A stretch of 63,999 bases of DNA, filler included, from Sphacelaria rigidula (lineage: Eukaryota), in assembly GCA_964200075.2 (NCBI GenBank). It is 3 parts of 3 records of this genome, joined end to end, with 100 filler letters (N's around TTAATTAATTAA, not from the genome) between each part and the next. Parts side by side here need not be neighbours in the genome. Positions count along the whole stretch, not along the records: positions 1 to 21,541 come from CAXNAA020000409.1; 2 more parts are not named here. The stretch is one strand, 5' to 3'. Of this stretch, positions 1 to 63,999 are shown in pieces. The number at the start of each line of letters is the position of its first letter. Position 1 is the first letter of the stretch. A model generated the notes under the pieces. It had not been told where the DNA came from. It was given only the letters and a program-made list of their open reading frames with translations, and made no database searches. Made by a program: the position numbers and the translations under genes.

Positions 1-12
1 ACGACTAACTTT

Positions 13-102
13 TGTGACGGTTTAAGAGACTACCAACTAGACTACTGACAAGTCAGCGCTGACTGATCAGTAGTCTAGTTGGTAGTCTCTTAAACCGTCA
101 CA
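13..102. repeat. 90-bp near-perfect palindrome
   Basis: Perfect 36-bp arms at 13-48 and 67-102, an inner perfect palindrome AGTCAGCGCTGACT at 51-64, and only two mismatched pairs. Confidence 0.95.
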
Positions 103-2890
103 GATCGAAAACGTGCGGCGGAGAAAGAAATTGTTCGTATCTGATGTGTCCAGGAAATTTCTGTTCTCGACCATCTCAGAAAATATATGACACGAGCAAC
201 TTCTCTTTCGCCGCACGCTTTCCATCGAAAAACAAGTTGGCAAGACACAGCCGAAGGCCCTATCTGCTCGTCGGGACCAGAAAATAAAAGGAAGCGACAA
301 AGGGCGGAAAAAATAAGCATGCTGATTGATGGGTGCGACAATTTTCCCCCTTCAAGGGAAAGAAGCGGCGGGGCATTTGTTTGTGGCAGGAACGCTTTTG
401 TTTGAGGCAGCGGTGCTTTGTTTTCATAAAATGTGTTGGAATTTCCCAGGTTATTAGCCAAGACGTGTTTGGTCTGTCGGTCACGAAGGGCAACATAAAC
501 CAGTTGCGCGATGATCATTGCTGTGGTACACACGTGCGGCATAGCACGGACTTAGAGGCATACGTTCACATAAACTTGTGTACCTCACTACTGTACCAGG
601 ATAAACAGTGATAGTCCGAGCCGCAGCTACTGATCAACTGAGGACGACATGTTCGACTTGGAGAACATCGGTTCAAAATTGAATAAGGCGCGATGATTTC
701 CGTCACAAGGGTGCCGTGCAACACACCCCTGATTGATCAACGACTCCACCTTGAAGAACTTTGGTTGCACACACGTAGCCGGCCCTGTTCCCATATCGAA
801 TGGATTGCCGTGAAACAAATAGCATCATATTTACATGTCCAAGAACTAGCGCCAGGCGTGATGCGCTGGTGCTGTGGGTGCCCGTGCGTGTTCTGTCGGG
901 CTGGGTTGTGTAGGTGTAACGTGTTTCAATGTGTTTCAGTCGCCTGTTTACGGCTGCGTCCGGTGCAGAAAGAATCATCGCTGCTTTGCCCAGAAAGTCT
1001 GTTTTGGATCTCCTCGTTAAAACCCAAAGTGGTCGTGGTGGGGCAGCAAACTGCCTTTGTTCTGTCTCCTCGTCTTGTCTCGACAACAACCGGCCTTGAT
1101 GGTCTACATCTATTCACTTTCGCGGGGGCTTTCGTACAGTACGGTGGCTGTCCATAGAACGGTGCTTGCTTTATATTTTTATCCTGTTGTCGTGAACAGG
1201 AAATTCGCTGCACAGGTGTTTTATCCAGTACAACAGTAGTTCTTTTAAGAGATTACTATTTGCAGTGGACATGAGCCGAATCTTGTCGGAGCGCAGAATA
1301 TCACATGCCAGAATCACTTCGCTCTGTGTCTCAATCGCGACGATACTACACTTTCCCCCAAAAATCAGATAAAATTCGAATGTGGATTTCCGCCTGAGAA
1401 TGTGAGTGTGTACAAGTCTTTGTAGAACTTTCGAGTATCACGTTGCTGCATGGCTTGGCGATCGCGAGGCAGCGCATGCCACAATCTGAGACACACTGTT
1501 AGACCAAGTACATATGCATGCAGCTCTGGAGCTCACTGCATACGGCAAGAGAAAAGGTATCGCTCGACCCGTAGCTTGAAATTAGTTGAGTTTAATGCGC
1601 TTCGTTGGTTTATTGACTCTGTTTACACGCTGCACAATCGGTGGATATTTCTGTTGGCAGTTACTCTGTTCACATGTCTCTCTTCTTGCTGTAGTTGCCT
1701 CTACACAACTAGACTTCCCACCCGAAGAGTTGGTTGTTTACAGACCAATATTTACGGACACTTTCCAAGGCTCGCAGGAAACGATGACTGATTGATTCGT
1801 CTGGAAATTACTTGATCTTCATGTGATTGATTCTTACCGTAAGAATCAATCTTTAGGCTTTGTTTTCAGCCTTGCCACCCAGGTACGCGCAGCCCAGGCA
1901 CGTGGAATGGTGCAAAACTTGCGTGGAGATCTCCTTGACCAGCGGTCAACTTTTTTCTCTCTGCCGAGCAACCGGGCCTGAAATAAATCGTGGATTTGGT
2001 GATTTGAACAGGCGGTGATTCGTCCAAACCGTGAAACGTTCGATCAAGAGTTGTCTACAAGCAAACAGTTGCGCGAAACACAGGCATTTCATCCGATAAT
2101 CACCCGTAATAGGCAAAGTTCAGAAATGTCCGACATGACCGTCCTGGACACGATCCGTCTGCGGCATCTTGGATTTTCATATCGCACGCAGTAAGAATTG
2201 AGGCAAGCGAAGCAAATGGAAGGCGGAGGGAAGAATACTGTTGCGTGTCCTTCCTCTTGTGTGTGACTCCGGCTGGTGCGCTCACATGCACCGGAAGCTG
2301 TGGGGGTTCACCATAAATGGGACAAAACACTCACACGCCCTCTCTCACACACACATTTAACATGCATAGGGTACCCAGGGTATCGATTGCCGAAGACTCT
2401 CAGTATCCCAGCGTACCTAGGGTATCGACGCCCCAGAATGTCCTAATTTGGACCCTACTGTACCCCGCCCGCAGCAGGCTCAGTCAACGCGATCAAGCCT
2501 TCATGGTACACACGTCGACAACCCGCGACAACAAGATAGTATCCACCATGCCTGCGGCTCCTTCGCGTCCCCCCACTCCAACCGTCAAACAACGACGGGC
2601 TTGGTTTTGTGATATAGACACTACCCTCTGCTACCACATAATGTCCGCTAAATGTAGGAAGGTACATATAATAGTAGAGCACAACGCAGTACGGGCAGAA
2701 TAGGAAGAGGAAAGGAGGGGGGATTGCACGTGTGTTCTGCCGTTTTGCACAGCAAGCACGTGCTTCGCTTCAGTTACCAGCGAAGATGCAGCATTTTCAT
2801 CGTTGTATGTATGCGTGTCGATTTCCGTTGTTTCCATTTCCCCATCGCGGGTGGGGATCTGGCTGGTACCTCTTCGTGAAAATGTGGCAG

Positions 2891-3917
2891 GGTGCAGACA
2901 AGTGCTTAGCCGGACTCAAGAAGGCCACCAGCAATGACGACCTCGTCGCTATGGCTTCGCTGCTGGCCGAGGCTGATCAGATGGGCTACGCCGGAGAGGG
3001 CGTGGAGGAGGCTCGGGCTACTGTTCAGCGCTCTGAACTGGAGATCGAGCTGAGGGCTGGTATCAGGTGAAGAGCCATTACTGTACTGTGTAAGGTACAG
3101 TACACTCATGGTGACGGAAGGGACGGTAGGTGGAGAGCTCCATTGGTTCAGTGTATATTTGTCCAGCTGCTGTCGATCACTTCCCTCTGCTGGTGCCGCT
3201 GCACTCGTCGTACCCGTGCTCCCGTATGGCCGCCTCATGGATGCCATCATGTGAAACGAGCTGGGTTCTTCTCTGATCAATCAATGCACCACCGAGGATG
3301 TAGTATGTCCAATGAACACGAGGCAGGTTTCTAAGCGTCCAGGCCCGGGCGCGCACTTTCCCAGGTAACACCATCAGACGCCAATGCCCTCTGTGTATGG
3401 TCTCGCTCATGCCTATCGCTGGTGGATGATCGCTCAATTGCTTCAATGCTGTAACGTCGGCTCTCAGGGGTGACCTTGCCTCCCGTCCCTCTACTCCCCG
3501 TTTGAGTGAGTGTACGGAACCATGCCTGCCGTATGCCTGCATGATTCCTACGGCACAAAACACAGAGGATCACACTAACGACAAGGCGCCATGTGGCAAC
3601 AAAACACGACAATAGATGACGCGGTTGGTGTGGCTATGGTGCCGGTTGTGTACCCGTCAATAACTCTTGCACCGCTGCTCCGTTTCACGACTCAATCGTT
3701 TGTTTTCCCCGCCCTTGTTTCCCGATTTCTGCAACATGCCATGTGTCGTTTGTATCCGTATATGCGCACACACCGCGTTCCGTTTGTGCCATATGTCAGC
3801 GCGTCCGCAATATTCGGCGACACTGAGAGGCTCGCTTTGGCCGTGGAGACGTCCAATCAGATTTCCGTGGATCATGCTCTTCTTGTGGATGCTCTCCGAG
3901 AGCTTGTGAATGGCAAC
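2891..3917 (+). CDS. Two internal exons of an unknown alpha-helical protein; may or may not belong to the 9242-15034 gene
   Basis: 2891-3066 (GADKCLAGLKKATSNDDLVAMASLLAEADQMGYAGEGVEEARATVQRSELEIELRAGI) joins 3800-3917 (SASAIFGDTERLALAVETSNQISVDHALLVDALRELVNGN) in phase 2 with canonical AG/GT sites. A possible upstream 13-nt micro-exon lies at 1870-1882. Confidence 0.6.
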
Positions 3918-4494
3918 GTAAGAACGGCGGGGATGTGCGGGGCATGTTTTCTTTGCGGCATACAGTTCCGTGAATCTACTGCGGGAAAATGTCGCGCGGG
4001 AATAGGTTCATTTTCACTTGTTTCGCCCTAACGGTAGATCTAATCGGGCAATGTCGCCATCGACTCGCGCGGAATTACTAGTGAGTGGATTGACTACTAG
4101 TTGCCACTTACAGCGCTGTTTCTTGCCCTTTCATTCGGCTACCGACAAGGTTTGACGTGTCCGTTCGAAACACTTGTAGCTGGTACAAGTGAGTGCATTA
4201 TCCGATGGATGAACTGGCCATTGGTGGGCATTGCTTTGCGCTGAAATGACAGGGGCGGGTCCAACGTCATTCCGCCGCAAAATCAAGATGATGCACTCAG
4301 TGTCGAGCGACGCTTTTGCGCCCCATGGCCAATATATGCATGCATTGTACATTTTCTTACTCTCGGTGTGGTGTCGCCGGGGGGAGATCGGTCGTTCAAT
4401 CTCAACCGTTTTACCGCTACAACGGTGGGCCATCGCTTTATCACAGTCAGTCGTCAAGTGAAATAAGAAATGATGCCGATTCAACCCATGGCCC

Positions 4495-4559
4495 ACCCTA
4501 GTGGTCAAAAGGTAGAGGTAGCCTTGTGATACCTTTCGATACCCTTTGACCGCCAGGGT
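4495..4559. repeat. 65-bp hairpin or mini-MITE
   Basis: ACCCTAGTGGTCAAAAGGTA (4495-4514) matches the reverse complement of 4540-4559 (ACCCTGGCGGTCAAAGGGTA) at 17/20. Confidence 0.6.
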
Positions 4560-7500
4560 AGATCAAATATTGAAAGGGTATCCTTGTCACCTGAACAGCA
4601 TGTACGAATTATCCAGATCACGACTCACGCTGCCCTTCTAAGAGTTGAGGTCAATTATTGGCCAATGAAGTTTAATGAAAACGCTGTGGTCATTTCGGGT
4701 TTGTTAAAAATCCGAACGGATGACCCAGATCTGTCTCTTGACGGCGGTTCGGTCACGGGAACTTCCCATACATGCTCAATCCAGTGGTTCAAAACGACAA
4801 CAGGTACTTTAGTTGGCCTTTGATACATCATGTCGAACAAAGAGAACATATCATCATACGAAGAGAGTCGGTCGCGACAAGCAAGATCTTGGCAGGTCGG
4901 CGCCTGGTGCGATCGTTGTTTTTTCGGGCATGGCGTGCCTTGTTTGACGAGAAATCGGGTTGTTTCTTGATTCTTAAGGCAAAGTGACAGTATCTCACGT
5001 GATCTATTCCACGGATTTGTTTTGAAAAATCACATCTGCATATGTCGCACCAGACGTGAAATGAGTACAACAAAAGCATTGGGGACTGGTATGTCCATAG
5101 CCTCTACCGCGGGCTGGCTGTGGCATGTCTAAGCGATGTAACTGCAGCTCTCGCCGTCGGTGTAAGATACCGCTACATCAACCACTGGGTCGTGGTGCAA
5201 CGCAGCGTTGTCTCGTGTGGGTGGGGCGTGGCGTGGCCCCTTACAGCCATTCCGTGCCTTTGTCATTGCAGACCTTTTGCCCATAATTCAGCTGTCTTTC
5301 GGAACGGAACACACGAAATACTGTAGCGGGCTACACGAAATCGAAGAGCCAAATGATGATTACATGTCCCCAAGAGTTGGTTGCTGAAGAATGATAATAT
5401 ACTTCATTCCGTGCCGCTGATAGAAGGAACCTCACTGTTGGCTTATGGGTGGATATGTTAGAGATACATGATCAAACTCTATGTGGTGAGCTTGCATGCC
5501 CAAGAAGACTTGGCCTGGCCGCTGAGACCCGAGCAAATGCGTTCATGTAGGTAGAGGTACACATGGGTGCGACGGGGACTCCGATGCTCCTGATCGTTCT
5601 GGCTCCTCGACAAAATGATAGCTTGCGTTTATTGTGCCGTTGCCACACCGCGTATAGTAACCTGGCTTCACCCACGGTTTGGAATGACTCGAGGGTTATT
5701 ATCGTAGTATAGAACAATGATCATTTGGGGTGCGGGAGCGACGTTTTGCAGAAACACAGGATGGGCGTTTTCAGTATTCCGCACGCGGTTCGGTTGAGGC
5801 GAGGCGTTCTTTCCCACCCGCGAGAAGCAAACAAGGTGATGTAAGCGATCGTGATCGGCACTTGCCGGCCGGTTCTGCGCTTCAAGTTGGGAGCTGTATC
5901 ATCTAAAGCGAGTTGTCTGAGGCGGAAAGGTGGCCTCGCTAATTCTGCTCGTTGTCCGTCGTTTTGAGTCCAGATGCATTTCACAAAGCCCAGCAAAGGA
6001 AGGAGATGAACGATACAAAACGCAGTGAATATTACATTTCACCTCGAAGCTGTCCACACGTTGATGGCGAGATACAAGGCGCAAAGCTCGATAGCCCGAG
6101 GCGTAGCACCGATTCAGCGGGTCGATTGTGTGATTGAGTTTGTTTCAGCCGGCCATGAAATGAATCAGCGTTTTCTGTTTTTCGGAGAAGTGCCTGAAGC
6201 TGACGGTTTTGGTGGGAAGCAAACGAAGTGACAAGCTTCGACGCATATTCCTGTTGCTCGCCCAATATCGAAACAACTCCATTGAAAGGCATGGCTCCAT
6301 ACTGCGGTGGGGGTGGACTGTGGCTACCCCTGAACGTGTCAGGCTGTCCAGCTTGATTCTGTGTAGTTGGCGAGGCATGTCTGGGAATACTGAGTACATG
6401 GTTCCAACAATTGTGCGTTACGTTCACGTGGCATAGCACGGAATCTCTCCACACTGGTGTGTGGTTGTGTGCGCCGCATGGTGTGGCTGAAAAAGCTTCG
6501 AGTTTCCATTTTTAGCTTTCCGGTAGTACTCGAACAACTGCACATGATTCGGTGAAGCCATCCAGGAGCAGAAATGACGCGGACCTATCACAGCGTTTTG
6601 TTGTTGTCCCGTTGCTTTTTCTCGCGGTCCGAAACGTTCGATGAGACAGCTGCTTACCTCTTGGCAAGTTTGGATGTGATGGCTAGTCGTACAGGCCAGG
6701 ATTGGTTGGTCATGATGGTCTGAGCAGGGTCGGGTATCTGGGATACCACACCATGTTGCGGAGGAGTTGTGGCCGAGCGCTGGTTGACCTTGCGAGCATG
6801 GTACTACCTCTCATGCAATCAAGTGATCTTACAGGGAGTCAAGAGAGCAGCCGAAGAACTGAGGCCTCTCGTCGCGGAGTTTCACGGAACTCAGGAAAAC
6901 CTCTCCTGCACACATGGTCGGTGTGGGCATGATGGAAACACAAACGCACGAAGTTCACGCACTTGAGAAGTGGCTCACAATATCCCTACACATGGCCATC
7001 GCAGAAGGTTTCACGTCTACAGGGAAGTAACTACGTCAGGGTAGAATGCCGACGAAGAGTTGTGAACACAATATTCTAGCGGTGGTGTGAGGGCATGAAA
7101 TGTAGACGATTCAGACGATATGACAAACGGGGCGGCAAACGGTCACGCATACGGTGGTGGGACATGACTCATCCACTGTAAAATGTCCTTCATTCACGAT
7201 CATACCAACCAGTCTTCCCAGCCGGCAGCCTTTCTTCATGTCCGTTCGTTTTGAAATAGTCCAAATCCAGTTCGGGTAGAGTTTACCCCATATACTCGGG
7301 TCTTCGAAAACAGACGTGAGTGCAGTACCCGAACAACTGCGTGTAGTATGGAGATACTACCCAACTCTACTCAACCAATCGGTTGAGCATTGATATCATA
7401 CCGAAATGATACACTACTATATGCCCGGGTATTGCTAAGATTACCCACCCGCAATTTGGGTAAAATATTGACACCTTATAATTTTTTCTGAAGTGTGGGT

Positions 7501-9241
7501 GGAATATCGAGATCGTGCCAATTTCCACCGAAGCCTTGAATAGAGTTTTGAGGTGATACCCATTTCATCCAGAACTTGCGCAGAGAAAGTACCCGACACG
7601 GGTACTGTATCATCCCGCGTACTCAAAAGTATACATACCTTACCCGACTTGCCCTTGAAATTGTCATGACTTGTTGTAGTCAGCCAAGGTCACTTGTACC
7701 GACGGCACTCGGTTTCGCGGTGACATGAACGATGGATCAAGCGTTCATAGTTCATTCATTGGTTGTCCCCAGCACTAATATTTCCCGACCGCCACTTCTG
7801 ACTGAGTCTGCACATGTAACGGGGCAGATGATGTGTATCAGTGTCCTGCTGAGGCCAGCAGAATACGTGTCCGCCAGGATCATAAACGCGACCCTGCTGT
7901 ATATGGTGAGCGTTAGCATTGCTTTCCTATTTTGCGACCGGACTGCAAATATAACATACCGACAAAAAGAACAAGAGGCAAATGCATGATCGGAACATGA
8001 ACTCGCGGTCGACCCAAACAAGCGAAGGCCAGCATATATTTTCTTCACGTACGCCTTTTGCTCAGATCTACCGTCGAAAGGTAGTAAAAACACCAGTGTA
8101 GAAACACGCCAAAGGTCACGACCTATAGGGATCAGATTGTCTTGGCTCGGATATTTCCGTTCGAGGCATTCGACTCTTGACCCCTGGCGCTTCGTTTGAG
8201 CTCTGCAGCTGCCAGTCGCAATGACCGCGAGCAATTCCTTCGCATACTCCTGTAGCGTTCGGTTATTGTGTTGTATGAATAGACATTCATTATCCTTCGA
8301 GATTCTTTCCGCTACCGCACTTCGCCCGGTCCTTCCACCCCCGTATATTCTGTTCCTGTTCACCTCCGGCAAGCTGTATTTATAGCACGTGCGAATGTGG
8401 AACGCTTGGAGCGAGGGAACGTGACCCACGACAAGCTTGGGGCAACCCATCTAGCCTCTTGTGTTGGCCCGTTTTGCAAACCTGCTCCTGCCTTCTCGTC
8501 TCCCTTTCCCTCCTCCCAATGATCTCGGGGGCTGGTCGTGTTTTTCTAGTCAATCAAAGCCAAACCAAAGCTTCAAGTGTGCTGTCCACAACGCGATGAG
8601 TGATGGCCGCGAAAGCAATCCACCTCATGATGTTTATCATGCCGTCAAGTAGAATGTGGTTGTCAGCGATGTGGTACTGTACACGTTCGAAACGAAGTAA
8701 GTCGAGGTACACGAGCGACTGCGAAGAAAAATGTACACCTGGTGGCCAAAATGGGCAAGGTTTCGACAAGAACGGATAGACCTCTATTGTAGGGGACATA
8801 AATGCCGGCATGGATACATGCCTTTCTTGCCGCTTGTGGCCGCTTAACACGAAGCACATTTCTTCAAGTTCCTGAAACCTTGCGACTGTTCCAAGTGCCG
8901 TTCTCGTGTATCTGTTGAGAAGCACATCGATATCGCGGGTTGGCAGCAGGAAGAATGGTATCGAGTCAACCCCTCGTCACTTTTGCCTCGGAAGGTGAAC
9001 GGCTGGCCTCTGTGTACCCTGAAGAATTCAGGGGTGAAGAGAAGCGCGTTTCCGTGGAGTATATATACCTCATGATGTCACGTGTACGTGTGTGGCGTGA
9101 TCCCTTGGTGTTCCCGTGTGGCCATCGAGTGACCACCTCCGGCCTGTCTTTCTTTGCCAATCCCCCGTTCTCTTTTTTGACGCTGTCCGCTGTGTTTTTT
9201 GTTACATGTGACTGGAATCGCACCAAATATGTACCGAGCAG

Positions 9242-12200
9242 GCTGCGAGAGCTAGCGCTGAATTTGTTCAAGTAAAGCGTAGCGCCGCCGAGGCCTGCGA
9301 AGAAACTCTCTCTTTTGCCGAATCTCGTGCGATCTCTCGTCAAGACGCTATCGAAGCCCGCGCCAAGGCTAGTGCCGAAACTGCCGCTATGAAGGCCGCG
9401 TCGGAGATGTCGGATCTCACTTCTCGGCTAGCAGCGCAGCAGCACCGGAACGACGTTGTCAAGAGCATGTTGCGGGACGCGGAGCGCCAGAGAGCGGAGG
9501 AGATGGAACGCTCCGAGTCGACGCACCGCCAGCTCGAGGCGGCCGCCCAGAAACGTTTGAAGGACTCAATCACCAGGTCCACGAATATCGAGGAAGCCAT
9601 GCAGGCTTCGCTCGAGAAGGAGCGACGGAGGACGGAAGACGCCGAGGGCAGGATGCGGGCGGCCCTGGAGAGGATCACCCACCTCGAGGCTGAGGCGGCG
9701 CAACGAGAGACCAAGACGCACGCACTTGAGGCCAAGGTAGGGCGCCGTACTGACAGGGGGTGTTACGTTCATGGCCTTCCGGGGTTACTGGGAGAACACT
9801 TCTCCTTGCGCCGACTCGACCTCGACAAAGCCACAGCGGCCTCGCTTCGTGCTGTTCGTTGTTGCTGGTGTGTCATTTTTTACTGGAGAGACGCGCAAAG
9901 CTAAGAAACATATTCTCCAGCAGGTGTACACTTATTTGCAGGAGAGGGACACAAACGTTTTCAGCTAATGGAAGGAGTATACACTTCACCTTGCATGTTG
10001 CCATGAGAGCTGTGCATTTTCAGACAAGAATGTTCCATCGGAAGATTGAATCGTTATCGCGTGGTGCGCAGGTAGCACTGCACCGTGGCACCCAGAAACG
10101 AGTGGTAACGGAACGGCTCTAGTGCTGCGATTCGCAATGATGCTCTCTCTCTATCTCTAGCACCCATGCTGGGCGCCGCGATGCAGCTCCTAAACGATAC
10201 TCACGAAATAAAATAAATAAGTTGTGCCCTTGCCTCGGCCCCCCTCGTCCGTCGCTGAGCAGCTCGGGGGCGCTTGCTGACTGAGCACAGGCTAGTGAGC
10301 GAGGAAAGAATGGTGTCCATGGAGGGCGACTTGAGCGCTGCGGCGTCGCGAGATGCCGAGGCAAGTGGCCTGACTCGTGGCAGCACTTGACCCTCTTGCC
10401 TTGGCATCTTGCTGCACCGCAGCGCTGATCTCGTTCTTCATGGACACTATCTTTTCCTTGCTCGCCGATCCGCGCTCAGTCCGCTCGTGCACCTGAGCCA
10501 CTCCGCGACGGGGGAAAGGAGGGTAGGGGAGGCTAGCGCCCACGTGGTCATCAAGTTTGTGAGCACTGTTTCCAAGCTGCACTGCGGCGTCGGGGACTGG
10601 CCCCATTGACAGAGAGAATCATCGTAAGACATGATGAGCGAGGTATTCCGTTACCGTTCGTTCCTGAGCACCATGTGCAGTACTACATGCGCACCGAGCG
10701 ATGGCTTCAAGTCCTACACATCGCGTTCGCCCCCCGTGTTTTGTTGTTGACACTCATACCGTGATAGTGAAGACTACATATCCCGGCACCATGCTTCCCG
10801 ACTAGCCGGGTGTTTCTAAAAGAAATACGTACACCAAAGTAGCTCTGCCGTAGATACTGACGTAGTTCTCAAAGTTTCGTCACCTCCCGCTCTCGGTTTA
10901 TCCCTCCCTCCATGGCTAAATATGTCAGATCCAAGAGCTCAACGACCACGTAGTCGCCACAGAGACCAGGCTAGCCGAAGCCCTCGTTACAGAGGCCAAG
11001 GCTCTCCACGACATTGAAGGGGTCAGAGAAGACCGCTTCGAGTACGAGATACTGGCCGCGGAGGCTGCCGAACGATCTGATGGTATGAGAGCGGAGAAGA
11101 ATCTCGCATTTAAGACGGCACAGGATGCGGGGAAGAAGGTGATAATTCTGTCGGTGATCATGCTTTCTTCGTTGTGGTACTTTATTCTGTTCTTGGAAGG
11201 GGGAGGGGAAAGGGAAGCGGCTGTGAAGCTTGGGTGCTGTGCCGTGTCATGCAGCGCTGTGACGTGACTGGTTTCATTGTCGCACATGAACTGACCCCAG
11301 CCGTAGTCACGAGACCGACGCCCCCAAGATGAGCCAAACGATAGCCCTGGTTGAAGAAGAAGGAAAGTCGAAAAGACATGAGACGGAGAGGACACGGTAA
11401 ACTAAATAGCCTCAAGCCAACAACACAAAACCAGAAACCAAGATGAAAAACGATAGGAAAGAAACGGGGAAGCGTTGGAAATAAAACAACGAAGTTTTTG
11501 CGACGAAAACGAAATAAGAAAATAGCACCACAACTGGCCGGCCCCTGCAGCACGTTTTCAAGTGAGAAAGATTGCGCCCATACGCCTAGCCAAACCAAAA
11601 GGCCGTGGGAGCGAGCGGCTTGCGGCCCAGCCGTTTCGGACCATTCTATTTGGGCACAAGCTCTGACCCATCCTGAGCCTCACTGAAACAAGGCCCCACA
11701 TTTCCTCTGTAAAACACTGAGAGAGAATAAATAGAGAGAGACAGAGAAAGGCAGAACAGAGAAGAAGGGAAATGCGGAAGCGGCGAAATCCGCGGACAAC
11801 AGGGAGCATGTACAAGAGCACACTTAGAAATACCGCAAGACCACAAGCCAAGGGGGAAAAGGCAACAGCCAATGAGCGAAGACAGGGGTACATATAGTAT
11901 ATCTCTCTTCGTGATAGCTCAGCTTCCCCTACTTATCCCTGTTTGAGTACAGAGCGGGACACTCTCTCGACTATCTCCACCCTGGATTCCGCGCGAGCTG
12001 TTGCTGTAGCCGTCGCTGTATCATCAGTAGCGGCTTTCTCTCCGATTGGCGGCTCTCGGCGCAGAAGCCCTCCGTTTGTGGTAAAGGTCCGATTGGAGTT
12101 TGTCCCCGCGTCGCCACGTGTCCTCGAACGCTTCCCCCACGTTCTCGACTCAAAGATGCCACTTGCTCATGTTTTTCTCGGCCGCAGATACCCAATTCGT

Positions 12201-15034
12201 GGTGGCGTTATTTTGAGCTTACTGTTGTAATTGTTGTGTACTCTGCTGCATCAACTATATTCTTGTGGCTGAGCTTGATCTCTGTGTGCCGTATGTCAGC
12301 GGTTGACGCTGTGCTGTGCTGTGCTGTGGTGTACTGCTCCTGTGCCGGGCTGCACTACTGTATCCTTTGTATAGCGCGTTGCTGTTGGGCCGACGCCATG
12401 ACTTTAGCTACACGCTACACGTGGCACGTTGACAGAACGCTCGTCCGGGGCGCGTTGTTACGCCATCACGAATGTGATGCATTTCCATCTCCACTGCAAC
12501 ATATGCCTTCAAGACAAAAGACTACTGTACTGTGCAACCATGCTATCATTTTATCATACTGTCATGCGATGGTGTTCGATCGCGCTATCGGATGACGCCT
12601 CTTCTCTTCCAACATGTACATCGATCGCAGCTCGACGTGTGCACTGCCAGCTTGGCCGCCTCCGAGGGCCAAGTCACCGCCCTGACCAAGGAAAACATGG
12701 ACATGAGGTGGGTGGACGGCTGGCTGTGGCTCCCCTCTTGCGCGCGAGCAAGCCATGGGTAGTATGTATGTGCGATGCGTTGAGGTGCAGTATGCGTGTA
12801 TACTGGTAGAGGAGGAGAGTAGTGAGCATTCAGTCTCTGTTTGTGAGTTGTTCCTGAAAAAAAAAAAAAAAGCAAGAGTGGTGTCTTTTGGGGTCTGGAT
12901 AGAATCGGCAGTCTCTGCTGAACATCGTGTAGAAAATTCAAGGCCGACTGCAGTAGTAGCTAGATGTCCATGTGCCCTCAGTCTTTGGTATTTGTCTCTG
13001 TACAGTTGACCCACTCTCCTTCTCTGTTGGAGACGTCACGTGCTATCACAAAACGGATGCTTGTTTTTCCAAGCGTGTGCATACTGAGAAAGTATTGTTT
13101 GTGGACAGCGAGTACGTGTAGTGACATGATGAATCTGCATGGGCTCGGTTTCCTGGGTGGTTGTGACGCGTGTTTTGTTTTTTGGATCCATTGGTGGATG
13201 CATATATCTACGTGAAACGTCTACGGGGGCTCTTGGAAGTCAGAACGTTTTGCTGCAAGGATGATGAAATGGGGCGGGGGGAGAAGACATACCAATAGCC
13301 GCTTAGCGGCTGAAGGATGGTAGTCGCAGGTGCCTTAGTGGACCTAGAGAGAGCTGTTTCGCGTCTCTTTGGTCTGACTCGATGACACGCATGTTTCGGT
13401 GCTGCTCTATGATTTCCCGTCGTACAACACTCCTGAATTACCTCTCTCCCCGACCCCGTCCTCAGGACGAGTGAAGTTTCGTGATACCAATCGATCTGTC
13501 CTCCAGCGTGTGTGTACATGTGCTTCACCCCGTCTACTTTGTACCGACCTCTGTAGCAGGCGTTCGTCGGTTACTCCGCGATCGGTATACTTATCCTTCC
13601 GACAAGGGTCTTTATTATTCATTCTTTTTTCGGTATCCACTGCGGTTTTGCATCGGCGTTCACGTGTTCTTTGGTGGGTCGAGTTATTTTCTTCTTCTCT
13701 GGTCCAGAACTCGCGTTTTTGAATCTGTTTACGATAACTGACCCGACAGAATCATCCCCAAACGTTCTCAAGAGAGTAAGTATTGCGGTGATTTCGAGCA
13801 AGCAAACACCTGATCCAATCAGAATATAGATCACCCTTTCGAAAAAGCCACGCCAGTCTCTTTCTCTTCAGTTGACGGCTTGCTGGGTCTCCTCGCCATG
13901 CTGTTGTCGTTGTCCGGCGATGCTGTTCACGCGTCAACAGAGATGATCTCGATAACCGGGCTCACACCATCAGCGGGATGAGCGAGGAGATCGTGGCGAT
14001 TTCACTTTATCTCGAGGACATCAACAACCCAGAGGGCTACACTCTATCCCAGGTGCGTCCGTGTGTGAGACAGAGGGACAGACAGACAGATAGAGAGGAT
14101 GATCGATCGGTTTCCTCGCATTGGCTGTTTCGCTGCCAATCCCACGAAATGGTCACAAAGTGGACGTACTTGAGGCAAATGAGCGGAGACACGTGCTCGA
14201 GAAAAGCAGAATAGGAACGGCAAAGGAAGAGGGGAGGTACCAAGAGACGATCGATGATGTTGATGTTCCTCGTTCGTGTTTCGGAGTGTCTGCTCGAACA
14301 AACTCCACAGAAATGACCTATGGCGAAATTGTAAAACCCATTTTCCAGTTCCTGTCCTCCCTCTGAATGCCTGTGCGCAACGCGCACACGCGATAAAACA
14401 CATACAGGGCACGATGTTGCGGGCTTTTATTTTGTCGTACGCCTCTCTGCCGGCCACGACTCGCCGAGAGCTGGACGACGTCGTGACGGCAGATCTCTAC
14501 GGTGACGTCGGGCCCAGAAATATTCGCAATCTCACGGCGGCCATGGACCACATGGCCTCAGCTACCGGCTTCAGGCTCGTGAAGTGGGTTCCCGGGAGCA
14601 GCATCTTCGCCGTGCTGGTCCACGAGAGCGGCCTGCCAGAGGTTGCTGTCATCGCTTGGCTGACCGGCGTGACGGTTTACGCGGCCATAATCATCGTCAC
14701 TAGCATCTGGGTGGTTATCGCTCGCGTGCTTGCCGTCACCCGGCACACCGTCCCGCAAGCCCTCGGACGGGGGGCATCGGCAGCCAGGCACGCCGTGGCC
14801 TGCGCATTGCAGCGGCTCGCAAACAGCGTCCGCGCAGTCGATGACCTCTTCGCTCGCGGTCGCCACAGGATCGAGGCAGCCTGGGACCACCCCGTACAGG
14901 CAGCAGACGACCTATTCATGTTCGTACTGGCGGTGCTGAGGGTGGATGGCCGAGTGTTGTCCGCCATGTTCGGGGTCATGACCGGGATAGCGCTGGTGCT
15001 TGGGTGGCTGGTGGTGGGCGTGGGGCAGGAATAG
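9242..15034 (+). CDS. 3' part of an unknown coiled-coil protein with two C-terminal hydrophobic (probable TM) segments; 5' exons unresolved
   Basis: Phase-consistent exons 9242-9736, 10929-11138, 12631-12707, 13941-14052 and 14408-15034 (stop). A/E/R-rich heptad sequence (e.g. ERRRTEDAEGRMRAALERITHLEAE) is followed by hydrophobic stretches VAVIAWLTGVTVYAAIIIVTSIWVVIA and VLSAMFGVMTGIALVLGWLVVGV. Confidence 0.72.
10249..10511 (+). repeat. Intronic long imperfect inverted repeat (117-bp arms, 29-nt loop); candidate hairpin RNA
   Basis: 10249-10365 aligns without gaps to the reverse complement of 10395-10511. Hand count: 86/117 Watson-Crick pairs plus 14 G-U pairs on the + strand transcript. 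Confidence 0.85.
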
Positions 15035-15410
15035 GAAGCGGCGACTTGGTCGGTGCCGTGGTGAAGGGGTTGCAGGCTGTGTGGGTGTGCGTGAGCGGAA
15101 ACATACTGTAGTCGACAAATGTTGACATTTGTTTTTGTTTTTGTTCCCCCCAACAGCTGAGAGAATGGGGATCAACATATGGAGCATGTGTCGTTTTGGA
15201 GAAGGATATTGCCGTTGCCTATTAGTAAGTGATGTTGATGGGAGCACGCCTTTCGTCGTCAGCTGGTCTGTATTGCTTCGCACGATGGTCTTGTGGGAAA
15301 GGAGCCGCTGTTTGAGCGTTATCGCCCTCGGCGGGGGCTCTCCCTTGAGATACTCTACGTCGTTAGAGGGCCATGTTCTCTGCGTGTCGTGATTAGCGCT
15401 GTAGGCATAG

Positions 15411-15485
15411 GGGGCGGGGCGTACTCATTTGCTGCTTGCCTTAATCGTTTGACCATTGACCACTCATCCCTTTCGAGACGGAGCA
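15411..15485 (+). repeat. Short interspersed repeat, copy 1
   Basis: GGGGCGTACTCATTTGCTGCTTGCCTTAATCGTTTGACCATTGACCACTCATCCCTTTCGAGACGGAGCA is nearly identical to 43098-43173. Confidence 0.8.
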
Positions 15486-15775
15486 CCTGCTGTAGGCATG
15501 GGGTGAGAAAGGGGGGAAACGACGGAAGCAGGGTGTGTATGGCTTTACAGGCCTCTATGTTGACACAAAATGCGCAGGGAGTGGGGGGAAGCGCGCCAGT
15601 GGATTTGGTTGCTGGGTTTACGGGTAAGGCGTTGCTTCATGATGTATCGTCACCTTTGGCATGAGTGACGCCACTTCTTGCATGTCATGGCCCACGGAAA
15701 GAACGAGGAGATTGCGGGATGTATCTCGGGGGAGCAAAGGACAGTCATTAGTGCGGTGTGGTGATGACGTCTTTG

Positions 15776-15826
15776 TTTTATTTTACTTTTACTTTATTTT
15801 ATTTTATTTTATTTTATTTTATTTTT
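15776..15826 (+). repeat. (TTTTA)n low-complexity tract
   Basis: Directly visible TTTTA/TTTTAC iterations. Confidence 0.85.
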
Positions 15827-16782
15827 GTCCGTTTCCTCTTGTTTCCATCTGTTTTCTTTTGTTTCGGTTTTTCATCAGTTGGTTCGATTTGATCCGTTGT
15901 GTTCTTCCAGACAATCCTGCGGTGCGATTTTTCCTGATGAAAGCGCTAATTTCGCGTTGCGCTTGGGATGGGTGCAGTACTATCCAAAATTCAGTTTCAT
16001 TTCATATCCGCTCGATTTGATTCGATCTGATTTGTTCTTTAGTTTATGCTATTCGATGCTGTTTTGTTTCTGTTTTCACTTTCGCGCTGACAGCGTGGCT
16101 ACTTACTTTTTTTTGCAGTTTTGGTATCGTTTTGGAGCGCGTTCAGTCCCACCTGTGCAGAGGTCTTGTTATTGATTGTAGCGGCGTTCCCTCGCAGCGA
16201 TCTATAATCTGTCGCCGACTGCTTCTACTTGGGTTATGTTATCCCCAGAGCCCGGAAAATGAGGGGGGGGCTTTGGACGTGCTGAGGTTAGCGTTGGGGT
16301 GCGCAATGCACGTGCTGAGACAAGTCGGACATACGAAGGTGAAATCTCGAACACTTGTCACACTTGTCACGTGCTAAGTTACGTTATTTCCTCTGAAGTA
16401 ATCATTTTTCGATTTGCCCTGCACCTGGGGATGGAAAGGGGGCGGGGGATAAAGGACAACTCGACTACCAGCATCATACACTAAGTGCAGTAAGTCAACC
16501 CGCGATGCGGGAGGATGATACTGTATGTGTGTGGCAAATATGACGCCATGTGCCGTTGTTGCCAATCGAATGCAGGGCTTAAAGCGTGGGAGAGAGAGAC
16601 TGTGTGTAAGAAGCTAGTCAGTGATAAAGGGCGCAAAATACTGCTGAAAGGGGTCGGTATGTGCGGTAGAGGCGCACACGGTGATGGGCACAGTTCAAAC
16701 CCGACGCCTGATGAGTGGCCGCCTCGACGCAAGACCTCTGGTCGAACGGCTCACTATATCTATTCGGTGGTGTTCCACTGCG

Positions 16783-19700
16783 TCAAAGCTTAGAGTTCCC
16801 AAAAGGAGAGCTTCGTTTGTCGGACGTGAAGGCGGAGAGGTTCGATTCCGTGCTCGATGCTTCACACTGGAGAGCCGGCTGTGCTCCGTGGCTTTGTCGG
16901 TTCCAGACCTGAGGAAGGGGCTGATTGCAGGTGGTGCGGAACGGGGCTGACACTGCGAGCATCGTGTCTGTTGCGGTTGGGGGCGTGGACATCACGATGG
17001 CAGTTCTTGTGTTCAAGATTTGTTGCAAGGTCACGAGCGTGCTCGGCGTTGGCTCGGCACCTGGACGGTTTCGCAATGCGTGTTGCGATAACAGGGAGTC
17101 AGAACCTCGGTTTGTGTAAGAGATGCGGATGTATGTCTTGTCACAGGGTTGAAGGAAGTAGGATGACGATCACCGCTTCTCGTATTTGGAACGTTCATGA
17201 TGAGGTACGAGTTTGCTTGCGACGTGTTATAGGTCATCGTCGATGTTCCTGTGTTGACTGGGTCAGATATTTCGCCGGTGTGCTGTACACACGACAGCAG
17301 AAGAATCTTGCAAGTATTTCCATCTCTTGGCGCTTTTTTTGTTTGTTCGTTCCCGTGTTCCCAAAACGTACAGAGATGAAGAGTGGGGATGACGCCAAGC
17401 GTCCGCGGTGTAGGCAAGTGACGCTGGAGGTAACTTGTTTGGAGGGTTGTAGGTCATCATCCGATGTCGCGGTTATTCGGTTAATTCATGATTCAGGTTT
17501 TGAGTGAAGCAAAATTTTGTTTCTGACGTTTCCTTTAGCATCATTTTGCCCGTTCAGTTTGTGCAGCAAGTGGGGAAGTGATTGCCCTTGACCATCGCAG
17601 TGGAGGTGAAGAACAATATCATACGCCACTGGTGAACTTTGATAAATGAGCACCTTTTTGAGGCACGTGCTGTGCAACGTCGGCCGCGAAGTGTGCTGTG
17701 TGCTTTTGTACGACGTCTTACGCGCACGTCTGGGTAAAGCTCACCAGACAGCGAGGGCGTGGCGGTTGTTGTGCGTGTATGCACCTCAAGGCACCCGTCG
17801 AGGGCCTCCACTAGTGTGTTTTGTTTTTCTTGGTCCAATTCTCAGAATCGTTGTTCCGTTTGTCGTGCAGCGTGCGATGGCCGAAGGGGTGGTCCCATTT
17901 GTGTATTACTCGGTGGTTTGTGCCCCCTTGTTTCCTTCACTCCGCTTTTGCTCTTACTCGGTAGTTTGTATGAGCCCAATGGAGGGGAGCACCGCGGTAT
18001 CCACAAATCACGATTTTGCCGTTTCTGAGAATTCCCTCTACTAAACACGTCTTGTCCGTACCCTGTCGCCTGGGGTTCCCGATATCTTCGTAATGAGGAG
18101 GATGCTTGCTGTAGCGGACTGTTGCGCAGCCGCGAGCTCGAAGACCTGCCGTGTCGATGTGTGTGTATGTATGTGTGAATGTTTGACGCAGACCGTCATC
18201 GTATGTACAAAACAAAGTGCGAGTGCGACTGGGGACCATTTCTTTGGAGATGTCGTGGTCAGCAATCTACGATATTGTGAGGTTCCGTCGTTTGTCTTGT
18301 CTTGCATCCAGTACCCGTTCTATCGTTATTTGAGACTTACTACGGGACAACCGGAAACCCAACACGGAGGGACTTGCGTTCGTGGCGGGCACAAAAGCGT
18401 TTCGTGTGTTTTGACGACGTGTCTCCTTCTAGCGTGGAGCGCGCCTCGTCGTTCGGGTTGATGTAGACACCATTCGAAACTCGCCGTGTTTCGCTGCGTT
18501 ATTATTGTTGGGTGTGTGTACACATAACTCTCGTTAGTCCCTGGACCCCATCTTTGTTTCAACAGTGTCGTTAGTTTCTCAGCCGTCCCTTTGAAAGGGG
18601 TTGTTGTCGATGCTTCCTATTGCGATCGTGAGATCCACTGAGAAACGTTGGACTGTGATATACTCGAGCGGGTTTCCGAGCTGTTCACATATGGGTGTGG
18701 GATGATGTGGTCCGTGTGCAAGATTATGTGTGTTTCAGTCGCTTGCGTGCTACAGTGTGAGGGTCGATGCGGTGTATGAACTATATCTGTTTCCTTCATC
18801 ACTGTTCGGGATGAAATTGCAGTGCCGCCGGATGATCATGATGGGTACAGATATGTGCCTTTCGGCTTGGGCAGTCATTTTCCATTGTGCATGTGTGTGC
18901 ACTACTGTAGAGGAGCTGCTGCTGATGGCCATTGTAGCTATGCCTGATGCAGAGGGTAGTGTCATTTTGTTAAGGAGGAGGGCAGACGAGTTGTGATTGG
19001 CATGCGTGTTAGGCTTCATGATGTCGCGCTACATATGGGTAGCCCGCGTTGTCGTCTAGGGTCACGAGCTTTGACCAATACAGGCAAGAGGGGTCTTTTC
19101 GGGCTCGCCCGCCCCACGCCACCGTTTGAACGGTCTTCAGCGTGACACGAGTGTCTGTCGATGGCTTGTGAATGTCGTGATATTGATTTCCGGTCCGCAC
19201 GTACGAAACGAACTTACCTTTCACACAAATTCGTGAAACCGCATCCACACATGCATACTGTTCTGATTGTTGAGTGTATTGAGTTATTGCCTGTTGGAAA
19301 ACTGTGGGGGTTTTTTCCCACTACTCTTGAGTGTCGTCGATTAGAGGTTTCCTGTTCGTTTCAGAGGTTATATTCTGCGTTGCACTTATTTTAACCAACT
19401 ATGGCATGCTATATAAATGCGAGCTGAACTATACGGGTGCGGGAGGCGGGGTTCAGGCCTTTTGGGCTGGATGGTGTCAAACTGAGGGATTCGGGGGTGG
19501 AGATGGGAGGAATAGGGGTAATGGGTTACGGTTGAATGGGAAGAGAATGGTGCTAGTAAAGTGCAGAGGGGGGCAAGGGTTGGCTGGACTAGGGCACATA
19601 TCATTGGTATTTGGTGTTGTTGTGGTGCATTTATGACCGCGCTTCCTCGTCTCGCCGAAGCAGCTCCGCCGTCAAGCTGCGGTGGCTTTACAGCGGGTCT

Positions 19701-20882
19701 ATTAGTTTGCCAAACCAACTTCGCTGACGACCTAGGTCGTGCGACAACCGTGTGCGCCTCCCCTTTTCTTTTGTTTCCAGCGCTGTTTACTTCGAACTTT
19801 CTCGGCCGAATCTGACCGGAGGCGGTATTCCTTGCGCCCGAGAGATACGGTTTCCTTTACCATCGCATAGCTTCATATGGAGGAAAAGGAACAAATGATC
19901 TCGCACAACATGTCAGCCGGGCCTTGTCTCGAAATCATTCGTAGTCGGCGTCACGATGCATGCATGCACGTTGCTTTGCTCTTCGCCACCCAACACTCAC
20001 GCATCATAAACAAGCACACATGGCTGTATCATAATACCTCATGTGAAAGCGGTACAGCAGCCCTCCGCTACAACATGATAAATCGACGTGATATCTCCTC
20101 ATTGGGTTGAATGGTACTACGCACTCCCCTCATGTTTATGTGGCAGGCTCAATGTCAGGCTGCCTTCTGGGCGATAATGCCCTCTCATTTGTACTGTATC
20201 TTCACCGTGTGCCTTGTTTGGAATAGCTCCACAGGTGAAGACCAGTCTCCGAGCCCGACCCAATGTTTCCATGGGCGATAAAAATGTGGATTATGGGCAA
20301 CGAGAGAGTACGTGTCACATGAATCCTGCAGTCACCCACAAGCCCTCCGAGGCACGAAGTTGCATTGGAGACCATGCCGCCATAGCAGGAGACATCGTTG
20401 TTGTCGCCCTGAAATCAGCTACAAGTCCACCGAGTTGTTTTTCAGCGCAATCAGGCGAGAACTCAAATATCTTGATTTTGGTGTCAAACCGCAATCGGGA
20501 ACCGCCATCAGGCCGTCTTTGACAAAAGCTCCAGGCGTGCAGTATTGGGACGTCTGCTCATCTCTATGGATAGACGGGGCTGAAGGATGTAGAGTACTGT
20601 ACATTTTACTTGAGATACCAAGTAACTCACCACCCGGTCACGTTCCCCTAATACCGCGATATTTTTTAACAACTTTAGTACGGTTGAGTCGGCCAAGCGG
20701 GCACGGTATGCAACTGATGAACATGCCACGCGAGAACTCGACGAGCGGTCCTTCACCCACAGGCGGAAAGGATGGGCTTGTTTCTCTCGCTGCTCCCACG
20801 CCATCCATGCAGCTGGTTCTGGTGTGTCTTTCCCGTTGAAATTTGAGGTACCGATAGCTCGAACACAGCAGAGTACAGCCAT
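16783..20882 (-). other. Scattered exon-like segments of a possible unknown minus-strand gene
   Basis: Open stretches, some with plausible splice sites, near 17529-17669, 19590-19811 and 20630-20850. No family recognised and no complete model built. Confidence 0.2.
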
Positions 20883-21541
20883 AAAGCACAGTACAGCGTG
20901 GTCACCGCTGTATACCGCGGTACGGTGACCTGGGAAGCGTGCCTTCCCTTACTGCTGATAGTACTGCTCGTAGTACCTCCTTCTTCTCTGAGGGGTGATG
21001 GTAAGGGGATTTTCTTCCTGAATTTTTTGATTTTCTTGGTAGAAAGAAAATTGAAGCTTTCCTCTGACTTCTCCAAAATGAAAATACCGGAGAAAATCCG
21101 ACGTTAGATTTTCGGATACAAGTAACTTGTGGTCAGACTAGGCTTTTGCTTTTCATGCGTGATTCCCCCCCAAATACTTGTGTGTCTCGTTCAAAAGGGG
21201 TCATTCTGCAGCGGAAATCCCGCCGAGGCGTTACATTTGCTTGAGTTTAGTGTCGAAGATCGAAAAACAAGAACCCATAATGCGAATCATATGCGTGCAT
21301 AAAAAGGAAAAGCCTAAGTCAGACGTTAGTGTTAATCATTGCCTGACCTCATGTCAGTAGCGTTTCACCACTTGACAGTGAATCCTGGAAAATGGGGTCC
21401 ATCTCAAAGGTGAGGTTCAAGTGGCATTTCTCTTTTGCAGGGATGCCGCGAAACACTTACGATCGAGCGAAACCATCCTCCTCCCCAAATGTCCGCAGCA
21501 GCTAAGCAGCTGTGGCTAGGTGCACCTAACGAATGCGGTGT

Positions 21542-21641
21542 NNNNNNNNNNNNNNNNNNNNNNNNNNNNNNNNNNNNNNNNNNNNTTAATTAATTAANNN
21601 NNNNNNNNNNNNNNNNNNNNNNNNNNNNNNNNNNNNNNNNN
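21542..21641. other. Artificial 100-nt assembly linker: N44-TTAATTAATTAA-N44
   Basis: Symmetric N padding around a 12-mer that places stop codons in all six frames; identical to 43174-43273. Confidence 0.95.
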
Positions 21642-24600
21642 AAGCGTTTGGTCCATTAATGATGCAGACACTCCCCGCCGCTGATAGCCATCAAGAGCCT
21701 ACTCTCAATCGTATCATCTACTCTCAATCTCACGAAAACATTGTTTGCAGCGAAAGCGGTTGAGAGTCATTTATCCTTCAGCCCATGTACACATGGACTG
21801 GGGGGCGAAAGGATGAATACCTTCCAGCAACGTTTTCTGCGTGTCGGATCCCATGCGCCGGTGACGATGCAGTATGCGGGATTTGCCCAGCAGCTGAAGC
21901 TACTCGCAATATAAATTTCTTTTCCCCCAACCTCTGGATGGAATTGGAAGGAAAAGTAGAAACTTGTTTCGAGCTTGGTCTGCTGTTCAAATTCCGAATC
22001 GGCCAGTGTGCATCGGAGTTGCGCAGCAGAAGAAGCTGTTCGAAATAGATCCCTTTTTCGCTCATGTCAAAAATGGGCGAAAAAGGGATCGATCTTGAAC
22101 AGCTTTTTCTGCTCTTTCAAATAAATCCTCTTTTTTAATGCCGAAATAACTCGGGCGAGAAGAGGATCTGTTTTGGATCTAGCTTGTCCTGCTGTCCGGA
22201 ATAAATTCATTCTCGCTCAATTCAAGTCGGGTGAAGAGGAATTTACCTCGGACAGGAGGACAAGTTATTGAAATTTATATATTATATAATTTTACAGATT
22301 TTGTACCAAAATATTTGGAATTTTCGAGAAAAAGGCTTGAGGTTTTTTCACCAAAACACTGCCACATGACTGTGCAGGGCTTTGCCGACGTGCCTACACA
22401 GGGCTGCAAATCCAACCCTGGGGAAAACCCTATCAAAACGCTGCGATGGGTACAGATTTTGCAATTCACTGTCAGGGTTTTTTCACATGGACTGTGGAGG
22501 ACCCTGTACGGACCCTGCGTAGTGCGCCCCACAGGGTGCTATCTGTCCACGTGTGAGTAACGTTCCGCCTTTTCGATAATATGGAAGCTTGAATCACGGT
22601 GAGGTGTACGTTCTACTAGTTGAAGTCATGTTCCGCAGTTTCGATCATCTCGAGCTCAGACAGGAGTTCGTCGCGGGAATAGAGTTAGGCACCGTTAGCT
22701 TTAACAGCTCGCTTCACGGGCGATGCCGCACATGGGAGAAAGCTGCATGACACATGACATTCGTCGCAGCACACGTGACAAGCGTTTTTTGCTTAATAGA
22801 TTCATATTCATCAACAAGAACAGGGCGAGTTAGTGCAAATTTCTCCAGATATGGGTCTCACGTGGTGCGCATTGGTCTTGAAACACACATCCTCGTCTGT
22901 TGTACAAGAAATAACCTGTTTGCTGCTGGAGGTTCGGCGCTGTGAACCAACGGCGACGTTACGCCTTCGGTGGTACTACCTCATCACTGCACAGCGGCAG
23001 GGTGCAGGATTTCACAGCATACCACAGAACGCCACATCTTCAGCCTATCCCTATACTGCATTGATTTCATGCTGTCCTATGCAGTTCGCCACATCATCCA
23101 CGCAACCGCTTGTATCTGCGGTCAACGTGCACGCGGGATATCATTTTGTAAAGCTTTTCGTGCTGTCTCTACAGCGTACGTTTGCCCCAGGTTGCGCACG
23201 CAGGAGTGAAAGGCCGCCTCTGCTGCTGTCATGGCTGCCTGTATCTTGGGCGGAGGTGAATTTTGCTGCGCGAGGGGCGACCATGTCCGGGCTTTCAAAG
23301 TCGGCAACCTGCAAGCACCGAGGGCTCGTTCATCATCAGCTGGAGAACCAAAACATGGGACATGTCTCACTGTTGTACTGCAGCACAAGCACACTCACTT
23401 CCGCTCTCGTGTGTTGTAGCCGTCACTGTTGTAGGGTGTGTTTGAACCTTGCGACGACGGTTTGGTCTCCGCTGATATTGCCCGATGTGCTGTAATCATT
23501 GTGTTCGTCTCTCTGTAACCAAGTCGTAACATTTAGTATCAGGCTAGACGCAGTGCTATCGAAACACTTGACTGTTAAAATCTAAAAAGGTTAAATTACC
23601 CTGACCCATCACTTGCGCGATAGCGAGTACTGCTGGGTACCGGCACGGAAACAGCACCAGTACACAACGCTGGAGGCTGGGCCAGACCCCATGCTCCAAT
23701 GACAGGGACGACGCTTAGCACTGTGCAGATATACTGCACCGCCAGGGTCCTGTGTGCACCCGTCAACATCACAGCTGTCGCGGTTGGCATCGGCGCCAGC
23801 GCTCACGGCCACGGCAATATCAATTTTGCATCAAAGAGAAGCTGATGCTACTGTATACAGTGCGTCTTCAGGTTAAAAAAATCATTGCAGAACTGTCATG
23901 TCTCCTGTTCTGTGAAACCTCTGCACTCTATACACCACTGCGGTCATCTTATTTACAGTGTGCTACCCTGTACCTCATATAATGACGTAGGGGTTTGCGA
24001 AGTCAGTCGAAGAGTTCTTGTTTTTTCCCAAGTCCTTATTTTTCGACAATATTCCGAATATAATCTGATGCCGAATCTGCAATAACCTTACTCAACATCC
24101 AATTCAAAAATTGGAATTTTTCAGCAGAGGGCAGGGTACACCCTCCTGTTTTGCCCACATTAATGGGGTTCTCCTACAAGCTCCATTTTCGGCGCGATAG
24201 TTCAGCCCAGTAACACTTGTGAAGGTGAAAAAAATAATGGTCGGATATGCTGCCCAGGGACCTTGGGCATGGGTCTGGTGTTCAGCCAGCGTGCAGCGCC
24301 GCGCCCCAAAGCGAAAAATGCACTACCCTTTTTTGCTCCAAAAGCAGGAGGGTGTACCCTTTTCGTAAATTGCCCAGAAAAAAATTGCGACAACAGTCCT
24401 TGTACGACCATCTCCGGGCGGCTTGACTGCATGTTGAAACATGGAAATTACCCTGATATACAGTACAGTGCGGTACAGTACAGCATCTATCGTAGGCGAA
24501 GCTGTCTCAACGAAGATGACTACCGTTGTAATAATGGTTGTGCCGCAGTAGCTGGTCGCTGGTTGTCATGTTATCTCCAAGGGTGCCCACAAGTCAAGGG

Positions 24601-25173
24601 TGGACCGCGGCGGTGTACATAAAAATATTGTGCAGCGCAGGGGTAGATCCAGCGATTCAGTTTCCTGACCTCACTCGCACACCTGTCCTTCTCACTTTCA
24701 CTGCTGTCAAAAAAGCGAGCACGAACAAATTTCATCTCAACGTGGGTAACTTGAACGTAACGCCTTCCCTCTGGAACTCCACAATAGCCACGCCCTTCAA
24801 ATTTCTCCTTGTCTCAATAACCATGTCCAATTCCATCAGAATATAGCATCCACACATGATATTACACGAACTATACATCCTTCGCAACGGAATACACTGT
24901 CACACCCAAGACATATCAAGATACGGCAAACATGTGAAGACATAGTAACAAATACGACACACAGGTAGTAACACTGAATTCCGTCCCAGTCGTCACGTGC
25001 ATAACTCAACAGCAGTGACCTTCCTGCAACAGGCTTTGCTCATGATGATTCGTCACAGCGTATGCCTGCAACACTTCCGTCACGAGTAGACAGTACTACA
25101 TTCTCAGGGTCCACGATACAAAGTCGGAAGTTCCACTCCAGCGTCCATCGTGTTGATACCGGACACACAACGT

Positions 25174-28100
25174 TCACGAGATTGATTGGTACGAAATGTC
25201 GTCCCATGGGTGACGGTAAAGGGGCTGCTTCAACCGCTTCTGGTCAAGGAAGTGGCCGATAAACCCGACTGATCTCCCGAGCACAAACATGCCGTTCAAG
25301 CACCCATTTGCGATCAGCTCATCCGCCTGCGCATGGGATGGAAAACATCAAGCGTGGGATCAGAGGGTGCTGACCCATGCAGGAGGGTGCTACAATGAAC
25401 ACCACAAGATCATAGACCGGGCACGACCTCCCTCGGGCAATCATCCCTCGAAGGAGCTTCATCCGCCGTCTTGCGATATACCCGACCAGAACGATCAAAA
25501 CTCATGCTTTCTTACTAAGCGACACTCAATGCGTGGGTTCGATCAGATACATGCAATGGTTCATGACTCATGGCGGCAGCGTGCCGTACTGAAAAGCCCT
25601 AGTTGTGAGGTATCGAAAATGAAATTGGTGCAGACAGTAGCACGTACGTCCGTGCTGCCGCTGCTGCAGAGTTGAGATCAGATGATCTGTAAACCCCACA
25701 ACAAGTGCGGGCAAAGCATGACAAGTGCCCGTTGAGCGCCCATTACCGCGCGACACAGTGTGCGACGTGGCATTCAAGGAACAGATAGTTTCATCAAACG
25801 CTGCTGACAAATCGTCAAGGAGGACACGTACCATGCTGCCCGGCCGGTACCGCGTTACCGTCACCCCTTGAGCATTTCGGGGACAGGATACATCACTCAC
25901 GTACGGTAGCGAGTCAAAATCTCTCGGCAGGAGTTAGCAGTTGAGCCAACTTTTTGGTACAAAACTGTGTGACACAAGAACTTCTAGCTTTACAAGGGCA
26001 CTCTCTGGTCAAGAATGTGTCTGGTTGATTTTCAATACGTTCCCCGTCATGCTCGTTCTTTTTCTTGCATCGGTGTATCGGAGGTGCATGCTGAGGTGCT
26101 CGACCGTCCTGCGGGCGACGGGTTCGGTCGGGTTATACCAATGGTTTAGCCAATTGCGACGGACGAGAAAACATCAAGATATCTCATGCGTTTGCATATT
26201 TCTGCGATAGGCGCCACTTCACTACTGCGATCCATGTCTTCCATGATCAAAATCCAACTCTGAGCTTTTTTCCAATATTTCTCCACGGCTAGGCGCACCT
26301 CCTCCTGGGTGAAGGCCCCACACGATCGTAGAAGGTCGACGAAGCACGCCGCAATACACCCGTCCACGTTGAGAATCAGCGTTTCCCTTTTCTTGGTCGT
26401 GACCTGCGACGTACGCGATAGATTGCAGTCTTCTGAGAGTGGCACTCTCACGGACGCATGACCGTGAAACACGACTCAACGAAGATGGGGGTGATAAAGC
26501 ATCAACCACGTTGCTGAGGGAAGGGGTGGGACGCTCTGCTGTTGCGTCAAGCACACGAATCATACGCAAATCCTGTACAAGACATGACATGCGACCGATT
26601 GTTGTGCACTCATGTGATATCCATGACGCACATCTGGCATGTGAATATACCACGTGTCCATCAGCTCATGGAAGGTACGGCCGTCCGCGATGCTGCATAC
26701 TAGTGTATTTTTCGACATAACGCACCTGCTCTACAGCCATGGCGAAGTCCAGGACCTTGTTGTTCTTGAAGTGCTTGAGCGCGTAGTCTTTGATGATCGT
26801 GACGCGCATATCCGGGTTGCTGAGAGATTTAATCCGGTGTCCAATGCCCATGATGAGCTTGTTTTGCTGGCGCATACGCTTCACGTATTCGGCCGCATCA
26901 CAGCCCTCATCAGCGCCCTGTCAAATAGGAACGTGTGTTGTAAGTCATGCAACATCACTTTTTTGAAGGTTTGACAGCCGAGCACCACCAGTTTACATAT
27001 TATTCGACAATTAGGAACAACGCCATGTCGCGTACCAACGCCGCTTGCCACACACCTGGGTAAACATTTCCGCGGCCTTATCGAGTGCACCTCCAAAGCG
27101 AGGACCAATGGTCAGCAGCCCGGAGCAGAGCGCAGACACCAGATCCTTGCCGGCGCGTGCTGTAACGATGGTGTTGTGAGCGCCAGATACAGCCGGGCCA
27201 TGGTCAGCCGTTACCTGGATTGTCATACGAAGAAGTGCACAAGGGACAGCGTTGATACAGAATCTGATGCGCCCGGCAAGGACGAGGAGGTCAGCAATAA
27301 AGCCACCACGACGTCAAGCTATACGATATCTGGAGGGACCGAAGAGTGAAGCATGCGATTATTTAGTGTGTAAGCGCATCCTGACCCCTGATCTCACCAT
27401 GAGGATCATCTCGATAAACTTGGTGGCGTAGTCGGGTAGTCGACGACGGAACCACAGCAAAGAGAGCACACCTCCCAATCCGATGTCAGCGTCGAATACC
27501 TCGCTTATCGGCATACCAGCGTAGCTGCCAGGAAAAAGAGAGATGGTACAGCCAGGTTAGGTACAAATGAAGACAAATGACTACAATGTCAACCCTGCTG
27601 ACCGCTGACTTACACCACTTTCCATCAGTATTCCGAGGATGTTCAAGAGCGAGCAAGAGATATCCGAGGCATGAATAGTCCACTTCCGTACATGATCCTC
27701 TTTCATGTACAAGACAGTAACCGCCACATCGACAGCAGGGAGGTGATATACCAAACTCATCAACTCGTGAGTATCTAGCCTGGTACTTCAAAGAATCACA
27801 TCAACCGACTCTGCAACACTGACCTTAGCTCGTCACCGCGGTCATCCGATATGGAGGAGATGAAGTTGGCCGGCTTTCGGACCAGACCTAGACGTTTTGC
27901 CCACGTGTAGTCCATGGGCACCTTCGGCACAGCGGGCTCCACCATTGGCTGGACTAGACCACTCTTCAACAGTCTGTTCGAGATGAGTCGAGGCAAACGG
28001 GGATATCAGGTAACTAGGCTCGAGAAATCCCAGAAGAAAACTCAAATGAATGGCCGGTCCAAGAAGCGGTGGTTGATGCGAGAATGAGGCACGAAACGTA

Positions 28101-31100
28101 GCTGGGACACGTCTGTTCCAAGACAACTTACCCTTCGTACACCTCCTTGATCTTAGAGGGGAACTCGTCGAATGAGACAGGAACGGTTGCGCCTGCCGCC
28201 GCGAGAGCTGCATTCTTGTCCGCCGCCGTCTCTCCTTGACCCCGTGCACACGCACCTGCGTGTCCGAATTGTACCTGAGCAGCATAGCACTCATGTTCGT
28301 TAAAACTTTGGTCAAATGCAGCGGGCGACGAAGGTCATTTGCCGCACATGTTTTTCTGAATGTGAAACGAATGAAACCGTCGCCTACTTTGTACATTCGC
28401 GGGATCTTCACATCCAAGTCGACGAGCGAAACGATTTCAATCAGCACGATTACATTTGTATAGGCATTCGAGGCAACACCAAGCGTATCACCTCGAAAGG
28501 GAAGATGGATGCGCACGTGCCGATGCACCATGCCACAAGGGGCTTGGTGATGCGTCCGCTCTTGAGGGCATCGCAGACGTCGTACTCGTCGGCGCCACCG
28601 ACCTCGCCGAGCAGCACCAGCATCTGAGCGAGTGAGCAACACAGCGCAACCAAGTTACGTGTGAGATCCGACACTTGTTGGGTGAATCCTGCGTGAATAA
28701 CTTGGTGAAACAAGTTCGAACAGCTCATGCCCTGCGAAACGCGTGGAGAAAACGTCCACCTGATTCGCGCGGTAAGGCTGGTCGGTCAGGGGTATGCACC
28801 CTGGTAAGTTATTGTACGAGTTTGATTGATCCCGTGCAACATGAAAAATTGAACGGATTGCAAGCCAGAAACCTTGGAAGAGATACCCGAGTCATACGTG
28901 CTCACGACCGAGAATCAATCAAGGACCAAAAAACAGTAATGCCCTCACATGGACATTTCATTTCATCAAGCTGGTCGGGAGCCAAACAAAGACGAGAAAT
29001 TATATATAAGCTAGAGACTTGAGTGTTGCACGCGTCTCGCAACTTTTCAAAACTGCAACGATTTCGCGTGCACAAAAGTTTGAGTGCGAAGTCCCAAAAT
29101 ACCTGTTGAACTACGAAGTTGTTTATTGGGCTCGTGGGTTAAAACGACCACTGCAGCATGTTTACCTCGCAACGTGTTGTGCTCGTCGTCCGTCACACGC
29201 CATACCCGTGTTTCTGGTCACCGCAAAAACTAGCTTGTTGTGTTACGATGTGCAACGCTTCTCGTATGCTCCACATGTGAACGCGTGCTACATGTACGAG
29301 TGAGCTTTGATGCTAGCCAATGACAGTACATGTCTGGTGGCTCTGGTGGCTCTCGACACGACCTGTTAGGGGCAGCTCACACCACGCTGGATGAGCGTGG
29401 GTCAAGCCGCTCGATTGCAAATGGTTGATGCTGGATGAGGATCCACGCCGCATGACTGTTTGGTGGGTGACTTGGGTGGGAGAACCGTGACTTACGAGGG
29501 GTGGCAAACGTGTTATTCACAAGTTCACCGATGACAAACGAACGGTACCCTCAGCTCGAACTAGTGCGAACGGAGTGTTTTGTCGAAATCAGGGCATCCT
29601 GTCACAATTTCACGTGTGCTTCATGAGGTGAATCGGAACACTACACACGTTGCTTACCGACACTGTGGGGTTGTCCTGGTAGCGCAGAAGATGATCGATA
29701 AACCGGGTGCCTGGGTAGCGGTCTCCTCCGATCGCGACACCCTCGTACACGCCGTCGGAGTTTCGGGCAATGATATTGTTGAGCTCGTTGGACATACCCC
29801 CACTCTTGGAGACGTATGCCACAGTTCCTGGTCGGTACAACTACACGCGAGGGTAGATTGCACGGACGGCTCTTAGTCAGGTCAACCTCACAACGTCAGT
29901 AAGACAGTCGCACAGGAAGTGGTGGGAACTGTTCCAAGGCTTGCACGCGATGTGTTCTACTCCAACGCGTTAACGCCAGATTTTTCTCAAACGCGAAACG
30001 TACCTTGGACATGACGATGTTGTCCAGCATACCCCCGGTGTTACCGATGCGCATGCACCCCGGCTTGATTCCACCAACTGTAGCTGGTCCAATGAGACCA
30101 ACCTGCGACAAGACACATTTCGACATACAGGAAATTTGGCAGGTGTAGCAAGACTTTCCGACTTTGGCCGAGGGAGAAGCGAGCGCAGAAGACGTGATAA
30201 ACGCAGAGGCGAGCATTTATTACATCATCGACACGTTTATAAGGATGGCCTGTCACGCCCCACAATATGTTCGTACCTTTTTGGCGTCTGCGGCCTTGAT
30301 GATCTCCCTCGTTTGGCTTTCCGGGACTCCCTCCGCGATGATCGCCAAAGTTCTGATCGTGTCGGAATAGTTGAGGGCGTCCATGGTGGTTTCGTAGACC
30401 GACCGGAAGGAAGAAAAATTTACCATCACGCTCACGTCCGGGTGACGTTTCACGGCTTCAGCGATGGACGTGTAGACAGGAATCAACGTTTCCGCCTGAA
30501 CAAATGCGTCAAAACGCGATCGTGTGAGGAGCAAACGATAAACGGAGTCAGACCATCGTTCCCGATTGAAAATCATTACCGAAGAGTTCAGGACAAGCAT
30601 CCTTTTGCTCAAGGACGATGGGCAGCTTTGTACTCAATCATGAACCGGCAATGCGATTTTTCCTCTCAGTGGACTTTCCTCTTATACTTGGTTGTTGTCG
30701 AACATAATTCTCCGTTTTAGTGTTGACACCGAAATCCGGATTAATCCGGGCCGTGCTCCTGGCAAGCGGAGAGTGCGTTTTCGTCCAAGTTGACGCCGCA
30801 GGTTCCGATTCGGGATCCGGCAACGCACACCTTGCATAGGGAACACTTGCACCCCCCTTGCCCCCGGGTTCTCAGCCAAGTGTGAGGGTTAGTGTTATTC
30901 GAGATGATGAATGAGAATTCCTTATCCACCAAGCGATCTAGCCTCGCTCTTTTTTACCCTTTTGGGACCGGGCCTTCAAAACGACCAATGAGGCTGGTCA
31001 GAAATGACTTGTCTGGCGCCTGCACGATACAGTGGCGTGCTCATGAAGATGCGCGCCTGTAACCGCAGGGTTATGACGCAGACCGAAAGTTCCATCCGAT

Positions 31101-34100
31101 CTTTCTTCAGGTGCAGGGTGCGCATGAGGGGGTGTACATTCTTTGTAGCAAGCAGTATGGGCCGCACGCCACTTTTGGCTTTGGATGATACTTTTGTCCT
31201 CATCACCTTGCCACACAGCCCCATCGTGGTCGAGGTGGGCCCATCGCAAATTCTCTTCGAAGGGTACTAGCATTGCGGCGCATGCATACAACAGTTGAGT
31301 ACGGTACAGAGTAGTCCACCTCTCTGACTAACGCAAAAGCTGCTGCTGCATACTCCCCTGCACGTTTTAGGCAATTCTCAGCTACTGAAATCAGCTGCCG
31401 ATACACAGCTTTGTCATCACCGTCCACTATATATGTGGACTGCACACTGCAAGTCATCGGCAGAGGGATGCCCAGAATTCATTACGGTGGCTTCATGTCC
31501 TTCCACGACCCACCTGGATTTCGTGCCTCGTGAAAATGACCACATTGCGACATGTACACTAAATCCCGTTCTTTTCCGGTCCACCTTGTGTTGGTGCACA
31601 TTAGTACGTTTCAGTATAAAAAGGAAGACCCGAAAAACACTCCGGACGAAGTAAAATGTTATACTGAGTGCAAGTAATATCATAGAACCAACCTGACACC
31701 GCCCTGCACTTGAAAACCTGGGGAGGCCTACCCTGGCCGGGGATACGGCCTCCACACCATCTCACCAGTGGCATCACACTCGCATACGATATCCGCGCTC
31801 ATCGTTCGGGTCTGGTCGATAAATTTAGCCTCGCCGTGACTGGGAAGGTCGCACGAAGACATTTTTCATTGTTTCACTAGCACAGCATCACCTCTTTGTT
31901 GAAGGGAATCCGGTCCGGAGAGGGTTGAAATCATGTCTGTGTTTCACCGGACATTCTACTCACCGTTCCCCAGTAGAACTTGATGTAGTGGTTACCCGAG
32001 AAGGGAAACACCATGCACGCGACGGACGGCTTTTGGCGCTTGCACATGAAGTCGAAATCCAGCATACCCTGCCAGTTTGAGCATCAACAGCATCCACGAA
32101 GCGTTGAGGCACAGATTTACCGACAATTCACTGTCTTGAGATACGACACCCGGTTGGCTCCACGCATCATCTAATGTCTTCCCCAGATTTCGTCACATTC
32201 GTGACCATAATCCATCATGACCATGGAAAAAACGATCAAGTGCTTGATCGCCCGAGTCGATACTGTGGCAATAGTAATGTGCCTCCGACATTTGTCATTT
32301 GTTTGAGCGGAATCTCCACTGACACACCTGGACGGCTCGGTTTTGCAGTCCGTAGACAATCGCAGTCGTGTCCGGTCCAAAGTTTTGAACCGCGTGTTCC
32401 GGACTTGCGGTGGCGACCGTCGATGCCGCGCTGCGGCAGCAGGCAAAACGATCATAGGACGCTGTGACTCTCACGAATGTGTGACGTGATGAAACGAGAT
32501 TTCAATAGTATGAAACAAGCACTCGAATCAAGATGCCCTCCCAGAAGCCTGACGAGATTACACTACCGAGACTGCAAACGTACGTTGAAGGGGCGGGGTG
32601 TTTCCCATCTTCAGCGGGCACAACTTGTGCCTCCACAGCTGTAGCGGGGGAGTCTTTTTTGACAGTCGCAGGAGTTTCCTGAGAGAACGCGGACAGCATC
32701 GAACCAGCAACGTCATCGAAAAGATCCGAGTTGGGCCGCTTTTCATGGACTGAAAAAAGTCTGAGAAAAGTAGTTTTGGTCAGTCTCCAGAGACTTTCTT
32801 CAGGACGCGACCTTATGGGGCAATTGTTTGTGAAATAGTCTCTGGAAACTGGCCACAATTTGCAGACAACGGGATTTCGACAAATCTCTTCGCGAAAAGC
32901 CATCGATTCGCAGAGACTTTGTCTTCGAATTGTCGTTTCATCACACATTCCTCGCACACCGAACCCGCAAGGGTACAGTCAGTGCTCCATCACAACAAAT
33001 TGCCCTCGGGAGGAGGAGGGGAGGGGGAGGGGGGCTCCATGTTCGAAATTCTACTCTCGACAGACCCTTGGTTGAAGACAAGATGCACCAAACGTTCACC
33101 TGTTCCGGCACTTGATCGAATTCCGGAACTGATGATCCGTCGACAAGGCCCAGAGCCATCGGCACCACAGCCGTGATGTGAGTCTCCGGCCCGAAGACGC
33201 GAATTGGAACGCCGATGGATTCGCCGGTCTCACGGATTTTGCGAAGTCCCTAGAATCAAGCACGGGGAGTAGTGCTGTTGACATGTTGCCGTGGTAAATC
33301 TCTCAGCACAGTCTCGGTCTGTCCCGTTCGTTAATATTCCGTGCGGCGAAGACAATTGCTGCACGAAGCGCGAGTTGAATGTGTTGTGCGTGTATGATAC
33401 ACTCTCAACCATCATTACGATTCCAGCCGGTATCCCAGCGTGAGCGCACCCACGCAAACGTCCGACCACATTTCAAAGTGCAAGAAAAAACGTGACGAAA
33501 CAAACGCAATGACCCGACAGACGCCGCGCCGAGGACCAACCCCGGGGGCAATGATGACTCGCCACGAATACACTCTACTTCCCTCGGCTTCCGGTCACTC
33601 TTCAGGGCACGAGTCGATTGAGTTCTCGAAAATGAAAAACACTTCATCTGAGCGGACGGTGCCCCGCACTCAATATTTCTTATACCCACGTTATCAGCAA
33701 CATGCCGGTGGATATTCGAAGCTCCTTGGTCTCATCGAATTGTGACCCTGTCGCTACTTCGCGCAAGACTCTGACGGTAAGGCGGACGCAGGGACGGCAG
33801 GAACAGCGGGGGGCAGGGCTGTTGGTTCCACACTTCGATCCGAGCCTCACCTCTTGGTAGTTGGGGCCAGCTCTCCTGACCCATATGGTGATGTTCCCCT
33901 CGCGGAGCTCCTGCTCGAACTGCTTCAAGGCAGTAATAATGCCAGTGAACGTGGCGGCCACGTCCGTGAAGTTGGCAATTCCTCCGCCAATTATGAGCAC
34001 CTAGATAGATCGAACGCATGCGACAAAGTTGTCGTGCGTAAGCTGCTGGGCACAGGTAGCCCGGCATGATTTCGTACCCGAAACAAGCGCTGCTCGGGCA

Positions 34101-37100
34101 GAGTACTTCGTACGCGGGAAGGTGCAAGCGCATGACATTATCCCCTTCAGTAAATCTCACGAAAACGAGCTGTGCTTCATCACTCCAGCAACATGCCGAG
34201 GCAGCCCCTCTTCACATATATTGCGATGTTTCACCTTGCCCTTCTCATCCTTGACTCTGGTCATCAAACTGAGGATGGTTTTCGCGTAGTTGTACGTCAT
34301 CTGTTCAGATGGCGCCCCGGAGTACTCTCCGTAGTTGGCCAGTTCCTGCAAGACGTCACGAGAAGTACATGATCAGGAGGCCGCATGATGTCATGTCAGC
34401 AATTAGTCATGATCAAGAGAGGAATCAATCCACTGACGCGGCATTTTGGGCCAGATATGAGTGACTTGTGGGGACCATCAATCTCTACAACTAGCCAGTG
34501 TGAAAGGAGGTAGCCCGGCTTTCGCTCACCTTCCCAAAACCGTAGTCCGATATAGTATCGGCGTACACCACAGAGGCCCCTCCCCCGGCCACCATGGTCC
34601 ACACTCGGCCGCTGTGATTGAGGATCGTGAGCTTGAGGGATGCGCCGGTGCTTCCATCGAGCTTCTTGATGTAAGCTTCCTCAGGGAACTCAGGACGACC
34701 TACGGGTGATATCGTGAATGGAAAGGAGAAGCGCAGCAGTCGAGGCCAACACCCCATTACGAGAACTTACTGTACAACGCATGTTCGAGACAGACAATGT
34801 GGAAACACTCAACGATGCTCCCATACCTCATACAAATTTGTTTATGGCACTGTTCATGACAACGGTGATTGAAAATGTGACGTTGCTCATGACCTTGTTC
34901 CATGACCAGACAGGTGTTCGTGTGAATGTGTACGTAGCATATTCAAGAGAAGGCTCACCGAACGGGGCGGGGAAGTCGATTTCCCCCCACTTCTGACCGC
35001 AGAGGAATGATGCCGTCTCGTCGATCTTGGCCGCCATATCCAAAGGAGTAACGCGCCCATCCACAAATACGATAGGATTGATCTCCATATACACGAAGTT
35101 CAGGTCGATGTACAACTTGAACAGCGCTGACAGAAAGTTCGAAAGGGGATCCTGTCGGCTCGCGGGTACCTGTTGGCGCACGTGCATGGATAGTTCATCC
35201 AGAAGTGGGAGAATAAAAAACAAGAGTCGCACTTGTGCGTGTTGACGTCTGGATGAAAATTAGCATCGAACGATGACCATCACCGACGAAGGCATGGGTT
35301 CGAACCCGACCGCATCGTTTCTGTTTTCACCAGTTTCGTTTTTCGTTCGAAACATGGGACTTCATTCGTAAGTGAGGTTCTTGGGTTATCCCGTCATTCC
35401 GAGTTCAGCTGAAGACACTCCACATCTCACTCCTTGCCCAACCCTCTCAGTCCCAGTCACCTGGCATAGCTTGTTGTGTCACGCGTGCTCTTCAGAAACA
35501 CGTGGAGAATTCAAGCTCACAACTATTCAGGCTCGCCCTCTCCAGCGACATCGTTCACATCACACAAAATACGGAACGCTCATCCACGTGCGATCGGATA
35601 GTTGCCACGTTCCACGTCCAACACCATACCAAGATTCCTTCATGGGCGGTGACATTTACACCCACGTCTTTGTAGGGATGTGACGGTTCACCTTTTGTAG
35701 CAACGCCTTCTTGATCGCCTCAGGTGTAGCTTCTTCCCCGATCACGATCTGCAGTCGTAACCAGCAACAGGGCATAAGGAAAATAATAAAGGTTGTGAGA
35801 CTATTTCTCAGGGATACTCTCCCCGCTCACATGCCTTCACACTCTCCCAAGGCATGAAGTTGCAAGGTACAGGCATGCTGTTCCCGGCACGACCCGTAAG
35901 GATATTTAAACGTGTGTGCAACTTGTATGGTGGGAAACGCCATCAGTGATGCATGCTTCAGCGCCGCCCGGCATGATTCAGTCACGTGCGCATTCAACAA
36001 AAAAAAAGTTGAGGATAACACCCGACCCTGGACCCATACCGCGAACGAACAATCTCTGAATGTCGTCTGCTGTGCCGCAAATAAGCACGAACTCCGCTCT
36101 GTCGCTCTCCATCCATTCGTAGCGGCATGAGCAAGTAGATTCGCAACCATGTCAGTCTGTAGTATTGAATATTCGAGTCTGTTTGGTGACTAGTGACGAG
36201 TCACGCCAAGGGCAGTAGGCTCTAGGGGGCACTTCAAGTCTTTCAGGCAGGTGATACAATTGCTGAAGAAGGCGCATGAAAAAATATCGCATTTCTACGC
36301 GGGTTTCAAGCACATTTTGAGCTCTTCAAAACATTTCAAGCTCCTTTGGAGCTCTTCGAAAAATAGCTTATTTGAGCCCGAAAACCCCATTTCAAGCTAC
36401 ACCTTAAACGCACTTACGGGGCTGAAGCCCACCTCGGACGGGGTCGAATGCCGGTTGCCCGGAGGCTCGACCAGACCGCCTCGCGGCAGCGATGTGGGGG
36501 TAGGCGCTCACGGCGTTGGGGAAGATTGGCTCAGGGCAGTGTAGGGATCATACGTACTTGAACTCTATCAAATTGGCGCAGTACGCGCGCCGAGCTACTC
36601 TGACGAGCTTTGGCTCTAGGGCCTATAACAGCAACAGTCCTGGGCGCAACTTCGACTGAAGGAGATACATGAACAGAATACCGGGTTGACTGGATAAGAT
36701 GGGTCCGTGGTTCACCGCCCCAGCTTCGTCGCATGACAGATTTCGCCCGAGTGGACACACACACTGGCCTCTGGCCAGCGGACGTGCGGTCACCATTTCT
36801 CATAATCTCTTCGCCGCCGCTTACACTACGGTGCCAGTACCCGTCGTGCGCAGACCAATTTACCATGTGCAAACTCTCATCAACCCACGATGCATGAAGT
36901 TTTGTACTCCTTGTACCGCACTTGGTCAAATCTCGTTGAATCTCAAGTTCTTGAATGTCAACAGTATGCACAACAGTGTTTACTGCTGGTACTGCACGAA
37001 CGACAGTTTGAACAGTAGTCTGTACTGTATGTCTCAACTACACGTTCGTCAAATATCACGGACATCCTCCTGTTGCAGACGGTACAGGACTGCACTGTTG

Positions 37101-40100
37101 TCTTCGTTGCACGTTCGTGAGACCATTTCCACATCCTCGTGTATGCAGACGCTACAGGACTGTGTTGACCGTCTTCTGTATGTTCGTCAAATCCTTTCGA
37201 CTTTGTCCTGTGTGCTCAAGGCCTGTCTCAGCACTTATATTCCGATCGAAAAAATGGGGCGGTGGAATCGATCTGAGCGAAATTTTCTCATTTTGATGCA
37301 GTTGGGTGCAGATGGATCTTCAAGCCTTGGATCCAAGGAAGATAAAATTCGTGAAACGGCACATGGTTACTCGTGTTCAGTGCAAACGATTATTGCCCTC
37401 AACTCACGAAAAAAAATTCTGGCGCTTCTTTGCAAGTCTTTCATGCCCCGTACACTGTCCATACCAAGTTAGATCCAACTTCTTACACTGACCGGCTCAC
37501 TCGCCTCTCTTAATTCGGGTCGGTAGAAATTCGGAACAGTATTTCGCAGGCCACTCGCCGGCCCACGAGTTGCTTTCGTGTATCGAAATTTTGTGTGGGC
37601 CCTCCCCAGGGCACTCTTGACAAAATTCAGTGGTTCAGTTTCTCCGATTCACTCCTTCACTGTTTGAGGGCGTTTTTAGTACGGTAAAGATCATTTTTCC
37701 ACGAGAACGCCCCAACCTTCATGAAAAAAAAAAATGAAGGCCCATTTTTATTTTTTCGGCACACTTTCGTGGTTCTCCACGCCAACTTTCAGATCATAAT
37801 TTTAAAAATTGAGCCGTAACATTGGGATGAGGCCCAGGAGCAACGTTCATGTCTCCTGCAAACTCACCAATGAGAACACGAAAAAATGAAAAACATAGAA
37901 AGGGTAACAAGCTGTTCATATTTCTGTTTTACACTAGCGGTTCACCACACGAAATTTCATGTAACTCTCAAAAACTGAGACGCTATATCCAGATTTAGAT
38001 AATCTGGTGCCTCGGCTCGTAACATATTGATTTCAGTCTGGAAACTCATGTGCGCCATATTTCGGGATAGATCACCAACTAGGTGAAGGCGAGGGTATCG
38101 ATCGTCCTCCCGTGCTCCAAAGATTGTCCACACCAAAATTCGTCATCCGCTGAGTGCATCGATCAGGGGGTTCATGGAGATTTAGTATGGACACCATCTC
38201 CGTCAGGTGTAGGAATTACTAGACATTAGGTTTAATCGGCGAGAAAATATGGGCCCAAACTTTCAAGCATATGAGCACCTTCCCCTTAGGTAGACCATTG
38301 ATGCGATATGCGGATCACGGCCCAAATCGTCTGTGTCGACGAGATGCTGCGTTTAGATTGTAAATCCGTTTATCGGCTGGCCCAGCTCGTGCGGTACGCG
38401 CGTGATTGTACTCATCCTACGAGTCTGTCAGCTAAAATTGTATCGAAACAAAGTCCTGATATCCGAGGGATAAGGCTGTGACTGATTCAAAACCAAAACA
38501 GCGGGGGAAGAAATATTTTACAGGAGCAGCAGGTTGATTGATCGCCGGGCGGCCCAAGGTGATTGTTCTTACGCAGCACATATATTTTGGAGGCGGAGAG
38601 AGCGTCAGCAGGTTGATCTGCATTCCACAGCGGCACCGCGCTGGTCCTAACGCTCACGCCTTCGTGGGTGGAATGCAGCTTCCTGGGTTGGCGGTCAGAG
38701 GGTCGACACTTCGTTTCCATACGTTGTTGTCCGAGGACGACTGTGACCAGTCTGCGGACAGAATGTCACAGATTTACTCCGCAGATCATACATTTTGGAG
38801 GTGATCCATACAGCACGTACCACATTTGGAACAGTTATTCTTCCCCGTCCGTTCATTTTCATCTCTCCAACCACATGCTGTAGGGAGCTACAACGACCGC
38901 CACGTTGTGATGTGGAATGGCCGTCATGAACGTACGACTTCATCCGTGACACGGTGGGGGAGCGAAATACGTCACAGGCGATTCCGACGACTGCTGCCCA
39001 CAAAACTTTACTGCTAGACGGGCAAACTAATGATGACGGAAATACAGTCGGTATAAGGGTCGACATACGACGAGATATGGCTATTACTATAGTGCCATTA
39101 GGAACAAAGCGGCGTTTGCGACGGAACAAAGTTTCCAGCTGCTGGGGAGATAACGTACGGGTATGCAGGCCTCATCGGGAGATGCAGCGCGATGAAAGCG
39201 GATAAATGTCCAAGTCACACCTGAAGCCTGTCGGCCTTGGCGTCCACGTCCCCAACATCCACGCCACCGTCGTGGCAAAATAGAAACTCCTCTCCTTCAC
39301 GGTTGGAATTGATGCACACGTAGTACTCGTCTGCCTGCTCGTGGGGCACGAAAGGCTCCACGATAAACGTGTCCAAAATGCCTTCGACCACCTCCACCTG
39401 TCGTGCCAAAGGAACCACTGCGGGAGCTCAACAGATGCCCAAATAACGTGCTGTACGCACGACAATGGGGTGACGGCTACGCTAGAGCGTGTTCACACTC
39501 AACATAGATAGAGGCGACGATGGCGAAAAGCGGGGATTGAAACGGGCAAATTGCGTGCCCCGACGGACGAAGGCGGAGAATCAAATTGCCAAGTCGAACG
39601 TGCTGCTGATTGCTGGGCTGGGATGCACACCCGGAGTGGAATTGCCACGCAGTCCATCTAATGCTAACCGCACCGTGCATGGGTGACCCTGCTGGAAATA
39701 GAGACGACGCACCCTCTCCATCAGATTACATTCCAACACATACCTCGCACCCCTGCATAACAATATACAGTGCGGGGATGTCTGAAACGCTCAACAGCAC
39801 GGCTGCCAGGGCAAAGCGTGTACCGTAAACCGTGCCGTTCCCTCAGGGGAAATTAGTACGTGACGAACTGGACGTACCTTTTGAATCTTTCCCATACGCT
39901 CAGAAATCCATTCTTTAACCTCGGGCCAGGTTTTGTTGACAGCAAGAAGACCAGCTTTCCCCCGGCGCTTGATCAGCTGATCAGGCTTGACAACAAGCGG
40001 GGTCGACATGAGCCAAGAGTTCTCCTGCTCTAATTTAGCGTAGCCGATATCAGCTCCGCCCTGAAGCATATCATGCTTCACCTGCCACATCGGTCAAGGG

Positions 40101-40474
40101 CGACAGAGTGGTACACGTATCGCGGGCTTCACGTGAATCAGTTGCACGACATATTCCACGATACCTCTGCCGTGCCGTACTGAACAGCGGCACCTTCTTA
40201 TGGTGAGGATTACATACAAAGCTCGACGTGACTCGTACCTAGTGCAAACAGCACAACGTACAGTAGCACTCTATTTGCTCATGCCGCTACGCATCCAGAC
40301 CAAGCATGGACAACTTGTCCGTAGGTCGACCGGTGCTGTCATCTGCTGCCATCCGCAAAAAACTCCTTTCAATACCTGGACACATCTGCTCTCGACGTCG
40401 TAGTCACCGTACTCGGAGATCCATTTCGAAACCAGGCGCTTGCCGTGGTATTCCCTGATTGCCTTAGCCGACAT
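25174..40474 (-). CDS. ACLY: ATP-citrate lyase, single-chain (ACLA+ACLB fused) type; 23 exons, 1097 aa
   Basis: Exons, all GT-AG and phase-consistent, total 3294 nt: 40474-40376, 40081-39878, 39397-39221, 35748-35692, 35169-34959, 34699-34530, 34345-34235, 34000-33851, 33249-33100, 32678-32584, 32430-32328, 32068-31964, 30495-30277, 30102-30004, 29840-29658, 28623-28492, 28274-28132, 27973-27824, 27524-27398, 27214-27056, 26917-26726, 26403-26299, 25326-25174. Family motifs: [93 protein letters not shown] (catalytic His), [44 protein letters not shown]. Confidence 0.97.
37041..37210 (+). repeat. Degenerate 69-bp tandem repeat (~2.5 copies) in ACL intron 3
   Basis: Units start at 37041, 37110 and 37179 (ACGTTCGT...ACATCCTC.TG..TGCAGACG.TACAGGACTG). 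Confidence 0.6.
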
Positions 40475-40800
40475 GTTGCTGCTCTGGGTTTATCTGGGAT
40501 CTTTGCAGCGTTGCTCAGCACGCGTGAATACAGTCACGGTTGGCACGTCGCTGACAATAGGTTGTGTACGCGTAGGCGCTTGTGGATAAGTGGATAACTC
40601 TGACATCGCTTACCAGTAGGTCATCTCGCAGTGGCGTCATCGAGAAAACACGGAGGCGTTTTAAGTTTTACGCATCCTCCCATGGGACCCACCTGTACGT
40701 AACAGTCCCGTTCCGGATACCAGCTACCGGAACACTCGTTCGCTCGGCGTCTGTACGTCTAGTGGCAGGCAACAGTACCAGCGAGGGGAGGAGGAAAATT
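40475..40800. promoter_or_regulatory. Putative bidirectional promoter between ACL and the SNF5-like gene
   Basis: Only 326 bp separate two divergent start codons (40474 on -, 40801 on +). No specific motif identified. Confidence 0.45.
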
Positions 40801-40932
40801 ATGTCTACAGATACGTCCACGCAGGATATGTGGGATCTGAAACGAGAGATGGTCATACCCATCACAATAGATGTAGAGATACAGGGTCTGCGAGTTTTAG
40901 ACACACTTCTATGGGATTCGGAGCAACAACAG
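40801..40932 (+). CDS. First coding exon of a SNF5/INI1-like (SWI/SNF subunit) gene; downstream exons not found before the linker gap
   Basis: ATG at 40801 gives MSTDTSTQDMWDLKREMVIPITIDVEIQGLRVLDTLLWDSEQQQ followed by a strong donor CAG|GTGAGT. VIPITIDVEIQGLRVLDTLLWD resembles the start of the SNF5 repeat (LVPIRLDxEIDGxKLRDTFTWN), recalled from family knowledge. Confidence 0.6.
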
Positions 40933-43097
40933 GTGAGTGCACCGATGGCGCTTTTAGTACCCTCGAACGCTCGGGCCCTTAAGAAGTAGCGAACTCGGAC
41001 GCTGGAAGGACAGCCTTTGGGACTTCAACATAGTTCGATCAAGGGAAAGCACCTACGTGACCAAAACCGTTGCCACACATGTGTGTTCCGCGGAGCATAG
41101 CTATTCGTGCGTGACAATCGGATGGGTTTACCCCAGTTCGGCCACAATCTACCCCATGGTTGACAATTTCGTACAAATTACGCCTTCTCAAACCCCAACA
41201 AGACATTCCGAAAACCCTCTGGCAAGGGGGGTGTAGAGGCTTCCATAGGCAACGTGTACGTTGGAAGACCTCAAATCGGCGTCAATTTAGACAAAAACGC
41301 GTTCTGTGCGAGGAGAACTCGGGACTGTCAGCCCTGCTAAAGATTCGAATCCTGGTCTTTCACCCAAATCAAATAAGATCAACCATGGGTAGATTGTAAC
41401 CGAAGTGGGGTGAACTCTACTTTCGACAAGGTTGTCCCCAGCTTCGATTTTCGTCTTCATTTCGCTAGGGCAGAAGGTGCACAGTCACCACAGGATGGGC
41501 TCCATCTTCTATTGCTGCACTAAATAGCGGAGCTTTGAACGCCGCCGCACGCCGCCGCCCCGGGCATTAGCCTACTACCTATGTCGTATAGTGCTCGTTT
41601 TCGGTCCTGTGTCGGTATGCACCTGTGTCAGTATGCAATACAGTATGAGCGAGGATGCAGCAGGCGGCGACAGTAGCATTACGTTGCTACGTTGTTGCGA
41701 AGCGGAGAGTGCGAAAAACACGCACTCCTTGTTGTCTCAGCGTCCTGTCTATGTACAGTGAGTTTTACACCGTTGTCTAGAATACACGCAAACACGCAGA
41801 GCGGTCTGTTTCAGAGTGCGTAGAGGAAAGACGAACAGCAAACCATGTTGCGGCCTTGGTCGCTGCTGGTTACAACGCACCACGCGAGCATCAGCATGCC
41901 TCCCAGAACCCAAACCGCCGGGACCTGAGCTTTACACGTCCCGTGGTGATCAGCAAAACCAGTGTTGTTGCCAACAGCGCCGTGCAGCGAGAGAAATCGT
42001 TGCCAATGATGGAAGTTGCAGCCACGTTTCAGTGTGATTTGGAAAAGAGAAGAATCCTCATGCTTCTGCACAAAAGCCGGTCATACACCGGAGATGGTGC
42101 ACCAGGGGTTGGATATCGTACATAATCCTTGGCTCAATCCTAGATGCTCGTACATACACCCCATGGTGCTGATAAAATTTGCGCACACCTCCAAAACTTC
42201 ACGGTATCAAGTTTTACAACCGATGTGGCCACCTAATACGATCCCCGATGACACCGGATCTTCATCACTATCATCCCTGTGCACATCAGACCACCAGTGT
42301 AGTTGACGCCGAACAGAAAAGTCTGAGGGCGGGTGGTAACCTGACGGGTCCCATATACTGGCCTTTTGAACTTACCTCGATATGAACATGGTGAGACACC
42401 CATGAGGCATTGTCATAACCCATGGCTGTCTCTGGAGGTGTCGATACCAGAAAATGAAGCAGCTCATTCGAGGCTGTCATCCATATGCAAGATGATTAGT
42501 GCGCTTCGTGCCAAAGAATGTTAGCAGGATGCAGGTCATCCTTCATGCGACTCGCCAAACACATCACGGCGCTTCGCGCTTGGTGGTTGACTGCGAACCT
42601 GGTCCAGCGAAACGCCGGCGCGCTTCGTCCTGGCTTTGTAGGGGTGCGAGGTCAATGGGCTTCTGACGGCGGCATGTAATAACATGAGTGCATCCCCCCC
42701 GGTATGAGCAAACGCCAGTTTTCTCGTCTGATTTCTGCCTTCAATTTGTTTTTGCATCACTATTTTCCCATGTTGCAGCTTAGGTGCTTTTTCTTTTGCA
42801 CCATTTCTGCCGAGCATCAGTGTCCGTATAGCGCCTATCTTTTCCTTCAATATCCATGCTAAAGAAAAATCTCGAGTCTGTCAGAAGACAAAATCTCGAA
42901 ACAGAATCTCGGGTTATTAAAGCGGTCCATATACTGTACTGTACCCTTGTACTCTCTCAGCGACTGTCGTGATTTCCCAACGATACTAACATGGTCGCGA
43001 CATGAAGTTTATCGGTTATACTCATGATCCACTGAAGGGTCATGAAAGAGTACACCCCCATAGTTCCAAGGAACACGACGAAGTGTCTGAATTCTAA

Positions 43098-43173
43098 GGG
43101 GGGGGGGCGTACTCATTTGTTGCTTGCCTTAGTCGTTTGACCATTGACCACGTATCCCTTTCGAGACGGAGCA
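43098..43173 (+). repeat. Short interspersed repeat, copy 2, ending exactly at the assembly gap
   Basis: Differs from 15411-15485 at only about 4-5 positions. Confidence 0.8.
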
Positions 43174-43273
43174 NNNNNNNNNNNNNNNNNNNNNNNNNNN
43201 NNNNNNNNNNNNNNNNNTTAATTAATTAANNNNNNNNNNNNNNNNNNNNNNNNNNNNNNNNNNNNNNNNNNNN
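43174..43273. other. Artificial 100-nt assembly linker: N44-TTAATTAATTAA-N44
   Basis: Same structure as 21542-21641. Confidence 0.95.
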
Positions 43274-43880
43274 CTGTTGAATCGGCATCAATTTCAAGTG
43301 AAAAAAAGTATGCATGATCAAGAAAGACTAATCTCGCGGTCGAAGCCCTTATCGGAAGTGATCATCACTCTACAAAAATTCACTTTCGGAGAGAAGCGAT
43401 CGCTTCCACAGCGACCAGTGCGGCGTCTTATCGACAAGCAGTTTTATCCAGATCGAAGCCCAGATCTGCACACAGGTAAAAAATGCGGCGGTTGTGGAAG
43501 TGGCCGTTAGTCCAATATCGACGAACTGCTGCTGACAAGACGCAACGAGGTGACACAGCGCAGACACACCGAGTCACGAAAATCGACGCATAGATACCCA
43601 CCACTCACGCGCATTAGCTCAAGCGCTAGTTCTTCATCACCTACACACGACAGACTTTGTTCGACGGAAATCCGTCCAGTATTGGATGAGAGACGGCCGC
43701 GTGCGTGTCGAATAGCAACCGAAAACGTGCTGTTGCTGACTGTTGTTGAGCGTATGCTATGCCGCATCTCAATCTAATCATCATTTCTCACCCCGGTGGC
43801 TCAGATGATAACACAGAAACCTTCTGACGGTTGGGTTGTGGGTTCAATTCTCGGAGCGATCTGGGGTTCTTTTCTCACAC

Positions 43881-44119
43881 CATGCCCAACAGTGGAGAGC
43901 GACGATGTCGTGGGTACATCAAATTTGACTCAACGGTCGACGGGGAAAAGGGACTGCTGTACCCCTCTCGCGATAAAAAATAAAGGCTAGCACCGCAACA
44001 GGACGGTGGGGTACTTGAAAAAAAAAACCTGTGTTGACCTTCCTGTGTGACCCCGGCGGGTGCGCCCACATATACCGAAAGGTGTAGACCGGCGTCCAGA
44101 ATAGATGGGACGACGACAC
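43881..44119 (-). repeat. Interspersed ~230-bp SINE-like repeat, copy A
   Basis: Its reverse complement aligns with 58969-59190 (shared TATTCTGGACG..TACACCTTTCGGTATATGTGGG..GGGTCACAC..GGAAGG.CAACAC..CGACCG..AGTC.AAT). Confidence 0.75.
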
Positions 44120-46542
44120 TGAATTCTGAACCGATTTGAGCAAGGTCACGCATAGTATGCTCGGCTGATGAGCAGCGATGAATTGAGCGGTATGTTTTGG
44201 TTTGGGGGGACAATGATTTCTTGAGGTCGTTTGATTGTGTAGATTTGTCTGTCAAGCCTTCGGTTATGCCCCTGTCAACGGGATGTTTAATGTTCCCGTT
44301 CGAGGTATCACAAAATGACTTTTGCATAAGTGATTTTTTGGCAGTTTTTGGGGCGAGGGGTGGTATCGCAGCAACCAATCATCGGTCGTTTTTTACGAAC
44401 GTGATTTATTGAAAAGTGATGTTCACTTGTTGACACGAAACTCCACGTAAAAAGCGATATTCACTTTTGATAGAGAAACCCTCAACATCTCGGTGCATAT
44501 CAAGTTTGTTTTTTTCCAAATGATACCCAAAAAAATATCAACATATCATCAGTCAATAACGCCTCCTGAAAAGCCGGCTGCAGCGACAGTGCAGTGCGAT
44601 GCACATGTAGAACAAAAAGCTCTACACAGCAACGAACAGACACATCACACATGCGGTGAACGGTGCAGCAGCAGGACGGTGCAGCCAGTGGCGGTGTGCG
44701 ACAGTCATGCTGCTACGGACAGGTCCATAATAGATGGCTGCAGCACATAGTTCAACGGTTTCGGAAATTGTCCAGGGAACGTCACTGCCCGGACTGCTTC
44801 CGCAGCCGTTTCCACCATCAGAATCGGCGGAAGAAAGATCGTTCGTGACATCCCACAGCCCAGCCACATGAAGAGTGCCGTCGACACCTCTCTGTGACGT
44901 CATGTGGAGTATTCACAACAGGCAAATGGCTGCTCGTACTCGATATCTTTTTTCGAGACCGAAACACTGGGAGATGTCCCAAACTGCAAAAGACACTCAT
45001 GACACGAGACGTTATCGGGGACGACAAAATCACAACTCCATCAAATGACTGTTTCAGCCCAAGTGCACAATATTTTCTGTTATTAGGGGCCAAAAAGAGT
45101 GTATCTCACATTTCCCCAACCAAACGACGCAGGAGGCGAGGCGTTGAGGCGTGTTATCGGAGGCGAGAAAAAAAAAATGTACCGCAACGAGAGTAGTTCA
45201 TCTGTGTCACGCATCCCACTTTGGAGTGAAACTGATGCCGATTCAACACATGAGCTATCCTTGCCGTCTAAAATAACCAATGAAAGAAGAATCTGGAGTC
45301 CATTGGCCCAAAAACACTAAATATGTGACCTAGGAGTCAGTAAAGCCAAAGCGCAACCTTTGCAATACTCGGCATGCTCGGCGTCAGGCGCCGCAAGGAG
45401 CAGACATGAAAAAGGGCCAAATGATCCGGATCATGATTCGGATCAGTATACTGAGGAGTAATTTTCAGGCGGATCGTGATCTGCTCGACATCGAAAGTAC
45501 TGTTACTGTTCCTTCCCTCCTTTATTATTGTGCTGCTCCTGACCACGGGCTGGATTGTTGCAATCAGCATATGAGATATCCATCACTAGGGGGGGCGGTA
45601 GAAAATATCATTTTGCCATTCATCACGTAAATTTGGATGTAGTGTCGAATTCCTCCTACATTTTGGCCCCGAGTACGCTCTCAAACATTGCTAAAAAACA
45701 ACAAGACCGGGTTTTGGAACCAAAACAACCGCAACATGTGAAGCGTGAGGCGTTATCGGGGACGACAAAACGATGACTTTAAATAATATGACGATTCAAA
45801 CTACTGTACACGCCGCGATTCGTCGCTGCGATACGCAAGCCTCGTTTTGGGACCGGACTCCCAGAAACATTGTGTTTGTACTGCAAGGGCCTTTTTGTGA
45901 ATCGGCATCATTTTTACTTGAAAACGAAAGACGATGACACCGAGTAATAATAAGACCTCTGCGTGCAAATACCATGCCCATGGGAGTCCGGTCCCAAAAG
46001 GGATAATGCGCATCGCAGGGCCCAGTTGCGGGGCGTCATGAAAACCTGCGATTATTCCGTCTCAGCAGAGGTACCTCAAACCTCGAGATTTCCGATATAT
46101 TTCGCAGTAATTTACAGTCAAAGATGTCGGGAACCTCATGTTCGAGACAGCTCTGTTTGCAGTATATATTGACTGCAGATTGGAGTGGAATATGCCGGGG
46201 AACTCGAGTTTGAGGAACGAGTACCTCTACTAATAGTGGGAATTGAAGTCTGGTGTTGCATCCCGCATGTTCCGATACCCGCATCAACGTGATGGTACAA
46301 ACCACTTTGGACCGTATCTTGTAGGGACGCTGAACCCGCAAACTGTCCGCCGTATGTTGGGAAGGATTGCCCTCAGTTCCTCCGAGTATCGTGGCTGAGG
46401 TATTGCGTCCTTGTCCGCCTCAAGTAAGTGTTGGGGCAGCAAAACTCTGGGTCTGATCCGTTACTACTGTGCATGACGTATGCATGTTGCTGGAACGTAT
46501 GTCGAAACTGCAGCGCTGCTTCGCTTCAAGTGTGTAATGCTG

Positions 46543-46595
46543 CGTCGATAGATTCGATTTGCGTCGACAGATTCGATTTACGTCGATAGATTCGA
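46543..46595 (+). repeat. 19-bp tandem repeat, ~3 copies
   Basis: CGTCGATAGATTCGATTTG / CGTCGACAGATTCGATTTA / CGTCGATAGATTCGA. Confidence 0.8.
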
Positions 46596-49500
46596 GTGCA
46601 GGATGAAGATTGAAGATTCGTCGCACAACGAATTACTATCGACAAAGCTCAAATTATACGATGAAGAGCCGACAATGACGACAGTTATTTTCTCGGGTTG
46701 GCGAGTGTAGGCCACTGCGCTGCGGCTGTGGGAATGTCGCACACGGCACTTTTGCGAGCACTCCACACCTCGTGTATTAGTCCCTGACAGGTTTGATAGA
46801 TTCATCGTCCAGAAACTAGGGCGAAACCTGCTCAACAGCCTGCTCAACAGCCTGAACGACACTGTTCGATCTCTGACCTGGCGAGTGTGTGGAGGGGAGG
46901 GGGGGGGGTTATATAAAGTCTCCAACAGAGGGGTATTTTTTTCCGGCCTCACACGAAGCAATCGCCGGCTGTACAACGGTCCAAATTCTGAAAAGATTGC
47001 ATCGGGTTTTCACCAAAACGGCTTCCATCCTGAACAACCACGACGCCTTTCGGTACGATGCAGTTAGCTACTGCAAGTACAAACTGGAACTTCAGTGCGA
47101 CTGGTGTGCATATCAATCAGGCGGCCTGCGCCCCCGGAAGGTACCAAAACAGAGTACGCATGTGGAAGGGATGAGGTGGAAACTCGCCCGGTCTCGATGC
47201 TTGAACTGTCCAGCCTCTCGGTCAAATCGGGCGCAGATCATGGTACCGACATAGCAACGACCATCAAGATATTGACACGACCGTTCAGCAAAGGACGCCA
47301 ACACAAAACACATCCAGCTTCAGAAAAACGCTGCCGTCAACGAAGAATTTCATCGAAAACTATGTACATCACCATCGTGCGTCGGGATCCACACTAGTGA
47401 CTGAACTCTCTCTCTCGTCGTGAAACGTTGATTCTTCTCTCAGCAGAGACAAAACAGTCGACAGTCAACACCATTTACGCAGCCGGGAGACATTCACGAA
47501 CCGAATCGCCGTCATGTGTACGGACCTCACTCGAACACCGAGCGTGCTCTAGTCCGTGATTCACCTCGCCTTTTATGTATGCACTACGACACTCGTATTG
47601 GAATAGATGATGTTGTTCACAGTCACCAAGTAGTCAAAACTTGCTTTATTCATGGGCGCACAGCAAGTTACGCGAACGCTACGCAGGGTGCCCCCCAAGT
47701 TCTCCACCCCCCCCAGCCTGTTCGTGGTGGATTGCACCCTGCCGTCAACACACCAGACCCCGTACCGCTCGACAATACGCGAGATCCCCGCAGGAACACC
47801 ATGAAGTACAGTTGTAGTTGATACGGTGCGGTATGGGACGTTCGAACGCGCATAACACCGACGATCCACTCGTCAAAATGTACCGTATATTCGTGACTGT
47901 AGACAGTATATCCAAGGTGCATCGATGCGACGTTTGTCTCCACCTTCCATCAGAGCGGCTCTCTTTCCCATTGTTATTTTACCCCACAACACCCTGCTGC
48001 CGAACGGAGTATGCGCAGCCGCTGTCAGTGTCGGCGACTTCTTCTTCTTCTGTTACTGGTCGCAGCCGTGTGCTTCACGAAATACACGACAGCAGAAACA
48101 GCAACAGCAGCCAAACGCTGCTCCGCAGTAGCGACAGCGACAGCAAACATGTTGTGTACGCACCGAGTACAGACCAAATAGACCAAATACTTGGATATAG
48201 AGAAGGACCGGGGGGTTATTCGTCGCAGTACAATCAACAGTACAACGCAATACTGCGTTTTTCCTTTTGAGTACAGTAGAGGTACTGTTTATACTGCGGC
48301 GCCATTTACCCCAGCACCTTTGACCCTACCACCTACAGGTACGACAATGCGCGAGGAATATCGCACAACGCCTTATCCAACGTTTGTATTCTGCTGTGCT
48401 GTGGTCGCCGACGGTGTAACGGTCAAGTGTCATCTGCAGGATATGCCTTACAGTAAGGTACTCCCCGAATTCCACCATCGTAGGTAGTAGGCGGTGATAA
48501 CAGGTTGTCAGGGGGGCATTTGTAGTTCGTCCGCGATCATGTTTGTAGAGGTCGGGACCAGGCCACAAAAATCGCGCACCTGTTTCCGGTCCAGGTTCAC
48601 CAGAGATCACAGTCGCCATGACCCTCCGTTGCTCAAACAATTGCTGATTAGGCGTCAAAGCTCTCCAATACTCAAGTGCAGCCGATGACGCGGAGTGCAC
48701 TCACCAGGAATGCTATACAGTACAGCCCAAACTATATTCTTATGATGGCGCCCCGCGTAAGCCCCGCACCAAAAAATCGTTGCGTTTGACAAGATGCGAC
48801 AGATAGTACAGTACGGAGTGGCACTTTTTTGCTGGGCCATGCGATGGCTGGGGCATTTTCCAAGAAAGTTTCGGGTCGTTGTCCACCTGCCATCCCGGAG
48901 AAATGCAACGTCATCCAACTATTTTTTATCCGTCATAATGAGTACTCAACACAACTTTGAAATACAAAGCGCACAGGTACCGACTTCGAGTGGGCTTGTT
49001 TTGATTGCTATAATGGTTGCCTCACATCAACTTCGCGTTTACAGTGCAATTGGTATAACACGGGGTGCGGTCGGCGAGGGTTGTCTAGATGGACAGTAAA
49101 CGAGCAGGTTGATGTCGAATGAAAGATTCAGCTGCCTTCATGTCTTGGCATGAGGGGTTTCATATCCTGGAGGTAGGTGAAGACAGGAGGAAGTGCATAG
49201 CGGCCGTGTGGGTTCGAAGAAACTCGGCCTCTACATGGTGTATATGTACTTTCTAGTGCCTCCCACCGCACGGAATGATGGGCTCTGGACCCGGAATATG
49301 GAATCGAACTACTATTGGGCGCTAAGGGAAAACAGCGCTCGCGCTCTCTGACCCTTGGGGGTACCCTTAACGGACAGGCCAAGGGATTGTTTGCTGAAGG
49401 GACATCATTTTCACCTGCAAAATGAATTCAAGACCCAGGTGACCCAATCTGGCTGTCAACGGCGAGTCCGGAGATGGACAGTGGGGTCCTTTTAAGATAT

Positions 49501-50601
49501 TTCATGTGCCCAGCTAGTGACACGTCCCTCGGCGGTCAAACCGTCAGAAGAAAAATGAGAATTTATACACGGGCACCTTGTACGGAACCCTGCAGCTAAG
49601 CTCTGTGGACGGAATGTGAAAGCCAGATTGCGAAAGACAGCTTTGCCAGCTGCGTGTATATTTCTCAGGATCAAAGGAACAGTTAACTATGGAATTAGAC
49701 GGGCCGCAACGGTTTTGAATACTGTACACCTGTATTTCACGCTCATCTGTACAGACAGTCGGATACGGTATGCCGGATGCCCCCTGACAAGTCTAGGTTC
49801 TCCATACGCAACCCTACACCGCGAGGAGGGTAGTCCATCCGGATCATGCTTACTTTCTCCAGCAAAATTCATGCCGATTCAACAGATGACCTACTCTCGG
49901 AGTCGAGAGGCTTACGTATAGTGCACGCAATGGGGACGGGCATCCCTGCCTTCTGAAGCAATGTTTGCTGGTGTTTATGCACTCTACAAAAATGACCCCC
50001 CGCTGGTTTCCGTACGGTTGCACCAGTCTGTACTTTGAGTACTTGGTTAGTATACTTGATCAATTATCCTGAGAGAAACTATTGCGGGTTCTGGGATGGT
50101 AGCACTCGAAGGAGGAACCTGTGTCTCCTAGCTTGCAATGGATCAACTATCAACGGCTTTGGTCGGAAAAGGGTCGGTGGGAGACGTTAGAAAACGCTAG
50201 GATATAAAAGCTTTGGAAGAAGGAAAGTCGACACAAAGATAAACTACTGCAAGACCCAACTGGCGCGGACTCGATGTTCGTTTCCGAAGCAAATGATACG
50301 AGAGGGCGGGATAGAGATAGATGGGCGCACACTAAAAAGCAGAAAAGTATCATCGCTGTGTTGTCGCGGTTTGCTGACAACTTTCCTTAGTGTTTATTCC
50401 AGCTTGTTGTGTACAGAAGAAAAAAGGAAAAAGGAAAAAATGTTGGGCTCAATTTTCTCCCCCATTCCCCGAGATATGGAGAATAAAAGAACTTTCAAGA
50501 CTAATTTTGAGATTATGCTGAGCATCGAAGAACAAGATACTGCGCAAAGACTATGTGGTGGCAGACAGAGGAAGGCTTACGAGCGGACTAAACTGACTGA
50601 C

Positions 50602-51962
50602 CTGCGCCATTGAGCTGAATCCCCTCTTCCTTCTCTTCGCCCAATCCCACCAACTCAGAGTCCTCGCCGACTTTGGACATGGCTTCAATTATCTTCGAAC
50701 AACTCTAGTTGCTACTCTGCTCTCTTGACGCCTGGGTCCAAGTATAACGGAAAGGGCCGAACAGCCAGCAGCAGCACTCCGAAATAGGTCGGTCACTACA
50801 GCCAGTACGGCACAGCCCACAGCATCCGCAGCTCCTTGCCTTAGCCCCCGATTTAGCAGCGATAGCAGTTTCCAGACCGAGTGTATGCAGACCTAGAGAG
50901 CCTCGTCTGATCCGGCTAGTGAGATACTTTCCCGTGACCGGAATGCTGTGCGTGTCTACCACTTGGTGCTCAATGAAGGCGGCGTTTGTTTGCCAAACGA
51001 CGGCCTGAGAAGGAAACCGTCAAATTGCTATGGAGCTTTGGGCGCTGGATTTTTGTGGAAAATGGAAGATTCCGAGGTCTCGGACTTGTCCCGAACTAGT
51101 CGAAAACTAAAAATGCGATATGACTATCTTGTCCTCGTACGGGAACTGGTACGGTCCGGCTCTGTGAACATTCAATACTTGATGGGTACTTCTGTACTCA
51201 TACAAAGGGGTCCGGTTCGGTGAACATTCAAAATTCGGTCGGCGGTCCTCATTTTGCGTAACAATCGCCTAGTATGCCGTACACAGGCTCAGATCGAGGT
51301 TCGCAGCAAAATTCTCACGAGACACGGTGAGGGTGCAAGTTCGAATAATCAAAGACCACTGAGGGGCCATTGCAAACAGTCTTGCCTTCCTCAGTTTTAG
51401 CTGGCCCGTCCCTTGTTTTGTGGCGTCAAATAAAGGACAGGTTATACCCGATTGCACACAAGATGCACCGAAATGCAAATCTTCCGTATACCTTCTGTGC
51501 ACCTCGATCGCCTGTGCCAGGGCAGGGGTGTTATCCTCGATGTTGTGATGCACAATTGGAGTGTCACTCGCCAGCTTCTCATGCCTCCATGTAATCCGCG
51601 TGCATCTTGTATCCAAGCACTTACATCGTCTTACGGGAGTGTGTACTCGTATTTTACTCAGATCAAGTTACTGCAGTAGAGCAGTAGGTGTGTCTGGCCG
51701 ATCAGGTGCTCTTTCGCACCCCTAGCTGATGCACGTAACCCTTAGACCTCGAGGGTAGGTCACCTGCTCAACCGGCATCAATGTTCACTTGAAAAGGTAT
51801 GGGTGATCCAGATGGACTACCCGCACCGCGTTTCAAGGGTGAAGAGCTTGGCGCTAGAGAAGTCACGATAGGTGTGTTCGAGTTTTCGTCGGTATAAGGC
51901 GCAGCCATAGCACGTGCAAACGACGTAACCTTTGATAGAGCCTGTGGAGAGAACACTTGCAT
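50602..51962 (-). pseudogene. Possible multi-exon gene or pseudogene divergent from TRAPPC2; product unknown
   Basis: ATG at 51962 (MQVFSPQALSKVTSFARAMAAP...PIPFQ|GTGAAC). Further exon-like segments lie near 51490-51585 and 50602-50892 (VCIHSVWKLLSLLNRGLRQGAADAVGCAVLAVVTDLF.../IIEAMSKVGEDSELVGLGEE, separated by an apparent 1-nt frameshift). Phases are not fully reconciled. Confidence 0.3.
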
Positions 51963-52108
51963 GTTCCAAGCTTGCCGTAGTCGACCGTGCGAGGTTTAGG
52001 TATTCCCGTCATCTCTCACCAGTGCTTCAACCCCCCACCCAGTGCCTCACCCCTCACCCAGGTACCACGGCGGGGAAGCGGCCTAGGGTTTGAGGTGGTA
52101 CGAGGGCA

Positions 52109-55100
52109 ATGTCGGTGTTTATGATTGTGGGCCGTAACGAGCCCTTATACGAAGCGGATTTCAGCATCAACAGCTCAGCAGGCAAGCCATCGGGAGGAGA
52201 TGAATCAGCCCACCTCAACCAGTTCATCATTCACTCCGCACTGGACATGGTTGAGCGGAAGCAATGGTCCACCCCCGCAACGTGAGGGTCCATTTCGTGT
52301 CTCGTCTACTCTGTTCTGTTTGCGCATCGTACATCCATGCACCAGCTCACAGACGCCCTCTGAACTGGGTGGGCTGGGATGGTATGAAAAAATCGTCATT
52401 GCCGTGGGCAACAGGACATGTAGTAGTTGCAAGGTTTTTCTGCTTGCCTCATATGATGTATGCTAGCTAGAAGAGGAACGCCTCGTCGTCCGGGGGATCG
52501 AACGGTACATGACTGGTATACCCGTTTTGAAGTCATCATCACTTTTCAATCTCTCCTTTGCCAAACCTACTCCCTGTGAAGGCTGGTTCAGGGTGGTCCT
52601 GTACTTGCCCAAAAATCATTCCCCACCGGATGCAGAAAGCAAAACGAACCCGACAGCAACACACTTGGTATCGCAGTGTACACTGGGGAGAAATGGGCTG
52701 ATCCCTCGGACCACGGCCTCGTCCCGAGGAGGGGGGGAGGGATTCAACCTATGTTAAAAAAAAAAAAAATGACCCCCGCGAGCAAGCGAACAGACCGTGT
52801 GACATACGATGGCACTCGGAGTGAAATAATTCTCTCGGCCAATCAGGTGCCTTCAAAGTGTTCTAAAATTAAAATGTTGTTGTTGTTGTTGTCTTCACAT
52901 TCAAAACCGTTCCGATATCTGCGCGGTACATTCGTACTGGGCATCTGATGCGGACGCCTTCCGTCGTCACAGGCTAGCAAAAAAGCCAAAAAATGAGAAT
53001 TGCCAAAACATTTTTTACAGATATATAATTCATTTTTTCACACATAGAGCGAGCACGAGTGTGACTCGTGGCACTGACACTCGTTGGGCTGCTCGTTGGC
53101 CGTGAAAAATATCAGGGCGAGCACTCGAGTCATTGCTCCTTGTGGAAACAAACTAATTCGGCGAGCACTCGAATCATTGCTCCCTGTGGAAAAAATTAAT
53201 AGGGCGAGCACTTGAGTCATTGCTCCTTGTGGGAAAAAATAATGGGGCGAGCACACGAGTCATTGCTCCCTGTGGGAAAAAATAGTAGGGCGAGCACGCG
53301 AGTCATTTCTCGTTGTGGAATAAAATAATAAGGCGAGCACTGGAGTCACTGTTCGTTGTCGAAAAAAGTAATGACTCGAGCACACAAGCCACTGCTCGCT
53401 GTAAAAATAGTAATGACTCGAGCACACGAGTCATGCTCGTCGTGTTTTCAAAAAACATCCAGGGGTGCACTCGTTTCGATGAGTAATGACTCGTCCGATG
53501 TGTGAATTTTGTACACAATGTTATCACGAATCAAACCTTGAGAACCGCCATCAGCTATGGTGGAGAATCTAAGGCAAAAAAATAAACTGAAAACCATTTG
53601 TATGGGATCGAGTCTTGGCTCAAACCGTGGAATTACCGCGATGCTGGGTTTTGGCGTTGTTGGATTTCCACTGATGATTTGAATCAAAGATCCAGAAATA
53701 CTCGCGACGATTTATCTTATACCTGTCGTAGAAAAGCTCCGACCATCCTCAAACTTGGCCTGTGGGAGTGTGGTTAATATCGGTGCTCCAAAGGGACGAA
53801 AGAAACATTGTTGAAGAATGCTGAAAAGGTTTCTCAGCACTCTACCGGCTTCCTGGGTTCAAGACCCTAGTAGCCGGTACAACTGCCTCAAAGAAAAAAA
53901 ATCAAATAGTACTCGCCCCGAGGTATTTATAGTTGAAGGAACGTTTGTACGAAGTTTCGTTCTGTCCTACGCCAATACATATATATATATATAATCGGAA
54001 CAGAATGTGATCTCTTTTTACCTCGTCGCCTACTGCTGCAACGTGCAACCCCAGATCGAGGCACATAGACTTTTTGAATGTGGTTTACACGACATGTGGA
54101 CAAAGTCTCAGCGCGTTGCAACCCGGACAGCGTGTATGCGACATATCCTCCTGAACTGAGCACCTCTACAGGCTACGTGTGGATGACTTTCGTACAGATC
54201 GCCATGGTCCAGAGGGTATCCCCCAGTACAGATCTATGACTGAGCCAACACCCCCACCCCACACCCAAACAAAAAAACAAAAAAAAAAACAAACAAAAAA
54301 AAAAAAACAAAAAAAAAAATNNNNNNNNNCCCCCCCCCCCCCCCCCCACCCTGGTGCCGAGAGGGCCCCCCCCGCACCGGCTATCTCCTGGGCCCCCCCC
54401 CCCCCCCCCCCCAGGTGCTCAGCATTCGAAAGTAAGTGACCAGCACGTCCAGATATGCATTTACTCGCGGCGTCTGGGCTACGAGATAGCCGTGTTGAGG
54501 ACGTATCGCGGGTATGGCCGAGAACCCGAAAAATCGCCTTGTTTACTTGTGCACGCCCGAACGTGCCGCCAACTGACGTACGCGTCGTCTGTGTTGTGTC
54601 TGACTAGTTCACCGAGTTTCACGCACGAGCTCACGAGCAAAAGTTCTGTTCAAGAGTGCAACCTCTTTGTGTGCGGGTCAAGTGCGGGTATTGACATATA
54701 CTGCGGGCATCCAGATTGTCATCTTTTTATTTTGGCGTAACACTGCTGCGTTGAGTACGTAGCTCGAAAAACTGGTCCCAAACGGTCGACGCAAACTTGA
54801 ACGCACAAGAAGAACATTGTGGCATACTATAATTAAGTAATTTGGGAGTTCCGCGTACATTCGTACACTTGAGCGCACGCGAGCACAATTTATCACCCGG
54901 GTGTGTCGAGGAAGATCCTTATCATACCCAGTCGTGAAAAGAAGAGGCCGAAAAAGAAACAAGGTAACACACTGCTCTGCCATACACCGGCAGCTGCATC
55001 GTCAACCTCTACACCGTATACGACCCGTTTCCGTGGTGCTCTTTTGGGCGGAACAGCCCCTAGTGCCGCTAGGTTCTCCTGGAGGGTTTCCTCCCATTGC

Positions 55101-58100
55101 TTAGGGGGACAGCCAGCCTCCTGGGGCCCTCGTGCGGTCAACCGTCCGTTCATTATGCGTTTCGGAAGACGTCTTGCCTTCCGCCGGACAAGGGCTCCCG
55201 CGAACAGATGTGACGTTTTCGGATAGTCGTCTCGATGCGTGCGCAGTTGGTCATCCCGCGCACCGCCCTGTACGAAAGATTCTTCTAGCCATTTCGATAT
55301 TTCCTGCGGAATCCAACCACTCGTAGCAAGCGCTTATGATGGGCAGTCCGCAGACTGTCGAAGTCCTCGGGGCGTAACGTCCATGTGGCACATCCATACT
55401 ACGGAGCTTTCACCACCTCCGCTTCAAGCAGCCGGACTTTCAAAGATAGCTGGTCGTTGGGTCGGTCGTAGAGTTGGGAGCTATATTTGCGGATACGCGC
55501 CCACTCCGTCTGATTTTACCGTTGATCGGCGGCTTTGATGTGCAGGTCGGTCCCGTGGGATGTGGTACTGACCAAAGACGCCTGGACTCTCTCTTGCTCT
55601 CGGAGACCATCAGGTCGAATTCCTGGCAGGTCATCACTACCGCAGCCATCATTCGAGAGGCCTTCTGAGGTCCTCGAGACTATGCTGGCGGCGTCCGCAT
55701 AAAGCGTTGCCCACACCGCGTGTCGCACCTTTTCCAGCGGCCTTTCTTCCACGGGTTCACCACCGTCACCTTTCGGCGCATCATCTAGAAAGACCAAGTC
55801 TGAGACGATGACTGGTTCCGCCGCGAACCGCCGAACGATCACGTCGACCAAGGCTGCTCCGAAGATGTTGAACAACAGCGGAGACGAAACGCAATCTCAT
55901 CCGAGTCACTGGAAGACATGGAACCACGCTGATAGTTCGCCACCATCTAGCTGCAGCCGAGCTCGCATGCCGTCATGAAACATACGAATGGTCGTGATCA
56001 TTCGCGGCGAAACTCCGAATCGAGCAAGCACCTCCCATAGGAGCGTGCGATCTGCGGAATCGTAGGCTTTCTGCAGGTCGATAAAGCCCAGGTTTAGTGG
56101 GACGCCGCTCGCCCGCCCCGACTCCTAAAGTCGGCGTACTACGAACATCATGTCTGTGGTCGATCGGTGGCGCCTAAATCCACACTGTTTTTCCGGGAAG
56201 ACATGTGTTTCCTCACAGAAATTACCGAGCCTGCTGCCGACGATTTTGAGGAAAACTTTGGCAGCATGTGCCATACGTGAACTGCCTCCAAAGTCACTAC
56301 ACTCGGTCCTATCTTTCTTCTTGTGCGGCACTCTGAACGGGGAGGCGTCGGAGACGCTGTACCACTACCACAGCATCGTCTCTGCGGTTTGGACATCTCG
56401 AGAGGTGCCGCAGGAATGCAAAGATGTCACTATTAAAGTGCCGCATGAAAAAAAAAAGGGGACCGAGTGTGGTAACTACAGAGGCATTTCACTTGTAGCA
56501 CATGCTGCGGTACTATAATGATGGTACATTTTGTATGAGCGTGGTCATCGTTTCGAGGTGACGCGTGTACTTGTGATTAATACTGATTGGGTCTTGTAGG
56601 CTTCATATTTCCTTCATACAGTTGGTCGGTGTCCATTTTCCCGATATATAGTACCCCAAATCGGGCCCCATTCACGCGCATAACTGTTGAGACCACAGGT
56701 TATGGAGACAGTATGAGCGATACAACATGGGCGATTCTGTTTTTGTTTTTTTTCCTTTAACCTTTTTATGGAGACAGAAGTGAGCATATGCCGCTGCTAC
56801 AATTTTGTACGGCCGACCAAAGATTTCCAACTCGACACAAAATGGGGTGGGCCAGCTTGTTTCGGGTCGCCCAGCTGTACATTGCTACAAAATTGGGTGT
56901 TTACTGTTGATGCGGGTTTGTTTGGACAAACAGCAAGCATGAGCAAGCCAAGCCTTCGCTGACTTTGAGGCGTACGGTACCAGCATAGACATCCCATAGC
57001 CCGCGGTGTAATTCTTGAGCGTGTCAGTGCGCTGTGTTTTGTTCGGGTTCTTTAATGCTGGAGCGATGGAGAAAATACGATCAAACGATAAATAACGCCT
57101 TCCTTCAACTGACTCCGGGAGCCACGCAAATTGCTGCTACGCCCTCAACACCAGACGGTATGCCATGAAACAAAGCACGGTATGGCCAGCTGAAACGTTG
57201 TCAGTCGCCCACCTGTCGTGAGTGGCATGTTTCTCTCTGTGAGTTGACATCTCGACCTCGTGCAGTGTGAGTCAATCAAACGTTGCGTATGCTCTGAAAA
57301 ATTTTGCTGCGAGCGTCCATACTTCGGTTTCTGCGTGTGGAATATATTGATACCGTTAACACTATCGATTATACTCGCCGCGTGCCCCGTCATTCCCGAC
57401 ACAATGGTGGTCGAGTGTGCAGCGTTCAGCCCCCAAATCCGCGGAGTTCGTCATCATATACGAAAATACGAAGGCATTTGGAAGCGTGTAAACAACTAAG
57501 CAAGTGTGGGTGGAACGTTGCACCCTTATCCATGGGTTACCGACTTGGGTAGGCTTTTTTGTGAGTAGCATGGACCTGGGAGAAAGGTTAACCGTGCCGT
57601 GGGACGTGGTCCCCACCCCCGACCCAGCTACGTGTACGCACCGACCGTACTTGGTGCGCCGTATCTTTGGCGGGTGCTTACTTCACCCCTCACTCGCCTG
57701 CCTAAATGCTCTCGATATCGCGTGGACACCTGTTTCAGTAACCTTGAGCTTTCCACCCCTTTTTTTCAAGTACGAGTGGTGTCGAGCAGGTCCAGATATC
57801 TGAGATCTTATGCTGTAGACCAAGTGTACCACGCAGCGTGCTGAAGGTTAGAGTTGGACATGCGGGCGAGTATACATGGCATGTCTGTCTGCAAGGCACG
57901 GTATGTATTGCTCGTGCGTCGGTCGCCCCGGTAGCTCAGTTGGTAACCTCGAAACTGACGGCTGGGACGTGGATTGGAATCTCAGCGAAGTGACACGATC
58001 TGGGGTTTATTCTAACATGGTGACCAACAGTGGAGAGCGATTATGGCGTGAGTGCACGAATTTCGATTTCACAGTCGATGAGGGGAAGGTACCATCGAAC

Positions 58101-58891
58101 CCTTTTGGCGATCAAGAGAAAGTCAATCACCGCAGAGGAAAGATAGAGTACTACAAACAAAATAAAGAACATGAACTCCTGTATCGACCTTTCTCCTTTC
58201 TGACCCCTGCTGATATGCCCGCGTATATCGAAATGTGTAGAATGGCGTCCAGAATAGGTGGAATAACACAAACGCGCGTCCGCGGGGGCGTTAACTGCCA
58301 CCCTCCATGAGTGGCACCCACCCCTGCGTGATGGATTTTCAACTATTTTTTCCACCATGTCGGTATCCATGATACCGCACGGGGGGTCGTCGTTTACTCC
58401 CCCCATGATATAACGCCCATGGGGTGTATACGGCAGAAGACTAGTTATTGTCCACACAGTGTCGAATCTCTTGCAAGATGATGTATTTTGCTGTTGGTAA
58501 TCCAGGACTACAGAGAATGTTCTGACTTCGAAGCACACCGCACACCGTATCTTGTACATGGAAAATATTTTCTCCTTCTCGTTGATGTTTCCTCGTTCTT
58601 GGTGTGTGCCTTAGCTGCCCCCCCACCCCACCCCGCCCTCGCCCTCCCTACCCTTTCCCCTGTCCGTTTCGAGTTCCGCTCCAGGTATCTTCGGGTTGTG
58701 GACAAGTTCAACGAACAGAACGTGTCGGCCTTCTTGTCGGCGGGAGGCGCGAAGCTGATGCTGCTGCATGACGGAAGGCCAGACGAAGCAATCAGGAATT
58801 TCTTCAATGAGGTCCACGAACATTACGTGAAGGCACGTATGTATGTATGATGATGATAGAACATCGAGGTACCATATTGATGCCTGACTCC

Positions 58892-58924
<33 letters not shown>

Positions 58925-59935
58925 CCAACACAAAAGTGGACACTGCCGCAGTGTGTGTGCGTGTGCGTGTGCTGTCATCCCATGTATTCTGGACGACAGT
59001 TTACACCTTTCGGTATATGTGGGTGCATCAGCCAGGGTCACACGGGAGGAAGGCCAACACGAGATTTATTTTATTTTATTGTAGTACTCCGCGTTCCTTC
59101 TGCAGTGCTTGCCTTGGCTTTTATCCCGAAAAGGGTTCAACGGTCCGTTTACTTCGACGACCGAGAAGTCGAATCTTGTCGTAGTACGCACTACTATACT
59201 GTCAGGTGAAAAGCGTGATGTCGGAAACTGTCTGGTGAAGTTACGGCCCCGTCGTTACTGGTGTATGAGAGACCATGCCTTTGGATAATGAGTGGGTTCG
59301 TAACGCATCTGTTGATGATCAATCGAATGGATCCGATAGAGAGTCCTGGGGACGTGTTTGTTCTGTCAGCGTGTATGTATGGTGAATTCGACACTTGCGA
59401 AAACTCGCAGTGCTTCTCTCAGCGTTTTTAAGGTTTTGCGTGTGTTGCGCGTGAACAAAAACAATGCGTCCGAGAAGTGTGGGCTTTCATGAGATATACG
59501 AACGCTGACAAAAAAGTTGGTTACACTGAACTGACCCCGAGAAAAAAAAAAGAAGGAAAGTGTTTCCGAAATTCTCCCATGTCTCGAAATCCCGCGCTGT
59601 TATTTTGACAATCATGGCTGACCCAGCATCGTGAGCGTCTCAGCACCTCCTGCGCAGCGTTCTCTCCATCTCTTGAGCTTCCTGGCTGATCCAGTGACGT
59701 TTACTATATCAATCACCCAAGGATCCAAACTACCCTTGGTGTAGTCGTGTACGCAAGCAGTAAGAACCGTTTTCGTTTCCTTGCCTGGCTCTAAACCGTC
59801 CTCGTCGTCACATCCCTCCGCGCACTTCTTGCCTGTTTTCAGCTGCTCATGAACCCCTTCTACGCGTACGATTCTCCGATCATATCTCCGGCGTTTGACC
59901 AACGAGTCAAGGCGCTAGCGAGAAAGTTCTTATAG
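52109..59935 (+). CDS. TRAPPC2: Trafficking protein particle complex subunit 2 (sedlin/Trs20); 3 exons, 137 aa
   Basis: Exons 52109-52281 ([18 protein letters not shown]...[25 protein letters not shown]), 58685-58832 ([49 protein letters not shown]) and 59843-59935 ([30 protein letters not shown]). Phases are consistent (414 nt) and the sedlin motifs are clear. Confidence 0.93.
53037..53506. mobile_element. MITE-like element (~470 bp) with an internal ~43-bp tandem array
   Basis: Imperfect terminal inverted repeats: TTCACACATAGAGCGAG on the left, reverse complement TTCACACATCGGACGAG on the right. TTTT flanks both ends. About 8 units of GGCGAGCACTCGAGTCATTGCTCCTTGTGGAAAAAA-like sequence start near 53116, 53160, 53203, 53246, 53289, 53332, 53375 and 53417. 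Confidence 0.6.
54970..56510 (-). mobile_element. Decayed non-LTR retrotransposon (RTE-like LINE, RT region) in TRAPPC2 intron 1, with an inverted 5' segment
   Basis: The minus strand reads [67 protein letters not shown] and [12 protein letters not shown] (YADD degraded to YADA), with stops and frameshifts. The plus strand at 56332-56510 reads [35 protein letters not shown]. Confidence 0.9.
58894..58922 (+). repeat. (GCT)n microsatellite in TRAPPC2 intron 2
   Basis: Run of about 9-10 TGC units. Confidence 0.9.
58969..59190 (+). repeat. Interspersed ~230-bp SINE-like repeat, copy B (TRAPPC2 intron 2)
   Basis: Homologous to the reverse complement of 43881-44119. Confidence 0.75.
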
Positions 59936-60853
59936 GGGGGGGGGCGACAAGAAGATGTAGTTCAGCGGATGCGATCATTTTCCACCGTTACGGGTCGCTC
60001 AGGTCGTGAGCGAGGCTACATAAATGAACGTATGCCTAGCTTGGTTGTACACATTCACAGCTTGAACGGGTAGCAGTGGAATTCCTGACACTGTCTGCAT
60101 CAATTGTGTTTCGGGCTCAAGATTTCGCTCTTCATCTCTTGTACATATGGGATTTGACGTAAGATGTAGGCGCCTTGTGTGTGTGTGTGTCTGGGTGTCC
60201 ATCTTCGTCGACTCTGCTTTACCTCAGCGTGAGCAGTCCGAGTGAGTGGGTGTACCAGTATCTGCTCATGTATCTTCCATTAAAGGTGCGTAATGATGTG
60301 GATGATAATATTTGTGATGCGTGTTGAGTCTAGTGGATGCCGGTGGATAGGCTGGTACATTGCCGGTGTGCTGGATCCGCGGCGGTCTGTAATCTGTAGT
60401 GCACATGAGCACATGAGTTGTGGGTGGCAAGAGTGGCAGAAATAGTGCGTACGTGGAGAGGATTTGACGGGGTTATTTTCTTGTCTCGTCGGGCAGAAAA
60501 CATCCGAAGCTGTGGTGTAATACCTTCGTTCGATCGTTGAGCTCAATCTCTCCACGAGGTCGCGTGTGATGTAGAGCTCATGCAAAATGAATCCAACCAT
60601 CGGATTCAGCGCCTTCGTTTTTCTCTGCACCGATAATGGGTCGGGTTGTGAGTACCAAAAATTGTGAGTTTTTCTTCTCTATGGTTGTCCGCTCCAGTCG
60701 CTGTATCGTGATTGCTGCTTGGTCGGCCGGAAATACATTGATCTTTCTCCAGTTGACCAAGGGAAGGAGGCGGTTTGTGCCAACTTTTTTTAAAGCCGTC
60801 TCGCCCGAGATGACCATGTTGTCATGTTCCACGCAGTGGTAGAGATGATGGGC

Positions 60854-61996
60854 TCATGGCGACGAGCTGCCCATCGACGTGCGGACGACAACGTGGTCGC
60901 CACTTTCCATAACATCTTTGATCATGGCAGCCATATCCACGGCAGTCCCGTTGGTCGTTTCCACGGCTATTGGTGTGCCGATTTCGTCCCAGCCCTAGAA
61001 GCAACGATTTTTCCGTTCGCGGTTGGTTGTATGGCCGGGTAAGGGACACGCGGCGTCACAGAACATATTTTAGTTTAGCCTTTTTGTGGGAGTCACTGGT
61101 CGTATTTTATGGGTACGATTTCCATATACTGATGAAACTAATCTACAGTAGCTGTTGTATTGTAGCCGACGGGAGCTGCAAGCTTTCAAGCGTATCGTCT
61201 CGGTGCTGAAGTAGTGACGCTTGTACATTCCGTCTGGTCATTTCATGCTGTACTTCTTCATGTTTTTGTCTCTGCTTCGTGACTCATCTCCACGAGTAAA
61301 GCTATTCGCAAGAGCTCCGTGCGGCTTCTTCTTGGTAGAAACGACAGTAAAGGACACTAACCACGATGATCAAGGCTCCTATGTTATTATTTTCGTCGCT
61401 CCAGCTCAATGGATAACGTGAAGTATCTAGCGCTGGCTGTGATCATGAACGGTGTCTGTGTTGTACCGATTCTGCAGAGAACTTGATTCATGGTTGTACG
61501 TCGCTTGAGCACGCCGTCAATATCAAGGCAATGCGGTACAATCGTCCGCTCAAGAGGCGAACAAAAGCTGGGAAGGGAGGTTGGGGGGGGGGCGAAGGCG
61601 TACTCATTGGCACAGTTTGGGGGAGGGGGGGAGGGGGGATGCGTTTCAAAAATTACAAAAAATACAATTACTAGTGATACTCTTTTCTCGACACATTACG
61701 CATGTATTTTGCACCTGTTTCAGCTTATTTTAATAGCACAAGCACCATGAGACTTCATCGACTCCCTTCGTCACGTGCTTGTGTTTCGAATGTCTTTAGC
61801 CCTGGCTCACTTCACTACACTACCCTCCTTTACCCTGTGGATTGTGGCAGGGGTGGAATGCTATTTTCACCTTAAAGTGAACGTCGTCGGTGCGAGAGAC
61901 CCCCGCATGTGCAAGCCACGTGATGCGTTGCGTCGCGCAGCCGCAGGGGACGGTCACGACCATGCCACCCACATGAACGTGCACCACAAAACGCAT
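60854..61996 (-). CDS. Small 2-exon protein (88 aa) resembling a stand-alone Par3/HAL N-terminal (PB1/ubiquitin-like) domain
   Basis: Exon 1 61996-61871 MRFVVHVHVGGMVVTVPCGCATQRITWLAHAGVSRTDDVHFK (donor AAG|GTGAAA). Exon 2 60994-60854 GWDEIGTPIAVETTNGTAVDMAAMIKDVMESGDHVVVRTSMGSSSP* (acceptor TTGCTTCTAG|). Phase 0 join. The VHV...VPC...WL pattern matches the HAL/Par3 N-terminal domain as recalled. Confidence 0.7.
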
Positions 61997-63925
61997 TGTG
62001 AACACCCGAATTTTTCTGTGTAATGGCTTGGCGCCGGTGCGGGCAGAACTGTTCTCATCAACGGTGAGAAACGAGTGCTCCTTCTTGGGAAGAATTGTGG
62101 TTACGTACGGTCTCGCCGTCCACGCTTTCCGCGTCCCCCCCACTCGAAAACGCGATGGTTGCACAGCTGTTGTTCCAGAACGACATCAAGTGGCAAAAGT
62201 TACCGTTTCTGAATCCGACGCTGATGGCCGCAAAAAGCTGCTCTGCTGGTTGTTTTATATAGCTTGGCGCAGGCATAGCCCCGATACTGAGCGAATCGCG
62301 GATTGCACTGCACTTAGAATGTGATAATCGTGATGACCTTGGGCGCTTCGGGTGCTATTGTGACGCACTAAGATGGGAGGTGGACATAAATCAGTGGTCA
62401 TCGTGAAACTGTCAATTTTTCAATCGGGATATAGAAACAACGGCGGGAAGATTCGGAAACCACTGAGAACCCTATTTTAAAGAAGTGCATCTACTGTAGC
62501 AACTAACGGGTAGCACTATCAACAGCGCCGAGTGACGCTGATTCATCAGATGAGATATGCTCGATTCAATGGTTATTACTGTACAGTAACTTGCCTTGGC
62601 ATCCGCGGGCAGTCTGGTGCATAGAAGAAGCGATTTTCAACCGTCTTATTTCTACAAACCAGCGTGCGGTACCAAGAAACACCAACAGCAGCAGCTCACA
62701 GCTGCACAAAGAGCGTATTTATGCCACTTATTACGACCCAAGCGTGTGCGCACGTACGGTACACCAACTGCCCGTGGTCAACTCTTCTCTGGTGAAGCCA
62801 AATCGTGTAAAAACATACCGCCGGCACGGCGCCTCCAGCGGGGCCCTCCGGGGGTGCCTCCGGCGAGGCCCTCTCTGCCGGGGGGGGGCATTTTCGCGCG
62901 CGACTTCGCCGCCCTTTATACCCAACCATTATATACCATTGAAGTGATTAATGGTTGCGCTATATACGTGTAACCATTAACCAGTTCAACGGTTAGACGG
63001 ACCATTTATTTCCGAGCTCTAGTAGTATGTATAGTAGTAGTAGTCCTCTCAACTTCTGAGAGGATTCCAACACCTGAACTCGGCCTCTTTTGTCCATCCA
63101 CTTCTTCTGTGAATCGAGTAGAAAAATCCTTTGTACCGTTCTCCACGATTTCTCTTTGGGTTCTCATTCACAATTCCGCACCAGAAATCTCCAAAAAATG
63201 CCAAATATACAGCCACCCGGTATCATCGTATTTGCTCGTACAGCACGGTACAGCGGTACGATATCGGCTAACTCCAACGACGCGAGAATATGATTACTTT
63301 TCGGTTATTTGTGGCACTATACCTTATGATACAGTATAAATGAAAAATGTGAGGCCCCAAAAACCAAAAACCTATCGCCTGCGCGATTATGCTGCAAGTA
63401 TCACAGACCAAGATAAACACCAGGAAACTCATGGTGCTATACTGTTGTCGTAACAACAGTATACGCTCCCGCAAGCGTTGGATCGCGGGAACGAGAATTT
63501 TCACGGAGGTGAAAACATATACTTTTAAACTGATGTTCTCAGTCTTTGTATGTGGCCGTGTAAAACCGAGCGCGTTGCATAGCGGGTTAGCTCTCCAGGG
63601 CTTGGTGCTGAGCATGGTGTCTTTGAGGAGGAGTGGTATAGCGAGAGTTGCACATCCTTCATCCACGCCACAGTCGCTGCAGTCTGGTTCTCCCAGCACA
63701 TCGCGAAAGGTCGGTCCCTTCACAGGACGGTGGTACAGACAAATATGGCACGGCAGTCAGAATGTGTAGTCGTATACTCTCAGCGCACAGTGTTGGTGTC
63801 CTTCAATTTCTGGCACGGCACTGCCATCAGCAAGAAGTTACAGTGTCGTTGGCGATAGTATCACCAACACTAACCTACAAAAGCTTCTTAGATATGCCTG
63901 GGGCAAAACGTGTGTATACGGAGTA

Positions 63926-63960
<35 letters not shown>

Positions 63961-63999
63961 ACACAATAATCACCCCCCCTCCTCCGCGCCCCACCCGCG

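Follow-up and report, generated by a model that had tools for sequence, protein, structure and literature searches.

A fold-back at one splice donor, an intronic palindrome and a chance match in a coiled-coil gene of Sphacelaria rigidula

Results

Three fold-backs that an earlier note had placed at 5' splice sites of a single Sphacelaria rigidula gene do not form a repeated system. All three pairings can be found in the window, by which we mean the whole stretch of DNA analysed (63,999 nt of assembly GCA_964200075.2, filler included, in three joined parts), but one of them only at chance level. We consider it probable (roughly 0.7) that they are three unrelated things with no gene-wide system behind them: stem (a), a conserved cis element; hairpin (b), an intronic palindrome; and stem (c), a coincidence.

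The gene that carries all three lies on the + strand, with donors at 9737, 11139, 12708 and 14053. It has five exons, and its product combines a coiled coil with a hydrophobic tail. Exon 1 (9212..9736), coding and coiled-coil-like, is drawn from the start of the open frame at 9212, its true 5' end not being fixed, and ends in phase 0 at AAG·GUAGGG; it has three homologous ORFs (E 1e-53 to 1e-20), and RNA-type contigs match 9242-9635. Intron 1 (9737..10928; 1192 nt, GU..AG, phase 0) is modelled on frame continuity, with RNA-type contig pieces that adjoin it and no bridging contig among those shown. Exon 2 (10929..11138) is an open frame matched by RNA-type contig pieces at 10927-11136 (X1 and X2) with 0 differences; the flanking letters of the 210-nt piece that matches this exon are not colinear. 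Exon 3 (12631..12707) and exon 4 (13941..14052) are placed by open frames, splice motifs and the length of X2 record 11, which bridges 11136 to 14405: the 188 letters between its pieces equal 2+77+112-3 and thus fit the two exons. The last exon (14408..15034) has an open frame and RNA-type contig pieces at 14405-14972, encodes the hydrophobic C-terminal part and closes with a stop codon at 15032-15034. The model as a whole is built on phase-0 junctions and open frames, and the donors at 9737 and 12708 can, as far as we can tell, be taken as real. Intron 2 (11139..12630) also holds a high-copy repeat near 12012-12512, with a DNA-run depth of 7124 in that bin. The window further includes an ATP-citrate-lyase exon, closest to brown algae, with 78-80% identity to Laminaria, Ectocarpus and one further eukaryote record.

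When the exon-intron inverted repeat at each donor was compared with shuffled sequence, its score was reached by 0/300 shuffles at 9737, 30/300 at 11139, 222/300 at 12708 and 30/300 at 14053. A significant fold-back is therefore present at one donor of four, and the idea of a donor-centred fold-back repeated along one gene fails. The weaker stem claimed at 12708, stem (c), is a chance match. It spans 12650..12753 on the + strand across the donor and has 20 Watson-Crick and 4 G:U pairs of 32, yet 69/200 shuffles fold as well (z -0.36), 24/150 form as good a duplex (z -0.93), and its alignment score of 8 is reached by 184/300 and 222/300 shuffles. The proposed pairs have a probability of at most 0.002, and BLAST of the arms gave no match at E<=10.

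Stem (a) fares differently against its controls. Its exon arm (9684..9708, + strand) encodes LEAEAAQRE, the best conserved part of exon 1, and pairs with an intron arm at 9801..9825 (+ strand) through 21 Watson-Crick pairs and 1 G:U of 25, so that the true donor at 9737 is enclosed, as had been claimed. Complementarity of at least 21/25 with a loop of at most 150 is found at 6 loci in the window and at none in any of 30 dinucleotide-shuffled windows. The local alignment score of 17 is reached by 0/300 shuffles and, in codon shuffles, by 1/1000 in each of three designs. It is matched at 11 of 1252 sampled window positions (0.9%), from which a chance of about 3.5% follows that at least one of four donors would reach it by position alone. 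Folding energy (z -2.51, 3/200 shuffles as good) and duplex energy (z -1.79, 8/150) are less extreme. Stem (a) thus exceeds chance expectation as a repeat and, in folding energy, does so only modestly.

In the predicted structure, the outer stem has a pair probability of 0.93-0.97 across contexts of 161-1001 nt. An inner helix (9730..9776, + strand) is predicted in the MFE structure, with pair probabilities of 0.71-0.99 in a 650-nt context. In this helix the exon end GCCA(A) at 9731-9735 would pair with 9768-9775 and the donor GUAG at 9737-9740 with UUAC at 9763-9766 (probability 0.92-0.95). The donor nucleotides thus lie inside a helix in silico, as they do in stem-loops that sequester 5' splice sites.

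The intronic half of this hairpin coincides with a conserved block (9737..9830, + strand). Its conservation is that of translated read-through ORFs of relatives, the sole source for it, which align without gaps in MAFFT over the first ~31 intron codons (31-32 codons in two relatives). Identity is 18/31 with one relative (E 5e-9) and 13/32 with the second (by BLASTP 13/27 with one 2-residue gap, E 2e-4). Within the hairpin, 7-8 of the 9 exon-arm residues are identical in three homologs, and the read-through translations keep 5/9 and 7/9 of the intron-arm residues. From about 9830, the end of the hairpin, conservation declines; beyond it, 6/23 residues are identical in the sole homolog that continues. 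Replacements in the block are non-conservative: 4/33 score positive, compared with 51/120 in the exon (Fisher p 0.001, an optimistic value because P0122 and P0123 do not count as independent cases), and the mean score at non-identical positions is -1.05 and -1.29 in the block as against 0.04 and 0.12 in the exon. This pattern suggests constraint at the level of the nucleotides rather than the protein. However, in one variant contig of the DNA run 3 nt are inserted in frame after 9820; this, like the open frame of 31-32 codons, would also be compatible with a longer coding region or with an isoform that retains the intron.

Hairpin (b) is real but lies away from any splice site. The pairing first reported (86 Watson-Crick and 14 G:U of 117) extends to 99 Watson-Crick and 16 G:U of 141 between a left arm at 10228..10368 and a right arm at 10392..10532, which stay in register over 141 nt without indels around a 23-nt loop (10369..10391); near the loop there are long near-perfect duplex segments. 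The RNA fold has an energy of -209.3 kcal/mol, compared with -138.9 +/- 5.4 for shuffles (z -13.1, 0/100 as good), and the + strand folds slightly better than the antisense (-189.5, z -12.3). Each arm's only other match in the window is its partner (BLAST E 6e-16). The hairpin itself thus stands, whereas the GC donor assigned to 10361 does not: the motif occurs in both arms as part of the palindrome, and both arms are intronic, 491 nt inside intron 1 from the real donor. By BLAST within the window the hairpin shows no similarity to the exons of the host gene, and the translated arms match the host protein no better than shuffles do (52/300 and 44/300). Mismatches fall 14/10/8 by codon position, without third-codon bias, and the excess of G:U over A:C mismatches (16 and 11) gives no significant strand preference. 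DNA-run depth over the hairpin is 92, similar to the 69-119 of neighbouring bins. No second copy was found within the 64 kb, no target-site duplication was seen by eye at 10228/10532 or 10249/10511, the ends being fuzzy, and a search of Rfam yielded 0 matches at the gathering threshold (below it, the hairpin's best hit was mir-1265, at 18.8 bits against a threshold of 79).

Further long imperfect palindromes lie at 13-102, 22025-22113, 22183-22264, 45808-46036 and 56261-56508. Hairpin (b) is one of about six such local palindromes in the 64 kb, unrelated to one another, with no shared sequence found among those of the window. Hairpins are therefore a property of the whole window, also away from this gene. 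One other inverted pair, 58161/58973, is part of a dispersed repeat that occurs a third time at 44028-44108.

Discussion

The suggestion that a gene or genome places complements of exon ends just after its 5' splice sites, for control of splicing or by dsRNA, draws on the fact that stem (a) encloses a real donor, which its predicted fold also pairs, and on the centres of (a) and (b), which both lie 18-19 nt past an AG·G(U/C)A motif. With a single significant donor, a hairpin (b) whose arms are unrelated to exons and whose motif is mirrored, a stem (c) that is coincidental and similar palindromes elsewhere, we regard it as extremely improbable. Intronic complementarity to an adjacent exon end holds for (a) and not for (b), and a donor-sequestering stem, on predicted pairing and conservation in relatives, for (a) and neither of the others. 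Repeated local inverted duplication, the other explanation originally offered, fits better than a system, as a property of the window and not of exon ends.

A more serious competitor for stem (a) is that the block after 9737 is coding, through intron retention or a downstream donor, with the repeat arising incidentally from Glu, Ala, Leu and Arg codons that are mutually reverse complementary. In this sequence 55 codons stay open, the frame aligns without gaps in two relatives, the identity of 41-56% resembles the exon's 52-53%, the insertion variant keeps the frame, and the arms pair codon against codon. We nevertheless find this somewhat unlikely, given replacements unlike those of the exon, a closest relative that stops after 6 codons (tail lengths are 6, 33, 55 and 84 codons), the rarity of the repeat score in codon-preserving shuffles and the loss of conservation at the very end of the hairpin. 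Since its intronic half lies in a block with nucleotide-level-like constraint, stem (a) is best read as a conserved cis element: a separate short element at a single 5' splice site, in which the 25-pair outer stem and the donor-pairing inner helix would enclose the donor at 9737 and could limit access to it. A bolder version, decidedly unlikely in our view, makes it a conserved RNA switch that hides the first mapped donor of the gene. Folded together, the last part of the exon and the first ~95 nt of intron 1 would then make a closed domain, maintained among brown-algal lineages with only ~50% identity between their exon proteins; its opening or closing would choose between the spliced mRNA for the long, hydrophobic-tailed protein and a product left unspliced or ended early.

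Stem-loops that sequester 5' splice sites are exemplified by tau exon 10 and SMN2 exon 7. Stem (a) resembles them in that the exon end and donor are predicted to be paired while a flanking stem closes the domain, and in having a conserved intronic partner. It differs in size, its outer stem of 25 pairs closing a much larger domain of 92 nt, and in its host, a brown-alga-like stramenopile. In ADAR targets, editing-site complementary sequences pair with the exon; here, too, intronic sequence complements the upstream exon end, but the duplex is short and interrupted, and none of the RNA-type contigs shown lies on the stems. Template-switch or fold-back mutations create short local inverted repeats and would explain the many unique palindromes of the window, including the 25-nt one. 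They account for a mutational origin and not for a function, however, and do not suffice to explain why stem (a) is conserved in distant relatives.

Hairpin (b) is a 305-nt imperfect palindrome, wholly within the 1192-nt intron 1, that most likely arose by local inverted duplication. The event would be old, because the arms are now ~27-30% diverged. The hairpin would be transcribed within the host pre-mRNA and then removed with the intron. It belongs to the class of unique genomic hairpins frequent in the window. In the published accounts of Ectocarpus and Saccharina, 75% of miRNA loci are in genes; introns hold 93-97% of these genic loci, 90-94% share the strand of the host, foldbacks average 170 and 183 nt, genomic hairpins are the proposed origin, and many candidates lie on extended hairpins (PMC4513859, PMC5381526). 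Like the miRNA and hairpin small-RNA loci so described, hairpin (b) is intronic, can fold on the host strand, has a long foldback and is unique, apparently derived from neither a transposon nor host coding sequence. It differs in its length of 305 nt. Allen et al. 2004, as cited in PMC4513859, describe proto-miRNA hairpins that form when a target gene is duplicated in inverted orientation, and hairpin (b) shares with them a long imperfect inverted duplication, but not the similarity of its arms to the host gene.

It is unlikely that hairpin (b) works as a pre-miRNA or hairpin siRNA gene whose RNA, either the excised intron or a separate transcript, is processed by Dicer, although the slightly better fold of the host strand (-209 against -189.5 kcal/mol), the in-register arms with near-perfect segments near the loop and the mostly intronic, same-strand and unusually long foldbacks of brown-algal miRNA loci (PMC4513859, PMC5381526) speak for it. 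Its length is well above the published means, it lacks an Rfam match at threshold and a significant G:U strand asymmetry, and many extended hairpins fail miRNA criteria as set out in PMC5381526. An origin of the hairpin from a foldback or miniature inverted-repeat transposon, inserted into the intron and since decayed, strikes us as improbable. In its favour, transposons account for about 20% of intron sequence in Ectocarpus, and short non-autonomous DNA elements are common there (PMC12477816); the pair at 58161/58973 shows that a dispersed inverted repeat occurs in this window. Against this, hairpin (b) has no second copy in the 64 kb, a depth that is not raised and no visible target-site duplication at either candidate boundary, and the other local palindromes are unique as well; its copy number is judged from 64 kb and the depth of one DNA run, and old diverged copies may lie elsewhere in the genome.

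Had fold-backs been centred on one donor after another, as first proposed, the mechanism would have been new; the evidence does not bear this out. What the window does show is that unique local palindromes are common in this genome, and hairpin (b) is a large example in an intron, the kind of place where brown-algal microRNAs are proposed to originate. Stem (a) falls together with an intron start of unusually strong conservation, which makes it a candidate for a splice donor controlled through RNA structure. Among the titles and abstracts listed in literature searches, none showed a conserved structure-controlled splice site in brown algae; if the switch proposed for stem (a) were true, it would be the first described in this group.

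Architecture of the host gene

The gene that holds the three proposed fold-backs lies on the + strand of a window that is eukaryotic in character, with about 50% G+C and long GU..AG introns. Open frames, splice motifs and phases place the end of exon 1 at 9736 (AAG|GUAGGG), followed by intron 1 (9737-10928), exon 2 (10929-11138), intron 2 (11139-12630), exon 3 (12631-12707), intron 3 (12708-13940), exon 4 (13941-14052), intron 4 (14053-14407) and the last exon (14408-15034). Contigs from three runs, presumed to be RNA, align here in the manner of spliced cDNA. RNA-type contig pieces, 210 and 182 letters long and with 0 differences, cover exon 2, their flanking letters not being colinear with the window, and a single 964-letter contig matches 10984-11136 and 14405-14972 with 188 letters between the two matches. 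Since 188 equals 2+77+112-3, allowing for shared AG/CAG ends, exons 3 and 4 are matched by length, and this bridging contig with its length arithmetic supports the donors at 11139, 12708 and 14053. The donor at 9737 is placed by frame, by motif and by a GU kept at the same position in all three homologous ORFs of exon 1; no contig bridges intron 1 among the matches listed. Over 6000-21000, the same exons are also matched in all four runs (X1, X2, X7, X3) by contigs of 85-95% identity, which may represent a second allele, a paralogue or a related organism filed under that species name.

The host gene is without a Pfam family, and exon 1 found no match when searched against longer proteins. Among the 98 long ORFs of the window (11 + 87), Pfam recognized just two domains, ATP-citrate synthase (34831-35259, - strand) and Sedlin_N (58482-58847, + strand). 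The former is an ATP-citrate-lyase exon, and no other coding sequence found in the window is strongly conserved; its identity is 78-80% to Laminaria, Ectocarpus and one further eukaryote record, and 67-72% to other ochrophytes. Judged by this one exon, the DNA probably comes from a brown alga or a near relative. The two artificial joins at 21542-21641 and 43174-43273 consist of N runs flanking a 12-base six-frame stop word and divide the window into three contigs.

A predicted exon-intron stem at donor 9737

The earlier note described fold-backs centered on 5' splice sites: a stem (a) between exon 9684-9708 and intron 9801-9825, a long hairpin (b) at 10249-10511, and a stem (c) between exon 12650-12681 and intron 12722-12753. 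All three pairings are present at those positions, and (a) and (b) lie beyond chance, whereas (c) does not.

Stem (a) has 21 Watson-Crick pairs and one G:U pair in 25 positions. A scan of the whole window for inverted repeats that pair without gaps at 21/25 or better around loops of 3-150, with 30 block-wise dinucleotide shuffles as the control, found six loci, as against 0 in each of the shuffles. The local alignment score of (a), 17, was reached by 0/300 shuffles and, in all three designs of a codon-preserving shuffle, by 1/1000. Its folding energy (z -2.51, 3/200 shuffles as good) and duplex energy (z -1.79, 8/150) are modest; (a) is less striking as an energy than as a repeat because G+C-rich shuffles fold well too. 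The same score occurs at 11 of 1252 sampled window positions, and therefore a set of four donors would, by position alone, contain one or more with this score about 3.5% of the time.

The idea that such fold-backs recur at donors did not hold. An exon-intron repeat is significant at one of four donors, 9737; at the other three, shuffles reach the observed score in 30/300, 222/300 and 30/300 cases. Three of the four acceptors are null (300/300, 241/300, 266/300), and the borderline value at acceptor 13941 (11/300) is not notable, since nine sites were tested. Stem (c), across donor 12708, cannot be told from chance by its fold (z -0.36, 69/200 shuffles as good), its duplex (z -0.93, 24/150) or its alignment score of 8 (reached by 184/300 and 222/300 shuffles); BLAST returned no match, and the probability of the proposed pairs is at most 0.002. 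Set against the raw window background, (c) stands among the top 1.3% in duplex energy, which is explained by composition. The "donor-like" GAG|GCAAGU at 10361, on which the centering of (b) depended, is itself palindrome sequence, as the same motif is found when the other arm is read in reverse complement.

Conservation across donor 9737

In contexts of 161-1001 nt, the mean pair probability predicted for the 25-pair stem of (a) is 0.93-0.97. At 9737-9740, the donor GUAG itself is predicted to pair with 9763-9766 at a probability of 0.92-0.95, and the exon end GCCA with 9772-9775.

An exhaustive protein search with the exon yielded three homologs (E 1e-53, 1e-28 and 1e-20). These ORFs, all short and called on contigs 0.9-3.5 kb long, cross the donor into the intron. 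Read-through in the closest homolog stops after six codons. In the other two, the read-through aligns gaplessly with the window (MAFFT) over its first 31-32 codons, with 18/31 identities (E 5e-9) in one and 13/32 in the other; for the latter, BLASTP reports 13/27 and a single 2-residue gap (E 2e-4). The best conserved parts are the arms of (a), with 7-8 of 9 residues retained in the exon arm and 5/9 and 7/9 in the intron arm, and conservation drops at about 9830, where hairpin (a) ends; in the one homolog that continues, 6/23 residues beyond this point are identical. This conservation is viewed through translated ORFs, and the arm residue pairs E/L, A/R, Q/L and R/S are pairable through synonymous codons in any case, so that back-translation does not discriminate. 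Metagenome, prokaryote-genome and viral contig collections scanned with alignment A1 contained no related locus.

We considered whether the block after the donor may instead be a coding extension of exon 1. The frame is open and free of indels in the read-through of two homologs, and a variant in one DNA contig, after 9820, is an insertion of 3 nt, all compatible with coding sequence, which keeps this reading plausible. The replacements, however, are non-conservative, unlike those of the exon: 4/33 are BLOSUM62-positive in the read-through block vs 51/120 in the exon (Fisher p 0.001, the two homologs not being independent), and mean replacement scores are -1.05 and -1.29 vs 0.04 and 0.12. Tail lengths are also unequal, at 6, 33, 55 and 84 codons. 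Non-conservative replacement, the fading of similarity at about 9830 and the variable tails therefore favor a cis element over a coding extension, and the block looks like conserved non-coding nucleotides seen in translation. In the closest homolog, P0121, about 35 residues comprising the exon end and the first read-through residues (VGR..YV) are internally duplicated, a pattern that a tandem duplication of the donor region in that lineage would produce.

The hairpin within intron 1

The arms of (b) extend to 141 nt (10228-10368/10392-10532), with 99 Watson-Crick and 16 G:U pairs and a loop of 23. The fold is far more stable than its shuffles (-209.3 kcal/mol vs -138.9 +/- 5.4; z -13.1, 0/100 as good), and the opposite strand is nearly as stable (-189.5, z -12.3); the excess of G:U pairs on the sense strand, 16 vs 11, is not significant. 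The hairpin is not at a splice site: its start lies 491 nt into intron 1, and 396 nt separate its end from the acceptor.

The arms are 73% identical over 120 nt, differing by 27 transitions vs 15 transversions. Their mismatches have no third-codon bias (14/10/8), and their translations are no closer to the host protein than shuffles are (52/300, 44/300). We consider an old local inverted duplication the most likely origin. An origin of (b) from (a) or from the host exons was rejected, as the arms match neither in sequence and their translations do not resemble the host protein, and the left arm is unlikely to be a cassette exon (10286-10360, phase 0, GC donor), given that an upstream pyrimidine tract and a coding signature are absent and the GC motif recurs, in reverse complement, in the other arm. 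A transposon is a weaker explanation: the arms have no other match in the window, and DNA-run depth is ordinary (92 vs 69-119 in neighboring bins). Old, diverged copies may lie elsewhere in the genome. Rfam returned nothing at the gathering threshold and four weak sub-threshold matches in 9400-13000.

Hairpin (b) would be transcribed as part of the host intron. RNA-type contig cover is absent in bin 10008-10508, which contains (b) up to 10508, and was not counted as evidence; the last 24 nt fall in the next bin, which has some such cover.

Palindromes and other repeats in the window

Local palindromes are a property of the entire window. Five others, at 13-102, 22025-22113, 22183-22264, 45808-46036 and 56261-56508, are unique, 82-248 nt long and unrelated in sequence to one another and to (a) and (b); two are nearly perfect.

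Several further repeats were observed. Intron 2 contains a high-copy dispersed repeat (12012-12512; DNA-run depth about 7100 vs about 100 in neighboring bins), also present in RNA-type runs. Two inverted copies of a dispersed repeat (58161-58268 and 58973-59080) flank the ORF with Sedlin_N, and a third copy lies at 44028-44108; in animals, inverted repeats on both sides of an exon favor its circularization. Directly downstream of the host gene stop codon, some 75 nt (15410-15487) reach bin depths of 4e4-6e5 in all four runs vs about 30-130 elsewhere, and many contigs "go back" 56-74 nt there with G-rich loose ends, so that the stretch resembles a single unit from a tandem repeat, or an organelle-like sequence, of very high abundance. 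The plasmid collection (piece 15395-15500), Rfam (15250-15650) and a tRNA search gave no match. At 53124-53380, a tandem array has units of about 45 nt with mutually complementary ends.

Relation to known systems

Donor-sequestering stems have examples in animal genes. Stem (a) resembles these, and its predicted fold and indirect conservation suggest that it may belong with them. Among the titles and abstracts listed by the literature searches, none dealt with RNA structure around brown-algal splice sites.

Two studies of brown-algal miRNAs provide a comparison for (b) (PMC4513859; PMC5381526). As given there, 75% of miRNA loci in Ectocarpus and Saccharina lie within genes, 93-97% of these genic loci being intronic and 90-94% on the host strand; foldbacks average 170 and 183 nt, many candidates are carried by extended hairpins, and an origin of the miRNAs from genomic hairpins is proposed in both studies. 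By analogy, (b) fits these "genomic hairpins" and would be a new instance of the intronic hairpins found in that group.

The observation made in the earlier note thus holds in part. The donor-centered system that had been proposed is not supported, and its pieces are new members of kinds already known. The part worth follow-up is the conserved block at donor 9737.
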